Below, in pieces: positions 1 to 64,000 of a DNA stretch of 64,000 nucleotides. A program made the position numbers and the translations under genes. Each line of letters begins with the position of its first letter. Positions within the stretch are counted from its first letter, which is position 1. Source of the stretch: Heptranchias perlo (taxonomy: Eukaryota); contig NC_090340.1 in assembly GCF_035084215.1 (NCBI RefSeq), positions 5,084,001 to 5,148,000 of the forward strand, in the 5' to 3' direction. Below the pieces are notes generated by a model, which made no database searches, was not told the origin of the DNA, and saw nothing but the letters and a program-made list of their open reading frames with translations.

Positions 1-41
1 CCTGTTTCCATGTTGTAACTTCTATGATTCTATGATTCTAT
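1..41 (+). repeat. CR1 3' tail (ATTCTATG)n
   Basis: Matches the CR1 end at 21138-21175. Confidence 0.8.
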
Positions 42-2375
42 GAGCCGAGTTCTTGAACCGCTGCAGTCCGTGTGGTGAAGGTTCTCCCACAGTGCTGTTA
101 TGAAGGGAGTTCCAGCATTTTGAACCAGCGGCAATGAAGGAACAGCGAAATATTTCCAAGTTGGGATGGTGTGTGACTTGGAGGGGAATGTGCAGCTGGT
201 GTTGTTCCCATTTGCCTGCTGCCCTTATCCTTCCAGGTGTTAGAGGCCGCGAGTTTGCAGGTGCTGTCGAAGATGCCTTGGCGAGTTGCTGTAGTGCATC
301 ATGTGGATGGTGCACACTGCAGCCACAGTGCGCCGGTGGTGAACGGAGTAAACGTTTCGGGTGGTGGGTGGATTACCAATCAATCGGGCTGCTTTGTCCT
401 GGATGGTGTCGAGCTTCTTGAGTGTTGTTGGAGCTGCACTCATCCAGGCAAGTGGAGAAAATTGCATCACTCTCCTGACTTGTGATTGTAGATGGTGGAA
501 AGGCTTTGGGGAGCCAGGAGGTGAGTCACTCCCCGCAGAATACGCAGCCTCTGAATTGCTCTTGAACCCACAGTATTTATATGGCTGGTCAAGTTATGTT
601 ACTTGTCAATGGTGACCCACAGGATCTTGATGGAGGGTGATTCGGCGATGGTAGTGCCGTTGAATGTCAAGGGTAGGTGACTGGACTATCTTTTGTTGCA
701 GATGGTCATTGCCTGGCACTTCTCTGGCGCATGGTAATGCCGTTGAATGTCAAGTGGAGATTCTCTCTTTTTGGAGATGGTCATTGCCTGACACTTGTCT
801 GGCGCGAATGTTACTTGCCAGTTATCAGCCTAGGACTAGATGTTGTCCAGGTCGTGGTGCATGTGGGCACTGACTGCTTCATTATCTGAGGGGTTGCGAG
901 TGGAACTGAATACTGTGCAATCATCAGCGAACATCCCCATTTCTGACCTTATGATGGAGGGAAGGTCATTGATGAAGCAGCTGAAGATGGTTGGGCCTCG
1001 GACACTGCCCTGAGGAACTCCTGCAGCAATTCCCTCGGGCTGAGATGATTGGCCTCCAACAACCATTACCATCTTCCTTTGTGCTAGGTATGACTCCAGC
1101 CAATTGAGAATTTTCCCCCTGTTTCACATTGACTTCAATTTTACAAGGGCTCCTTGGTGCCACACCCTGTCAAATGCTGCCTTGATGTCAAGGGCAGTCA
1201 CTCTCACTTCACCTCTGGAATTCGGCTCTTTTGTCCATGTTTGGACCAAGGCGGTAATGAGATCTGGAGCCGAGTCGTCCTGGCGGATCCCAAACTGAGC
1301 ATCGGTGAGTCGGTTATTGGTGAGTATGTGCTGCTTGATAGCACTGTCGACGACACCTTCCATCACTTTGCTAATGATTGAGAGTAGACTGATCGGGCAA
1401 TAATTGGCCGGATCTGATTTGTCCTACTTTTTGTGGACAGGACATACCTGGGCAATTTTCCACATTGTCAGGTAGATGCCAGCGTTGTTGCTGTACTGGA
1501 ACAGTTTGGCTAGAGGCACGGCTAGTTCTGGAGCACACATCTTCAGCACTACAGCCGGGATGTTTTCGGGGCCCATATCCTTTGTTGCATCCAGTGCACT
1601 CAGCCGTTTCTTGATGTCACGTGGTGTGAATCGAATTGGCTGAAGACTGGATTCTGTGAAGGTGGGGATATCGGGAGATCACCGAGATGGAACATCCACT
1701 CGGCACTTATGGCTGAAGATGGTTGCAAACGATTCAGCCTTGTCTTTTGCACTCACGTGCTGGACTCTGCCATCATTGAGGATGGGTGTGTTTACAGAGC
1801 CTCCTCCTCCCTTTATTTGTTTAATTGTCCACGACCATTCACGACTGGATGTGGCAGGACTGGAGAGCTTTGATCCGATCGGTTGGTTGTGGAATCGCTT
1901 AGCTCTGTCCATAGGATGTTGCTTCTGCTGTTTGGCATGCATGTAATCCTGAGTTGTAGCTTCACCAGGTTAGCATCTCATTTATACGTACGCCTGGTGC
2001 TGCTTCTGGCATGCTCTTCTACACTCCTCATTCAAGCAGGGTTGATCCCCTGGTTTGTTGGTAATCGTAGAGTGAGGAATATGCCGGGCCATGAGGTTAT
2101 GGATTGTGGTGGAATACAATTCGGTTGCTGCTGATGGCCCACAGCGCCTCATGGATGCCCAGTTTTGAGCTGCTAGATCTGTTCTTAATCTATCCCATTT
2201 AGCACGGTGGTCGTGCAATACAACACGTTGGATGGTGTCCTTAGTGCGAAGACGGGACTTCGTCTCCACAAGGACTGTGCGGTGATCACTCCCACCATTT
2301 CTGTTATGGACAGATGCATCTGCGAATTTAGATTTGTGAGACGAGGTCAAGTAGGTTTTTCCCTCGTGTTGGTTT
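42..2375 (-). mobile_element. CR1-group LINE fragment (same family as 31662-33777), disrupted APE/RT
   Basis: ALDIKAAFDRVWHQG, GVPQGSVRGP, MFADDC, KLDTIQDKAARLIG; internal ~80-bp tandem duplication at ~647-806. Confidence 0.95.
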
Positions 2376-2520
2376 CGCTTCAGTCCAGATATTGGTGGGG
2401 CGGAAACTTTTATCACACAATTCTGCAGAAGTTGCTCTGAATTTTCCATCTGTCTACCCTAAGTTGCACTGAACAGGACATTCTATTTTCATTTGATAAG
2501 TTCAAACGGTTGAGTGTCCC

Positions 2521-4510
2521 CAACCCTGGTTCAATGAAGAGTGTTGAATAACATGCCAGGAGCAGCACCAGGCATACCTAAAATAGAGGTGCCAACCTGG
2601 TGAAGCTGCAACACAAGCATGCTAATGACCAGAAGTAAAAATGCTATAGACAAAGCTAAGCGATTCCACAACCAACGGATCAGATCAAAGCTCTGCATTC
2701 CTGCCACATCCGGTCGTGAATGGTAGTGGACTATTAAACAACTAACGGGAGGAGGAGGCTCCGTGAACATCAACATTCTCAATGCAGGTTCCAGCAGGTG
2801 AGTGCAAAAGACAAGAATGAAGCGTTTGCAAACATCTTCAGCCAGAACTGCCGATGATCCATTTTGGCCTCCTCCCGATATCCCCACCATCACAGAAGCC
2901 AGTCTTCAGCCAATTCGATTTACTCAGCGTGCTATCAAGAAACGGCTGAGTGCACTGGATACAACAAAGGAAATGGGCCCCGACAACATCCCGGCTGCAG
3001 TGCTGAAGACTTGTGCTTCAGAACTATCCGCCTCTAGCCAAACTGTTCCAGCACAGCTACTACACTGGCATCTATTCAACAATGTGGGATATTGCCCAGG
3101 TATGTCCTGTCCACAAAAAGCAAGACAAATCCAATCCTGCCATTTACCAACCCATCAGTCCACTCGCAATCATTAGCAAAGTGATGGAAGGTGTCATCGA
3201 CAGTGCTATCAAGTGGTACTTTCTCACCAATAACCTGCTCACCGATGCACAGTTTGGGTTCTGCCAGGACCACTCGGCTCCAGACCTCATTACTGCCTTG
3301 GTCCAAACATGGACAAGAGAGTAGAATTGAAGAGGTGAGTGAGAGTGACTGCTTTTGACATCAAAGCAGCATTTGACCGAGTATGGCACAAATGAGCCCT
3401 CGTAAAAATGAAGTCAATGGGAATCAGGGGGGAAAACTGTCCAGTGGCTGGAGTCATACATAGCACAAAGGATAATGGTAGCAGTTGTTGGAGGCCAATC
3501 ATCTCAGCCCCGGGACATTGCTGCAGGAGATCTTCAGGGCAGTGACCAAGGTCCAAACATCTTCAGCTGCTTCATGAATGTCCTGCCCTCCATCGTAAGG
3601 TCAGAAATGGGGATGTTCGCTGATTATTGTACAGTGTTCAGTTCCATTCGTAACCCCTCAGATAATGATGCAGACTGTGACCGCATGCAACAAGGCCTGG
3701 ACAACATCCAGGCTTGGGCTCATAAGTGGCAAGTAACAATCGCACCACACAAGTGTCAGGTAATGACAATTTCCAACAAGAGAGAGTCTAACCACCTCCC
3801 CATGAAATTCAACGCCGTTACCATCGCCGAATCCCCCAAAATTAATATCCTGGTCAGAACTGACCAGAAACTTAACTGGACCATTCGCATAAGTACTGTG
3901 GCTAACAGAGCAGGTCAGAGGTTGGGTATTCTGTGGCAAGTGACTCAACTCCTGACTCACCAAAGCCATTCCACCATCTGCAAGGCGCAAGTCAGGAGTG
4001 TGATGGAATACTCTCCACTTGCCTGGATCAGTGCAGCCCCAACAACACTCAAGAAGCTCGACAAAATCCAGGACAAATCAGCCCGCTTGATTGGCACCCC
4101 ATCCACCATGCTAAACATTCACTCCCTTCAACACCGGCTCACCGTGGGTTCAGTGTGTACCATCCACAGGATGCACTTCAGCAAATCGCCAAGGCTTCTT
4201 TGACAGCACCTCCCGAACCCGTGAACTCTACCACCTAGTAGGACAATGGCAGCAAGCACATCGGAGCAACACCACCTGTTCCCCTCCAAGTCACACACCA
4301 TCCCAACTTGGAAACATATCTCCGTTCCTTCATCGTCGCTGGGTCAAAATCCTGGAACTCCCTACATCACAGCATTGTGAAAGAACCTTCACCACATGGA
4401 CTGCAGCGGTTCAAAAAGGCGGCTCATCACCACCTTCTCAAGGGCAAGTCGGAATGGGGAATAAATGCTGGCCTTGCAAGCGACGTTTCATGAACGAATA
4501 GAAAAAATAA
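2521..4510 (+). mobile_element. CR1-group LINE fragment with 3' end, inverted relative to 42-2375
   Basis: RT ORF 3475-4203; ends catgaacgaatagaaaaaa. Confidence 0.95.
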
Positions 4511-4998
4511 TATCTCGGATATCCCGCACTAAAGTCGGCGGAAGATCGTTGGAAAAGCTCCAAAAACGCCATGGGGTGAAGTTCAACTGTGTGGTGGTGA
4601 TGGAGGGGCTGGGGTCAAAACGGGTGAGAGCGGATTGTCCGTCCATTATGCACACCGCCTGCCTTTCTTTTATGTTGAATGCAATGATATGATTGCCCGA
4701 TATGATCCTCTCAGTTTCCCACAGGGAGTGTTATGTTTAAATCACTCCAGAACTTTTCTCTCATCATTTTGCGAACAGTCGAGAAAACTCGCGCAGAAAA
4801 TGTAAGTCTAGTGTGTCCGGAGGTTTGCTCACCAATTCCTGACGCCTGTCCTCCCAGTTCCAGAGTATGCCCTTTGCGGGAGAGGAGCTGTATCACAAAC
4901 CTTCAAAATGGAATCGGTCCTCCAGCGATCAGAGTCCCGTATCATTGTGAAAGGGAACAGATACAGGTAACAACATGCCTGTAAGGCATCATTGCTAT

Positions 4999-5328
4999 GG
5001 TAGGAAATTTAATCCTTGGGCAATAGTGTAAAATGGGCGATATCCAATTGGCCGCTCATTATAAGCCCTGGTCTATTCTCCCTCCACTGACTTCGATGGA
5101 AAGGGAAATCCGACACAGTAATGGACGGCTGATTCGATACCGCCCGTTTTGCATTATAGCCCGAAGTTAAACTTACCCAATGAGCGATAATATAAAATGG
5201 GCGATAGCGAATGGACAGCCCATGAGAAAAACTCCCGATTTTTAATTCCCTTGACTGTAATTGACTAAAACGGGCTACCGATTCGCTATCACCTGATTTA
5301 TACCATCACACAAAGTCAAATTACCCCC
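4999..5328. mobile_element. Two adjacent degenerate hairpin MITEs (GGGG...CCCC family)
   Basis: Arms gggcaatagtgtaaaatgggcgatatc / cgcccgttttgcattatagcccgaagttaaacttaccc; related copies at ~11520-11640, 23127-23262, 28802-28913, 49019-49160 and 53234-53405. Confidence 0.65.
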
Positions 5329-6687
5329 TGTGGATTGAAATTTATAGGGCATTTGAAGATCAGAGAAATCCAGCAGTTAAAAAACACATCGGCCTCCTCA
5401 GTGTTCTCTCTTCTTCCTCTGAAACCAACTCTGCCACTAAGCAGACCCAGTTCCGGTGCGGGGTCGCAGCCGTTGAAATGACACACTTGAAGTCGGAAAG
5501 AATTAACCTTCTCGCGATGTATGAACATAAATCAGATGTTAAAATTATATTAACATGTGGTGTATAATAGTGCCCGTTGCAAACCACATAACTTCATTCC
5601 ACGAGGTTGAAATAAATTAAGCGCTTGAAGTACTGAAGACCGGAAAGGTGCTCACAGCCGCTTTCGCAAGTACACGTAAACAGCGATATTGGAATAAATG
5701 TGGGGCAACAGTTTTCAGTAAAACAGAATCCACATCACGGTTTTGGTAAAAGGTCAGATTAAGTCATACCTACCTGTAAACGCCAGCAGTGGAACACCGA
5801 CTCGATAACCCCTTCACTGCTGTAGATAAAATATATCTGCTGTATTTCCATTTCGTCCAGTCCATCGTGGTGACATTTTAAAGGGATAACATTTCTTTTG
5901 GCGCTCTCTGCAGCCCGCTGGTTACATTGTAGATGTGTGCGTCTTCTTAGATAAGTCGTTAACGCATTAACACCCATCAGCTTATTTAGTAACGCACACG
6001 TTCATTCTCCCAGAGCTACAGCGAACCCTCTCATCCCGTGTACACCTACCTGAGAGTCAATCTCTTCGAAAAGAGTCAAACTATTCGGGAATGACATTTA
6101 TTGATAATCTGAACGATGTTATTTCAAGAGGGCGGGGAATATCCCAGATAAATGCAAGTACACGTGAAAACAATATTTTCACCAACAGATCAATCACAAG
6201 AAAGGCAATAATTGGATATGTGACAGATGTTCAAATCACCCCGATGAGGCGCGGCTTGGAGCAATGACTGAAACATCCGACTGAATCTGCACCCATATGA
6301 GTGGGAATCATCAACTGAGAGAGGACGAAATGTTTATATCTGGATTGAGCTGGTGGAGGTGAGTTATGTGGGATGCAGCTTAGTCTTTCGAAAAGTCTCA
6401 ACGATATGAAACGATTTTAAATAACACAATTCTTCAGTAAATTTGCAACAAAATCCACGTGCAAGAATTTACTCCAGTAATGAAGATTTTATTACAGTTG
6501 AAAACAGTTTTGTTTTGGAGGCATGTTGTACAACTGTGTTCCCTGTCGCCTAACCGTTAATGTCAAAATACATTAATATGTTGGTTTCTCTTTCTCTGGT
6601 GCACCATGGACACTTTTTCTGCCTTCACGTCACCACTACTGCTTCATTCATCTCATTTACTGCCCTACTCGTTCTGCTACATTTTTA

Positions 6688-7430
6688 GATGTGCCGTCTT
6701 TCGGGTAAGAAGTTAGACCCAGACCCTGTAGCCCTCTGCGGTTCAAATTGCCGCGCAAGATCCCATGATATGATCGTAAGAAAAATAAGACATTTTCTTG
6801 GGAGCTGGGTAGCATGCCTCCCAAAACCGACCCCAGCAAAACAGAATAATAGATAATTTATCTAATTGATTCTTTAAAATTGGCTGCCTACATAATAACA
6901 GCCATTACACTTCAAGAAGAAATTCCTTGTTCGTAAAAGAGGTTTGGGATGTGATGAAGACGTAATATGTCGCTTTATATGTTAGCCTATGCTCAGTTGT
7001 CGCATTCCTGCCTCCATATCAGAAGGTTGTGAGTTCAAGCCTCGCCCCCCTCCCATAGACCTGAGCACGTAGCCGAGGTTGACACGCCAGTGCAGTACTG
7101 AAGGAGTGCTGCACTTTCAGACATGCGGTCTTTCCATAGAGACATTGAGCTGCGCTCTCAGGTCGACGTTAAATATCCCATGATACTACTGAAAGAAGGG
7201 CAGGGGAGTTCTCCCTTGTGTCTTGCTTAATTTGTATTCCTCAGCCAACATCAGTAAATAAACAGATTATCTAGTCATTATCTCATTGCTGTTTGTGTGA
7301 TCTTGCTGTGCGAAAATTGGCTGCGGGTTTAATACATTACAGCAGTGAACCTTCAAAAGTATTTCATTGGCAGTAAAATGAGGGCCTAAGGCCGTGAAAG
7401 GCGCTAAATAAATGCAAGTTCTTTCTTTCT
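6688..7430 (+). mobile_element. Two tandem Deu-domain tRNA-derived SINEs (SacSINE1/AmnSINE1-like): partial 6688-6980 and full 6985-7430
   Basis: gctcagttg...gagttcaag head; tgacac.ccagtgcagtactga.ggagtgctgcact core; taaatgcaagttctttcttt tail. Confidence 0.8.
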
Positions 7431-8476
7431 CTGCTATTTCTCTGTATATTTTTCAACCTTTGCGTGTTCCTCGTCATCTTCAACTAGTTATCATAATTGT
7501 ATTCGCTTTCCTTGCTGGTTTTCGTTACAAATCCTGCACAATGTGAGTTAGCAATTCCCAGTTGTTCGCCTGTTTCTTAGAAGGATCCTTCCAACCCCTC
7601 CTGAAACTGTGCAATTACACCTTCAAAGCAAATTCATTTTCTGCAGAAACGAGCTACGACCATAATTAAGGCCCAACTTGGCATTCTCGCGCTGAAATGC
7701 ATACAACGGCTGTTTCGTCCTTTGGGCGCTACCGATACCGAATTGTGCCAGCAAGGATTGCTGACCATGAAAGTCGTGAGCCCATAATGCCTGATCTTCT
7801 GCTTTTAAACGCAACCTAGGCAGAAATACAAACACTGCGGAACTAGAATTTCCTGCCCAGTGATCCTTGCAAGCGCCTTTCTACGGCAGCACCTCCAGAT
7901 CAGCCCCTGCCGTGACCATGTTATGCATCGCACACGCGTTTAATGGCACCATCTCTTCCGGAAAGGGTTTCAAGTGTTGTGGGGGATTCATGATATATGA
8001 ACAAGTGTTTTTAGACTGCTGACTCAGTAGTTATGATATGAATCAATAATGTATCAGAAAATGACCAGATGCCATTACATCAACCAATCGGGGCATTTCC
8101 GTTAGTGACAGTTTTGAATAATTGAGAACTTGTTACTTTGAGCATGGAGGAAAATTTATCCGAGAATTGTTGGAGAAAGAGACCAAGTCGGATTCTGCAG
8201 GGAGCACGGAAATAATATTTTGGTTCATTGGGGGCTTTGTTCGGGAGCAATAAATAATAAAAAATACAAGCTGAACTCTGATTTTTCATCTGAATTAATC
8301 ATTTTTTACCCTTTACGGTGCAACTAATATGTATGACCACGTCTCTTCTGCGCGTAGTCCCACTTACTTTATGGTGTTAGGGTTGATAAATTAAGACATT
8401 CGACATTCAACAACGGAGACAAACATAGTTGTTCCCAGGATTCGTAAAATATCTGATGCTAATTCGCCAACTTGAA

Positions 8477-9824
8477 TTTTTTTTATTCGTTCATGGGATG
8501 TGGGCTTCGCTGGCGAGGCCGGCATTTATTGCCCATCCGTAATTGCACTTGAGAAGGTGGTGGTGAGCCGCCTTCTTGAACCGCTGCAGTCCGTGTGGTG
8601 AAGGTTCCCCACAGTGCTGTTAGGAAGGGAGTTCCATTATTTTGACCCAGCGACGATGAAGGAACGGCGATATATTTCCAAGTCGGGATGGTATGTGACT
8701 TGGAGGGGAACGCACAGGTGGTGTTGTTCCCATGTACCTGCTGCTCTTGTCCTGCTAGGTGGTAGAGGTCGCGCGTTTGGGAGATGCTGTCGAAGAAGCC
8801 TTGGCGAGTTGCTGTACTGCATCCTGTGGATGGTACACACTGCAGCCACTGTGCACCGGTGGCGAAGGGACTGAATGTTTAGGGTGGTGGATGGGGTGCC
8901 AATCAAGCGGGCTGCTTTGTCCTGGGTGGTGTCGAGCTTCTTGAGTGTTGTTGGAGGTGCACACATCCAGGCAAGTGGAGAGTATTCCATCACACTCCTG
9001 ACTTGTGCCTTGTAGATGGTGGAAAGGCTTTGGGAAGTCAGGAGGTGAGTCACTCGCCGCAGAATACCCAGCCCCTGACCTGCTCTTGTAGCCACAGTAT
9101 TTATATGGCTGGACCAGTTAAGTTTCTGTTCAATGATGAACCCCAGGTTGTTGATGGTGGGGGATTCGGCGATGGTAATGCCGTTGAATGTCAAGGGGAG
9201 GTGGTTAGACTCTCTCTTGTTGGAGATGGTCATTGCCTGGCACTTGTCTGGCGCGAATGTTACTTGCCACTTATGAGCCCAAGCCTGGATGTTGTCCAGG
9301 TCTTGCTGCATTAGGGCTCGGACTGCTTCATTATTTGAGGGGTTGCGAGTCGAAGTGAACACTGTGCAATCATCAGCGAATATCCCCATTTATGACCTTA
9401 TGATGGAGGGAAGATCATTGATGAAGCAGCTGAAGATGGTTGGGCCTAGGACACGGCCCTGAGGAACTCCTGCAGCAATTCCTTGGGGCTGAGATGATTG
9501 GCCTCCAACAACCACTACCATCTTCCTTTTTGCTTGGTATGACTCCAGCCATAGAGTTTTCCCCCTGATTCCCATTGACTTCAATTTTACGAGGGCTCCT
9601 TGGTGCCACACTCGGTCAAATGCTACCTTGATGGCAAGGGCAGTCACTCTCACCTCACCTCTGGAATTCAGCTCTTTTGTCCATGTTTAGACCAAGGCTG
9701 TGATGAGGTCTGGAGCCGAGTGGTCCTGGCGGAACCAAAACTGAGCGTCGGTGAGCAGGTTATTGGTGAGTAAGTGCAGCTTGATAGCACTGTCGACGAC
9801 ACCTTCCATCACTTTGCTGATGAT
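8477..9824 (-). mobile_element. CR1-group LINE, 5'-truncated, complete 3' end
   Basis: RT ORFs 9390-9653 and 8637-9389; ttttttttattcgttcatgggatg tail. Confidence 0.95.
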
Positions 9825-11027
9825 TTTCCTGTTTCCACACTTAATATATATTATAGAGCCATGACGGCCTGAAACCTCCGCACAGAAAACTCAGCTTTTT
9901 ATATGTTCACAAATAATCGGTAATTTTTTCAAAATTGTCAGTCCCTGTGAGTTATGAGAAGCTTGGGAAATTGATCATCGAATCTTTCCATTGAGGTTCT
10001 TCATCACCTTCAGATAATGTACAACGACCATTATTAACCAGTATAATGAGTTTCCCACTTCATCATACTTCACAATAAATACGCTTTCTTAAAAATTGAA
10101 ATTGTTGGGTGAAGGTCAAGGACAATGGATTGTTTGAAACGAGAAGTAGAGAAAACGAGATGAATACAAAAGCACCGATTAGGTGATGTCCCAGTACCCC
10201 AGCTTTATCGTGATTTCATCCAGACAAATTTTCAATGAATCTAATAGTGTTGGTTCTGCAGCCCCTGCTGAAAAAATATTTCAGTCGCTGACTTAAAGAG
10301 AAAACTTCCGGATACATCTTTATAAAAATATTTCTTATAATCTGCTTACGGCCTTGCATTTGTGTAGTCATGTAACCCTTTTTTCATTTTAGACTTAAGA
10401 GGAATGGACATATCTCCCGAGCTCTATGTGCAACCAAATCTTTAACTTTATCCTTACCAGAGTTGAAACGTGAAGAGGTGGTAGGAAGGAATGTGATATA
10501 TTTTTATTTCACCAGAACAAAATCTTACAAGTAGATTTATTACAGAAGAAAAACAAATAAAATACAAGAAGGCAAAAAAAAATCCCCATATTCGATGATA
10601 TGAATACTCTTTCCTGAGCTCATTCTGTTAACACTCGAATAACAGTGATACATTGGAAAGATCATTTCAGTTAAATGGATACGAAGAACATGAGAAAAGT
10701 CAAGAACCAGTAAAGACCAGTCGGCTCACTGAAGCTCATCGCCCAAGTACTCCAGCTCTCCCATTAGGGCATCCAGACACATTTACAACGCACTTAACAG
10801 TTTTGGTTCTGTTGCTCCTTTTGAAGAAGTATTCCAGCCTCTGAGTAAAAAACAACTATTTCTTATTTGTTTAGTTTATGTTTTGTCCTCTGGTATTCCT
10901 TCCGGGATTTAGTTTGAAACTCTGCATTCATCTTATCTGTACAATTTAATGTTTTATAGATCCCAGTAAGTTCCTAAATTAACTGCGTTCTTCCGAGCCT
11001 GCAGTGCTTGTCCTCCTCTACCAGCGC

Positions 11028-11485
11028 TCGCCTTGGATCAGTAATAGCATTCCCCTCTCTGATTCAGAAAGATAATATTTGAATACCCACTCAAAGACTC
11101 GAGCACATAATCTAGGCTGACACTTCAAGATAGTACTGAGGGATGCTGCACTGTCGGAGGATGCCTTCTTTCGGATGAGACGTTAAGTCAAGTCCCCGTC
11201 TGTCCTCTCAGATGGAAGTAAGTGATCCCATGACACTATTTCAAGAAGAGCAGCGAAGTTCTCCTGGTGTCCTGGCCAATATTCATCGACAAATCAACGT
11301 CACTAAAACAGTTATCTGATCACAGATGTTAATTGTTGTTTATGGGATCTTGTGTGCAAATTGGCTGCCCCGTTTGCCCTACTTTACAACAGTGACTACA
11401 CTTCAAAAGTACTTCAGTGACTATGAATCGTTTTGTGATGAGCACAGGTCGCAGAAAGCGCTACATTAATGCAGTTTTGTTCTTT
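11028..11485 (+). mobile_element. Deu-domain SINE
   Basis: gctgacact...gtactgagggatgctgcactgtcggagg...tttcggatgagacgttaa core. Confidence 0.85.
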
Positions 11486-12136
11486 GTTCCTTCCTAGCTG
11501 ATTCCCCGTTCACTGAGATTAATTTTGCTCCACTCCTTGCACCAATCCAATCCCTATGGCCAGACTTCAATGGGACAGAAAATCCAGCAGAGTGCAAAAT
11601 GAGCTGCCGATTCGCTATCGCCTGTATTGTGCTATCGCTTATACTACATACAAATTAAATCCACATTCCCATCAATTTTCAAATAACTCAAGTCACTGAC
11701 ACCTTAACGATCACGGTGTTGTGATTTAGGACGCAGCTACCAATCAGTAATCCGCACCAAATCCAACCCTTTCCAAACTACAGAAAATTCAATCAGCACA
11801 AAGCAGCAAAAAGCAAATGCAGGTGCGAACCCGAATCAGATGCGTGGCCATGAAGGTCTATGGCCGGTTAAAACAGAGCTTGGACATTACTGTCACTTGG
11901 ATTTCTGCAATCTATTTCATCATCAGCTTGTAAAATAAGGCGAAGGGGACAGTCAAACAGGAGCGCCGTTTTTACATCCACTCTGGCCGTTAATTATTAA
12001 CTATTATAAATTCGTACTCTCCACCATTCCACTTAGAATAGTTGCCATTATCTTGCCTGTTATTAATTTCAGGTTAATGTGCCTGCAGTTAGATACACTG
12101 AAACAAATAAAACGGGTTCACCATTGGTCACGAATA

Positions 12137-12304
12137 TTACTTGGCTTTCCGTTCCTCGTAAATAACGTCTGCTCTTTGGTTTTTCATCCGAAGCTGAGCG
12201 TACTTCGTGCACTTATCCTTACGTGGAGGCTCTGCTGTTTTCTTGGAGCCTGTCATGTCTATTGAAGCGTAGGTCAGCTGGTTCTCGGGTGCCCTTTGCT
12301 TGGT
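12137..12304 (-). CDS. IgSF receptor exon 7: terminal exon with ITIM LTYASI, ITSM-like TKYAQL and VIYEE; stop TAA
   Basis: Acceptor ATTTCACAG, phase 0; TKQRAPENQLTYASIDMTGSKKTAEPPRKDKCTKYAQLRMKNQRADVIYEERKAK*. Confidence 0.85.
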   Translation of the reverse strand, partial: TKQRAPENQLTYASIDMTGSKKTAEPPRKDKCTKYAQLRMKNQRADVIYEERKAK

Positions 12305-12517
12305 CTGTGAAATCAATGTATGGGAATCTCATCAGTTCGATAATTTAACTGTATGTAGATTACTTTTAATCAAATCATTGGAATAACTAGAACTTCGAAG
12401 AATCAGGGCTAAATACAACAGATTACCAAAGATCTATTAAAGCTATTTCTTGCACCATCCCGCATGTCCGTTAATTACAGGTAATTTGTGTCTCTTTGTT
12501 CTGCTCCTCGACCCTAC

Positions 12518-12625
12518 CTGGGCATACACTGTCCTCTCTTGATGCTTTGGTCTTGGATCTTCCCGGGAATTGGTCATATCTAGTGCAGCATAAGGCGCCA
12601 TCTCATCCACTGTTGCCTGCATAGA
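12518..12625 (-). CDS. IgSF receptor exon 6: cytoplasmic exon with APYAAL and TVYAQ motifs
   Basis: Acceptor GCCTTTTAG (alternative in-frame ATGCAG 9 nt further), donor CAG|GTAGGG; SMQATVDEMAPYAALDMTNSREDPRPKHQERTVYAQ. Confidence 0.82.
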
Positions 12626-12720
12626 CTAAAAGGCAAAATTATATCTTGTTATGTTGTTGGGACAGATGTCGCGGTTGGACGCTCCCGGCGAAGAACGATG
12701 CAAGCAGGCCCGGAAATCAT

Positions 12721-12964
12721 GGGGGTGATTTTAAACCCCAAGAACGGGTGGGTTGGGAGCGGGCGGGAGTTGAAAATAGTTGTTTTTTGGGGTTGCAACC
12801 GCAACCCGGCTTTATTTCTGGGTTTAACTTGGGTGCGTAAAAGTACAGGCTTCCCACTGGGAATGCCAAGTCCAAACATTTTGCAGTTGCGACCCAAAAA
12901 AACAACTATTTTCAACTCCCACCCGCCCCCAACCCACCCGTTCTTGGGGGTTAAAATCACCCCC
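12721..12964. mobile_element. Young MITE (244 bp) with ~85-bp near-perfect TIRs, in intron 5 of the receptor gene
   Basis: GGGGGTGATTTTAAACCCCAAGAACGGGTGGGTTGGG... mirrored at the right end; flanked by AT (or CATG) on both sides. Confidence 0.9.
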
Positions 12965-13129
12965 ATGGGTCCAGAGTCCATCCATTAAATTAATGGATGG
13001 AAATTGAGTTGCAGCCGCCCACAACTTTCCGGCCGCGCTCCATGCCAGCGCCGTCAGCAGCCAAAAGGCGGAATCAGTCCTATTAACACAAATACTAAAA
13101 AAATACCTGGGGTGGGGCGGGGGGTGGTG

Positions 13130-13525
13130 TTGAAGCGAGATTTTTGTCTTTACCGTCTGGACTTTAAGCATCGTCAGGGCTAAGCACAGAAAGGAAAATC
13201 TGGCGGAGCCGATGCTGACAAGAGTACCATAAGCATTTCCTCACCATTGAAGTGAATGCAAAAAATATCCCGCACGCGCAACGATCCACCCCACCAGATT
13301 TCCCTTCCTGCGCTCCGCCCAAGCGATACTTAGGCAGTTAGGACGAAAATCTGCCCCCAAGATTCGGTGGAGCTACCGCCGGTCTCTCGCCATCACTTTG
13401 CTGGGTGATTACCGGAAGCCCCGGAGAAACCGTGTAATAAGCTGAAAACGTCCCTTAATTCCGTTCTCTGGCAGTTCCACGGGTATCCCGCCGAAGTGAC
13501 GGAAATCTCGTGAAATTTCTACGTC
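13130..13525. mobile_element. Further degenerate MITE-like palindromes
   Basis: gatttttgtctttaccgtct...aggcagttaggacgaaaatctgcccc with central ccattgaagtgaatg; second palindrome at 13361-13525. Confidence 0.5.
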
Positions 13526-13949
13526 AAGAAAATAAAGAAAATTAAGGGTTCAAAGTTCATTCCTGTAGTTCATTGATAGGCATAATCTGATTGAAATAAC
13601 CTGCAGCTGGCTAGGTTTGTAGACTTGAAGTTTCACTTTTGTGGCAACATAAACTAGCAAACCAATTTAGATCCTTCATGAAATTGATGTTTATACATAA
13701 GTGGAAACTGTTCGTAATTATTATACAATGAATAGAATTTAATTAACACAGGGAGACTTAGAAATGGATCTGAGGGTAACTTTCAGTAGTCAGGTCACTT
13801 TCAATATCCAGACAAATAAACAGCGAAAATAATTCTGGATTCAATAATCAGAACATGGAATGCAAGAGGTTGTATTAAAGCTTTAAAGTGAACTTCTGGA
13901 CTACACTTGGAATCCTACTTTCGGATTTCAATTCATCCACAATGCCACA

Positions 13950-14055
13950 TGTCTACATGTATGTCTATATCTACTACATTTTTATCAATTTATATCTATA
14001 TCTATTTATTTATGTATATTTATATATGTTTCTTTCTATATCTATGTCCATATCT
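13950..14055. repeat. AT-rich low-complexity (TA/TATC) tract
   Basis: tatatctatatctatttatttatgtatatttatatatg. Confidence 0.7.
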
Positions 14056-14149
14056 CACTTTCTGTGTAAGATCGACCCTGATTATTCAAACGCGGAGATG
14101 ACGTAGGACCAGGGAATCAAGTGGAGAACAAAGAATTGCAAAGAATTCC

Positions 14150-17100
14150 AAAGAATGTACAGCACAGGAACAGGCCATTCGGCCCCACAGGTCCATGCCC
14201 GTGTTTATGCTCCACTTGAGACCCCTCCCACCTTTCTCATCTAATCCTATCAACCCTTCTATTCTCTTCTCCCTCATTTGTTTCTCTAGCTTCATCTTAA
14301 ATCCATCTATGCTTGTCGCCTCAACTATTCCTTGTGGTAGCAAATTCCGCATTCTTACCATTCTCTTTGTGAAGAAGTTTCTGCTGATTTCCCTATTGGA
14401 TTTTTTGGTGACTAGCAAAATAACCTTGAGGACCTATCCATTAATGAGTGCCCTTTTCGAGTTTTTAAGTTACTCGTCAAGTAGTCATGACTATCCAAAC
14501 TGAAACCACAGGAATGGCTAGACCGTGAGCCCCGGATGTTACAAGGAAAAATACAAAAGAAGCAGAATTCATCTGCCATGGTACCGAGATACAGATCGGG
14601 TTAATTGATTATATCAATAGCTGCACGGGGGAAAACAGAAACAAAGACTAAACTAACATAAACTGCGAAGATCATAACATTGTCATGAATAACAACAACA
14701 AAATAGATTAACCGTTGGTCCAAGGAAGACCATAGGATAAAAGACCTGTCTTTATAAAATAATAAAACACAACCTACTGTAAATCAAGATACATAAAACT
14801 AAACTTAAAATAGGCCTTCGGGAAAACTAAAATGCATAAAACTAATAGTGACAGAAAGTTAAAACATGGAGTCGGATCCAAAATTGGCAATAACAAGGAG
14901 GGGAAAACCATAATGGACAAACCAACAATACGTAAGTTTGTCGTGACTGCACCAGCGTTATTCTTGGTGGGGTCCCTTGAATTGGGAAGTTGTTCGCTCC
15001 AATCTTCCCCGGTAGGAACTGTCCAGCGAATGATGGTCGATATGAAAACATTCCTCAAAGGTCTCAACGAGGCGGTAATAGCGGGACTGCAGGAGTCTGC
15101 CCAGGGTACGTTCCAGCTGATTACGTTTCGCTCGGGTCGCTGATTCCACAAGCGGGGATGTTGTTTCACTGGTCGTTCCCTTCCGGATTGGAGCAAACTC
15201 CCTGTTTTCCTCGTCCCCTTCTGAGGGTGGTGATCTCCTGACATCACCTATTCGTGTGTTCTTTGAACGGCCGTGAGATCGCACACGGTAAACGGCGGCA
15301 GTGAAACACACAAGAGTACCACGGTTGAGAGTTCTCTGAGCAGCCCATTTAGCCAATGTTTGTATGTTGTTGCCCGGCGGGACCACGAGGAGGCACGGCT
15401 CACTGCGACCGAGAACCCACAAGAAGGCCGCAGCCACGAAACTATGGCTCTCTTGGGAGACTAACGCCAAAAATAAATCCTAAGAGAGTCATAGTTAATC
15501 CCATATTGATGGCACCAAGTTATTGTCTCCCCCGCAAGTGGAAACATCTTGTCCATGTCTACCCCATCAAACCCTTTCATAATCTTAAAGGCCTCTATCA
15601 GGTCATCCGTCTCTCTTCTCTTTTCCAGAGAAAAGAGTCACAGCCGATTCAATCTTTCCTGATAAGTATAACATCTCATTCCGGTATCATCCTAGTAAAT
15701 CTTTTTCACCTTCTCCCGTGCCTCTATATCGTTTTTATAATATGTAGAACAGAACTGTTCGCAATATTCCAAGTGTGGTCTGACCGTGATTCTGTACAAG
15801 TTTTGCATAACTTCCCTGCTTTTCAATTCTATCCCTCTGGAAATGAACCCCAGTGCTTGGTTTGCTTTTTTATGGACTTATTAACCTGCATCGCTACTTT
15901 TAGTGATTTGTGTATCTGTACCCCTAAATCCCTCTGCTTCTCTACTCTGTTTTGACACTTATTTTCCAAGGAATATGTGGCCTCCTTATTATTCCTACCA
16001 AAATGTACCACCTCATATTTATCTATATTAAAATTCATTTTCCAATTACATGCCCATTCTGCAAGTTAACTTACGTCTTCCTGCATTTTGTCGGAGTCCT
16101 CCTCTGTAATAACTATACCGCACAATGTGATGTCGTCCACAAATTTTGAAATTGTACTTTCGATTCCCGAATCCAAATCGTTTATGTAAATGGTGAACAA
16201 CACTGGTCTCAGCAACGATCGTTGTGGAACACCGCTTCCCACCTTTTTGCCAGTTTGATTAACTACCTTTAACCCCCACTCTCTCCTTTCTGTTTGTAAC
16301 AAGCTTGCTATCGATTCTGCTACTTATCTCCTGACGCAACATGCACTGACCTTAGTCATGAGTTTACTATGTGGCACCTTATCGAAGGCCTTTTGTAAAT
16401 CCAAATCTATTACATCTACTACATTGCCCTTATCTACACTTTCTGTCGCTCCTTCAAATAATTCAATAATTTTGGTCAAGCATGACCTTCCCTTTTGGAA
16501 TCCGTGCTGACTATTCTTTATTGTCATTTTCAGTTTCTCGATGTTTCTCTATTACATCTTTGAGTAGGATTCCAATATCTTTCCGAATACTAACGTTAAG
16601 CTAATTGGTCTATAGTTCCCTGGACTTGTTTTATCTTCCTTTTTAAATATAGGGATCAGATTAGCTGTCCGCCAGTTCTCTGGCACTATTACTTTTTGTA
16701 ATGAATTTTTATATAGACACGTAAAAGTGCCTCTGCTATCTCTTCCTTAATTCTTTTAATATGCTTCTGGACCTGGGCATTTATCTTCTCTAAGATGGAT
16801 TACTTTATCAATTGCCTCCCCCTTTCTATCTTAAAGGTCTTTACATATTTTTTGATCTCTTCTTCTAAAGTCATGCCCACCATATTAGTCTCCCTGGTAA
16901 ATACTGAAGCAAAGTAATTAATTAATAATTCTGCCATTTCACTGTCGTTGCCTGTTAGTTTATCGTGTTTATCTATTAGTGGCCCGATCCCTAACCTGAT
17001 TTTGCTTTGATAGGAACATAGGAATATATGAACAGGAGTAGGCCATTCAGCCGCTCGAGCCTGCTCCGTCATTTGATAAGATCATGGCTGATCTGTGATC

Positions 17101-19420
17101 CAACTCCATATCCCTGCCTTTGACCCATATCCCTTAATACCTTTGGTTGCCAAAAAGCGATCTATCTCAGATTTAAATTTAGCAATTGAGCTAGCATCAA
17201 TTGCCGTTTGCGGAAGAAAGTTCCAAACTTCTACCACTCATTGTGTGTAGAAATGTTTTCTAATCTCACTCCTGAAAGGTCTGGCTCTAATTTTTAGACT
17301 GTGCCCCCGACTCCGAGAATCCCCAACCAGCGGAAATAGTTTCTCTCTATCCACCCTATCTGTTCCCCTTAATATCTTATAAACTTCGATCAGATCACCC
17401 CTTAACTTTCTAAACTCCAGAGAATACAACCCAATTTGTGTAATCTCTCCTCGTAACTTAACCCTTGAAGTCCGGGTATCATTCCAGTAAACTTATGCTG
17501 CACTCCCTCCAAGGCCAATATCTCCTTCCGAAGGTGCGGTGCCCAGAACTGCTCACAGTACTCCAGGCGCGGTCTAACCAGTTTTTTTTATAGCTGCAGC
17601 ATAATTTCTGCCCCCCTTGTACTCTAGTCCTTTAGATATAAATGCAAGTATTCCATTAGCCTTATTGATTATTTTCTGCAACTGTTCATGACACTTCAAT
17701 GATCTATGCACCTGAACCCCTAAGTCCGTTGGACATCCACTGTTTTTAACTTTTTACCATTTAGAAAGTACCCTGTTCTATCCTTTTTTGATCCAAAATG
17801 GATGACCTCACATTTGCCTACATTGAATTCCATTTGCCACAGTTTTGCCCATTCACCTAATCTATCAATATCCCTTTGTAATTTTGTGTTTTCATCTACA
17901 CAGCTTACAATGCCACCAATCTTTGTGTCATCGGCAAACTTAGATATGAGACTTTCTATGCCTTCATCTAAGTCGTTAATAAATATTGTGAATAATTGAG
18001 GCCCCAAGACAGATCCATGCGGGACTCCACTAGTCAAATCCTGCCAATGTGAGTACCTCCCCATTATCCCTACTCTCTGTCACCTTTCGCTCAGCCAACT
18101 TCCTAACCAAGTCCGAACTTTTCCCTCGATTCCATGGGCTTCTATCTTAGCTAACAGTCACTTATTTGGGACTTTATCAAATGCGTTCTGGAAGTCCATA
18201 TAAATATCATCCATTGACATTCCCCTGTCCACTACTTTAGTCACCTCTTCAAAAATGTAATTAGTTTTGTCAGGCACGACCTAACTTTCACATTTATTAT
18301 TTATGTGTCTGTAGAATAATTCGCTTTTTTTGATATTCCTTGATAATTTAATTTTGTGCTTTCTTTTTGCCTTCCTAATTGCTTTTATGACTTATTTCCT
18401 AACCCTTCTCTATTCCCTTTTGTCATCCTCTCGTTTGTTGTCTGCGTCTTTAGTGTATGCCTTTTTCTTCTGTTTCAATTTGGCCCTTATTTCTTTATTC
18501 ATCCATGGTGTGTCATTTCTGACTAGTTTTTTCTTGCTTTTCAGTGGGATATATTTCCCCTCGACTCTTGTGATCACCGTTTTAAACATTTCCCACTGCT
18601 GTTCTATTTCTTTCATTGTCAGTATTTTTTTCCAGTTTATTTTTCCAAGTTCCGTTCTCATCTCTTGAAAATCAACTTTTTCACCCAATTTATTACTTTT
18701 GCCTTTGTCTTACTTACATCCTTCTCAATCTTTACCTTAAACCTTTTTATGTTGTGATCACTATTGCCTAGATGTTCCTCTAAGCTTACTTTTCTTATTT
18801 GTTCTGGTTCATTTCCCATTACTAGATCCAGCAGTGCTTCCTCTCTTGTTGAGCTTTCTACACACTGAGTGAGAATCTGTCCTACACACATTGTAAAAAC
18901 TCTATTCCCTGTACCCCTTTTGTACCTCTTCTGGCCTACTCCTACTCCTATCTCTTATGGTCTCTTATGGACTTATGATCTCTTCTTGACAGTTTGTTGG
19001 GGATGGGTAAAATCTCCCATGATTATTATTCTATGTCCTTTACTCATTGCACATATTTGCCTACATATTTGTTCCTCTACCTCCTTGTTTCATTCACTTT
19101 TACATGTATTACTTTATCATTTTTCTTATTTATCACTCCCACTGTGTTGATTTCAGCTATTTTATTGTTTCCCGCCCCTCCCCCCCCCCCCCCATCGAGT
19201 TAAAGTCTTATTAACCACCCTATTTATCCTTTCCACTAGGACCTTGCTCCCAGCTGTTTCAGATGCAGCCCGTTCCAACTGTACAGCTCCTTCCTGTCAG
19301 TACTGGTGCCAGTGTCCCGTGAAAAAGAACCCGTCTTTCCCACTCTAATCCTTCAGCCACGAGTTTATTTCCTGATCTTGTCCCTATGCCATTTCGCCTC
19401 AATGCAGCGACTGAAGGGAA
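14150..19420 (-). mobile_element. Nested CR1 LINE fragments (older copy 14150-14415 plus 15495-17010 plus 18290-19420; second copy 17012-18290 inserted)
   Basis: QHGFQKGRSCLT, DLQKAFDKVPH, GVPHGSVLGP, FADDTK, RLRGDLIEVYKI, APE LLDLVMGNEP...SDHN. Confidence 0.9.
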
Positions 19421-19567
19421 TGCCGATTTCTTGCAGCATGTTTCCTCATGTTCTTAACATTGTAGCAAATTCGTCCACTCCACGATTTAAAAAATCGCGT
19501 CTGTGATCTGGGCACACGCGGGAAATGGAAATCGCTAACTTGGCACTGCGGGCCTGTGACTTTGTGC

Positions 19568-19915
19568 TTTTTTTTCAATTCATTCTGGAGATGCGCGCAT
19601 GCTGGCAAGGCTGGCATTTATTACCCATCCCTAGTTGCTTTGAGAAGTTAGTGGTGGGCTTGCTAGGGCACTTCAGAGGGCAGTTAAGTGTCAAACTCAC
19701 AGGTTTGGGACTGCAGTCACAAAGAGGTCATACTAGGTGAGTGCGGCAGGTTTCGTTCCCCGAAGGACATTAGTGAACCCGATGGGGATTTAAGACAATC
19801 CAATAGCTTCATGCTCACTCTTACTGGTACCAACTATATATACAGATTTTTAAAAACTTAATTCAAAATCTCAAACTGCAATGTAGGTTTTGAATTCGCA
19901 TTCTCTGAGTTTCGT
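19568..19915 (-). mobile_element. SINE-sized element: tRNA-like head and body of the 31662 LINE joined to that LINE's 3' tail
   Basis: Reverse complement contains ggttcactaatgtccttcggggaa...aactgccctctgaagtg followed directly by the cttctcaaagcaactagggatgggtaataaatgcc tail. Confidence 0.75.
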
Positions 19916-20319
19916 TCAGAGTTATTTAATGGACACAAAATCATGCACTGCGGTTGTACAATTGCGCAATATATTGCCCGCTGTGTTCAGGAGACAACAG
20001 CAGATAATTTTTCTATTCACTACAGTTGATGTTAACTTTTAAGCTATATGTTGATGGTTACTTTAACTATATGTTGCTTCACAATCTGGAGGTGACAATT
20101 CGAAGTCGGGTGCCTCTGACTTACTGTCACAGATACCGACAAGTCTAATGTTTCTACGCCTGTTTGTTGCATAATTACTGGTATCACTGCACTATTTTTG
20201 TATAAATCTTTACAACGACAGAATAACGCGGGCAAATCATTTCAATGCTAGTTTTACGCTCGGTCTCTTTTCTATATATTTACATTAGAAATATATTAGA
20301 ATAGATTGTGGAAACATAC

Positions 20320-20363
20320 CGGCTGTTTGCAATGGTCTGAGCTTCCATCGTCGTTCTGCGCTC
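20320..20363 (-). CDS. IgSF receptor exon 5: short cytoplasmic exon (GAQNDDGSSDHCKQP)
   Basis: Acceptor TTACCAG, donor CCG|GTATGT; 44 nt converts phase 1 to phase 0, as needed to join exon 6. Confidence 0.7.
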
Positions 20364-20444
20364 CTGGTAATGAACGAATTTCAAGACTTTACAATGAAGC
20401 ATTTCATTTGCTTAGAAATACACTAAGCGGTGGACTTAATGTAA

Positions 20445-21345
20445 GAACATAAGAACATAAAACAGAAGAAATAGGAGCAGGTGTAGGCCATACGCCCTCG
20501 AGCCTACACCGCCATTCAATAAAATCAGAGCTGATCTTCGAACTCAACTCCACTTTCCCGCCTGATCCCCATATCCCTTAATTCCCATAGAGTCCAAAAA
20601 TCTATCGATCTCATTCTTGAATATACTCAACTACTGAGCATCCACAGCCTCCTGGGTTGGAGAATTCCAAATATGCACGACCTTCTGAGTGAAGAAATTC
20701 CTCCTCATTTCAGTCTGGGACTTGATGGTTTGACTTATAGGGAGAGGTTAGATGGACTGGGACTTTTTCCCCTGGAGAGTAGGAGGTTAAGGGGTGATCT
20801 TATAGAAGTCTATAAAATAATGAGGGGCATAGATCAGGTAGATAGTCAAATTTTTTTCCCAAAGGTAGTGGAGTCTATAACGAGGGGACATAGATTTAAG
20901 GTGAGAGGGGAGAGATAAAAAAGGGTCCAGAGGGGCAATTTTTTCACTTAAAGGGTGGTGAGTGTCTGGAACGAGCTGCCAGAGGCAGTAGTAGAGGCGG
21001 GTACAATTTTGTCTTTTAAAAAGCATTTGGACAGTTACATGGGTAAGATGGGTATAGAGGGATATGGGCCAAATGCAGTCAATTGGGACGAGCTTAGTGG
21101 TATAAACTGGGCGACATGAACATGTTGGGCCGAAGGGCCTGTTTCCATGTTGTAACTTCTATGATTCTATGATTCGAAATGGTCGACCCCTTACCCTGAG
21201 ACTGTGCCCCCTAGTTTTAGACTCTCCAGTCAGGGGAAATAGCGTCTCAGCATCTATCCTCTCAAGGCCTCTCAGAATCTTATCTTTCAATGAGATCACC
21301 TCTCATTGTTCTAAACACCAGAGAGTATAGGCTCATTCTACTCAA
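20445..21345. mobile_element. CR1 3' fragment (-) interrupted by another CR1 3' end (+, 20716-21175)
   Basis: aagaacataagaacata tail; LGLFPLESRRLRGDLIEVYKIMRG; ttctatgattctatg tail. Confidence 0.9.
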
Positions 21346-21927
21346 TGTAAAATATTACATGATCTTGGTATCATATTTAAGGAATTGCTTAGATTCTGAC
21401 CTGTGATTAACAATAGGGACGGCATTGATTATCTACCGACGGGGTCTTGCACGCAGCAGCAGGATGATTGGAAAATCCCAGGAACACTGCCCACAATTCC
21501 ATGTCCATTGTCCTGAATGGATGGAAAGTCGCAGGCGATGAAAGATTGTTTTCCAATACAGATCCCGCTGAGTGCCAGTCTCAGCTGATGGCTGGGGGGT
21601 GCTGGGAAATTCCGCTGCATTTTACGCAGCATGTAAGAAATTCGAATCTACCTCCACACCAGTAGTGATAAAAATCATAGTACACAAATTAGTTGTTGAA
21701 ATTTGTATAAATGAAACAGACTGTGGTGAAAGTGAAGGGTCCCTTATACTTTTCAACCTAAGGGAAATCGATAATCACCAACAGTTCCAGTTCCTGTGTG
21801 ACAGCGTAACTGCACTTTGACCGTTAAGTTACAATCAACTCCTTTTCTATCTACATGTAACAGGAACTTCCCGCTCTCTCTTCGTAAGTTGTGTTTACAT
21901 TAATAAAAATACTAAATGATTACTTAC

Positions 21928-22038
21928 CTTTATTCTTCTTTGAGAGACATCGCTTCCCGATGATGAGAACTAATACCGCGAATACCAACCCGACCCCTGA
22001 ACATGCAGAAATCAGCAAGTAACGGGTGATCTCACCAC
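21928..22038 (-). CDS. IgSF receptor exon 4: transmembrane segment (YLLISACSGVGLVFAVLVLIIG then KRCLSKKNK)
   Basis: Acceptor CTGTTAG, donor AAAG|GTAAGT, 111 nt, phase 1/1; 22-aa uncharged hydrophobic stretch followed by basic stop-transfer residues. Confidence 0.9.
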
Positions 22039-22657
22039 CTAACAGATTTAGATGAAATATATAAATATGAAGTAGTACACTATTCAATTCAACAAGATCA
22101 TGACTTAAAAGATCGGAAATATTTTAATCAATTGTTGCTATTTTAGTACTTTTTATTTAAAGTATAGTTTTATGAAACAAAATAAAACATGAGCTATGTT
22201 TAATTTTTCATGCTTGTGAAATAAGTTATATTTACATTGTGTTGCTTTATACTCAAATCTGATTGCAATAAGACTTCGATATAAGTGTGATAATGATTAA
22301 TTTTTTACTTTATAAGAAGCTAACAACTGTTGCTAAAATTACAGATGTCTGCAGGTTGCGAGCACGGTTTAAGTGATGCAGGAAACAGCGGTCCAGCTCC
22401 GATGCGTTGCGACTTGGGGAACGGCAGGATACGGCTTGCATCCCGATATTGTCACAAGCGTCAGTTCCATATCTCGACCGTGACTCCCACTGGGGCAGGT
22501 GATGTTGAACTGCTGTTGCAGAGGCTTTGGAGCAGTACACCTGGCATAAATCCACAGATTTGATGATGGAGGTGGGGCCGGGTCTGGAGGGAGGGGGGTG
22601 GGGAGCGATCACAGTAATCGATTCTATTTGCAGGATAACTGAGATCTGCTATCTAAC

Positions 22658-22963
22658 CTATAGGGGAGGTGACAATGTGAGTGGCCGTGGCTGGAATTTG
22701 GAATGTAACGTGAGATACCAGCCAGGTATAAACAGTCCCGGTTGGAACAGGCGTATCATCCAAACGGCTGGAAGCTTCATATAGTCCATCGGTGTTGAGT
22801 TGTATAACGTTACTTATCTCTGTTGTAGTTTTGGTGCCATCTTTATACCAAGTGAAGGTGATATTCTCTGGGTAAAACGGAGATGTCGCGCACACAACTG
22901 TCAGAGACGCAGATGAATCCTTTTCATGTTCTTGAGAGGTAATTTTCAGCGGAGTTGGCGGAA
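22658..22963 (-). CDS. IgSF receptor exon 3: C1-set Ig domain (second canonical Cys replaced by Trp)
   Basis: Acceptor TTTTTCTAG, donor ATAG|GTTAGA, 306 nt, phase 1/1. C1 motifs [35 protein letters not shown] and YTWLVSH. Confidence 0.93.
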
Positions 22964-23895
22964 CTAGAAAAATTGAGGAAAGCAATCTTACTCGGGCATC
23001 AGTCAAGGTCATCAACAGTCGCTTTGTTTCGTCCGAATCCGGACAGCACGATGAGGGGAGATATTCACTGTGCGCTGTCGGTCGCGACATCGTAAACGGC
23101 ATCTTCGTAAATGTTCACATTATCTCGGGGGTAATTTTATCTTTTATCCCCGGGCGATAAACGGGTGACGGCTGATTGGAAAGAAAATCGAGCGGGATGT
23201 AAATCGGGCGGCCGATTCACTATCGCCTGTTTTGCGGTACCGCTGCCGACCAATTCCACCCCTTTAAGTATAGCAACTGATGATAAAGTACAAATTTCCC
23301 CAACGCGAGGGACTTTGACGCAAAGTTTCTAGATGATATCCTATTTACTGGAGGCTAATAAGATTATGAAAATATGGCGTGCGTGGCTCAAGTTACTGAG
23401 TGCGGACTTTAACTGTTAGTCACACCCGGCTTTCAACGATCTTAGCATATAGACCATTAAGTTACAAATGAGCGAATCTGAATATCTGAATTCTAATAGA
23501 AACGGTCAGCCCTCCCGAACCAATACAGACAAAATAAACCATGGAACTGGTTAAGATTTTGCTTACTTTGGCAGATCCGCGTTAGTATCCAGTGCTGTCG
23601 AGATATACATATCCTTAACGGATACTGCAATTTTAACTTAACATGCGTGTTGTATAAACGCTGACTGTGTATGTTTGGGCTAAAATTACGAACAGATAAC
23701 TCTTGTTGATTAATATTGCTGAAATAGTGTAATACCCATTAGCATGTAACGTGTAGCAGCCTACATGCAATTTGAATTTATAAATACAAAACGATTGGAA
23801 TTTAAGTTGCAATGTGAATCCTTCAAAGCACACCAGAGAAATGATTCGAATATTACAGTCACAGAAATCGCATTCGTCGCTATTTTCATACTTAC

Positions 23896-24216
23896 CCCAT
23901 ACTGCTAAATAGGATCCAGTTCCCTTTCCAGCTATTCTCCCTTGATGGGCGACAGTGCAATAATACAATCCCGAGTCCTTTACAGTCACATTGATTAACC
24001 GAAGGAAGCCGCTGAATTTAGTTTTGAAGCCAGTTACTTTTCTCTCATCAGGTCCTGTGCTGAGATATTTATTACCACCCTGTTTCCACCAGTGCACGTT
24101 CACACGTGGGCCGTCTTGAAAAAAGGGAATCGAGCAATGAAAGGAGACGCTTGTACCCAAGATTGCGCTCGCGTTTCCAGGGAGTTGAGTCACTTTGACC
24201 GAAGTATCGCCGGAGT
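23896..24216 (-). CDS. IgSF receptor exon 2: V-set domain with germline-joined J-like G strand
   Basis: Acceptor TTTCTTTTCCGATAG, donor TGGG|GTAAGT, 321 nt, phase 1/1. Translation VKVTQ...SFHC...VHWWKQ...LRLINVTVKDSGLYYC...GKGTGSYLAV has the canonical V-set Cys, Trp, DxGxYxC and a GxG motif. Confidence 0.95.
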
Positions 24217-24387
24217 CTATCGGAAAAGAAAATCAAAAACGAATTAGTGAGATTGTGTTACAGGAGAAAAAGCGGGAGGGTAAGGGAGTCAGGCAAAGAG
24301 TCCAAACGACAGTGATACATTTATATGAAAGTAAAGTATTTACTTGCGCGTTTTAGCCGATACGCGGGATAAATAAGAAATAGGTAC

Positions 24388-24442
24388 CTATGGAAATGAT
24401 TCCCAGAACAGAGATGCAATGAAGTACAACGCTCGTCAACAT
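24388..24442 (-). CDS. IgSF receptor exon 1: signal peptide (MLTSVVLHCISVLGIISI)
   Basis: ATG at 24442-24440; hydrophobic 18-aa leader; phase-1 donor ATAG|GTACCT at 24387, in phase with the V exon acceptor. Confidence 0.8.
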
Positions 24443-25864
24443 CCTGAGCCAATTAATCACTCGGAGCGACAGACCGTGAACTGGCTGATGGTTTGTAAGA
24501 ACACTGAGGGGCCGGAGTATGAAATACGTCACAATGAAGCATGATACTGTCAATGGATTCAGAAAATGCCCTTTTTTGTCTGTTTGGTGAGTTTTGCTGA
24601 AACAATTGTACATTCGCCAGAAGAGGGGGCAGCTCGGAATTTGAAGTTTGTGTCGCTGGACCGGCCCAGCCACGGGACCTTCCAACCGAAGGAAAACTGT
24701 GAAGAAAAGGTTATGCACGAGTTCCGGAATTGGAGATTATAATGTACTGCGCCTAGTATTTCCACGGGAGTTTTCTGACGGCAGACCGGTGGAATCCCAA
24801 TGAAGATTGGCATCCTGGTGTAGAATTTCCTTTGAATTTATTCGCCAAACCTGCACAATCTTAGCAGGGAGCAGTAAAACGGAGAGGGGACAGGACGTCT
24901 TGAAACACCGGCCCTTGCCCGTCACTGTGATTATCCCAAGAAGTGGAGGAGATCAGAAGAATTACAGGCACCTTATTGGCGGAGGTAAGGAAATGACGTG
25001 TGTAACAGATGATATCACTCATCCCAAATCCGTTATTTATGCCTGGATTACCCCGTCTGACGCTGGAGTCGATACCTGCAGCAGGGCATCGAGGTAGAAG
25101 TAACCTTTTAAAATATGTTTTTGGTTCGACAAGAACTGCCAGTAAGTTGGTAATTTATGAATTGGAGCCGGCCTGCAATCTATCTATGTATAATCTTTGG
25201 GGTAGAAGGGAATGTTTTCCCTTAGATCTCATACAAGCTTCACTATGGGTTTCCCAATGGGGTTTGTTCTCCACAGTATCTTAACCGGGGTATCATAAGA
25301 TTAGGGGATGAGCATCACAGGGAACATAGTTCATTGGGCATCACAGGATGAGAATAAGGCCTAGGCCAATCCTCCCTCCAAAAAATCTCTCAAGAGATAT
25401 AAGCGGGGAGACTTCACTGACAAAAGAATCTCTGGTTGAGAAGCCAGACCTGAAACCAGCTTCCACCTCTAGCACATCACTTAGTCTCGGCGGGGTCATT
25501 ATCCATGGGACCAGGACAGTTGGCTCCACCACACAGGTTGACATGATGTTCTTCCCCCAAAAGATCAGTTCCCTCGACAGGAGAAGTTTCCTCTCCCTCA
25601 ATGTACAGATTTGGCTGATAACATGCACAGGATCCTACGTTTCAATGTGAGATATGCTAGAAGTTGTTACGATGATTCATCCATTAAAATTCGACTGTCC
25701 CTGACCGCTACTGGGAGCAAAAATACGTCAACGGATGGCTTGCAGGTGACAAAACCTACCTCCTGTTCTCATTGAAAACGATCCCATGAAGCGTGGCTTG
25801 AACAACAGCAGAGGAGCGCTACAACGAGACAAATACCACTGAATGATTTGTCATTGAAATGTCA

Positions 25865-26640
25865 ATCAGTGCTGTGGATAGTACACACTGCAGCTACAGT
25901 GAAGGGAGTGGATGCTTAAAATGGTGGATGGGCTGTGAATGAATTGGACTATTTTGCCCTGAATGGTGCGTAGTTTATTGAGTGTTGTTGCAGCTGCACC
26001 CATCCAGCGAAATGGAGAGTATAACATCAGGATCCTGCTTATGCATTCTCTGTAGTGTGGATTCAGGAGGTGAGCCATTCGCCACATAATACAGGGGCTC
26101 TGACCTGCACTAGTACCCACGGCTTTGATGTGGGTGGCCTTGTTGAGGGTTTGATCAATGGCGACCCCCGGGTGCTTATGGTGGCGGCCTCGGAGATGGG
26201 AATGCCATTGAATGTCAAGGCCAGGCGGTTAGGCTGTCTCTTGTTGGAGATGCCACTGACTAACATTTGTATGATGTAAATGTTACTTTCCACTTATGAG
26301 CTGAAACCTGGAGCTCTCACTGCGTGCTAGCGACGATTGTATCCTGAGATGAGGAATTTTAAATAGAGCTGCACACTGAACAATCATCAACCCCACTTAT
26401 GACCTTATAATGGAGGAAATGTCATTGTTGAAGCAGATGAAGATAGTTGGACCTAGGACTTTGCCCCGGGGACAAGATGATTCTCCTCCAAAAATCCCAA
26501 CCTTCTTTCTTTGTGTCAGCTATGACTCCAGCCGCTGGAGAGGTTTCCCCCTGATCCCCATTGATTTCAGTTTTATTAGGGCTCCTTGGTGCCGCACTCA
26601 GCAGAATGCATTTGCCGCCTTTATCATCTAGGTGATTAAC
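25865..26640 (-). mobile_element. Older diverged copy of the same CR1-group LINE RT region
   Basis: AAATTLNKLRTIQGK, ISNKRQPNRLALTFNGIPISE. Confidence 0.85.
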
Positions 26641-28039
26641 ACCTACCACTCTATTAATTGGCTGCATGCCTGCTGAAGAGGGAGGGAAATAGGGTTTCAC
26701 TGACGCCACTTAAAGGCAGCCAGCTCTTCTTAAAGGGAAAGTGCACTCTTCGCTGCAGAGAGCAATGAACGTTTCTGAAGAAAGAAGGGCATACACCAGG
26801 AAATGTAAGGTGCACTGGGCAGCTTGTCAGCGGGCTTGCATGCAAAGGGTCAGAACAAGGAGAAGTCTAACTCCAACTTATGTCAGGGCTGGATGCAGAG
26901 CATGGGTACCATCCTATTCAGCATTGGTTGAGTGTGAGCTCCATTAAGACCACAGTGGCAACCACCACGATGAAGCCATTGCTGACAGCTCTGACAGTCT
27001 CCATGGCAGCTCCCACTGCTGCTTTGAAGCTTACATGGTGCCATCTTGGCTGTGGGTGCAGTATTAACAGGGGCTTCAAGAATGTCACATCACTCCTGCA
27101 CTCAGTTCTCACGCAGAGCCATAGGAATGCTGAGGCATAATCCAGGAGACTGGACTTGGCTCTAAGGGGCAAGCATTTCTGTCCTCTCTGAGAATGACCA
27201 CATGCCCGCTCCCTCACCACCCACTCTGTCAGTGCCACACAGCAAACTGGGCCAGACTGCCGCGGCCCACGCTGAGATGCTGCTGTCTGCAGCCGTCCCT
27301 TCAGGCACAGAGATGCGTGAGATCGCTCACCCCGGCGATATGAAATGCTCACTATGGAAGCTCAGCAGACTTTCACCTCCCAAGCTGCAGGCACTGGGGA
27401 AACACCTCGTAGGGGCAATAGGACAGATGCACTAGCGCATGAGTTGGAACGAAGTGGTGGCATAAGGGCAATTCTTAACTATTCTTGTTAAATATAACGC
27501 ACAGATGGAATTAAGTTGTTGCATAATTTTTTTTCTGGATTTGAATTCTGCGTTAATATTTGTAGTGAAATGAGCGCAAGACCCATCAGGCTGGAGTGAA
27601 GGAAGGCAATCGGATGATGGAAGCAAGGACGATGGTGTTTAGGATTGTGGGATTTTTGGTTTTCTGGGGATGAGAGGGATGGTTCATGTGAAACGCTCTT
27701 GGATGAGCTGCTGTCTAAGAACTCTGGCATTTAGGGGCGCTGGTGGTTCATGTTGCTCTGTTCCTTCTCTACTTCATGCTGCTCATCGTCCGCCTCCTTC
27801 CGCTCCTGCTGAAACTTTTGCACCCAGGTGGTGGCAAGTGTTGGTCCCTCATTATAGTTAAGTTATGCAGCTTACACCAGATGCCCACAAATCTAGCACC
27901 CGGTTAGGATTGTACTGCAAAGCTCGTCCCACCAGTTCAAATAGTGGGAGCGTTGCTTGAGCTCGCCCACAGTCTGCTTAATGATATTTCCGGTAGTAGA
28001 ATCGTGCTCACTGCATGCCTGCTCTGTGGTTGTGCCCGG

Positions 28040-28400
28040 GTTCCTGACAGGAGTCACGAGTCCTGTTGAAGGTCCGGCATTTCGGATGAGGTGTCAAACC
28101 GAGGCCCCAACTGCCCGATCAGGTGGCCAAAAAAGATCCCAGGTACTATTGAGAAGAAGAGCAGGGGAGTTCTCCCCGGTTTCCTGGCAAATATTCATCC
28201 CAACCGACATCACTGACACAGATTATCTGATCTTTCATTTCATTGCTGTTCGTGGGATCTTGCTGTGCGGAAATAAGCTGTCCAATTCCCTACATCGGAA
28301 CAGTGACTACGCTTCAAGAGTTCTTCATTGGCTGTAAACCGCTTTGAGGCGGCCTGAGGTTGTGAAAGGAGCTATAAAAATGCCAGTCTTTGTTTTCTTT
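28040..28400 (+). mobile_element. Deu-domain SINE, 5'-truncated
   Basis: tttcggatgaggtgtcaaaccgaggcccc...gtgaaaggagctataaaaatgc. Confidence 0.8.
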
Positions 28401-28945
28401 CTCAACTGGGAACCAGCCACCTCACGTCCTGTGTATCAGCTGGGGCTACATCCTCACTACCACATCTGAATTAGCTGGTTGTATTTCATATTGATTCAGG
28501 CCTCACAGTGTAACTGCTGCTCCTTATCCTCATTCATATATAACAAATAGATCCATACAGATTCTGAAGGTAGTGGTATATCCGACAGATTTTTTTTTTT
28601 ACTCAAGAACAACACATTGAATACTACATGCAAGTTATAAGTCTATATGCACATAAGTAGAATACCCAACGGGGTGCTTGAGCTTACACCTCACCAGGCA
28701 GTCCGCAGTCTTGAGTCTCCACTTCTTCTAAAACTCACTGATATTTATACTTCTGATGGACAATTCCTAAGCAGGGTCAGGTGATTTCATTCGAACCTAT
28801 TGGGGTAGATCTTGACTTTGTGCGATATGAAAATAAATATTGGGAGAAAAGTAAAACGGGCTGCCCACTCGCTATCACTCGTTTCACTGTGTTGCGTGAT
28901 GTCAAGACCGACCCATTAACTGTAACACTCATGTGATATTTGGGG

Positions 28946-31035
28946 GCGAAGGGAGATTGAGACCATACAATGGCAACATGTTCCCGTAAAGGTCAAGGGT
29001 GGTTCCAAGAACTCCAGGCAACCTTGGATGTCAGGGGATATACGAGAATGGATTAGGAAAAAAAGGAGGGCTTTTGGCAGATACAAAAGGCTAAAGACGG
29101 AGGAAGCCCTAGAGGAGTACAAAAAGTGCAGGGGGATACTTAAAAAAGAAATTAGGAGATCAAGGAGGGGCCATGAAATAACACTGGCGAGCAAAATAAA
29201 GGAAAATCCGAAGATGTTTTATAAGTATATTAAGGGTAAGAGGATGACTAGGGAAAAAATAGGGCCCATTAGGGACAAAAATGGCAATCTGTGTGTGGAG
29301 CCGGCAGATGTAGGGGGGGTTCTAAATGAATTTTTTGCATCTGTTTTCACTATGGAGAAGGACGATCTAGACATAGAAATACGGCAGGGGGACTGTGATA
29401 TACTCGAACATCGAGCGGGAGGAGGTATTGGCGGTTTTAGCAGGCCTAAAAATGGATAAATACCCAGGCCCGGACGAAATGTATCCCAGGCTACTGTGTG
29501 AGGCAAAGGAGGAGATTGCGGGGGCTCTGACACATATATTCAGAACCTCTCTGGCCACAGGGGATGTGCCAGAGGACTGGAGAACCGCTAATGTAATACC
29601 ATTATTGAAGAAGGGGAGTAGGGAAAAACCGGGGAACAACAGGCCAGTGAGCCTAACATCAGTGGTAGGAAAATTATTGGAAAAAATTCTGAAGGACAAA
29701 ATTAGTCTCCACTTGGAGAAGCAAGGATTAATCAGGGATAGTCAACATGGCTTTGTCAAGGGAAGATCATGTCTGACTAATTTGATTGAATTTTTTGAGG
29801 GGGTGACTAGGCGTGTTGATGAGGGTAACGCAGTGGATGTGGTATACATGGATTTCAGTAAGGCCTTCGATAAAGTCCCCCACAGGAGACTGGTCAAGAA
29901 GGTACGAGCCCATGGAATCCAGGGTGCCTTGGCACTTTGGATACAAAACTGGCTTAGTGGCAGAAGGCAGAGGGTGATGGTCGAAGGTTCTTTTTGTGAC
30001 TGGAAGCCTGTGGCCAGTGGGGTACCACAGGGATCGGTGCTGGGTCCCTTGCTGTTTGTGGTCTACATTAATGACTTGGATATGAATGTGAAAGTTATGA
30101 TCAGTAAGTTCGCTGATGATACAAAGATTGGTAGGGTGGTAAATAGTGAGGAGGATAGCCTCAGTCTGCAGGACGATATAGATGGGTTGGTCAGATGGAC
30201 AGAACAGTGGCAAATGGAATTTAACCCGGAAAAGTGCGAGGTGATGCACTTTGGAGGGACTAACAAGGCAAGGGAATACACAATGAATGGGAGGACCCTA
30301 GGCAAGACAGAGGGTCAGAGGGATCTTGGTGTGCAAGTTCACAGATCCCTGAAGGCGGCGGAACAGGTAGATAAGGTGGTAAAGAAGGCATATGGGATAC
30401 TTGCCTTTATTAGCCGAGGCATAGAATATAAGAGCAAGGAGGTTATGATGGAGCTGTATAAAACACTGGTTAGGCCACAGCTGGAGTACTGTGTGCAGTT
30501 CTGGTCGCCACACTACAGGAAGGATGTGATCGCTTTGGAGAGGGTGCAGAGGAGATTCACCAGGATGTTACCAGGGCTGGAGCGCTTCAGCTATGAAGAG
30601 AGACTGGGAAGATTGGGTTTGTTTTCCTTGGAGCAGAGGAGGCTGAGGGGGGACATGATTGAGGTGTACAAAATTATGAGGGGCACAGATAGGATGGATA
30701 CTAAGGAGCTTTTTCCCTTCGTTGAGGGTTCTATAACAAGGGGACATAGATTCAAGGTAAAAGGCGGGAGGTTTAGAGGGGATTTGAGAAAGAACTTTTT
30801 CACCCAGAGGGTGGTTGGAGTCTGGAACTCACTGCCTGAAAGGGTTGTGGAGGCAGGAACCCTCACAACATTCAAGAAGCATTTGGATGAGCACTTGAAA
30901 TGCCATAGCATACAAGGCTACGGACCAAATGCTGGAATATGGGATTAGAGTCGACAGGGCTGATGGCCGGCGCGGACACGATGGGCCGAAGGGCCTCTAT
31001 CCGAGCTGTATGACTCTATGACTCTATGACTCTAT
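28946..31035 (+). mobile_element. Young 5'-truncated CR1 LINE with an open RT region (ORF 29395-30948, 517 aa)
   Basis: QHGFVKGRSCLTNL, YMDFSKAFDKVPH, GVPQGSVLGP, FADDTK; (GACTCTAT)n tail; one frameshift near 29410 separates it from upstream ORF2 sequence. Confidence 0.97.
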
Positions 31036-31282
31036 TACTAAACGACTCGGTGGCAATGTTGCGTCACATTAATTTCATATTGGGACGCGGAAGATATTTC
31101 AGCTGGAATGTAGATATCTTCATAAAAATCAGTTTCACATATGTTTACAGGAAAATAGCAACTTAAACCAAACATATTGGAGTTACTTCTAAATTTGGAC
31201 GATTGTGTCAAACGCGCGAGATCGGCTCGACCAACAGCGGAACACCTCTCCTGATTTTTCTTTCCATTTAAATACACGCGAT

Positions 31283-31661
31283 GGGTTTTTAACAGGTGGG
31301 AGGGGTGGTTAACGGGTGGGAGAAGTGCATAACGGATGTGATGGTGTTCAACGGGTTGGAGAGGTGTTTATCGAATGGGCGAGCTGTTTAAGCGGTGGTA
31401 GAGTTGTTTTAAGGGTGGGAACGAGGTTTAATGGGTAAGGGGTGTGTCTAAAGGGTGGTAGAGGTACATATCTGTTGGAATAGGTGTGTAATCGGTGTGA
31501 GAGGTATTTTACTTATAGGAGAGGCGTATAATGGGTGGAACAGATGTATAACGGGTGGGAGGGTGTTTAAAGGGTGCGGGAGGTGTTGACGGGGTGGGAA
31601 AGTATTTAAGGGGGAGCAGAGGTGTTTAACGGGAGGAAGAGGTGTGCAACGGTTGGAAGCA
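31283..31661 (+). repeat. 20-bp G-rich degenerate minisatellite, left part
   Basis: Consensus approximately TTTAACGGGTGGGAGAGGTG in tandem. Confidence 0.9.
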
Positions 31662-33777
31662 TAGTGATTATGTTACTGGACTAGTAATCCAGACGCCAGG
31701 ACTAATAATCCAGAGTCATGAGTTCAAATCAGGCCACGGCAGCTGGGGAATTTAAATTCAATTAATTAATTAAATAAAATCTGCAATTATAAAAATTACT
31801 ATCAATAATCGTGGCCATGAAACTACCGGATTGTCGTAAAAACCCATCTGGTTCACTAATGTCCTTTCGGGAAGGAAACCTGCCGTTCTTACTCGGTCTG
31901 GCGTATATGTGACTCCAGACCCACGGCAATGTGGTTGATTCTTAATTGCCCTCTGAAATGGCCTAACAAGCCACTCAGTTGTAAAATCTCGCTAGAAAAG
32001 GTCAGAATAAGAATAAAACCGGACGGACCATTGGGCACCAGACACGACAAAGGCAAACCAAGCCCAGTCGAACTTGCAAAGTCCTCCTCACGAACATGTG
32101 GGGACTTGTGCCAAAATTGGGATAGCTGTCCCACAGACTAGTCAAGCAACAGCCTGACATAGCCATACTCACAGAATCATACCTTTCAGCCAACGTCCCA
32201 GAATCTTCCATCACCTTCGCTGGATATGTCCTGTCCCACCAGCAGGACAGACCTACCAGAGGTGGCGATACAGTGATATACATTCAGGAGGCAGTGGCCC
32301 TGGGAGTCCTCAACATTGACTCTGGACCCCAGAAATATCATGGTATCAGGTCAAACATGGGCAAGGAAACCTCCTGCTGATTGCCACCTACCGTCCTCCC
32401 GCAGCTAATGAATCAGTCCTCCTCCATGTTGAGCACCACTTGGAGGAAGCACTGAGGGTAGCAATGGCACAGAATGTACTCTGGATGGGGGAGTTCAATG
32501 TCCATCATCAAGAGAGGCTAGGTAGCACCACTACTGACCGAGCTGGCTGAGTCCTGGAGAAATTAGATGCCAGACTGGGCCTGCAGCAGGTGGTGAGCGA
32601 ACCAACACGGGGGAATAAACCTACTTGACCTCGTCCTCACCTATCTACCTGTCCATGACATTATTGGTAGGAGTGACCACCACACAGTCCTCGTGGAGAT
32701 GAAGTCCCGTCTTCGCACTGAGGACACCATCCACCATGTTGTCTGGCACTATCACCATGCAAAATGGGATAGATTCAGAACAGATGTAGCAGCTCAAAGT
32801 GGGCATCTACGAGGCGCTGTGGACCATCAGCAGCAGCAGAAATGTATTCCAGCACAATCTGTAACCTCATGGCCCGGCATATTCCTCGCTGTACCATTAC
32901 CTACAAGCCAGGGGTTCAACCCTGGTTCAATGAGGAGTGTCGAGGAGCAAGCCAGGAGCAGCACCAGGCGTACCTAAAAATGAGGTGCCAACCTGATGAA
33001 GATACAACACAGGACTACATGCATGCTGAACAGTGGAAGCAACATGCTGTCGACAGAGCTGCGCAATTCCACAACCACGGATCAGATCAAAGCTATGCAG
33101 TATTGTCACATCCAGTCGTGAATGGTGGTGAACAATTAAACAACTAACGGGAGGAGAAGGTTCTGTAAACAACCCCATCCTCAATATTGGCGGAGTCCAG
33201 CACTTGAGTGCAAAAGACCAGGCTGAAGCGTTTGCAACCATCTTCAGCCAGAAGTGCCGAGTGGATGATCCAACTCGGTCTCCTGCCGATATCCCCACCA
33301 TCACAGAAGCCAGTCTTCAGCCAATTCGATTCACTCCACGTGATATCAAGAAACAGCTGAGTGCACTGGATACATAAAAGGTTGTGGACCCCGACAACAT
33401 CCCGGCTGTCGTGCTGAAGACTTGTGCTCCAGAACTAGCCTCGCCTCTAGCCAAACTGTTCCAATGCAGCTACAACACTGGTATCTAACCGACAATGTGG
33501 AAAATTGTCCAGGCATCTCCTGTCCACAAAAAGCAGGACAAATCCAATCCGGCAAATTACCGCCCCATCAATCAACTCTCAATCATCAGCAAAGTGATGG
33601 AAGGTGTCGCCGACAGTGCCATCAAGCGTCACTTACTCACCAATAACCCGCTCACCGATGTTCAGTTTGGGCTCAGCCAGGACCACTCGGCTCCAGACCT
33701 CATTACAGCCTTGGTCCAAACATGGACAAAAGAGCTGAATTCCAGAGGTGAGGTCCACATTCCATGAACGAATGAAA
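31662..33777 (+). mobile_element. tRNA-headed single-ORF CR1-group LINE copy with most of the RT deleted
   Basis: B-box GTTCAAATC at 31722-31730; APE motif NMWGLVPKLG*LSHRLVKQQPDIAILTES near 32095; RT start ...TWTKELNSRGEV joined directly to the family 3' end ccacattccatgaacgaatgaaaa; candidate TSD AAGCA at 31657-31661 and 33778-33782. Confidence 0.85.
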
Positions 33778-36700
33778 AAGCAGTATATAACGGATGCGGG
33801 ATGTGTTTAATGGGAGGAAGAGGCGTGAAAAGGTTGGAAGCAGTGTATTACGGATGGGAGAGGTGTTTTACGGATGAGTGACGTGATGAACGGGTGGGAG
33901 AGTTGTGTAAATGGTAGGAAAGGTATATACTGGATTGGTGAAGTATTTAACGTTTGAGAGAGGTGTGTACCGGGTGGGAAAGGTGCTTAACTGGTGGCAG
34001 AGGTGTTTAACCGGTGGTAGAAGTGTTTCACGGGAAGGAGAGAGAGAGAGGCTTGTAAAGAGTGGTAGAGATGTTTCTCAGGGGGGAGAGATGTATAAGA
34101 GATGGGAAAGATATTTAACGGGGAGGAGAGGTGTTTAACAGGTGAGAGGGTTGTTTGAAGGGTAGGAGTGATTTGTAGCGGGTGGGAGAGAAGGTTAACG
34201 GACGAGAGAGGCTTTTAACTGGTGGAAGAGACGTTTAACGGTTGGAAGAGGCGTGTAACGGATGACAGAGGCTTTTAACTTGTAGAGGAGGTGTTTATTG
34301 TGTGGGAGAAGTTGATAACGAATGGGTGAAGTGCTTAACTGGTATGAAAGGTGTGTAACGGTTGGGAGAGGTTTTTTATCGAGTGCCGGGTGTTTAATTC
34401 GTGCGCAAGTTATATGAGGGGGTGGAGAGGTGTTTAATGGGTGGAAGATGCGTGTCGCGAATAGGACAGGCTGTTTAACGGTGGGAGAAATGTTTAACGT
34501 GGCGGGGGTAGGTGTTAATGTGTGAGAGATGCTTTTAAGGGATAGAATATATGTTTAACGGTTAGAAGACTTGTGTACCGTGTGACAGAGGTGTATAACG
34601 GAAGCGAGGAATGTTTAACGGATGGGAGCGTTGTGTAACGGTTAGGAGAGCGGTTTAACGGGTGGGAGAGATGTTTAAGGGGTGGGAGAGATTTTTAAGC
34701 GGTGGGAGAGCTGTTTAACGGGAGGGATAGGATTTTGTAAGGGTGAGAGAGGTTGTTAACGGATGGGAGAGGTGTTTAACTGGTGGAAGAGGTTTGTAAC
34801 GGGTGGCAGAGGTATACAACGAATGCACGGGCTATTTAACGCATAGGAGAGCTGTTTAACGGATAGGACAGTTGTGTAACGGTTAGGAGAGCGGTTTAAC
34901 GCTTCATAGAGCTGTATAACGGGAGGGAGAGTTGTCTAACGCGTAGGTGAGGTTTATAAGCAGTGTGAGAGATGCTTAACGGATGGGAGAAATGTTTAAC
35001 GGATGGGGTCGATGTCTAATGAGTAGGAGAGGTATTTATGTGGTGGAGGAGGTGTGTAACGAATGTCTAATGTGTTAAACGGGTTGGAGAGGCTTTAATG
35101 GGTGGGGGTGTTTAGTGGGTGGGAGATGAGTGTAAGGGATAGGCGAGGCTACTTAACGGGTGGGATGAGTGTTCACCATAGTAGAGGTGTGTAACGGATG
35201 GAAGAAGTGGTTACCGAGTGCGGCCCGTTTTTTAAAGGTGTGGGGAAGTTATATAACGGGGAAGAGATGTGTTTAACCGATGGGCGTGGTGTTTAACGGT
35301 TGGGAGAGGTGTTTTAATGAGTGGGAGAGGGGTTTAACGGATAGGAGATGTGTGTATTGGCTGGTAAATATTTTTAACGAGTGCGGGGAGGTTTTTAAGT
35401 GGTGGGAAATTTAATTAAGGGGGAGGAGTTGAGTTAACGGGTGGGAGAGGTGCTTAGAGGGTTGGAGATATGTTTAACGGACAGGAGAGTGGTGTAATGA
35501 ACGGGAAAGGTGTTTAACAGCTGTGAGAGATTTTTAAAGGGAAGAGGTGTTTGTCGTGTGGGAGAGGTTTTTAACGGTTGGGAGAGATGTCAATCCGTTG
35601 GAAATGAGCAACGGGTGGGAGAGGTGTTTATGGGGTATGAGAATTGCGTAAGGGGTGGGAAATGTTTCTCACGGAGATGAGAGGTGATTAACGGGTGAGA
35701 GACGTGTTTAACGGGAGCGAGAGGTGTTTAATTGGTGGGAGAGGTGCCTAATTGGTGGGAGGGTTGTCTGTCGAATGGGAGAGGTGTTTATGCAGTGGAA
35801 AAGGTATGTAAGGGGGGGAGAGGTGTTTAACGGGGGGAGTGATGTTTTACGGGTGGGAGAAGTGTGTAACAGGTGGGAGAAGTGGTCAACGAGTGCGGGG
35901 GTGGGGTGTTTAAGGGGTGGGAAAGTTATTAATGAGGGAGGAATGGTGTTTGACGGGCGGGGGAGGAGTTTAATGGGTGGGAGAGGTATTTAGCCGGTGG
36001 GAGATATGCTTAACGGAAGAGAGAGACTTTTAACGGGTGGAAGACGCGTTTAACGGGTGGGAGAGTTGTGTAAAGGTTGGCAGAAGTGTGTAACGCATGG
36101 AAGCGACGTTTGATGCATGATAAAAGCTTTGAACGGGTGAAAGAGGTGTTTATTGGGTACGAGATATGTTTAACTGGTGGAAGAGGTGTGTAACGGGTGG
36201 GAGAGCTGCTCAAAAGGTGGGAGAGGTGTTTAACGGGTGGAAGAGGCGTGTAAAGCGTGGGAGTGGTGCTCAATGGGTGGGAAAGGTATTTAACCGGTGG
36301 AAGAGGAGTGTAACGGGTGGGAGTGGTCTTCAAAGGGTGGGAAAGATGTGTAACGGGTTGGAGAGGTGTTTAACGGGTGAGAGAGGTTTGCAACTGATGG
36401 AAGAGTTGCCTAACGCATGAGAGAAGCTTTTAACGGGTGGAAGAGGTGTTATGATGTGGGTGAGATGTTTAATGGGTGGGCGAGGTGTTTAGCATGTGCA
36501 GGAGGAGTTTAAGGGTTGGAAAATATATTTAACGGAAAGGAGAGGCGCGTAAGATGGGGCGGGGGGGAGTTGTTTATCGGGTCGGAGAGGTTTTTAAGCG
36601 GTCGATGAGATGTGTAATGGGCGAGAGAGGTGTTTAAAGGGTGAGAGGGGTTTCTAACGTGTGGGAGAGCTCTTTCGCTTGTGGGAGCGGGTTTTAACCG

Positions 36701-36778
36701 GTGTTATACGTACTTAAGGGTTTGTAGAGGTGTTTAAAGGGTGGGAGAGGTTTTTAACGGGTGGGAGAGGTGTTTAAT
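33778..36778 (+). repeat. 20-bp G-rich degenerate minisatellite, main array (~150 units)
   Basis: Continuous ~20-nt periodicity of tttaacgggtgggagaggtg variants. Confidence 0.95.
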
Positions 36779-37128
36779 ACATGGGCCAGCTGATATCACA
36801 CATTTTACACTATCGTCTCAAGACAAAATTATCCTCGATGTCTCCAAACTAGGCCACAATTCTTTACACGATCTCTTACCTTAACCTGACAACTCATCAT
36901 ATTTGTTTCTATTTGTACTGCAGAATCGCAACGTCCTAATCTAAACCACGTGTTAACCTCTATCACACAGAATACATTCTCACAATATACAGGTATTAAT
37001 ATTGACTTCTGTACTATTAATCTTTTCTCATTATTTGTCATCAGATGTTCTAAGCTTTATGTCGAATCACGCCCAAAGTATGCCTGTGGTGTCTACACTT
37101 CCCCTTTAATGTAGCCCTCTGTGCTAAC

Positions 37129-37745
37129 TGTAGATTATAATAGGGATTTGGTCATCGTGGGGGGAGTTGCTAGGAGATAAAATATATTGCACTTCCAGTA
37201 GGTACAAGATGGAAAGGGGTCAGTTAGTCTGCAGCTGTAGTTTTGAGTAGAAACAGTTAACTCTTGCCTGTTAGAAGGAGGACGAGCGAAGTATAGTGAA
37301 AGTTAGAGGGATGGAGAAGATTTGACGTATGAGAAATGAGTCGGGTTGATGGGCAGGAGAGTAAATGCTAATCCAGCGAAAGAAGGTAGAAATCCGAATC
37401 TTGAGCGAAATGAGAACTGGAAAAGTCTAGTCTAGACACAGAAAGGGAAACATCAGTCCTGGGATCTAATGAATCATAATAATGAATGCATTCCTATAGT
37501 AACTACTATACTAAATATAAATTTGAGTGGCACCTGAGAGAATGATATCCCTATTGCAGCTATGGATGTCGAAGTTCATAGTGGAGCGGGGTTTCCATGT
37601 GCAGTCGGAGCCCAGATAGGAATCCCTTTAGTGAGTAGATGGTCCAGACTTTCAAATGGGTGTTACTCAACTACTAAGAAAAAGCTAACTGCTAATGAGT
37701 CCACTCTCAGTGTCTGAATCTTGCTTGGAGTTGTGCATTCAAACA
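37129..37745. mobile_element. Solo LTR (617 bp) inserted in the ERV 3' LTR
   Basis: TGTAG...AAACA termini, perfect 5-bp TSD CTAAC (37124-37128 and 37746-37750); absent from the matching site of the 5' LTR. Confidence 0.85.
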
Positions 37746-37813
37746 CTAACTACCCCATGATATCGTTTACCCATTCCAAGCTGTTAACCTATTACACTAT
37801 ATACTATCCTACA

Positions 37814-37824
37814 TTCCCCTCCTT
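37814..37824 (-). promoter_or_regulatory. Polypurine tract AAGGAGGGGAA
   Basis: Purine-only run directly abutting TGTAG at the start of the 3' LTR. Confidence 0.8.
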
Positions 37825-38235
37825 GGAATTGAGGGAAATGCCCTTTTCCAGGATTGCACACCCAACTATCTCTCGCACTGTTTCCTTCACAATCTACCTT
37901 AATTTCACTTGCTTCATGTTCTGTCTCACCACTCATAATTATATTTAATACTACTCACGTAATACCTTGGGCTACCACGAGCAACTCAGACATAATCCGT
38001 ATCCATGGATGTTTTCCAGCATTATACATTATTTCTCATCATTCATATATCAGACACAATCGAAAGACTGGATTTCAAAGATCCCCCAGTAATCTTTTAC
38101 TGTTATCCATAATGCGGATAATTTTAATTTAAGTTTTGGAGATCACCCTGAATTTGGGATTTTCAATTCTACATCCTTTTTTACTTTGAACTTCAATTAG
38201 CCTGATGAAAAACAGTGCTTTGACCCTATGCTGGA

Positions 38236-40050
38236 TAGAGTCATAGAATCGTTACAGTGTACAAGGAGGCCATTCGGCCCATCAAGGCCGTGCCAGCAAA
38301 TTGCAAGAGTAATCCAGTTAGTGCCATTCGACTGCTCTTTCCCCGTAGCCCTGCATTTTTTTTTCCTATCAAGTATTTATTCAATTCCTTTGAAAGCCAC
38401 GATTAAATCTTCCTCTTCCACGCTTTCAGACAGCGCATTCCAGATCATAACTACTCGCTGCGTAAATAAGTTTTTCGTCACGTCGCCTTTGGTTAACTTG
38501 CCAATCACCTTAAATCTGTCTCCACTAGTTCTCAACCCTTTCACCAATGGGAATAGTTTCTCTTTATTTACTTTATTTAAACCTTGATTTTGTCTTATTT
38601 ATTCTAAATGATGATTTTGAACACTTCTACCAAATTTCCTTTCAACCTTCTCTGCTCTAAGGAGAACAACCTCGGCTTCTCCAGTCAATCAACGTAACTG
38701 AAGTTCCTCATCCCTGGAACCATTCTACTAAATCTTTTCTGCAACCTCTCTAAGGCCGTCGCATCCTTCATAAATGTGGTGCCCACAATTGGACAAAATA
38801 CTCCAGTTGTGGCCGAACCAGTGTTTTATAAAGGGTCAACACCATTTCCTTGTTTCTGTACTCGAAGCCTCTATTTATAAAGCCCAGGAACCCGTATGCT
38901 TTTTAAACCACTTTCTCACCTGTCCTGCAACCTTCAAAGATTTGTGCACATACACCCCAGCTCTCTCTGTTCCTGCACCATTTCTAGAATTGTACCATTT
39001 CGTTTGTATTGCTTCTCCTAAATCTTCCTGCCAAAATTTATCACTTCGAAAATCCCTGGATTCAATTTCATCTGCCATGTGGTGTCCGCCCATTCCACCA
39101 GCATGTCTATGTCCCCTTGAAGTCAACTACTATCCTCCTCACTGTTTACTACACTTCCGAGTTTTATGTCATCGGCAAGTTTTGAAATTGTGACCTAAAA
39201 CAGTGGTCCTAGTACCGACCCATGGGGAACACCACTGTACACCTTCCTCCAGTGCGAAAAACAACCGTCCATCGCTACTCTGTTTCATGTCACTTAGCCA
39301 ATTTCGTATCCATGCTGCCACCTCCCCTCTTATTCCATCGGCGTCAATTTTGCTGACAAGCATATTAAGTGACACTTTATTAAACGCCTTCTGAAAGTCC
39401 ATATACACAGCACCAACTGTATTGCCCTCATCAACCCTCTCTGGTACCTCATCAAAAACCTCAATGAAGTTAGTTAAACATGAATTGCCTTTAACAAATC
39501 CGTGCTGGCTTTCCTTTATTAATCCATTCATTTCCAAGTGACTATTAACTTTGTCCCTGATTATCGTTTCTAAAAGCTTCGCCACCACCGATGATAAACT
39601 GACTTGCCGATAATTATCATGTTTATCCTTAAACACTTTTTTGAACAAAGATGTAACATTGGAAATTCTTCAGTCTTCTGGCGCCACCCCTGTATCTAAG
39701 GAGGATTGGAAGAATATGGCCAGCATCTCTGCAATTTCCACCCTTACTTCCCTCATGAACTCAGGATGCATCCCATCCAGACCGGATGACTTATTTACAT
39801 TAAACACAGCCAGCCTATCTAGTACGTCCTCTTTATCAATTTTTACCCCATCCAGTCTCTCAACTACCTCCTACTTTACTGTGGCTTTTGCAGCATCTTC
39901 TTCCTTGGTATGGACGGACGAAAAGTATTCATTGAGTACCTCAGCCATGCCCTCTGCCTCTATTCATGCATCTCCTTTTTGGTCCCTAACGGCCCCACCC
40001 CTTCTCTTAACACCCATTTACTATTTATATGCCTATAGAAGACTTTTTGA
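38236..40050 (-). mobile_element. CR1 LINE fragment inserted in the ERV env
   Basis: ESQHGFVKGNSCLTN, YMDFQKAF; CR1-type tail at 38236. Confidence 0.92.
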
Positions 40051-40420
40051 TTATTGGTTGTATGATTAATTTATGTAAAGAAGGTTGGCTTTTCTATGGA
40101 TCGTGTGTCAGAGCCTTGAGTAAAAGGTTGAAATTAGTAATGATACGTATATGTACACATTCTTCTGAGTCACAATAATCATTTCATGTAGCGATGTTGC
40201 AACGTGACTGAGCATGTCTGGAACCCGTTCTTCAGTACAACTTTATCATACATTCTGCATACTGTTTGCTTCATGCACAACAATTCAATCCTACAATTTC
40301 AGCGGTAGGCCTAGATCTTGTGAACAAGATATCAGGTACGAGGTATTCCTGCCCTTACATTCTATCTATCAAAAGATCAGGTGTTTGTAGATTTCAAGTA
40401 GTGGTCAGGCCATAAAATAC

Positions 40421-41752
40421 AAACCCTTGGCCGTTCTGCCCTTGGAAACTACCGCCCCATCTCAAATCTTCCTTTCCCCTCCAAATCCTTGAATATGTTG
40501 TTGCCTCCAAAATACAGGCCCATCTTTTCTACAACTCCATGTTTCAATCCCTCCAATTAGGTTTCCACAACTGCCAAAGTACTGAAACGGCTCTTCTCAA
40601 AGTCACGAATGACATCCTATGTGACTGTAACGATGGGAAACTATCCCACCTCATCCTTCTCGGCCTCTTTGCAGCCTTTGTCATATTTGACCACACCATC
40701 CTCCACCAATGTCTCTCCTCTATCGTCCAGTTGGGTGGGACTGCACTTGCCTGGTGCATTCTTACCTAACCAGTCATAACCTGAGAATCACCTGCAATGG
40801 CTTTTCTTCCTTCCCCCACACCGTTACCTCTAGAGTCCCCCATGGAGCTATACATCGTACCCTACTATTTCTTATTTACATTCTGCCCCTCGGCAACATC
40901 ATCAGAAAATACAATGTCAGGTTCCACATGTACGCTGGCGACACACAGCTCTATCTCACCAGCACCTCTCTGGACCCCTCCGGTGCCACTGATTTGTCAA
41001 CCTGCTATTCTGATATCCAGCAATGGATGAGCTAAAAACTTTCTTCAACTAAATATTGGGAAGACCAAAGCCATTGTGTTCATTCCCCGTCACTAAATCC
41101 ATTCCCTCGTAACAACTCCATCCAGCTCCCTAGCCAGGATTTGAAGCTTAACAAGACTGTTTGCATCCTTGGCGTCCAATTTGACTCTGAGATGAGCTTC
41201 CAAGGACATATCCGCTTCTTCACCAAAACCGTGTACTTCCACCTCGGTAACATCGCCTGTCTCTGTCCTTGCCTCAGCTCATGTACTGCTGAAACATTCA
41301 TCCATGCCTTTGTCACCTCTAGACTTGACTATTCCAATGTTCGCTTGGCCGGCCTCCCATAATCTTAAGCTTATCCAAAACTCTGATGCATGTTTCCTAT
41401 TCCCGTTCACAAATCACCCCCTGTGCTCACTGACTTACATTGGCTCCAGGTCCAGCTCCTCCAGTTCTTGACTCTTGCGCATCCCCGATTTCAATCGCTC
41501 CACCACCGCCGGCTGTGCCTAGCAGTTGCTAGGTTCTAAACTCTGGAATTCCTCCTCTCCTCCAAACCCACTCTCCTCCTTTAAGGCACTCCTTTTAACC
41601 TGCACCTTTGACTAAGCTTTTGTTCACCTATCCTTATACCTTCTTATTTGGCTTGGTGTCAAATTTTGTTCGATAACGCTTCTGTGAAGCACCTTGGAAC
41701 GTTTTGCTACGTTAGAGGCGTTATATAAATGCAAGTTGCTGTTGTTGTTTTC
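40421..41752 (+). mobile_element. L2 LINE 3' fragment inserted in the ERV env
   Basis: STETALLKVTNDIL, FHMYAGDTQLY, FIHAFVTSRLDYSN; tatataaatgcaagttgctgttgttg tail. Confidence 0.92.
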
Positions 41753-44229
41753 ATTATTGAAACTGATAGAGGCAATGACACAACTATTTCAAAGAGAAAG
41801 CTATCAATTAAATATTCCTAACTACACATTCCTGACTTTCACCAGATTGTGCATTGATTGAAGACTGATACCTTTAACTGGATCGTGCCCGGGTGATTCA
41901 TATTTCTCGTAGGTCCACTAACGCGTCTTTTCCATGACCGACAGTTGGCGCTGGAATTGTCCTGCTTCCACTTTATAGACTCAGTAACTCCTTGTGTCCA
42001 ATTAAGTTACATGTCCCCATAATATTATCATCTCCTCTCGGTCGTGAGCCCAGGATGAACCTTACTATCCAATAAGCTATTAATTTTGAAACACAGATTA
42101 GAAGTTCTCTCACAGTGTGGCGAATACATAATTAATACTTTTACTTGAATTGAAGATTTATTTTGTGAACGTCTTTAAAATTATCATCAATATATAGCAT
42201 GTTGTCTATAGTCAGTATCCCCTGGATCACCAGCTCTTTGATCCCATCTATTTTAGATGTATACACTTTATTTTTCTTTATTCTATTGAATCTCGCCTGG
42301 CTTTCCTAGATTCGTTTTATATCGTATCTATTGCACATAGCTTTCCCGAGTTCTTACACCCTAGAGAACACTTCCGATTATGCCAGTTGTGTCTTGCGTT
42401 TCATAATGATTCGCAGAGCTCACACGTGGTTTAACAATGCGTTTTAAACATGCAAGTGGTACGACTTTAATATTTTTAATAATTCGTGCCGTGGATCCTA
42501 AGAGACAACAGCCTCAGCAAGAGTCACATGATTTTATATCTTATTGTGACAAATTATTTCGTACCGAAATATCTAAATCCGGAAACAATTCACAGGAATT
42601 CCCGAATGGTTGGAGGACACTACCTCACTAGGCGACTTATTTTTCAGAGGAGGGTAACTTGCATTCTCTAGACGCAGAAGAATTAAACATAATGAAACAT
42701 TGAAGTCTTTCCCTCCTCTACATTCTTCTGCCAGTATGTGGAAAACATTAATTTACTTTCTTTGTTTCTTATATTGCATCCAAGAGAACTACCCTTACTC
42801 ATTTAGGGTTTATAGTATGAACGAGGTGCTAATTATGTTATTTAGATTCAGGAATGCCCAGTCGCTAAGGAACATCTTATAGGGTGCACAAACCCGTGTG
42901 TGGGTTTGAGTCTTTTCTACCAGATATTTTCAGTTGTAGCATAGAGACTCTGGAATCCAACCGGCTCCTTAACATTTCCACCCATCAAAATATATGACTT
43001 TGAATCAAACTTCTAGGGATATTTCAAAATAACATTTCCCGGGTCCTAACGCCTGAACAGTTCCATTACTGCTCGTATCTCTTCACTAACTTAATCTTTC
43101 TTATTTTAGTTCAACAATTTCAACTGACTATCTTGCTTAATACTCTGCAATTCAGCTTAACCATTTAGTAAATTAAAATGTTGTAAGTAGAGCTGAAGAT
43201 TGATCTTGAATTCTTCGTGACTGAATAATAGAAGTAAAGGTGAATCACTGCTCCTGCCTATAAAACTGTCTGTAAAAAGGAGGGCGGAACCAACTACAGC
43301 TACTAGTAACGGCACAGAAGTGTTTTTTCCCAATTTCTAACATTATTACATTAAACGACAGCACCACAGGAACAATGTATAACTAGACAAGTAGAGGGGT
43401 TCCAAAATCGAAGAATTTCCATCCTGAGGAAATACAAGTTTGTTGAAACAAACAGAAATCATTAGTTGATTGATTTCATTATCACCATCAGTACCCTTCA
43501 TATATCTGTAAACCTGTGCAGCACAATCCTGTAGGGGAAGAACTAATTTTATTTGTTCATCTCAATTAAAATGTAAAGTAGTGTGTCGTTGCCTTTTTTC
43601 ATGCACACCAAATATAAAACACTAAGCAAGATCACCTCGCTGTCTGAATCGCCCATCCCAAGAAAACCAGCATTGAATAATTTCATAATTTGATTAGACA
43701 CTCGGTCTGTAACCTTTTGTTAATTCGCACCAATTACTCCAATTCAGACCGAAAATGAAGGAAGTCAATAACTCAAAAACAGAAGGCACATATTGAATTA
43801 AAAAACATAATTAAAATGTAAGGCAGCACATGGTTGCAAACACACAAATGTTACAAATCATTTTCTTTCTTCGGCACACCTTGTAGATGACCTATAAATT
43901 CACTGAATATAACAGAGTAAATGTTAGCTCTTGTCGGCAACATCAGAGATTTGATAATCTGTGTAACAATCTTAATATTAACTAAATTAAGGCCTACCAA
44001 GGATTAACACTTCAGACGGAAAAGGGGCAGAGTCAGCCAGAACAAGGAAGCTCCACAAAGCCGTGGTTACACACACATTTAAAGAGGCAAAACAAGAGAA
44101 ATACTGCAGCCTGTAACGGTAGAAAAGAGACATTTCCCTCTTCGCTTTTTTCTCTCTTAGTCTATTTATGCTTTATTTCACTCATTTCAACTTTCAATAT
44201 GTGATGTTTGTTACCTAATCCAGTTTCGT

Positions 44230-44900
44230 TGCAATGTAAGAAAGGGGCTACTCAGGCATATATTAACCTTTCTGTTTCTGGATAAGATCACTGTGGGCTT
44301 TTAATTTCTCTCCCTTTTGCCTAATTCTGTTGCTACTTTTGGTATAACTGACCGAAGTTCTTCAAATAATTGCATCACAGCCTTTGTCTCTGGTGCAAGC
44401 TTTAACTCCTCAACTCTCCTCCTATAAAACTTCTTTTAATTGATCACAACGTTTTGAACACTGTTCCAGTTCCTCATTTCTCCGGCTTTTTTCATTAGAA
44501 CTTTCCGTTTGTTGTACTAAGTGAAATAATCTGAGCAAATCATCATTTTTATCTTGTGCTTTTTCATCTTTTCTCTTAACGTTCCACATCCCTTCTTGAA
44601 GTTTTTATTACTATCTGGTATTGCTTTTGCAACAGCAGATAATCCCTGTACTACTGCTGTTTTAGTCAACTACTTCAGGTTACTCAAGAAACCCATTTCG
44701 AGTACTTGCTCATAGAGTAGATTTTCTCGAAAAACTCTCCGACTTTCAGGCGATCTCCGTCGTGTCTTGCAAGATATTTATCTCCTAATTTCTGAATTAC
44801 TTCGTCCTCCTGTTTCCTTCCAAATGTTATCCCGCATTTCCTCGAGCATGGGTAGGGTCAAAGCGGAGATGAAAATCGCGGACTCAACGGTGAAATTATC
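44230..44900 (-). pseudogene. Decayed coiled-coil, gag-like N-terminal ORF of the ERV
   Basis: Follows the PBS; frameshifted or stop-broken translation such as MGFLSNLK*LTKTAVVQGLSAVAK, EKSRRNEELEQCSKRCDQLKEVL, RRVEELKLAPETKAVMQLFEELRSVI; no capsid or zinc-knuckle motif seen. Confidence 0.45.
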
Positions 44901-44910
44901 ATTGCTTTAG

Positions 44911-44928
44911 GTTCTGCTGCGATTGCCA
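44911..44928 (-). promoter_or_regulatory. Decayed primer-binding site (TGGCAATCGCAGCAGAAC)
   Basis: TGG immediately after the terminal CA of the 5' LTR; tRNA identity cannot be assigned (weak resemblance to tRNA-Ser 3' ends). Confidence 0.5.
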
Positions 44929-46078
44929 TGTTCGATTTTGTATCATATCAGGCCTGGTACTCCATGTCCTGCTCCTTATCCTTATCCTTCATTTAATGAA
45001 CAGTTTAAAACCCATGAGACAGTGGTAGTCTTGAGACTGTACTTGTTTTAAAACTCACTGATATTTACACCTCTGATGGATAATTCCTAAGCAACGTCAT
45101 GTGACGTGCTTAGAACGTATTAACTCCAAGACTACTCTGATTCGTGTGTGCCAAATGCTACGACACCAATATGTGGCAATATTGCACTACATCTATTTCA
45201 TACTCACTGAACGTGAAAGATATTTCAGCTAGAATGAAATATTAGATTCAAAATTTATCCCAGGAAAAGAGAGGTTGAGTGAAATGGACCTTTATTCTCT
45301 GGAGCTTAGAAGAATGAGAGGGGATCTCATTGAAACGTATAAAACTCTTAGAGGGCTTGACAGGGTAGATGCTGAGAGGCTGATTCTCCTGGCTGGAGAA
45401 TCTAGAACTGGAGAGCATAATCTCAGGATAAGGGGTCGGCCATTTAAGATTGAGATGAGGAGGAATTTCTTCACTCAGATGGTGGTGAATATCTGGAATT
45501 GTCTACCCCAGAAGGGTGTAGCTGTTTAGTCGTTCAGCACATTCAAAGCTGAGATCGTTAGATTGTTGGACTCTAATGGAATCAAGGTATATGGGGATCA
45601 GGCGAGAAAGTGGAGTTGAGGTCAGCCATGATCTTATTGAATGGCGGGGCATGCTCGAGGAGCCGTTTGGCCTACTCCTGTTCCTATTTCTTATGCTGTT
45701 GCGGTCTTATGATATTAAAATCTTAAACCAGATATGTTGTCTCCAAATTAGCCGAAACCGTCTTAAATTGCATTAAACGTTCGGCTTGCTTAGCTTTGTC
45801 CTGCGGAATCCTAATGAGCTAATCTAAACCATGTGCTAGCCTCTATCACACAGACTACATTCTCATAATACAAATATATTAATACTGACTTTCGTATTGT
45901 TAAGTTATTTTACTCATTATTTCTCACCACATGAAATAATCTTTCTACCGAATCACGGCCAGTGTATATCTATGGTTTCTACACTTTCCACTTTTCTGTA
46001 GCCCTGTATCCTAACTAATCCCTGATGCAATTTAGCTCTGTCAAGCTGTTAACCTATGATGTTATACACTATCCTACA
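44929..46078 (-). repeat. ERV 5' LTR (~700 bp net, CR1 fragment inserted at ~45260-45710)
   Basis: Starts TGTAGGATAG, ends ...AATCGAACA; block 45821-45903 aligns by hand to 36938-37020 with 14 mismatches in 83 nt. Confidence 0.8.
45260..45710 (+). mobile_element. CR1 3' fragment inserted in the ERV 5' LTR
   Basis: LYSLELRRMRGDLIETYK...RNFFTQ. Confidence 0.9.
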
Positions 46079-47379
46079 CAGGTGAAAGTATCTGAGTTGG
46101 TGCATGTGAATGAAGAAGCGAGTGATGCAGGAGTGAGTTCGATGGGGTTGGGGAAAAAGAACTTAAAGCATGAGGGCAATGGAAGAACTCAGGTATGTTG
46201 GACTCCGAGTTTATCTGCCTTTTAATTGGGTGGAAGTTTGTGGCAATGTGGTGCTTGATAAGGGCAGCAAGGTGAGAAGCAGTAAGGTGGCGTTCGCAAT
46301 ATCCAAGTGAGCTCGTCATCACCCACAGGAAAAGCAGAGTGACTCTATATTGAATCGGTGGACTTTTGCACTGGTGAATTGCCCCCTCCAGTGGCTTAGG
46401 TCTTGGGGGAATTGAACACTATTTTCTGGGATAACAATATTGCATCAATTAGGGGAAAGCTGGTAATTCAGAAGTGTTCATGGGAGAGTTAAAGTAAGCG
46501 ATATGGGGGCATCGGTCTGTTAAGGGGCGGGAATGGGTTTTAGGATGGTGCAGGCAAGTAATTGCTGCTATGGGAGATGGGTAGCTAGTACCCGCTTAAC
46601 CAGAGTACATTGCGAAGGATTAGTTGCTGTTGGGTTGAATTTCTGAGATTTTCCGTGAATTTGTCATCCACTAACTTCAGCAGAAGAGTCATGGAATCTT
46701 GCAAAACGGCATAAACATTGTTTCGACTGTTCATCTGTGGTTTCTGTGTTTCTGCCATTGAAGTTACCGTGAAGTCTGAGAACCCTGAAACAATTCACTC
46801 TTGAAACTTTTAGACAGTGAAGATTTTGCATGCTCCCAGGGTGCCCAGGGACAAAAGGGAGAGTAGCTGGTGATTTACCTTGCCTGCCCTGGACAGGTCA
46901 TTGAACTCATTGTGTCAGTGGACTTCAGTTCTTATGGTGAGACTGTTGGCACTCAGTGCTACTACTCTCTAGGTGGTGCTAGTGACATTTCTGGCGGCTT
47001 TCCTGCCATGGACATCAAGCAGTCTGTGATACCTCATTCCAATTTTGCCAGATTTCGTGAAATTCGTGAGAAATGGGGAGGTAAATCTCTTTCCCTTTTC
47101 CAGCGCTTCAGGTGGCAGCTAGTCCAATGCAGCTATCAGTTGTGGTTCAAACCCATCAGTTTTCTTCTGCAGATTGGGCCCACGAGATACTCATCTCTGC
47201 CCTCGGCAGCAGGGCTAGGATATGAGCTCATCCTACGGAGAGCTGGGTAAAGGGGCGTCCACGCCATTGCTTATCTGCTCAAGTACTCTGTGAATCACTC
47301 AGTGCAGACCCCTCTAACTGATCCTCTAAACAACGCCAGTATTGATGTCAGGTCGAGTGATTTTGGATCTTGAAATGAA

Positions 47380-48250
47380 CTGTTCTCCTCTTCCTCTGTT
47401 GCGATAGGGCCGTGACTTCAACTGGACCTGGAAAGAGAGGCGAGTGACAAGGTTTCACAGTTAGTGACAATGGTTAGCAGTTATTTTCATGGGTTAGCAG
47501 AAACCGATGAGCAGGAGCTCAAGGCAACACCAGTGTGAATGGGGGAGAATGTTCAACGAGCACCGAAAAGGAAGGTAAGATGGTCAAACAAAGATAGAAC
47601 GTATCCTCCAGCCTTACCAATTGCGACCGTTCTGACCAACGCTCTGCCGACCATAGCGATGGCGATCTGTTTCATTGGTGACACCAATTGCAATGATGGT
47701 AGCCCTCCTCCTGTCCTCTGATATTTATGCCAAATTGTCCTGCTAGAAAAGAGCGATTGCCTTAATATGTGGCCTCTTGAAAAGTTGTGAAAATGTGTGG
47801 GTCGAGGTAGAATCATGCGTATGATGCGTGGACGAGGCTGCAAGTATGGGGGATTGAGAGGAATAATTGTAAGGAGAGTGGCAGGTGCAGAGAATGTTCG
47901 AAGCAGCAGAAGGTGGTTCAGTGAAATGCGCTGCTGTGATTGAAGGAGAGTGGTGGGAAACGAGAAGAGAAGGCTCGTGAGTGCTGGGCTCCAAGTGTTT
48001 CAGAACTACGCAGAGTAAGCGGGATGTGACTAGGAGTCTAACCTTATCACCTCTGGTCAAATCATTGAATCGTTTCCCACATTGCTGCCAGGACCTGGGC
48101 TATATGCACCATTCATTCAACTGCTCAGCCACTTCTGTGTATTGTTGCTTTGACACCTTTCTCAAATCGGCAAGAAACAGGAGCTCGCCCTCCTGCTGAC
48201 CACCTCCACAAGAGCTCCAGCACCGCCCGAGATCATTGGGGCCATTGCAT
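47380..48250 (-). pseudogene. PIF/Harbinger transposon Myb/SANT-like ORF remnant (spliced)
   Basis: AVLELLVEVV...YTEVAEQLNEWCI*PRSWQQCGKRFNDLTRGDK then GT donor at 48042; next exon QRTGGGLPSLQLVSPMKQIAIAMVG after TTTTCTAG. Confidence 0.7.
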
Positions 48251-49694
48251 TGCTCATTCTGATTGTATTCGCCCCTTTCAAGCACAGTAACAAGCAGTAC
48301 TGGCAAACTTCAGCCCCATCCATTTAAGAGGTACAGGCCTTGAAATGACGCCACTGTCGTACGATTTCCCATTCGCCTATTGGGCGAGCTGACAATAACC
48401 AGCATAGTACCCATGGCAGCTCGTCCACCGTGGTCAATAGAGGCACCAAGCGAATTTGGTTCATGCCTCTCGCACACGTCATTGTGCGGGTGCAGCATCA
48501 CGTCACGCCCCTTTTCGGCATACGTTGAATATCTCTCCCCACTCTCAATAACAAGCCAGCTCCTTCGACACCGCCTCGCTCCTGGTCCTCCATTCTGATC
48601 TTCAGTGGAAATTTTCCGACATGACCACATTGACTGCAAAGTCATTCAATAGCTGTGATTTTTTGGAGCAATTTTGAAGACCTGGAAGCTGCGGAATAAA
48701 TGCAAGTTTTTATTTTTTTAACTGCAAAGGATCATGGAATGTTTTTATCTCAAAGACGGAGACGACTGTCCCATCAAATTCGTCTTCTTTATCAAATAGT
48801 TTACATACCACGTTCTTCCCCATCCCAACTCTGATTCCTTATCACTGGGTTAGGAGGTCCCATCTACCCCTCTAATCATCAGGTTCATCGTCTGTTCAAA
48901 ACCGACCTCCTGCTCCCTCGATCATTTTATAAACCAGCAGTAGGTGCAATGGTGACTGTGTATACAAGTAACAATCAACATTACAGAATAAACTAAATTA
49001 TGAGTATTTGGTTATATTGGGGTAGATATTGCAATTTGCCTCCCGAGCGTAAAACTGGTGTTTATGTCAATGGAAATTAAACTCGGGCAGTAGCACAATT
49101 AGCGGGTGATATGGTCCGCCGGATAACTGCCTGGACATTTAACGTGAAAATTAACTTTATTCTGAACTAGTTTCCAGCAAAAACTCACAACTCACATATG
49201 TCTGTTCGAGGTGTTTAACTAGTCTTTAAGGACACTTCCTTGAAAGGGGTGATGAAGCTGCATGTCTCATCTTCATGGGATCCATGTATCCATTTGGACA
49301 AAACATGTCTCCAAGGCATCCAGATTCCTTTAACAACGTCTTCTCTTTCTGCAAAGAAAAGGCGGTAAACAACCACCGATGGAGAACTGTATCTGACAGA
49401 TAGTTGAAGGTTGAAAACCCACAGTCGATACGAACAGTCATTCAGCAGAGGCCGTAGGAGATGTGTGGAACAAGAGGAGGCTGATTAATGCAGGGGAGTA
49501 GGGTTTTCACTGGATTAAATACTAAGTCATAATGAGAATGAGGACCGGGGCTTGAAAGAGAGGGAAAGTGTCGTTCGCCCATGGGGAGTGGATAATGGAC
49601 AGCCGTCACCTGAGAATTCTAAGGACCCAAACTTACAGCCCAGTGTTAAAAAGTTTTATGTTTGTAGAGCATCGCTCTTAAGCGGAGGCAGTAG

Positions 49695-52600
49695 AATCAT
49701 AGAATCATAGAAAGGTTACAGCACAGAAGGATCCAATTGGCCCATCGAGTCCGCGCCGGCTCTTTGCAAGGCCAATCTAGCTAGTCCCACTCCCCCACCC
49801 TATTCCCGTAGAACTACACTTTTTTTCAGTTCAATGACGTATTCAGTTCCCTTTTGAAGGCTATGATTGAATTTGCCTCCACCACCCCCTCGGGCAGTGC
49901 ATTCCAGATCCTAACCACTCGCTGTATACAAAAGTTTTTCCTCATATCACCTTTGGTTCTTTTGCCAAACACCTTAAACCTATGTCCTCTGGTTCTTCAC
50001 CATTTCGCTAATGGGAACAGTTTCTCTATATCTACTCTGTCTAGACACTTCATGATTTTGAATACCTCTAGCAAATCTCCTCGCAACCGTCTCCGTTCCA
50101 AGGAGAAAAAGCGCAGCTTCTCTAATCTATCCACGTAACAAAAGACCCTCATCCCTGGAATGATTCTCGTAAATCTCTTCTGCGCGCTCTCTAAGTCATT
50201 TACATCTTTCCTAAAGTGCCTTACCCAGAACTGCACGCAATACTCCAGTTGTGGCCGAACCAGTGTTTTATAAAGGTTCATCATGACTTCCATACTTCTG
50301 TATTCTATGCCTCTATTTATAAAGCCCAGGATCCCGTATGCTTTTATAATCGATTGCTCAACCTGCCGTCCCACCCTCAACGACTTGTGCACATACAGCC
50401 CCAGATCTCACTCTTCTTGTACCGATTTTAGAGTTGTGCCCTTTAGTTTATATTGCCTCTCCCCGTTCTTCGCACCGAAATGTATCATTTAGCATTTTTC
50501 TGTGTTCAATTTCATCTACCACGTGTCTGCCCATGGCAGCAGCCTGCCTATATCCTCTTGAAGTCTATCACTGTCCTCCTCACTGTTTACTGCACTTCCA
50601 AATTTTGTGTCATCTGCAAATTTTGAAATTGTGCCCTGTACACCCAAGTCCAGTCATTAATATATATCAAGAAAAACAGTCATCCTAGCACCAACCCCTG
50701 GGCAACACCACCGAGCATCTCCCTCCAACCGAAAAACTACAGTTCACCACTGCTCTCTGTTTCCTGTCACTTAACCAATTGTGTATCCATGTTGCTACTG
50801 CACCCTTTATTCCCTAGGCCTTAATCGTGACGATAAGCCTACCATACAGCACTTTATCAAATGCCTTTTGAAAGTCCATATACACCACATCAACTGCATT
50901 GCCTTCATCTGCCCTCTCTGTTACCTCATCAAAAAACTCTATCAGGATAGTTGAACACGATTTGTCTTTAACAATTCCGTGCTGGCTTTCCCTAATCAAT
51001 CCACACTCGTCCAAGTGACTGTGAATTCTTTCCCGGATTATTGTTCCTAAAAGTTTACCTACAACTGAGGTTAATCTGACTGGCCTATAGTTGCTAGGTT
51101 TATCCTGACACCCTTTTGTGAACAAGGGTGTAACATTTGCATTCTCCACTCCTCTGGCACCAACTCATATCTACGGATGTTTATAAGATTATGGCCAGTA
51201 CCCCTGCAATTTCCACCCTTACTTCCCTCAGCAACCTAGGGTGCATCCCATCCGGACCGGGCGAATTATCTACTTTAAGTACAGCTAGCCCTTCAAGTAC
51301 CTCTTCTTTATCAATTTTTAGCCCATCCAGTATCCTAACTCTATCTTCCTTTACTGAGATTCTGGCAGCATCTTCTTCCTTGGTAAAGAAAGATGCAAAA
51401 TACTCATTTAGTGCTTCAGCCATCCCCTATACCTCCATGAGTCGATCTCCTTTAGGGCCCCTAATCGGCCACGCCCCTCCTCTTGCTGCCCCTTTACTGG
51501 TTAAATGCCTGTAGAAGACGTTTGGATTCCCCTTTATATTGGCCATAGTCTATTCTCATTCTCTCTCTTTGCCAAACTTATTTCCTTTTTCACTTCTTGT
51601 TTGAACTTTGTTATATTCTGCCTTGTTCTCACTTGTCTTATCAACCTGACGTCTCTCATACGCCCCTTTTTTCCGTTTCATCTTACTCACTATGTATTTT
51701 GTCATCCAGGGAGCTCAGGTTTTATTTGCCCTACCTTTCTGACTCGTGGGAATGTGCCTAGACTGTACCCGGACCATCTCCCCTTAAAATGCAGCCCACT
51801 ATTCAATTACAATTTTGTCTGCCAATCTTTGATTCTGATTTACCCGGGCCAGAACTGTTCTCATCCCATTGAACCTATCCCTCCTCCAATTGAGTATTTT
51901 TGCTTTAGAGTGGCCAATGTCCTTTTTCCATAGCTATTCTAAACCTAATGATAATATTATCGCTAATCCCTAAATGTTCCCTCATTGACACTCGTTCCAC
52001 TTGGCCTGCCTCATTCCGTTGAACCAAGTCCAGCAATGCCTCCTTCGTCTTGGGCCCGAAAAAGTACTGGTCAAGAAAGTTATCCTCAACACAATTCAAA
52101 AATTCTTCCCCCTCTTTGCTCCTTATATTATTATTGTTATCGCAGTCTATATTAGGATAGTTGAAGTCCCCAGTTATCACTACTCTATAGCTTTTGCACC
52201 TCTCTGTAATTTGCCTGCCAATTTGCTCCTCTATATCCTTCCAACTAGTTGGTGGCCTATAGAATACACCCTGTAGTATAATGGTACCTTTTTTTATTCT
52301 TTAACTCTAAAAAAATAGATTTTTTCCTTGACCCCTCCAGGACATCCCCTCTCTCCAGTACTCCAATATTCTCCTTAATCAATACTGCGACCCCGTCCTT
52401 TCTTTCCTTCCCTTTATTTCCTGAGTACCTTGTATCCAGGAATAGTTAGTAACCAATCCTCCCCTTTTTTGAGCCAGGTCTCCGTTATCGCCATTGCATC
52501 GTGTTCCCATGTGGCTATTTGCACCTGCTGCTCACTAACCTTGTTTATCAAGCTTCACGCGTTTACGCACATGCACTGCAAACCAGTCTTACAATTTCTT

Positions 52601-52970
52601 GTGCTCTCTCTTAGTCTGATCCCACCTAAAACTGTACTATTATTTGTTCTAGTGCTATCTTTCTCTACCGATCCTTTGTGCTCCTTGTTTCTCATTTCTA
52701 ATGCTACAACATGGTGCCCATCTCCCTGCCAAATTTGTTTACACGACCCCCCACCAACACATCACTAGTAAACCTTCCCGCGAGGACATAGATCTCAGCT
52801 CCGTTCAGGTGCAACATGTCCCGCGTTCCACAGAACTGATCACAATGCCCCAGGAAACTAAAGTCCTCCCTCCAGCAGCATCTCTCCAGCCAAGCATTCA
52901 TCTGCTTTATCCTCATATTTCTCCATATGCTAGCGCGTGAGTAATCCGGAGATTACTACCTTTGAGCTCC
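49695..52970 (-). mobile_element. Long CR1 LINE with APE, RT and part of an esterase-type ORF1
   Basis: GDFNYPNID, LLDLV, YMDFQKAFDKV, VRPQLEYCVQFW; ORF1 QMNAWLERCCWREDFSFLGH. Confidence 0.93.
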
Positions 52971-54349
52971 TGCTTTTTTAAGAGATGTATTTCCCATTCA
53001 TATCTTTCAAATAATGGAGAAGTGGGACTCTTTATTGGGGGTACTGTAGCGTGGTGGCTACGGGGCTGGACTAGCTTCGTGACGGCCATGGCAACTATTG
53101 AAATTTTATTAAGTGTATTAAATGTGTTAATTTCTGTGTAGATGACAATCTCCAAATGGTTCAGTAATGTCCCTCAGAAAAAGGAGCCTGTTATCCATGT
53201 CTGTTCAACATGTGACATACCATCAGGCTTTTCGGGGGTAAAATTCAACTTCGATGGGGGATAAAAAACAAACAATAATGCATTGGCTGCCCGTTACACA
53301 CACCAATTAATTTTGTTTTCCATTGAAGTCAATCGGGCGGTTTGTATAACTTTCGACCGATCCACTGCCATCTCTTTTGTGCCCTATTGATGTTGAATTT
53401 CAACCACTTAAAAGAATCAGGGCAGCTATTGATGAGCCCACATGCCAAGGACAGAACATTCATGATGACGATCCACTACAAGCATCTGCAACACATTGCA
53501 GGATGTTTCCCAGGACAAGCAGAAGACCCAGTGGAGAGTGAGGCTCCAACATGGCGCCAGTTGGATATACAGGAGGACAGAGATGCCCTCCAGAGGGGCA
53601 GTTACCACATCAGCCTGAAAGCAACAGATTTGATCCAATACCTGGTTGAGACGATTCTTAATGACACTGACTAGTAGCAGCTCTGCCCTTCATCAGTGAC
53701 TACTTCACTAAGACAAGAATTACCTTAGGTTTGTAAGGCTTGAGACGAACCAACCTAGCCATTCATCGCTCAACCTCATCTGCCTCCAGTCGGCTCTGTG
53801 GCACTTTGAAATTGCCATTGATTTCATGATAGCTTTAGCCCCTTTGTCTGTGAAAGTCTTAAAGGCACCATGAGCCATAACTTTATAGAATAGCGCAGAT
53901 CACCAATTAAACAGAGGGAGTCGCATTGGGAAATCCACCTCCACAGAGCAGATCTGCATTTTCTGCAGATTTGACTGAACAGAACAGTAAAAGTTTCAAT
54001 AGAAGTTCCAGAACACCAAACAACTCAAAATGATCTGCAGACAAATTAAAACATACCTTTAGCTGCTTTGACCGAAACAGCTTAAAGTGGGATCTACCTT
54101 ACAGATGCTATTCTGTAGCTCATACCATCAGTTTTTGGTTGGCATGGAATTCGTGTGAATATTGTGAAAATGGAGCGGGGACTGGCGACATGTAAATCCG
54201 ATGGGCCAACCAACTAGGACGCTTTACAGGGGGATGACAGGCTTTTAATGGATCCTTTGGTTCAGTTAGTTAGTGGTAGATTTTGGGAAGCAGAAATCGT
54301 CCCAATTTAACTTTGTTTTGTGCTCCAGATTCATCTAAAATGAATGTTC

Positions 54350-54520
54350 ATAAGAACATAAGAACATAAGAAATAAGAGCAGGAGTAGGCCAATCGGCCC
54401 TTCGAGCCTGCTCCGCCATTTAATAAGATCATGGCTGATCTGATCCGAACCTCAAATCTAAATTCATGTCCAATTTCCTGCCCGCTCCCCGTAACCCCTA
54501 ATTCCCTTTAGTTCTAGGTT
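54350..54520 (-). mobile_element. CR1 3' UTR fragment
   Basis: cataagaacataagaacataagaaataagagcaggagtaggcc. Confidence 0.85.
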
Positions 54521-54899
54521 GCCTCTGGTATAGCCCCCATCTTAACTTATTCAAGTCCAAGAGACGCAGATTTGAGTGTATTTGGTGCCGAACTGGTTGA
54601 GCCATCCATTACCAGGTCTGGATATTTTGCGCTAAAGGGCTTCTCTATATTCTGCCGAAACTGACGCCAATCCACGATCATCTTGGGAGACCAAGCATAT
54701 TCCAATACCGACTGTCTCCACCGATATGCTCAATCACACACTCACCTCCACCTTTGATGTCCTTGTCCTCATTAAAGCCATTAATCTCTCTCACCACCTC
54801 CTGATAATGGCCCTCATCTTCACTCCCTCAAATCCAAGGGATGCATACTTGAACGTTTATGGTGGACACATAGTTGAGCAATTCATCGCCAGATCTGGC

Positions 54900-56875
54900 T
54901 GGACCGCACAAAGCACTATCGGGTGTTGTTCTTTTCTGTCAAAAGGCTCACTATTCCAGGATCACCCTGGAATGCAAAGATAACCCATAGCTTCTCTTCT
55001 CCACTATAAACCGTCACATTTAACGCCTCTCCCTACCTCCCCCACCCCCACCTCCAAAAACAGGTGCTTGAGGAGCTCATAGACGTCTTTGTCAATAACA
55101 TTGCGACCAACCATTCAGCTGCCTCTACCACTTTCTTCCCTTCCCCTAGACTACCAGCCCAAACGTTCCCTCCAGTTCCCCCCTGCACTCGTCCTGAATT
55201 CGCATCTTTCTCTTGTTGCTATCTTATCTCCCTTCATGCTCACTCTGAGCTCATCTTGACGATGACACCCACCTCCTGCTCCCTCGACCCTATTTCCATC
55301 AAACTGCTGACTATCCTGATCCCCATGTTAGCTGATATTGTTAAAGATTCCCTCTGCTCAAGTAGTGTCTTCCTCCCCTTCAAATCTACCGTCATCACCC
55401 GTCTCCTTAAAAAAAACACCCTTGACCCCCACTGTCCTTGCAAACTACCGCCCCATCTCCAACCTCCCTCCCTTTCCTCTCCAAGGTCCTTGACTGTGTT
55501 ATCACCTCCCAAATATTTGCCCAACTTTCCCGTTACTCCATGCTTGAATCCATCCAATCAGTTTTCCGACACTGACACAGTACTGAAACGCCCCTTATCA
55601 AAGTCACAAATGATATCCTTTGTGAATGTGACCGTGATAGACAATCACTCCTCGTTCTAATTGACCTGTCTGCAGTCTTTGACAAGGTTAGCCACACCAT
55701 CCCATTCCAATGCGTCGCCTCCATCATCCAGCTGGGTGGGACTGCGCTCGCCTGGTTCCATTCTTATCTGTACAGTCATAGCCAGACAATCACTTGCAGT
55801 TGCTTCTCATCCTGCTCCCGCACCATTACCCCTGGTGTCCCTCAAGGGTCTACACGTGGACCCCTCCAGTTTCTCATCGACATGCTGCCCCTCGGTGACA
55901 TCATCCGAAAAAACAACGTCAGGTTCTACGTTTACATTGACGACACCCTGCTCTAACTCATGACCACCCCCTCGACCCCTCCACTCTCTCTGATTTGTCA
56001 CACTGCTTGTCCGACATCCAGTACTGGATGAGAAAAAATTTCCTCCAACTAAATATTGGGAGGACCAAAGCCATTGTCATCGGTCCCTGCAACAAACTCT
56101 GTTCCCTAGCCATCGACTTCATCCCACAACTTTGCCACTGTCTGAAGCTGAACGAGACCATTCAGAACCTTGATATCTTGTAAGACCCTCAGAGGAGCTT
56201 CCGACCACATATCCGCTCCATCATCTAGACTGCCTACTTCCAACTGTGTAACATTGTCCATCTCCGCACATGCCACAGCTCATCTGCTGCTGTAGCACTC
56301 ATCCATGCCGTTGTTTCCTCTAGACCTGACTATTCCAATGCTCTCAGGGCCGGCCTCCCATCTTCACTCTCCATAAACTTGAGCTCATCTAAAACTGTGC
56401 TGTCCATATCCTACCTCGCACCAAGCCCCATTCACCCATTACGCCTGTGCTGGCTGACCTACATTGGCTCCTGGTCTGGCAACACCTCGATTTTAAAATT
56501 CTCATCCTTGTTTGCAAATTCCTTCATGGCCTTGCCTCTCCATATCTCTGTAACCTCCTCCAGCCCTTCAACCCTCCGAGATCTCTGCGCTCCTCCAATT
56601 CTTGCCTCTTGTCATATCCCCAAGTAGAATCGCTCCACCATTGGCGACCATGCCTTCAGCTGCCTAGGCCATAGGTTCTGAAATTCCCTCCCCAAACCTC
56701 TCTGCCTCTCTACCTCTCTCTCCTCCTTTAAGACGCTCCTTAAAACCCTGCCTCTTTGAACAAGCTTTTGTTCACCTGTCGCTTGGTGTCAAATTTTGTT
56801 TGATAACGTTCCTGTGAGCACCTGGGATCGTTTTACTACGTTAAAGGATGCTATATAAATACAAGTTGTTGTTGA
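54900..56875 (+). mobile_element. L2 LINE fragment with 3' end
   Basis: TPTSCSLDPI, LSDIQYWMRKNFLQLNIGRTK, LADLHWLLV; aaatacaagttgttgttg tail. Confidence 0.92.
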
Positions 56876-57049
56876 TGAAACACCACTCCCATTCATCGTC
56901 AAACGTGAGGATGGAATGGAGTTGTTGACCTTAAGAGTGAGATCATCTGTTCAGCTGGCTCTGCTGTCCCCTTCCCTTTTCCAATCAAATCAAACCTTTC
57001 TTCAAGCTTTGCCCAACCACCATTTCTCCAGTTTCGCACCTATCTCCCT

Positions 57050-57960
57050 TATACACTTTCAGAAATCATGTTGTCCATGAGGCCCATCTGCCGGTTAATT
57101 GACTGCATTCCCATTAAATTGCTGTCCACTCAACTTCCCTTCCCGGCCCAATGCCAGCTGACACTTTAAATGTTTCTGTGTCCTCAAGTACCATCCTCAG
57201 CGTTCAAAAATTGCTGTCGTCACCCGCTCCTCTGAAAGAAACACTCTCAAAACCTCTGTTATTGCAATCTCCAATCTTCATTTCATCTCCAAAGCGCTGG
57301 AACGTGTTGTCACCTCTAACGTCCGTGTCCATCTTTCTGGCATCTTCGAATTAAACCAATCAAGTTTCCGCTCCTTTCACGGCAGTGAAATGGTCTAACC
57401 AGCGTCATATATGACACTTTGTGTGACTGGGATCGTGGTGCATTCCCCCTCCTCGTCTTCACTGACCTCTGCAGCATTTGGTATGGTCGACACACATCAT
57501 CCTCCAATGCCTATTTTCCATTGTGCAGTTGATTGCGACTGTCCTCAATTGGTTCCATTCTTAACCATTCACTTTTAGCTGGAGCATCTCCATCAATGTC
57601 TTCGTTTACCGTTCCTGCATCATTACATCTGCAGTCCACAAAGGATCTATTCTTTGCCCCTTCCTCTTCCCCACCTACATGCTGCCCCTGGGCAACATCA
57701 TCTGAAGAAATGGGATCAGCTTCTACATTTCTGCTGACAATGCGCAGCTTTGTCTCCCCAACACTTCTCTCGACTCCCCTAATGCATCTGACATCGAGAC
57801 TTGATGGGAAGCAGTCTCCAGTTAAACATTGGAAAGACTGAAACCATCATCATTGGCCTCTACCACAACAGACTTTTTGTAACCTTAGTGTCCTATTCAG
57901 CCTGAGCTGAACTTCCAACACCCATATTCGTCGTACTTCTACATCAAAACGATTGCCCAC
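57050..57960 (+). mobile_element. Older L2 fragment
   Basis: Degenerate homology to 55250-56260. Confidence 0.7.
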
Positions 57961-57969
57961 CTCCATCCC

Positions 57970-60225
57970 TGCATCTGCCCTTCCAGTTACCAAAACACTC
58001 GTCGACCATTACACTTTGCTTCCTGCTACCGAGCCAATTTTGGATCCAACTTTCTATTTTCCCTTGAATCCCATGGGCTTTTGTTTTTCAGTCCATGCTG
58101 CCGTGTGGGACCTTGTCCAAAGCCTTGCTAACATCCACGTGCACTACATTAAACGCGCTACCCTCATCGACCCTCCTTGTTACCTCCTCAAATAATTCAA
58201 TAAAGTTAGTCAGGCACGACCTTCCCTAAACAAATTAATGCTGACTGTCATTGATTAATCTGTGCCTTTCTAAGTGACGACTTATACTGTCCCTCAGAAT
58301 TGTTTCGAATAATTTGTCCACCACCGAGATAAGTCTGACTGTCCTTTATCGTTTTCTTCCTTTTTAAAAGAACGGTACAACATTAGCAGTCCTCCAATCC
58401 TCCGGCACCACACCTGTAGCCAGAGATGATTTGAAAATGATGGTCCGAGCTTCTGCTATTTCCTCCCTTGCTTCTTTTAACAGCCTGGCATACATTTCGT
58501 ACGGGCCTGGCGATTTATTTACTTTCAAAGATGCTAATGCCCTTTATATTTCCCCCTTCACTCTGTTTACCCCATCCAATCTTTCACACTCCTCCTCCTT
58601 AACAACAATGTCCACAGATGCAAAGTATTCATTAAGAACCATACCCATATGTTATGCCTCCCACACATAGGTTACGTTTTAAACCTATAATAGGCCCTAC
58701 TCTTTCCTTAGTTATCCTCTTGCTCTTTTTTGTATTCATGAAACATCTTTGGGTTTTCCTTGATTTTACCTGTCAGTATTTTTTAATGTCTTCTCTTTGC
58801 TTTCAAAGACTTTTTAAATTTCTCCCCTGCAGTTTCTATTCTCCTCGAGGCTTTCTGCAGTATTGGAGTCTAGGTGTCTGACATAAGCTTCCATTTTCTG
58901 CCTTATCTTACCATATATGCTCCTTGACATCCAGGGGGCTCTACATTTGACATTCCAATTTTTTTCTTTATTGGAACTTATTTGCTCTGCACCCACACTA
59001 TCTCCCCAATGAATGCCTCCCACTGCTATTTACCTTCAAGTAACTGTTTCCAGTCCACTTTCGTTAAATCACTTCTCAGCTTTCTACAATTTGCCTTTCC
59101 CCAATTGTGAACTTTAACTCTTATTCTATTTCTGTCCTTTTCCATAACTATGCTAAATCTAACTGAATTATGATCACTACAACCACGATGCTCTTCCACT
59201 GATACTCCTTCCGTCTGCCCAGTTTCATTGCCTAAAACTAGGTCCAGAACTACCCCCTCCCTTAATGGGCTTGCTACGTACTGGTGAAAAAAAGTTCTGT
59301 TGAAGGCATTTTAAAACTCTACGCCCTCGATAACTTTTACACTGCTTCTATCCCAGTTAATATTAGGTTGGTTTACGTCCCCTACCCGAGACTGCCCTAT
59401 TGTTTTGGCACTTCTCAGAAATTTGCCTACATATTTGCTGTACTATCTCCATGTGACTGGGAGTCTAAACCACACTCCCTGTAGTGAGATTGCCCCTTTT
59501 TTGATCATTAGCTGAATCCATATGGGCTCATTTGATGATCCTTCCAATATATCATCCCTCTTCACAGCTGCAATTGTTTCCCTCACCTATATTGCCCACA
59601 TCCTATTTTATCCCCCTCTCTATCTCGTTTGAAAACTCTGTAACGAGGAATGTTGAGCTGCCATTCCTGCCCTGTTTAAGCCATGCTTCAGTAATAGCTA
59701 TTACATCATACTTCCACCTGTCTGTCTGAGACTTTAGCTGACCTGCCTTATTCACTAGACTCGTTGCATTGAAGTATACAATTTTGCAATGTCAAACACA
59801 TTTGTTGTCTATTTTCTAACCTTTGTTTCCTCTGCCTTCCAAATTCGCTTACTAATTTTCTATCCTCCATTTCTAGCTCTGCTTCTCTCCCTTCTGAATT
59901 TACGCTCAGGCTCCCATCCCCCTGCCAAGCTAGTTTAAACCCTCCCCAACAGCACAAGCAAAACTTCCTGCGAGAATATTTGTCTTTTGAGATGCAACCC
60001 GTCCTGCCTATATAGGTCCCACCTTCCCCAGAACTGGTCCCTATGCCCCAGGAATCTAAAGCTCTCCCTTATGCACCATCTCTCCAGCCACGCATTCATC
60101 TGCTCTAACTGTCTATTTCTATATTCACTGGCATGTGGCACCGGGAGTAATCTGGAGATACTACAATTGAGGTCCTACTTATTAATCTCTTTCCTAGCTC
60201 CATATAATCTGCCTGCAGGGCCTCA
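57970..60225 (-). mobile_element. CR1 fragment with esterase-type ORF1 remnant
   Basis: EQMNAWLERWCIRESFRFLGHRDQFWGRWDLYRQDGLHL; APE and RT remnants. Confidence 0.88.
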
Positions 60226-61160
60226 ACCTCTGTTTAAAGAGTCCAGAACAAGAGGGCATAGTCGTAGGATAACGGGACGGCCATTTAAGCCTGTGGTGAG
60301 GATGCATTTCTTCACTCAGTGGCTTGTGAATCTGTGGAATTCTCTACCCCAGAGAGGACTGTGGATGCTGAACAGTTAAGTATGTTCAAGGCTGAGATAG
60401 GTCATATTTTGGACGCTAGGGGAATCAAGGGATATGCGGATGGGGCAGGAAAGTGGAGTTGAGGTTGAAGATCAGCCATGATCTTATTGAATGGCGGAGC
60501 AGGCTCGAGAGGACGTATGGCCAACTCCTGTTCCTGTTTATTTCTTTTACCTGCATGCCCGCTCTTACTTTTATACCAGCTCTCTCTCTCTCTCCACTCT
60601 CGCGCTGGTCTCATCCAGACACGATTATTCCAATGCACCCCTGGCCGGAATTTCATACTCTAGCCTCCATCAACTTGAACTGGTCCACCTGTTGCTGCGC
60701 TTATTCTATCCCGCACCAAGTCCAAATAATCCATCACCCCTGACCGCTCCGACCTATATAGTTTCCCGTTCCCCCAATTCCTCCAATTTAAAATTCTCAT
60801 ACTTGAGTTTAAATCTCTCCCTGGTCTTGCTCCTCTCGATCTCGATATCTCCACACCCACGGAAAAAAACGCTCCACTTCTCTAACTAAGGCCTCTTCTG
60901 TACCCTCCTCACATTGTTCCAACATTGGCGGCCGTGACTTCAGCTCTCTGGTCCTTGTACCTTGGAATTCCTTTCCTAAACACCTCCAACTCTCCAACTC
61001 GCTCTCCTGCTGTAAGACCCCCCTTGTAACCCAACACGTTGGCAACGTTTTTGAAAACCCATCCTACCAACACCTTTGTCGGCTTGGTGTCCAGTTTTGC
61101 CTGATTACAACCCTGTGTAGTGAATCGGGATGTTAGTCCACGTTCAAGATGCAAAACTAT
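60226..61160 (+). mobile_element. CR1 3' end (60226-60545) followed by a degenerate L2 3' end (60600-61160)
   Basis: ESRTRGHS...FFTQWLVNLWNSLPQ; SSRHDYSNAPLAG. Confidence 0.8.
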
Positions 61161-61429
61161 AGACGTTTAACGCCACCACTTGCGGAAACGCTTTTATAGA
61201 ATGAAAATTTTGCATTGCAAATTTAACTTCAAATAAGGGCGTAGGATATTATAATGGAATTGTGTTGACACAGATTTCTGATAAAAAGGTGGTAACAGTG
61301 AGAAACATTTTGCAGATAGGAAGTATGTGTCGACATAAAACATTCCTAAAATAGCCTACCTAGATTAATACCTACAGTAGGTGATTTTCTATTGAAACAA
61401 TATATTTTTCAGAATTAACGTTGGTACAT

Positions 61430-63150
61430 AGAATTAAATATAATCTACACCACAGAAACAGGCCATTCATCCGAACTGGCCTAAGTCAGTGTTTTGCAGC
61501 CACACGAGCCTTTTCTCATTCTAATTGCCTCTCCCATCCCTGTCCTCAAAACCCTCATGTCTGCACGAAGCCACCCTTTAAATGCGTCAATGCTATCTGC
61601 TTCAGCCACTCTTATCTGGCAGCGAGATCCACATTTTTACCACTATCTTTATAATGAAATGTATTCTCAGCACTTTATTTGATCTATTAGTGGTTATCTT
61701 ATAGCTGTGCCCATTTGTTGTGGACTCATCCATAAGTGGAAACATTTTCTCCACATCTGCCCTATCGAATCCTTTCATAATTTTATAGACCTCTATCAGT
61801 CCTCCTCTTAGTCTACACATTTTCGAGAGAAAAGAGCCCCAGCCTGCATAAATCTTTCCTGCTATTTGCATCATCTCAATTCTGGTAACAACCTTTCAAA
61901 TATTTTCTACACTTTCTCCAGTGGGTCTATACGCTTTGTGTAATATGGCGACTAGAACGTCGCACATTACTCCAAGTGTGGTTCTAAATCAATTTAATAT
62001 TACCTTCCTGCTTTTGTGTTCTCTTCTAGAAATGAACGTCATTGCTTTGTTTTTACTCTTTATGACCACCTGAACTTGTGCAGCTTCTTCGAACGATTTA
62101 TCTATCTTTCCTCCCAGATGCCTTTGCCCCTCTGGTGTTAGCTATGGCTCAGCGGTAGCACTCTAGCCTCTCAGGTGAGAAGGTTGTGGGTTCAAGTCCC
62201 ATTTCTGAGCTGACACTCCAATACTAAGGGAGTGCTGCTCTGTCGTGAGTGTTTTTGTTCGGATGAGACGTTAAACCGAGACACTGTCTTTCCTCAGAGG
62301 TGAAAACACCCCATGGCACTATTCGAAGAAGAGCAAGGGATTTCTCTCGTTGTCCTGGCCACTATTTGTCCTTTAACCAACATCACTAAAACAGATTATC
62401 TGGTCATTAACACATTGGGACCTTACTGTGCACAAATTAGTTGCCGCGTTTCATACACTACAACAGTGACTACACTTCAAAAGTATTTCATTGGCTGTAA
62501 AGTGCATTAGGATGTCCTGAGCTCATGAAAGGCGCAATATAAATGCAAGTCCCATTTTATTTCTTTTTCCACCCCCATTTAGTTTCTTATCCACCAAGGA
62601 ATAAGTCGCTTCTTCCATTCTCCTACCTAAATGAACCACCTCAGAGTTGCCTACATTGAATTTCATTTACCATTAATGCACCAACTCGACAACCCTGTTT
62701 ATGCATTAATTTATTTTGGTATTGTCCTCCACATTGTTAGCTTTATCCCTCCAATTTGATATAATCTGTCAATTTTGTCACCATGCTTCCAATTACTGCG
62801 TACAAATGATTTCTCTATATGGTGAAAAATAGTGGTCCCACAACCGATCCTCTGTTTTCTGTTATGTAGCCATGTTTCAATCCATTCTGCTAACTGGCCC
62901 ATGACTCCACACGCCCTGACCTTTGTCATGAGTCTCTCATGAGGCACCTTTTTGAAGACCTTCTGAAAACCCATGTATGCCATATTCATTACATTTCCCT
63001 TGTCTACTATTTGTGCTATTTCGTCAAATAATTGAATACGGTTGGATGAACATGATATCGTCCCTATAGAAATCCTTGTTGACATTTTTTGTTATGTTCT
63101 ACTTCTGCAGTTGATTTTAGCAAAGATTCTTGCATATTTCCTATATCTGA
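61430..63150 (-). mobile_element. Old CR1 fragment split by the SINE at 62138
   Basis: RLRGGLIEVYKIMKGFDR; YMGFQKVFKKVPH. Confidence 0.85.
62138..62555 (+). mobile_element. Deu-domain SINE inserted in a CR1 fragment
   Basis: tggctcagcggtagcactct...gggttcaagtccc head; core and tail as in the other copies. Confidence 0.85.
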
Positions 63151-64000
63151 CATTAAGACATCGCATTGTTCAGTATATTTATTTTCAGCCAGTTATTTCA
63201 AAGTAAGACAGCATGCTACCATGAAGTGATGAATAAACTGTAACTTACCATTGGTAACTTTACGTAAGTATGCAAGGGTAATCGTTTTAAACATTGCGAC
63301 TGTGCACGGCCCTTTTACCTCCAGATTAAGATTGAATCTACCCCGAATGATCCTGAACGCCTCTCCAGTCTGCCTGTTGTGCAGGTATTGGACAGAATGT
63401 TCTTCTACTGAGTTCCCAACCAGTGTAGGCTCACACTATGAAATTGACATTGAATTGGTAAACAAGTTTTCAGGGCACAAGAATGGTGGGTACATGAATT
63501 GCCAATATCACACTTGCGTCTGGTGATTTAGCAAGGCATATTTTGAGATATAATAGAGGGAGCTCTAAAATGCCACCTATATTTGCCCTGGTAATGCATG
63601 GGTCGAAAATGGGTGGCATAAATAAACAAAGTATTTTTATTGTCCAGCACTTTTACACTTCAATTGAAAAACAAAAGCTTAATTTGTGGAACGCTAAATA
63701 CGTTAAAGAATTAATTCACGGAATACTAAATTAAACATTATCAGCAAGGAACAACATATTGACTTTAACATTAACTGGAGATCTGTAAAATAAGTCTATG
63801 CCGCTTGCTGTAGTTGCATTCTATCTTTTAATAGATTTCTCACTAGACCGGAAGTGAAGAAAGGACGTCATAATGTTAATATAAACACTTCGGGAACATT
63901 TCACTTAACCAGAAATAAACTGTAGATCAGCATCTGATAAACAAAGCTAGGTTGATGTCTGGGATGGAATGCCTCATAGGAAGCATTGATGTGAGATGCT

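What the first reader, a model, noticed from the sequence alone, without database searches (positions are those of the whole stretch)
12137..24442. Intact non-rearranging VJ-C1 inhibitory receptor: antigen-receptor-like ectodomain on a SIRP-alpha-like tail
Seen: seven GT-AG exons with matching phases (55+321+306+111+44+108+168 = 1113 nt) give an uninterrupted 370-aa type I protein L-V-C1-TM-Cyt. V and the J-like strand (YYC...GKGTGSYLAV) lie in one exon, and I saw no RSS beside it. Known: C1-set domains are largely confined to Ig, TCR, MHC, tapasin, SIRP and some B7 molecules; germline VJ domains with GxG occur in NKp30 and SIRP; mammalian SIRP-alpha is V-C1-C1. Inference: this V plus single C1 layout resembles a light chain or TCR chain wired to inhibitory motifs, as proposed for pre-RAG antigen-receptor ancestors. 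It may belong to a poorly described chondrichthyan checkpoint or NK receptor family.
Basis: partly seen in the sequence, partly recalled or inferred. Interest (0 to 1): 0.85.

Follow-up and report, generated by a model that had tools for sequence, protein, structure and literature searches.

The report
Shark SIRP-like receptor, one C1 domain
This is a real, transcribed shark gene for a cell-surface receptor with one variable-like and one constant-like antibody-type domain and an inhibitory tail; it belongs to a large, undescribed cartilaginous-fish family that looks like a shortened SIRP-alpha, not like a lone relic of the antigen-receptor ancestor.

Summary
The seven-exon gene is real but lies on the minus strand (24442 to 12137). 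Pfam calls a V-set domain (the J-like GTGSYLAV strand is in the same exon, with no RSS nearby) and one C1-set domain.

Contigs of three RNA-like runs from one sample cover exons only. They show the e1-e2, e3-e4 and e4-e5 joints, an e2-e4 joint that skips the C1 exon, and read-through of the weak e3 donor.

The gene is no orphan. It belongs to a large family seen only in cartilaginous fish. RefSeq mostly auto-names it 'tyrosine-protein phosphatase non-receptor type substrate 1-like' (SIRP-alpha-like). The family profile aligns with a bird SIRP-alpha-like protein from leader to C-terminus (hhalign 99.5%). The tail modules match one to one, and one C1 domain is missing. The ectodomain alone is equally near light chains and UrIg2.

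This copy has Trp where the C1 F-strand Cys is nearly invariant, so 'intact' holds for the reading frame only. The scan's first stage noted at least eight similar genes elsewhere in this genome. I found no paper on the family.

Verdict: a single-C1 SIRP-like inhibitory receptor, of moderate interest.

The parts
24388..24442 (-). Exon 1 (55 nt): ATG and hydrophobic leader MLTSVVLHCISVLGIISI, donor GTACCT, ends in phase 1
   Evidence: Joint 24388|24216 in an X1 contig. Aligns with the leaders of family proteins.
23896..24216 (-). Exon 2 (321 nt): V-set domain with the J-like G strand in the same exon
   Evidence: Pfam V-set 33.9 bits, ig 39.8 bits. AlphaFold model with pLDDT 90.5; Foldseek neighbours are VNAR, NCAM d1, TCR V-alpha, SIRP-alpha V, CD79b and NKp30. 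Invariant G20, C27, W42, Y84, C86, G98, G100 are all kept.
23900..23929 (-). J-like strand GKGTGSYLAV. GTGSYLAV fits G-x-G-T/S-x-L-x-V. The family's N-G-T sequon here reads K-G-T.
   Evidence: It aligns with the GSGTEVTV strand of a bird SIRP-alpha-like protein.
22658..22963 (-). Exon 3 (306 nt): one C1-set domain; weak donor GTTAGA
   Evidence: Pfam C1-set 42.5 bits, cut-off 21. Model with pLDDT 84.8; the top 49 listed Foldseek matches are MHC class II membrane-proximal domains. 96% identical to P0169.
22722..22724 (-). TGG (Trp) at the position of the canonical F-strand Cys of the C1 domain
   Evidence: 170 of 174 aligned segments have Cys. An X1 contig covering 22498-22788 matches the window exactly. 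An X2 contig carries TGC (Cys) here.
22498..22657 (-). First 160 nt of intron 3, read through in one exact-match RNA-like contig. The frame stops two codons after the donor (...SPIG*). This is a possible soluble V-C1 form or unspliced precursor.
   Evidence: record 6, no differences; the other introns have no cover; frame.
21928..22038 (-). Exon 4 (111 nt): stalk, uncharged transmembrane helix YLLISACSGVGLVFAVLVLIIG, then KRCLSKKNK
   Evidence: Joints 22658|22038 (X2), 23896|22038 (X1, skips exon 3) and 21928|20363 (X1, X2).
20320..20363 (-). Exon 5 (44 nt), one of 23 open AG..44..GT candidates in the search region (21925-12640)
   Evidence: candidates. Joint to exon 4 in two runs. 13 of 14 residues identical to P0169.
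12518..12625 (-). Exon 6 (108 nt): first two-tyrosine module (APYAAL ... TVYAQ). A possible alternative acceptor lies 9 nt downstream, so that the exon would begin at 12616.
   Evidence: P0169 lacks the first three residues. Module similarity to exon 7: 23.1 bits, E 1e-5.
12137..12304 (-). Exon 7 (168 nt with TAA): second module with the canonical ITIM LTYASI (12260-12277) and TKYAQL (12191-12208)
   Evidence: Aligns with the last LTYADL...SEYASV module of a bird SIRP-alpha-like tail (E 0.01, 3 of 1000 shuffles reach the score).
16069..18079 (-). Reverse-transcriptase fragments inside the 7.7-kb intron 5 (not part of the gene product)
   Evidence: Pfam RVT_1: 43.1 bits for 17723-18079 and 21.5 bits for 16069-16323.

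Best explanation
The locus encodes a member of a multigene family found across cartilaginous fish. The family is a one-C1 version of SIRP-alpha: leader, germline-joined V(J) domain, a single C1-set domain, an uncharged transmembrane helix, and a tail of two duplicated two-tyrosine modules.

Inferred mechanism, by analogy with SIRP-alpha and not tested here: the V domain binds a cell-surface or pathogen ligand. Src-family kinases then phosphorylate the paired tyrosines, which lie 22-23 residues apart. The tandem SH2 domains of SHP-1/SHP-2 dock there and dampen activation of the cell that carries the receptor.

This copy is transcribed and alternatively spliced. Besides the full form there is a form that joins V directly to the TM exon, and a read-through of the weak exon-3 donor that would end the protein after C1. 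It has lost the canonical C1 disulfide Cys (Trp instead). Its C1 domain may therefore be under relaxed constraint, while a near-identical copy or allele keeps Cys.
For: Gene structure and domains.

Transcription and joints.

Family:
- The C1 exon finds 447 proteins at E<=1e-3 among 1.84 billion representatives.
- Of the 90 of the best 150 that are under 700 aa, 79 score 78.9-140.9 bits on a family C1 model. The other 11 score at most 58.8.
- Every named family member I looked up is chondrichthyan: 10 of 10, 51 of 51, 34 of 34, 9 of 9 named. The commonest RefSeq name is SIRP-alpha-like.

SIRP link:
- P0023 against bird P0260: 70.1 bits, E 2e-17, from C1 through TM and the whole tail; V-C1 against V-d2 scores 59.7 bits.
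- Family profile against P0260: hhalign 99.5%, E 4.3e-23, 346 columns from leader to C-terminus, with tail modules matching one to one.
- Tails alone: for 9 of 9 family tails, 0 of 1000 shuffles reach the observed score, z 5.3-10.8.
- C1 tree: the family clade (99/98) is sister to bird SIRP-alpha d2 plus lungfish SIRP-like C1 domains (96/84).

Exons 4-7 match the RefSeq model P0169: 14 substitutions and 1 indel over 239 residues of exons 3-7.
Against: - The ectodomain alone does not single out SIRP. Family profile against PDB: UrIg2 117.5 bits, a lambda chain 109.5, SIRP-alpha 97.1, many light chains 75-82. The family C1 model scores MHC II beta (53.5) and UrIg2-like domains (up to 50) as high as SIRP domains (37-47).
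- In the tree the mammalian SIRP C1 domains and bird d3 fall elsewhere on long branches. No Ig, TCR, tapasin, beta-2-microglobulin or PRARP sequences could be included.
- In this copy only LTYASI fits the strict ITIM consensus. APYAAL, TVYAQ(T) and TKYAQL are degenerate.
- Exon 6 alone against the bird tail is weak (z 2.6).
- The contigs differ from the window by 0-3%, so isoforms cannot be assigned to this copy with certainty.
- The e3-e4 joint was seen only in the Cys-bearing variant.
- No binding or signalling was tested.
Confidence: 0.7

Rival explanations
1. This copy is a decaying or non-functional duplicate or allele. It is still transcribed, but its C1 domain no longer folds properly and its exon 3 is being lost from the mRNA. 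The function is carried by the near-identical Cys-bearing copy and other paralogues.
For: - Trp replaces the Cys kept in 170 of 174 aligned segments.
- A second nearly invariant C1 residue, L87, is Phe here.
- Family TEYAQL reads TKYAQL, and the family's NGT sequon reads KGT.
- The exon-3 donor is the weak GTTAGA.
- The exact-match contig reads through that donor, and another contig skips exon 3. The only e3-e4 joint seen carries Cys, Leu and an extra Pro, as P0169 does.
Against: - All 370 codons are open, with six usable splice sites.
- All seven invariant and seven nearly invariant V-domain positions are kept.
- Exons 3-7 are 94% identical to P0169, with no frameshift.
- RNA-like contigs cover exons 1-5.
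- Ig domains without the disulfide can fold (general knowledge, not tested).
- Skipping of exon 3 keeps the frame and would give a V-only inhibitory receptor.
Confidence: 0.25
2. The family is a surviving non-rearranging VJ-C1 lineage closer to the antigen-receptor stem (Ig light chain, TCR, UrIg) than to SIRP. The SIRP-like tail is convergent or was acquired by exon shuffling.
For: - The V-C1 unit of the family profile aligns as one stretch with lambda light chains at 65-82 bits, and UrIg2 is the top PDB hit at 117.5 bits.
- Structural neighbours of the V model include VNAR and TCR V-alpha ahead of SIRP-alpha V.
- RefSeq names several members 'immunoglobulin lambda-1 light chain-like' or 'T cell receptor beta chain-like'.
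Against: - The UrIg2 total sums three C1 domains; its best single stretch is 51.7 bits.
- Collinearity with SIRP-alpha covers the TM and the whole tail, module by module.
- The C1 tree puts UrIg2-like domains apart from the family and puts bird d2 and lungfish SIRP-like domains beside it.
- The Foldseek E-values for V are all about 1e-8, so they rank nothing.
Confidence: 0.1
3. [quoted passage not shown]
For: Only a lead. [quoted passage not shown] That PRARPs have a V, a C domain, a TM and a tail is my recollection and comes from no call.
Against: No PRARP sequence or text could be obtained. No bird protein of V-C1-TM length appeared among the family-like hits I looked up. The bird protein that did align end to end is SIRP-alpha-like.
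Confidence: 0.05

Closest known systems
SIRP-alpha (SHPS-1, PTPNS1) of tetrapods
   Same: - Type I IgSF receptor whose N-terminal V domain has the J-like G strand in the same exon.
- C1-set domain(s) and an uncharged TM.
- A tail of two modules, each with two tyrosines (bird P0260: LTYADL..SEYACI..LTYADL..SEYASV).
- End-to-end profile alignment.
- RefSeq's commonest name for the family.
   Different: - One C1 domain, not two.
- A many-gene family in each cartilaginous-fish genome.
- Tail motifs of the YAxL/YAQ type, only partly fitting the strict ITIM consensus in this copy.
- Ligand, SHP binding and synteny unknown.
UrIg and UrIg2 of elasmobranchs (PMC12227049, sections 4 and 7 read)
   Same: Non-rearranging single-exon VJ domain followed by C1-type domains, in the same animals. 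UrIg2 is the top PDB sequence hit of the C1 exon and of the family profile.
   Different: UrIg has three C1-type domains and only a secreted form. UrIg2 has nine to eleven C domains in sharks. Here there is one C1 and a tyrosine-motif tail. UrIg2-like C1 domains fall outside the family clade. The paper does not mention SIRP or ITIM.
Ig light chains and TCR chains
   Same: V-J-C1 order of the ectodomain. The family profile aligns across V and C of lambda chains at 65-82 bits.
   Different: V and J lie in one exon with no RSS. There is a TM and an inhibitory tail. The gene is germline-encoded and non-rearranging.
NKp30 (NCR3) and other VJ-type single-V receptors
   Same: Germline-joined VJ-type V domain. 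NKp30 is among the structural neighbours of the V model (rank 27).
   Different: NKp30 has no C1 domain and no ITIM tail (general knowledge, not tested here).
PRARP genes of chicken (Fu et al. 2019; only the title was seen, in a reference list)
   Same: Described as non-rearranging IgSF genes related to an antigen-receptor precursor. My recollection of a V-C-TM layout comes from no call.
   Different: Could not be compared: no sequence and no text were available.

Membership tests
SIRP family (SIRP-alpha type) | N-terminal V-set domain with a J-like G strand encoded in the V exon | tested here: met
   Pfam V-set 33.9 bits, cut-off 26. GTGSYLAV aligns with GSGTEVTV of bird P0260. Model pLDDT 90.5.
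SIRP family (SIRP-alpha type) | Two membrane-proximal C1-set domains (V-C1-C1) | tested here: not met
   One C1 exon only. tblastn with exon and family proteins finds no second C1 in the window. Bird P0260 has two C1 domains.
SIRP family (SIRP-alpha type) | Uncharged TM and a tail with four tyrosines in two paired motifs | tested here: met
   The TM has no charged residue. Exons 6 and 7 each carry a Y..(22-23 residues)..Y module. The modules are collinear with the bird tail. Only LTYASI is a strict ITIM.
SIRP family (SIRP-alpha type) | Binding of SHP-1/SHP-2 to the phosphorylated tail; binding of CD47 | not testable with these tools
   Needs biochemistry.
SIRP family (SIRP-alpha type) | Orthology by tree and synteny | tested here: inconclusive
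   C1 tree: the family is sister to bird d2 plus lungfish SIRP-like domains (96/84), but mammalian SIRP domains fall elsewhere and sampling is thin.
C1-set Ig domain | Match to the C1-set profile and fold | tested here: met
   PF07654 42.5 bits, cut-off 21. Foldseek's top 49 listed matches are MHC II C1 domains, TM about 0.7.
C1-set Ig domain | Canonical B-strand and F-strand cysteine pair | tested here: not met
   C24 is present. Position 80 is Trp, where 170 of 174 aligned segments have Cys.
Rearranging antigen receptors (Ig, TCR) | Separate V and J segments flanked by RSS | tested here: not met
   V and the J-like strand lie in one 321-nt exon. There is no heptamer in or beside it and no full RSS near it.
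UrIg / UrIg2 | VJ domain followed by three or more C1-type domains; no tyrosine-motif tail described | tested here: not met
   Here there is a single C1 and an ITIM-type tail. Architecture of UrIg and UrIg2 taken from PMC12227049, sections 4 and 7. 'ITIM' occurs 0 times in that text.
PRARP | Sequence relationship to chicken PRARP genes | not tested
   No PRARP sequence or paper text is held.

The most novel reading that the evidence does not exclude
The one-C1 layout may be the ancestral form of the SIRP lineage: a germline VJ-C1 inhibitory receptor that predates the second C1 of tetrapod SIRPs and stands close to the stem from which rearranging receptors took their VJ-C1 unit. It survives only in cartilaginous fish, as a large and fast-diversifying family. 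Within that family, this locus may catch a receptor in the act of shedding its C1 domain: the Cys-to-Trp change, the weak donor, and the in-frame V-to-TM transcript.
Probability: 0.2. Interest if true: 0.65.

Novelty: new variant of a known kind. Interest (0 to 1): 0.4.

Why it matters
If the reading holds, SIRP-type inhibitory receptors go back to the base of jawed vertebrates in a simpler V-C1 form. In cartilaginous fish they have expanded into dozens of genes. This gives comparative immunologists a defined family in which to test three things:
- what such receptors bind when no CD47 partner is known;
- whether long-tailed and short-tailed members form pairs;
- how VJ-C1 units relate to antigen receptors.

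For genome annotation it shows that one family currently carries at least ten unrelated automatic names: SIRP-alpha-like, SIRP-beta-like, lambda light chain-like, tapasin-related, NCR3LG1-like, CD276, PD-L1-like, MHC class II alpha-like and beta-like, and TCR beta-like.

For this locus alone the news is modest. It is one more member, with a damaged C1 domain.

Tried and rejected
Things that led nowhere or were uninformative:

- The plus-strand ORF list showed nothing; the gene is on the minus strand.
- The composition profile was not informative.
- The V exon against PDB sequences gave only generic Ig hits (FGFR, pIgR, light chains). Foldseek on the V model ranks many V-type and I-type domains at the same E of about 1e-8. 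I therefore dropped the idea of assigning the V domain to a family by fold.
- The C1 exon alone is as near to MHC II beta (31 bits) as to SIRP-alpha d3 (26 bits). The family C1 model likewise does not separate outgroups.
- I considered UrIg2 membership because it is the top PDB hit. I rejected it on architecture and on the tree.
- I considered a paralogue inside the window. tblastn with the exons and with nine family proteins finds only this gene.
- Exon 6 against the bird SIRP tail by BLASTP gave nothing useful.
- The sigma-70 promoter and terminator scan does not apply to a vertebrate gene.
- AATAAA search: the nearest minus-strand matches downstream of the stop are at 10536 and 10503, so I name no 3' end.
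- Lungfish P0110 turned out to be a fragment without V or tail, so I did not use it as a SIRP reference.
- Literature: ten searches found no paper on a shark SIRP-like V-C1 family. The library lacks most subscription journals. The first UrIg paper and the PRARP paper are not held.
They could name this family.
- I could not learn the organism's name (the runs are coded). The nearest database protein is from Heptranchias perlo.

Full report
OBSERVATION.

The plus strand shows nothing of the kind.
- e1 24442-24388 (55 nt)
- e2 24216-23896 (321)
- e3 22963-22658 (306)
- e4 22038-21928 (111)
- e5 20363-20320 (44)
- e6 12625-12518 (108)
- e7 12304-12137 (168, ending in TAA)

All introns are GT..AG and the phases are 1,1,1,1,0,0. 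The donors are GTACCT, GTAAGT, GTTAGA, GTAAGT, GTATGT and GTAGGG; the e3 donor is the weak one. The 44-nt exon was one of 23 open AG..44..GT candidates in the search region, 21925-12640, so on sequence alone it was the least certain piece.

Each exon was handled by itself, and full-length comparisons used natural database proteins.

DOMAINS.

- Pfam scores e2 as V-set (33.9 bits, cut-off 26; ig 39.8) and e3 as C1-set (42.5 bits, cut-off 21).
- AlphaFold models built on family alignments are confident: V has pLDDT 90.5 and C1 has 84.8.
- All 49 listed Foldseek matches of the C1 model are membrane-proximal domains of MHC class II.
- The V model matches VNAR, NCAM d1, TCR V-alpha, SIRP-alpha V, CD79b and NKp30, all at E about 1e-8. 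This confirms a V-type fold with a J-like G strand but ranks no family.
- The J-like strand is best read as G-T-G-S-Y-L-A-V, matching G-x-G-T/S-x-L-x-V.
- No RSS heptamer lies in or next to the V exon. No full 12-RSS exists in the window at up to 3 mismatches. The two 23-RSS-like matches lie at 11479 and 62250.
- e4 holds an uncharged TM helix.
- e6 and e7 each hold a two-tyrosine module, and the two exons resemble each other (23.1 bits, E 1e-5).

TRANSCRIPTION.

The one run search found three small runs of one sample, kept as contigs. Laid on 20200-24500, they cover the exons and not the introns. The exceptions are a repeat at about 20344-21351, with depths of 10^3 to 10^5, and 160 nt after e3. 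They behave as RNA.

Joints seen:
- 24388|24216 (e1-e2, X1)
- 22658|22038 (e3-e4, X2)
- 21928|20363 (e4-e5, X1 and X2)
- 23896|22038 (e2 joined to e4, X1, 30 letters on the short side). This skips the 306-nt C1 exon in frame.

One X1 contig (22498-22788, no differences from the window) runs through the e3 donor into the intron, where the frame stops after ...SPIG. One X1 contig leaves the genome at the e3 acceptor with 15 letters unplaced. That implies the e2-e3 joint but does not show it.

The contigs differ from the window by 0-3%. The X2 contig that shows e3-e4 carries Cys for Trp80, Leu for Phe87 and one extra codon, as the database protein P0169 does. Isoforms therefore cannot be assigned to this copy with certainty.

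THE FAMILY.

The C1 exon, scored against 1.84 billion representative proteins, finds 447 at E<=1e-3 and 135 at E<=1e-10. I built a model from the family's C1 columns. Of the 90 proteins under 700 aa among the best 150, 79 score 78.9-140.9 bits and 11 score at most 58.8, a clear gap. Typical members are 300-410 aa with leader, V (consensus GNGTGS), C1, TM and a tail of LTYAxL and TEYAQL-type motifs. Others have short tails.

Every member whose name I saw is from a cartilaginous fish, holocephalans included: 10 of 10 looked up, 51 of 51, 34 of 34, and 9 of 9 named (one further was unnamed). The word-based searches cannot prove absence elsewhere.

RefSeq's automatic names disagree with each other. 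The most frequent is 'tyrosine-protein phosphatase non-receptor type substrate 1-like'. Others are lambda light chain-like, SIRP beta-1-like, tapasin-related, NCR3 ligand 1-like, CD276 homolog, PD-L1-like, MHC class II alpha- or beta-like and TCR beta-like.

The nearest protein is P0169 (XP_067854359.1, Heptranchias perlo). It has 14 substitutions and one indel over 239 residues of exons 3-7. It confirms e5 (13 of 14 residues) and the e4-e7 order. It begins in what is intron 2 here, and it uses an e6 acceptor 9 nt further on.

The scan's own first-stage notes list at least eight similar VJ-C1-ITIM genes elsewhere in this genome, and two related items just outside the window. I did not check those.

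WHAT IT IS CLOSEST TO.

The ectodomain does not decide.
- The family profile against PDB sequences gives UrIg2 117.5 bits (three stretches, best 51.7), a lambda chain 109.5 (best stretch 65.1 across V and C), SIRP-alpha 97.1, SIRP-gamma 87.2, and many light chains at 75-82.
- The C1 exon alone gives UrIg2, then SIRP-alpha d3, with MHC II beta at a similar single-domain score.

The rest of the protein does decide.
- A natural family member (P0023) aligns with a bird SIRP-alpha-like protein (P0260, found) from C1 through TM and the whole tail (70.1 bits, E 2e-17). Its V-C1 aligns with V-d2 (59.7 bits).
- The family profile aligns with P0260 over 346 columns, from leader to the last residues (hhalign 99.5%, E 4.3e-23). 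The single C1 spans the place of d2 and d3, and the two tail modules fall on LTYADL..SEYACI and LTYADL..SEYASV.
- Tails alone: for 9 of 9 family tails none of 1000 composition-preserving shuffles reaches the observed score (z 5.3-10.8). The window's e7 is reached by 3 of 1000 and e6 by 26 of 1000. BLASTP of e7 gives E 0.01 on the last module, and e6 gives nothing.
- In a 55-row C1 tree (103 columns) the family is one clade (99/98). Its sister (96/84) is bird SIRP-alpha d2 plus lungfish SIRP-like C1 domains. UrIg2-like, MHC II beta and other C1 domains lie outside.
- Weaknesses of the tree: mammalian SIRP C1 domains and bird d3 also lie outside on long branches, and no Ig, TCR, tapasin or PRARP rows were available.
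- Within the family the window's C1 sits in a well-supported 11-row group (100/99) with sharks and rays. That subgroup therefore predates the split of sharks and rays.

THIS COPY'S DEFECT.

Codon 80 of e3 (22724-22722) is TGG. The aligned position is Cys in 170 of 174 segments from 157 proteins (F 2, V 1, W 1). In the 46-row alignment both C80 and L87 are at least 90% conserved, and both are changed here, to W and F.

The exact-match X1 contig carries the Trp codon, so it is not an assembly slip, unless the runs are the assembly's own sample. All seven invariant and seven nearly invariant V positions are kept.

Together with the weak e3 donor, the read-through and the e2-e4 joint, this suggests that C1 is less constrained than V in this copy. 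I put 0.25 on the copy being non-functional as a whole.

MECHANISM.

Shown: gene structure, domains, transcription, family membership, and collinearity with SIRP-alpha.

Inferred by analogy: ligand binding by V; phosphorylation of the paired tyrosines (22-23 residues apart here, 24-26 in the bird protein); docking of SHP-1/SHP-2; inhibition. In this copy only LTYASI fits the strict ITIM consensus. TKYAQL is ITSM-like with Leu, and APYAAL and TVYAQ(T) are degenerate.

LITERATURE.

- I read sections 4 and 7 of PMC12227049 (UrIg2). It describes non-rearranging VJ genes with three or more C domains and does not contain 'SIRP' or 'ITIM'.
- In PMC10751288 and PMC11599192 I saw passages only. They mention UrIg, NKp30, PRARP and SIRP as VJ-type genes, but not this family.
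- Ten searches found no description of a cartilaginous-fish SIRP-like V-C1 family.
- The PRARP paper and the first UrIg paper are not held, so the PRARP comparison is open.
- Supplements were closed and I did not see them. The gene tables of the two shark papers could bear on novelty.

SURROUNDINGS.

No other host gene was evident in the window. Long open frames elsewhere are reverse-transcriptase fragments (RVT_1 at 119 bits for 29377-30945; further pieces at 3412-4200, 8640-9389 and in intron 5).

VERDICT.

The gene is a single-C1 variant of the SIRP-alpha kind and a member of a large, automatically annotated but apparently undescribed chondrichthyan family. This copy has a damaged C1 domain. 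Interest is moderate (0.4).

Noticed in passing
window 21928-24216 (joint 23896|22038): An RNA-like contig of 916 letters joins the V exon directly to the TM exon, skipping the 306-nt C1 exon in frame. This would give a V-only inhibitory receptor. The contig has one difference from the window in exon 4, so its copy of origin is unsure.
   Followed up: partly
window 12616-12625: The first 9 nt of exon 6 end in CAG, and the near-identical RefSeq model P0169 lacks the three residues they encode. Exon 6 probably has two acceptors 9 nt apart.
   Followed up: partly
window 20344-21351: RNA-like contigs pile up here at summed depths of 10^3 to 10^5, with many loose ends. This is an abundant transcribed repeat inside intron 4, unrelated to the gene's exons.
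   Followed up: no
window 29377-30945 (+), 3412-4200 (+), 8640-9389 (-), 16069-18079 (-): Reverse-transcriptase fragments (Pfam RVT_1, up to 119 bits) fill much of the window, including the 7.7-kb intron 5. No other host gene was evident.
   Followed up: partly
family proteins P0074, P0094, P0061, P0021 (other species): Some short-tailed family members end their TM helix in ..IIVDH, ..IIVEH, ..IIMDH or ..ILVDH. An acidic residue at the inner end of the helix might mark activating or adaptor-coupled partners of the long-tailed forms.
   Followed up: no
family protein P0001 (Amblyraja radiata, 493 aa): This model has two nearly identical C1 domains in tandem (V-C1-C1). It is either a recent exon duplication that recreates the SIRP-alpha layout or an assembly or model artefact.
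   Followed up: no
window 23927-23929 (codon 96 of exon 2): In the J-like region 71 of 88 aligned relatives have Asn, which forms an N-G-T glycosylation sequon. The window has Lys (K-G-T), so the sequon is lost in this copy.
   Followed up: partly
RefSeq names of family members: One protein family carries at least ten different automatic names (SIRP-alpha-like, SIRP-beta-like, lambda light chain-like, tapasin-related, NCR3LG1-like, CD276, PD-L1-like, MHC II alpha- or beta-like, TCR beta-like). This is an annotation problem worth flagging.
   Followed up: yes
multi-C1 hits P0003, P0007, P0112 (other species): Proteins of 500-1100 aa with 3-10 C1 domains appear among the hits, named 'titin-like' or uncharacterized in Carcharodon, Hemitrygon and Chiloscyllium. 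Their layout recalls UrIg2 as described in PMC12227049. I did not verify this.
   Followed up: no

Follow-up and report, generated by a model that had tools for sequence, protein, structure and literature searches.

An old LTR retroelement insertion with a diverged LTR pair and no detectable pol, interrupted by later transposons

Described relatives and the layout of the locus

Non-autonomous elements of the MaLR and LARD types retain their LTRs and priming sites while the enzymes are missing, as at the locus described here, although these groups are defined by many copies with a common pol-less layout. The snakehead retrovirus (SnRV) was represented by a sequence of 10,688 nt (L176), which we take to be this virus. 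The locus resembles the snakehead retrovirus clade and CmiERV lineage I, fish retroviruses related to the class III endogenous retroviruses (ERVs), in its short R-U5 and in an ACA shortly before the primer binding site (PBS) as in L176 (consulted parts of PMC4422223 and PMC12193657), but its PBS differs from that of L176 and no similarity to the Gag, Pol, Env or 3′ ORF of L176 was found. In Xenopus, 19 deleted copies of the class III family XtERV-S usually retain the PBS, the leader, the 5′ part of gag and the polypurine tract (PPT), according to the consulted part of PMC8278194. The locus shares with XtERV-S the TGT...ACA ends and an LTR of about 700 bp, to which its candidate 5-bp target site duplication (TSD) and its putative PBS right after the LTR may be added, and in description it has the same anatomy as the internally deleted copies; however, the XtERV-S LTRs are identical and its oldest deleted copy dates to about 25 My, in contrast to an LTR divergence of 0.27-0.32 here (same part of PMC8278194). 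BHIKHARI (Bik-1), a gag-only endogenous lokiretrovirus of zebrafish, is likewise without pol and has one 5′ ORF, but it is young and encodes an intact 617-aa Gag, whereas the frame found here is broken and spans about 223 codons (bioRxiv 2024.03.25.586437, in part). Cartilaginous fish are not among the lokiretrovirus hosts listed in the consulted part of PMC7947760. Fish ERV screens begin from Pol, as described in the consulted parts of PMC4422223 and PMC6001957, and pol-less elements of this sort would therefore be missed. Among the papers listed in literature searches, no account of this LTR family was found.

The element occupies positions 28480..46078 on the minus strand of the window (the whole stretch of 64,000 nucleotides that was analysed) and has the layout LTR-PBS-internal-PPT-LTR, interrupted by nested repeats. 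The insertion of a retrovirus type is real and represents an ordinary sort of genomic fossil. Eight later insertions together account for 12,220 bp. Their removal leaves a net internal region of 3,939 bp, in agreement with the preliminary description of a provirus hidden under about 12 kb of nested repeats with an interior of about 3.9 kb. With moderate confidence, the element is read as an old LTR retroelement insertion whose two LTRs have diverged and in which neither pol nor env can be detected; it is likely a class III-like provirus that underwent internal deletion and is no longer active. As no gene can be assigned and nothing points to a function, the finding stays at the level of annotation. 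An Rfam search returned 0 matches.

The LTR pair, priming signals and flanks

The 5′ LTR (44929..46078, minus strand, 704 bp net) starts with TGTAGGATAG, ends in ACA, carries ATTAAA at 44997 and is split by the 3′ end of a CR1-type element. The 3′ LTR (28480..37813, minus strand, about 724 bp net) is distributed over six pieces (37813-37751, 37128-36838, 31181-31036, 28954-28918, 28801-28681 and 28545-28480) and carries TATAAA at 28749, within the best-conserved LTR block. Within the 64 kb, TGTAGGATAG is found at two places only, on the minus strand in each case and with starts at 46078 and 37813, and ACA closes both repeats at 44929 and 28480, which bears out the shared start and ACA end reported previously; the resulting TGT...ACA termini agree with the TG...CA ends of LTR retroelements. 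The inner end of the 5′ LTR is less certain, with an alternative TGT 10 nt further in. Failure of the two LTRs to align end to end had been named as a possible refutation of the provirus; when the alignment was run, eight colinear pieces covered 691 of the 704 net bases with 74% identity (511/691), at a K2P divergence of 0.27-0.32. All pieces but one score above all 200 shuffles (7/8), the exception being 36838-36911 (5.0 vs a shuffle maximum of 5.5). The best single block has 82.1% identity over 95 nt, close to the earlier estimate of about 83%, whereas the pooled identity is lower. Provided that the host has the slow evolutionary rate of sharks, the divergence of the LTR pair would exceed that of the dated elephant-shark ERVs about tenfold, the LTR divergences of CmiERV being 0.024-0.033 (consulted part of PMC12193657).

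Directly after the ACA of the 5′ LTR, a TGG opens a putative PBS (44911..44928, minus strand), and 11 purines adjoin the 3′ LTR as a PPT (37814..37824, minus strand). The PBS pattern has 36 matches in viral contigs and 1 in a doubtful tRNA call, with no host tRNA set among the sequences compared. In the flank comparison, the left TSD candidate CTGGT (28475..28479) and the right candidate CAGGT (46079..46083) match at 4/5 positions, as had been noted before, and at least four matches at fixed ends are expected by chance in 1.7% of cases. These flanks, together with the divergence of the LTR pair, also bear on the idea that the LTRs stem from independent insertions within one family, or from a recombinant of two such insertions, instead of one integration: the LTRs differ from each other about three times as much as the closest related internal copy differs from this locus (0.10), the TSD is imperfect and the LTR block is common genome-wide. 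We nevertheless consider this idea improbable, as the PBS-like site and the PPT each adjoin the proper LTR on its inner side, a single mismatch in the TSD is to be expected at such divergence and the flank match has the low chance probability given above.

The combination of TGT...ACA ends and a 5-bp TSD used for class III ERVs is found here, the TSD as a candidate (4/5), and the cis signals are suggestive of a resemblance to this class (ERV-L / ERV-S / SnRV-like), although not exclusively so. Both TG...CA ends and 5-bp TSDs are found in LTR groups besides class III. Protein and profile searches revealed no homology that would link the element to a family, class III included.

Related copies were sought among contigs with a floor of 80% identity, which excludes copies that differ as much as the two LTRs do. 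Summed contig depth, which is not copy number, is about 1,000 on 45810-45959 compared to 8-10 for the contigs of the locus itself. At least three of the contig joints listed have a short side that would end at 46078-46079, the LTR start, and stem from other loci; at least three others listed lie at 44291-44292, just before the first reading frame closes, and give a weak hint of a breakpoint there. The short sides of such joints comprise 20-37 letters, those below 30 being flagged as unreliable. The closest related contigs differ by only about 0.10 (about 90% identical) compared to 0.27-0.32 for the LTR pair, and therefore likely reflect a later duplication of the locus and not independent insertions. 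The 33 differences to this related copy are distributed over the codon positions as 11/14/8, without an excess at the third position.

Coding capacity of the internal region

Pfam and frameshift-tolerant profiles detect no signal of protease, reverse transcriptase (RT), RNase H or integrase in the internal region, the frameshift-tolerant pol profiles scoring 11-21 bits, which is the level of shuffled sequence. In a power control with 72 stretches of pol that had been decayed, 66 reached at least 30 bits, with 36-130 bits in 48/48 trials at 13% decay and at least 30 bits in 18/24 trials at 20% decay; this control used one profile and applies to Gypsy-like or ERV-like pol only, while copia and BEL pol were covered through Pfam only. 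The RT, RNase H and integrase of an autonomous Gypsy/Ty3 element are likewise undetected by broad and Gypsy-like profiles, which stay at shuffle level. Decayed RT and integrase motifs picked by eye were rejected by the profile tests. The absence of pol thus holds, as does, given the LTR pair, the earlier claim of an old LTR-element integration lacking protease, RT and integrase motifs.

Right after the primer site, in gag position, lies a decayed A-rich reading frame (44230..44900, minus strand) with 5 stops in 223 codons and no homologue. Its openness has P = 0.004 as picked and P = 0.09 after correction for the scan, so that the gag start of the preliminary description is weakly supported, as a putative one. 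Pfam returned for this frame a weak unrelated match, Synaptobrevin (E 0.023), and its comparison with SnRV and foamy Gag gave no match. A single-sequence structure model of the frame has a pLDDT of 37 and is uninformative. Past this frame, an open-frame scan found no stretch more open than chance. A single frame right after the PBS with none elsewhere is also what a non-autonomous LTR lineage spreading without pol would show, with a long interior that, similar to BHIKHARI, is non-coding apart from one gag-like ORF. This alternative, which we consider unlikely though worth serious attention, has a precedent in Bik-1, which encodes one Gag of 617 aa and lacks pol in all reference copies according to the consulted part of its description (bioRxiv 2024.03.25.586437), and is in line with contigs that cover every bin of 41760-46250 and related contigs that follow the internal region in order. 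However, the frame is far shorter than Gags of 530-617 aa, and the closest contigs, at about 0.10, likely derive from the later duplication. Either a deleted copy or a member of a non-autonomous lineage would account for the element, the former being favoured.

The remaining minus-strand interior comprises the segment 41753..44229, without pol or env signal in profile, Pfam, PDB and open-frame tests, the fragment 40053..40409 between two LINEs and the fragment 37825..38231 before the PPT, both without signal. Pfam searches of frames from the interior, the solo LTR and the plus strand (18 + 10) gave weak unrelated matches only (best E 0.005), a PDB sequence search with six readings found nothing better than E 1.3, phmmer with one 1,060-residue frame (of three) against 1.84 billion representatives gave 0 matches, and word-seeded protein searches, restricted to longer proteins, gave 0 matches. 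Part of this region may be another solo LTR, an uncertain assignment (43182..43846, 665 bp, TGT...ACA, AATGT on both sides), given that two such patterns occur in the internal region compared to 1.5 expected by chance; contig depth is raised inside it, at 43260-43559. A second candidate, 41958-42594, was rejected as within chance.

About 3 kb separates the first ORF from the PPT, and scattered hydrophobic stretches and two CX5-8CC patterns occur, which would be in line with a provirus of gag start plus env whose env is too divergent and decayed for detection. This is quite improbable, as all five Env profiles (foamy, gamma-type TM, beta, lenti and SnRV) score at shuffle level, no meaningful match was obtained in Pfam, PDB or protein libraries, and the scan gave no open-frame signal. 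The gamma-type TM profile, built on 20 sequences, scored 12-17 bits compared to shuffle maxima of 18-26; CX6CC, which marks a gamma-type (class I) Env, and a convincing immunosuppressive motif are both absent, and the sole furin-like site sits in a stop-rich stretch. In contrast to its gag start, the env gene of the preliminary description is therefore not supported. A lokiretrovirus-type Env, a PF00523-related fusion glycoprotein, was sought through Pfam only and gave no match. Gag, Pol, Env and Bel profiles from 16 foamy genomes were at noise level, providing no sign of a foamy or foamy-like ERV, and a foamy-like Env proposed by eye was rejected by the profile tests. Of the 18 tests against SnRV, one came up to its shuffle maximum (20.2 vs 20.1) and was treated as noise.

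For the internally deleted provirus favoured here, the following history can be proposed. RNA from the 5′ LTR would have been reverse-transcribed, primed by a host tRNA at the PBS and by the PPT, after which integrase would have inserted the product, likely within an older transposon, and duplicated 5 bp of the target. The loss of pol and of the greater part of gag may have occurred in the packaged genome, which would then have used the enzymes of a helper virus, or through a later deletion. The locus would then have decayed neutrally, received at least eight insertions and, much later, likely been duplicated once. The weak points of this explanation include the imperfect TSD, the lack of protein homology, the P = 0.09 of the first ORF after correction, the short sides of the contig joints and the roughly 2.6-3.3 kb of interior that it does not account for. 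A more far-reaching and rather doubtful reading would place the element among the oldest two-LTR insertions of complete structure that can be recognised in a fish genome, and would assign it to an undescribed helper-dependent pol-less lineage with an ORF without library relative, i.e. a cartilaginous-fish counterpart of BHIKHARI or MaLR.

Nested insertions and their relative order

Through the nested insertions, several waves of transposition can be ordered relative to one another, and the 5′ LTR has kept the empty sites of the solo LTR, the MITE-like piece, the CR1 element and the satellite block. Within the 3′ LTR, a T-run segment of about 135 bp (28546..28680), present in this LTR only, is either an insertion or a deletion from the 5′ LTR, and a MITE-like insertion of about 116 bp (28802..28917) with imperfect inverted ends is absent from the 5′ LTR, its inverted-end score being borderline (27.5 vs a shuffle maximum of 28.0). 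A young 5′-truncated LINE, presumably of CR1 type (28955..31035, plus strand), has an open RT frame (29395-30948; Pfam RVT_1, E 2.9e-34) and an 8-bp tandem tail. The satellite block (31182..36837) is bounded by inverted repeats of about 70 bp (score 58.5 vs a shuffle maximum of 36.5), contains a 20-bp minisatellite and is split by a LINE at about 31645-33754. Another insertion in the 3′ LTR is a solo LTR of an unrelated family (37129..37745, 617 bp, TGT...ACA) with CTAAC duplicated, the empty site of which is the single CTAAC at 46011-46015 in the 5′ LTR; that this insert is a relative of the host LTR was rejected, the similarity being within shuffles.

The interior is interrupted by a CR1-type LINE fragment (38232..40052, minus strand; RVT_1, E 3.1e-10; 74% to 49699-51528) and by a presumably L2-like LINE fragment (40410..41752, plus strand) with 73% identity to 55405-56476 and no Pfam LINE match. 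The CR1-type 3′ end in the 5′ LTR (45272..45717, plus strand) was assigned by sequence match and has very high contig depth. The 617-bp solo LTR, the element of about 116 bp, the inverted repeats bounding the satellite and the possible second solo LTR are additions to the nested pieces of the preliminary description.

The LTR pair and its age

The ancient provirus candidate at 28480..46078 (minus strand), cut up by nested insertions, is a real fossil LTR element. Self-comparison of the window links the dispersed 3' LTR (28480-37813) and the 5' LTR (44929-46078) by four colinear direct-repeat blocks. The 5' LTR comes to 704 net bases, of which eight separately aligned pieces cover 691, with 511 identities (74%); seven of the pieces score above all 200 shuffles. 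With the nested repeats removed, both LTRs measure ~700-725 bp, and the LTR-LTR K2P is 0.267 ± 0.028 for the four best blocks and 0.322 for all eight pieces. TGTAGGATAG is found at both LTR starts (46078 and 37813) and nowhere else in the window. Directly after the closing ACA of the 5' LTR stands TGG, a putative PBS that may resemble the end of an arginine or serine tRNA of vertebrates; 11 purines adjoin the 3' LTR as polypurine tract (PPT), and the flanks CTGGT and CAGGT match in four of five letters (chance 1.7%). The LTR pair, its ends, the PPT and the flank match proposed in the preliminary description are all recovered.

TATAAA lies inside the best-conserved LTR block and ATTAAA 68 nt ahead of the 5' LTR end, positions at which U3 would be long and R-U5 short. 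The LTR differences across 28480-46078 comprise 81 transitions versus 99 transversions, and the ratio is about 1:1 in a related internal copy; such a shortage of transitions is odd for a methylated vertebrate repeat and is possibly an alignment effect.

The element is old, and its date shifts with the assumed rate, none being firm: K/2u yields 61-73 My under a rate of 2.2e-9 per year and 134-161 My under 1e-9; a rate of 2.2e-10, assumed for the elephant shark in PMC4422223, leads to an implausible 607-732 My. The epaulette shark rate given in PMC10587355 was measured per generation (7e-10) and is not directly applicable here. The repeats of the window may be of a cartilaginous-fish type.

Nested insertions

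Eight nested segments total 12,220 bp and the native internal region measures 3,939 bp (3,269 bp if 43182-43846 is truly a solo LTR), in line with the ~12 kb and ~3.9 kb first estimated. Because each LTR is without the insertions of the other, each shows the empty sites of its partner. This is clearest for 37129-37745, which has TGT...ACA ends and CTAAC on either side versus a single CTAAC in the 5' LTR, and is therefore a solo LTR from another, unrelated family. A candidate second solo LTR in the internal region (43182-43846) has TGT...ACA ends, a 5-bp duplication and raised contig depth over part of its length; two such patterns were seen versus 1.5 expected, which by count is within chance.

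The 5.66-kb satellite block at 31182-36837 is bounded by inverted repeats of ~70 bp (score 58.5 versus a shuffle maximum of 36.5), contains ~3.3 kb of a 20-bp minisatellite, and is split by a LINE with weak RT matches; it resembles a non-autonomous DNA transposon with a tandem array inside. RT matches are clear in two nested LINEs (E 2.9e-34 and 3.1e-10), both presumably CR1-type; another nested LINE is presumably L2-like. One LINE RT frame, 29395-30948 (+), runs for 517 codons without interruption and therefore marks a young insertion within a very old LTR.

Coding content

Searches of the internal region against Pfam, PDB and protein libraries were all blank. A frameshift-tolerant aligner was used to score profiles, built from retrovirus genomes and Gypsy-like contigs, on the internal pieces one by one. 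Those for foamy Gag, Pol and Env, for RT, RNase H and IN (broad and Gypsy-like), for SnRV proteins, and for gamma-type Gag, Pol and TM all gave 11-22 bits, scores that shuffled sequences also reach. Profiles of beta and lenti Env and Gag, run with hmmsearch only, were blank. Foamy-like membership is rejected on these scores, which lend SnRV-like membership no support either, and gamma-Env membership is rejected on the TM score and the lack of a CX6CC motif.

Six pol stretches that share 24-29% identity with the foamy query were artificially decayed as a power control. At 13% substitution plus 1-2% indels, every one of the 48 trials gave 36-130 bits; at 20% substitution, 18 of 24 trials gave at least 30 bits. 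Given these scores, a long pol ought to have been visible, and pol is absent from the element, as originally claimed, although short remnants could be missed. The absence of env is less firm, since the control covers pol and not Env. The env proposed earlier is nevertheless not borne out: Env profiles gave no signal, and the internal region has neither CX6CC nor a convincing immunosuppressive motif, nor an open-frame signal past the first ORF.

This first ORF, a decayed frame after the PBS (44900-44230, minus strand), has 5 stops in 223 codons, where the other frames have 17 and 20 (P = 0.004, or 0.09 in a scan across the 3.18-kb piece). The signal is modest because one of 11 other segments, an LTR piece, likewise gave P = 0.03. 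From its position the frame is likely the start of gag; the earlier gag-start claim is weakly supported, and the protein searches gave no homologue of the frame.

Related copies and origin

Contigs from four DNA runs of one sample, possibly the window's own source and so not independent, were aligned to 41760-46250 only, at 80% likeness. Own-locus contigs have a depth of 8-10 in run X1. Summed depth, which is not a copy number, reaches ~1,000 on 45810-45959, ~300 on 45960-46109, 100-120 on 43260-43559 and 11-74 on the remaining internal bins. The LTR is plainly repeated, in part, elsewhere. Of the 15 contig joints listed, three have a short side whose end would fall at the start of the LTR (46078-46079). 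Related contigs that track the internal region are 88-92% identical to it, with a pooled distance of 0.10 and 11/14/8 differences over codon positions. The related copy is likely a later duplication of the locus, as its distance is about one third of that between the LTRs. Independent insertions of equal age would be ~74% alike and thus undetectable at the 80% floor. Three of the listed joints fall at 44291-44292, just ahead of the first frame's close; with sides of 20-27 letters, they are a weak hint of a breakpoint.

Retroelement DNA is primed at the PBS and PPT and inserted by integrase with a 5-bp duplication, and the element would have followed this route. Lacking pol, it may have been mobilised by a helper's enzymes, or may have lost pol after insertion. 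Membership in a non-autonomous LTR lineage, for which BHIKHARI offers a gag-only precedent (bioRxiv 2024.03.25.586437), is rather unlikely, as the first frame is shorter than half a Gag and the single near copy looks like a duplication. On the same grounds an internally deleted provirus is favoured, with somewhat better than even confidence. By analogy, the element probably works like a defective class III provirus. As described in PMC8278194, the LTRs of XtERV-S are 705 bp long and run TGT...ACA; its deleted copies (n = 19) have 5-bp TSDs and usually retain PBS, 5' gag and PPT. The likeness extends to LTR ends, an LTR of ~700 bp and deleted-copy anatomy; the element, which has no RT, is a candidate class III member.

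The right flank has raised contig depth and a weak Myb/SANT match (E 0.012, 48050-48160, minus strand), so that the insertion target was possibly an older, now decayed transposon, presumably Harbinger-like.

Elsewhere in the window, ARAGORN calls a tRNA-Glu(CTC) at 62138-62210 (+), just upstream of a repeat also present at 7150-7430, 11116-11435 and 28080-28406; the call is likely the head of a tRNA-derived SINE. An imperfect, MITE-like palindrome of 250 bp occupies 12718-12967 (self-complementarity 78%), and a 38-bp exact repeat joins the window start (1-38) with 21138-21175.
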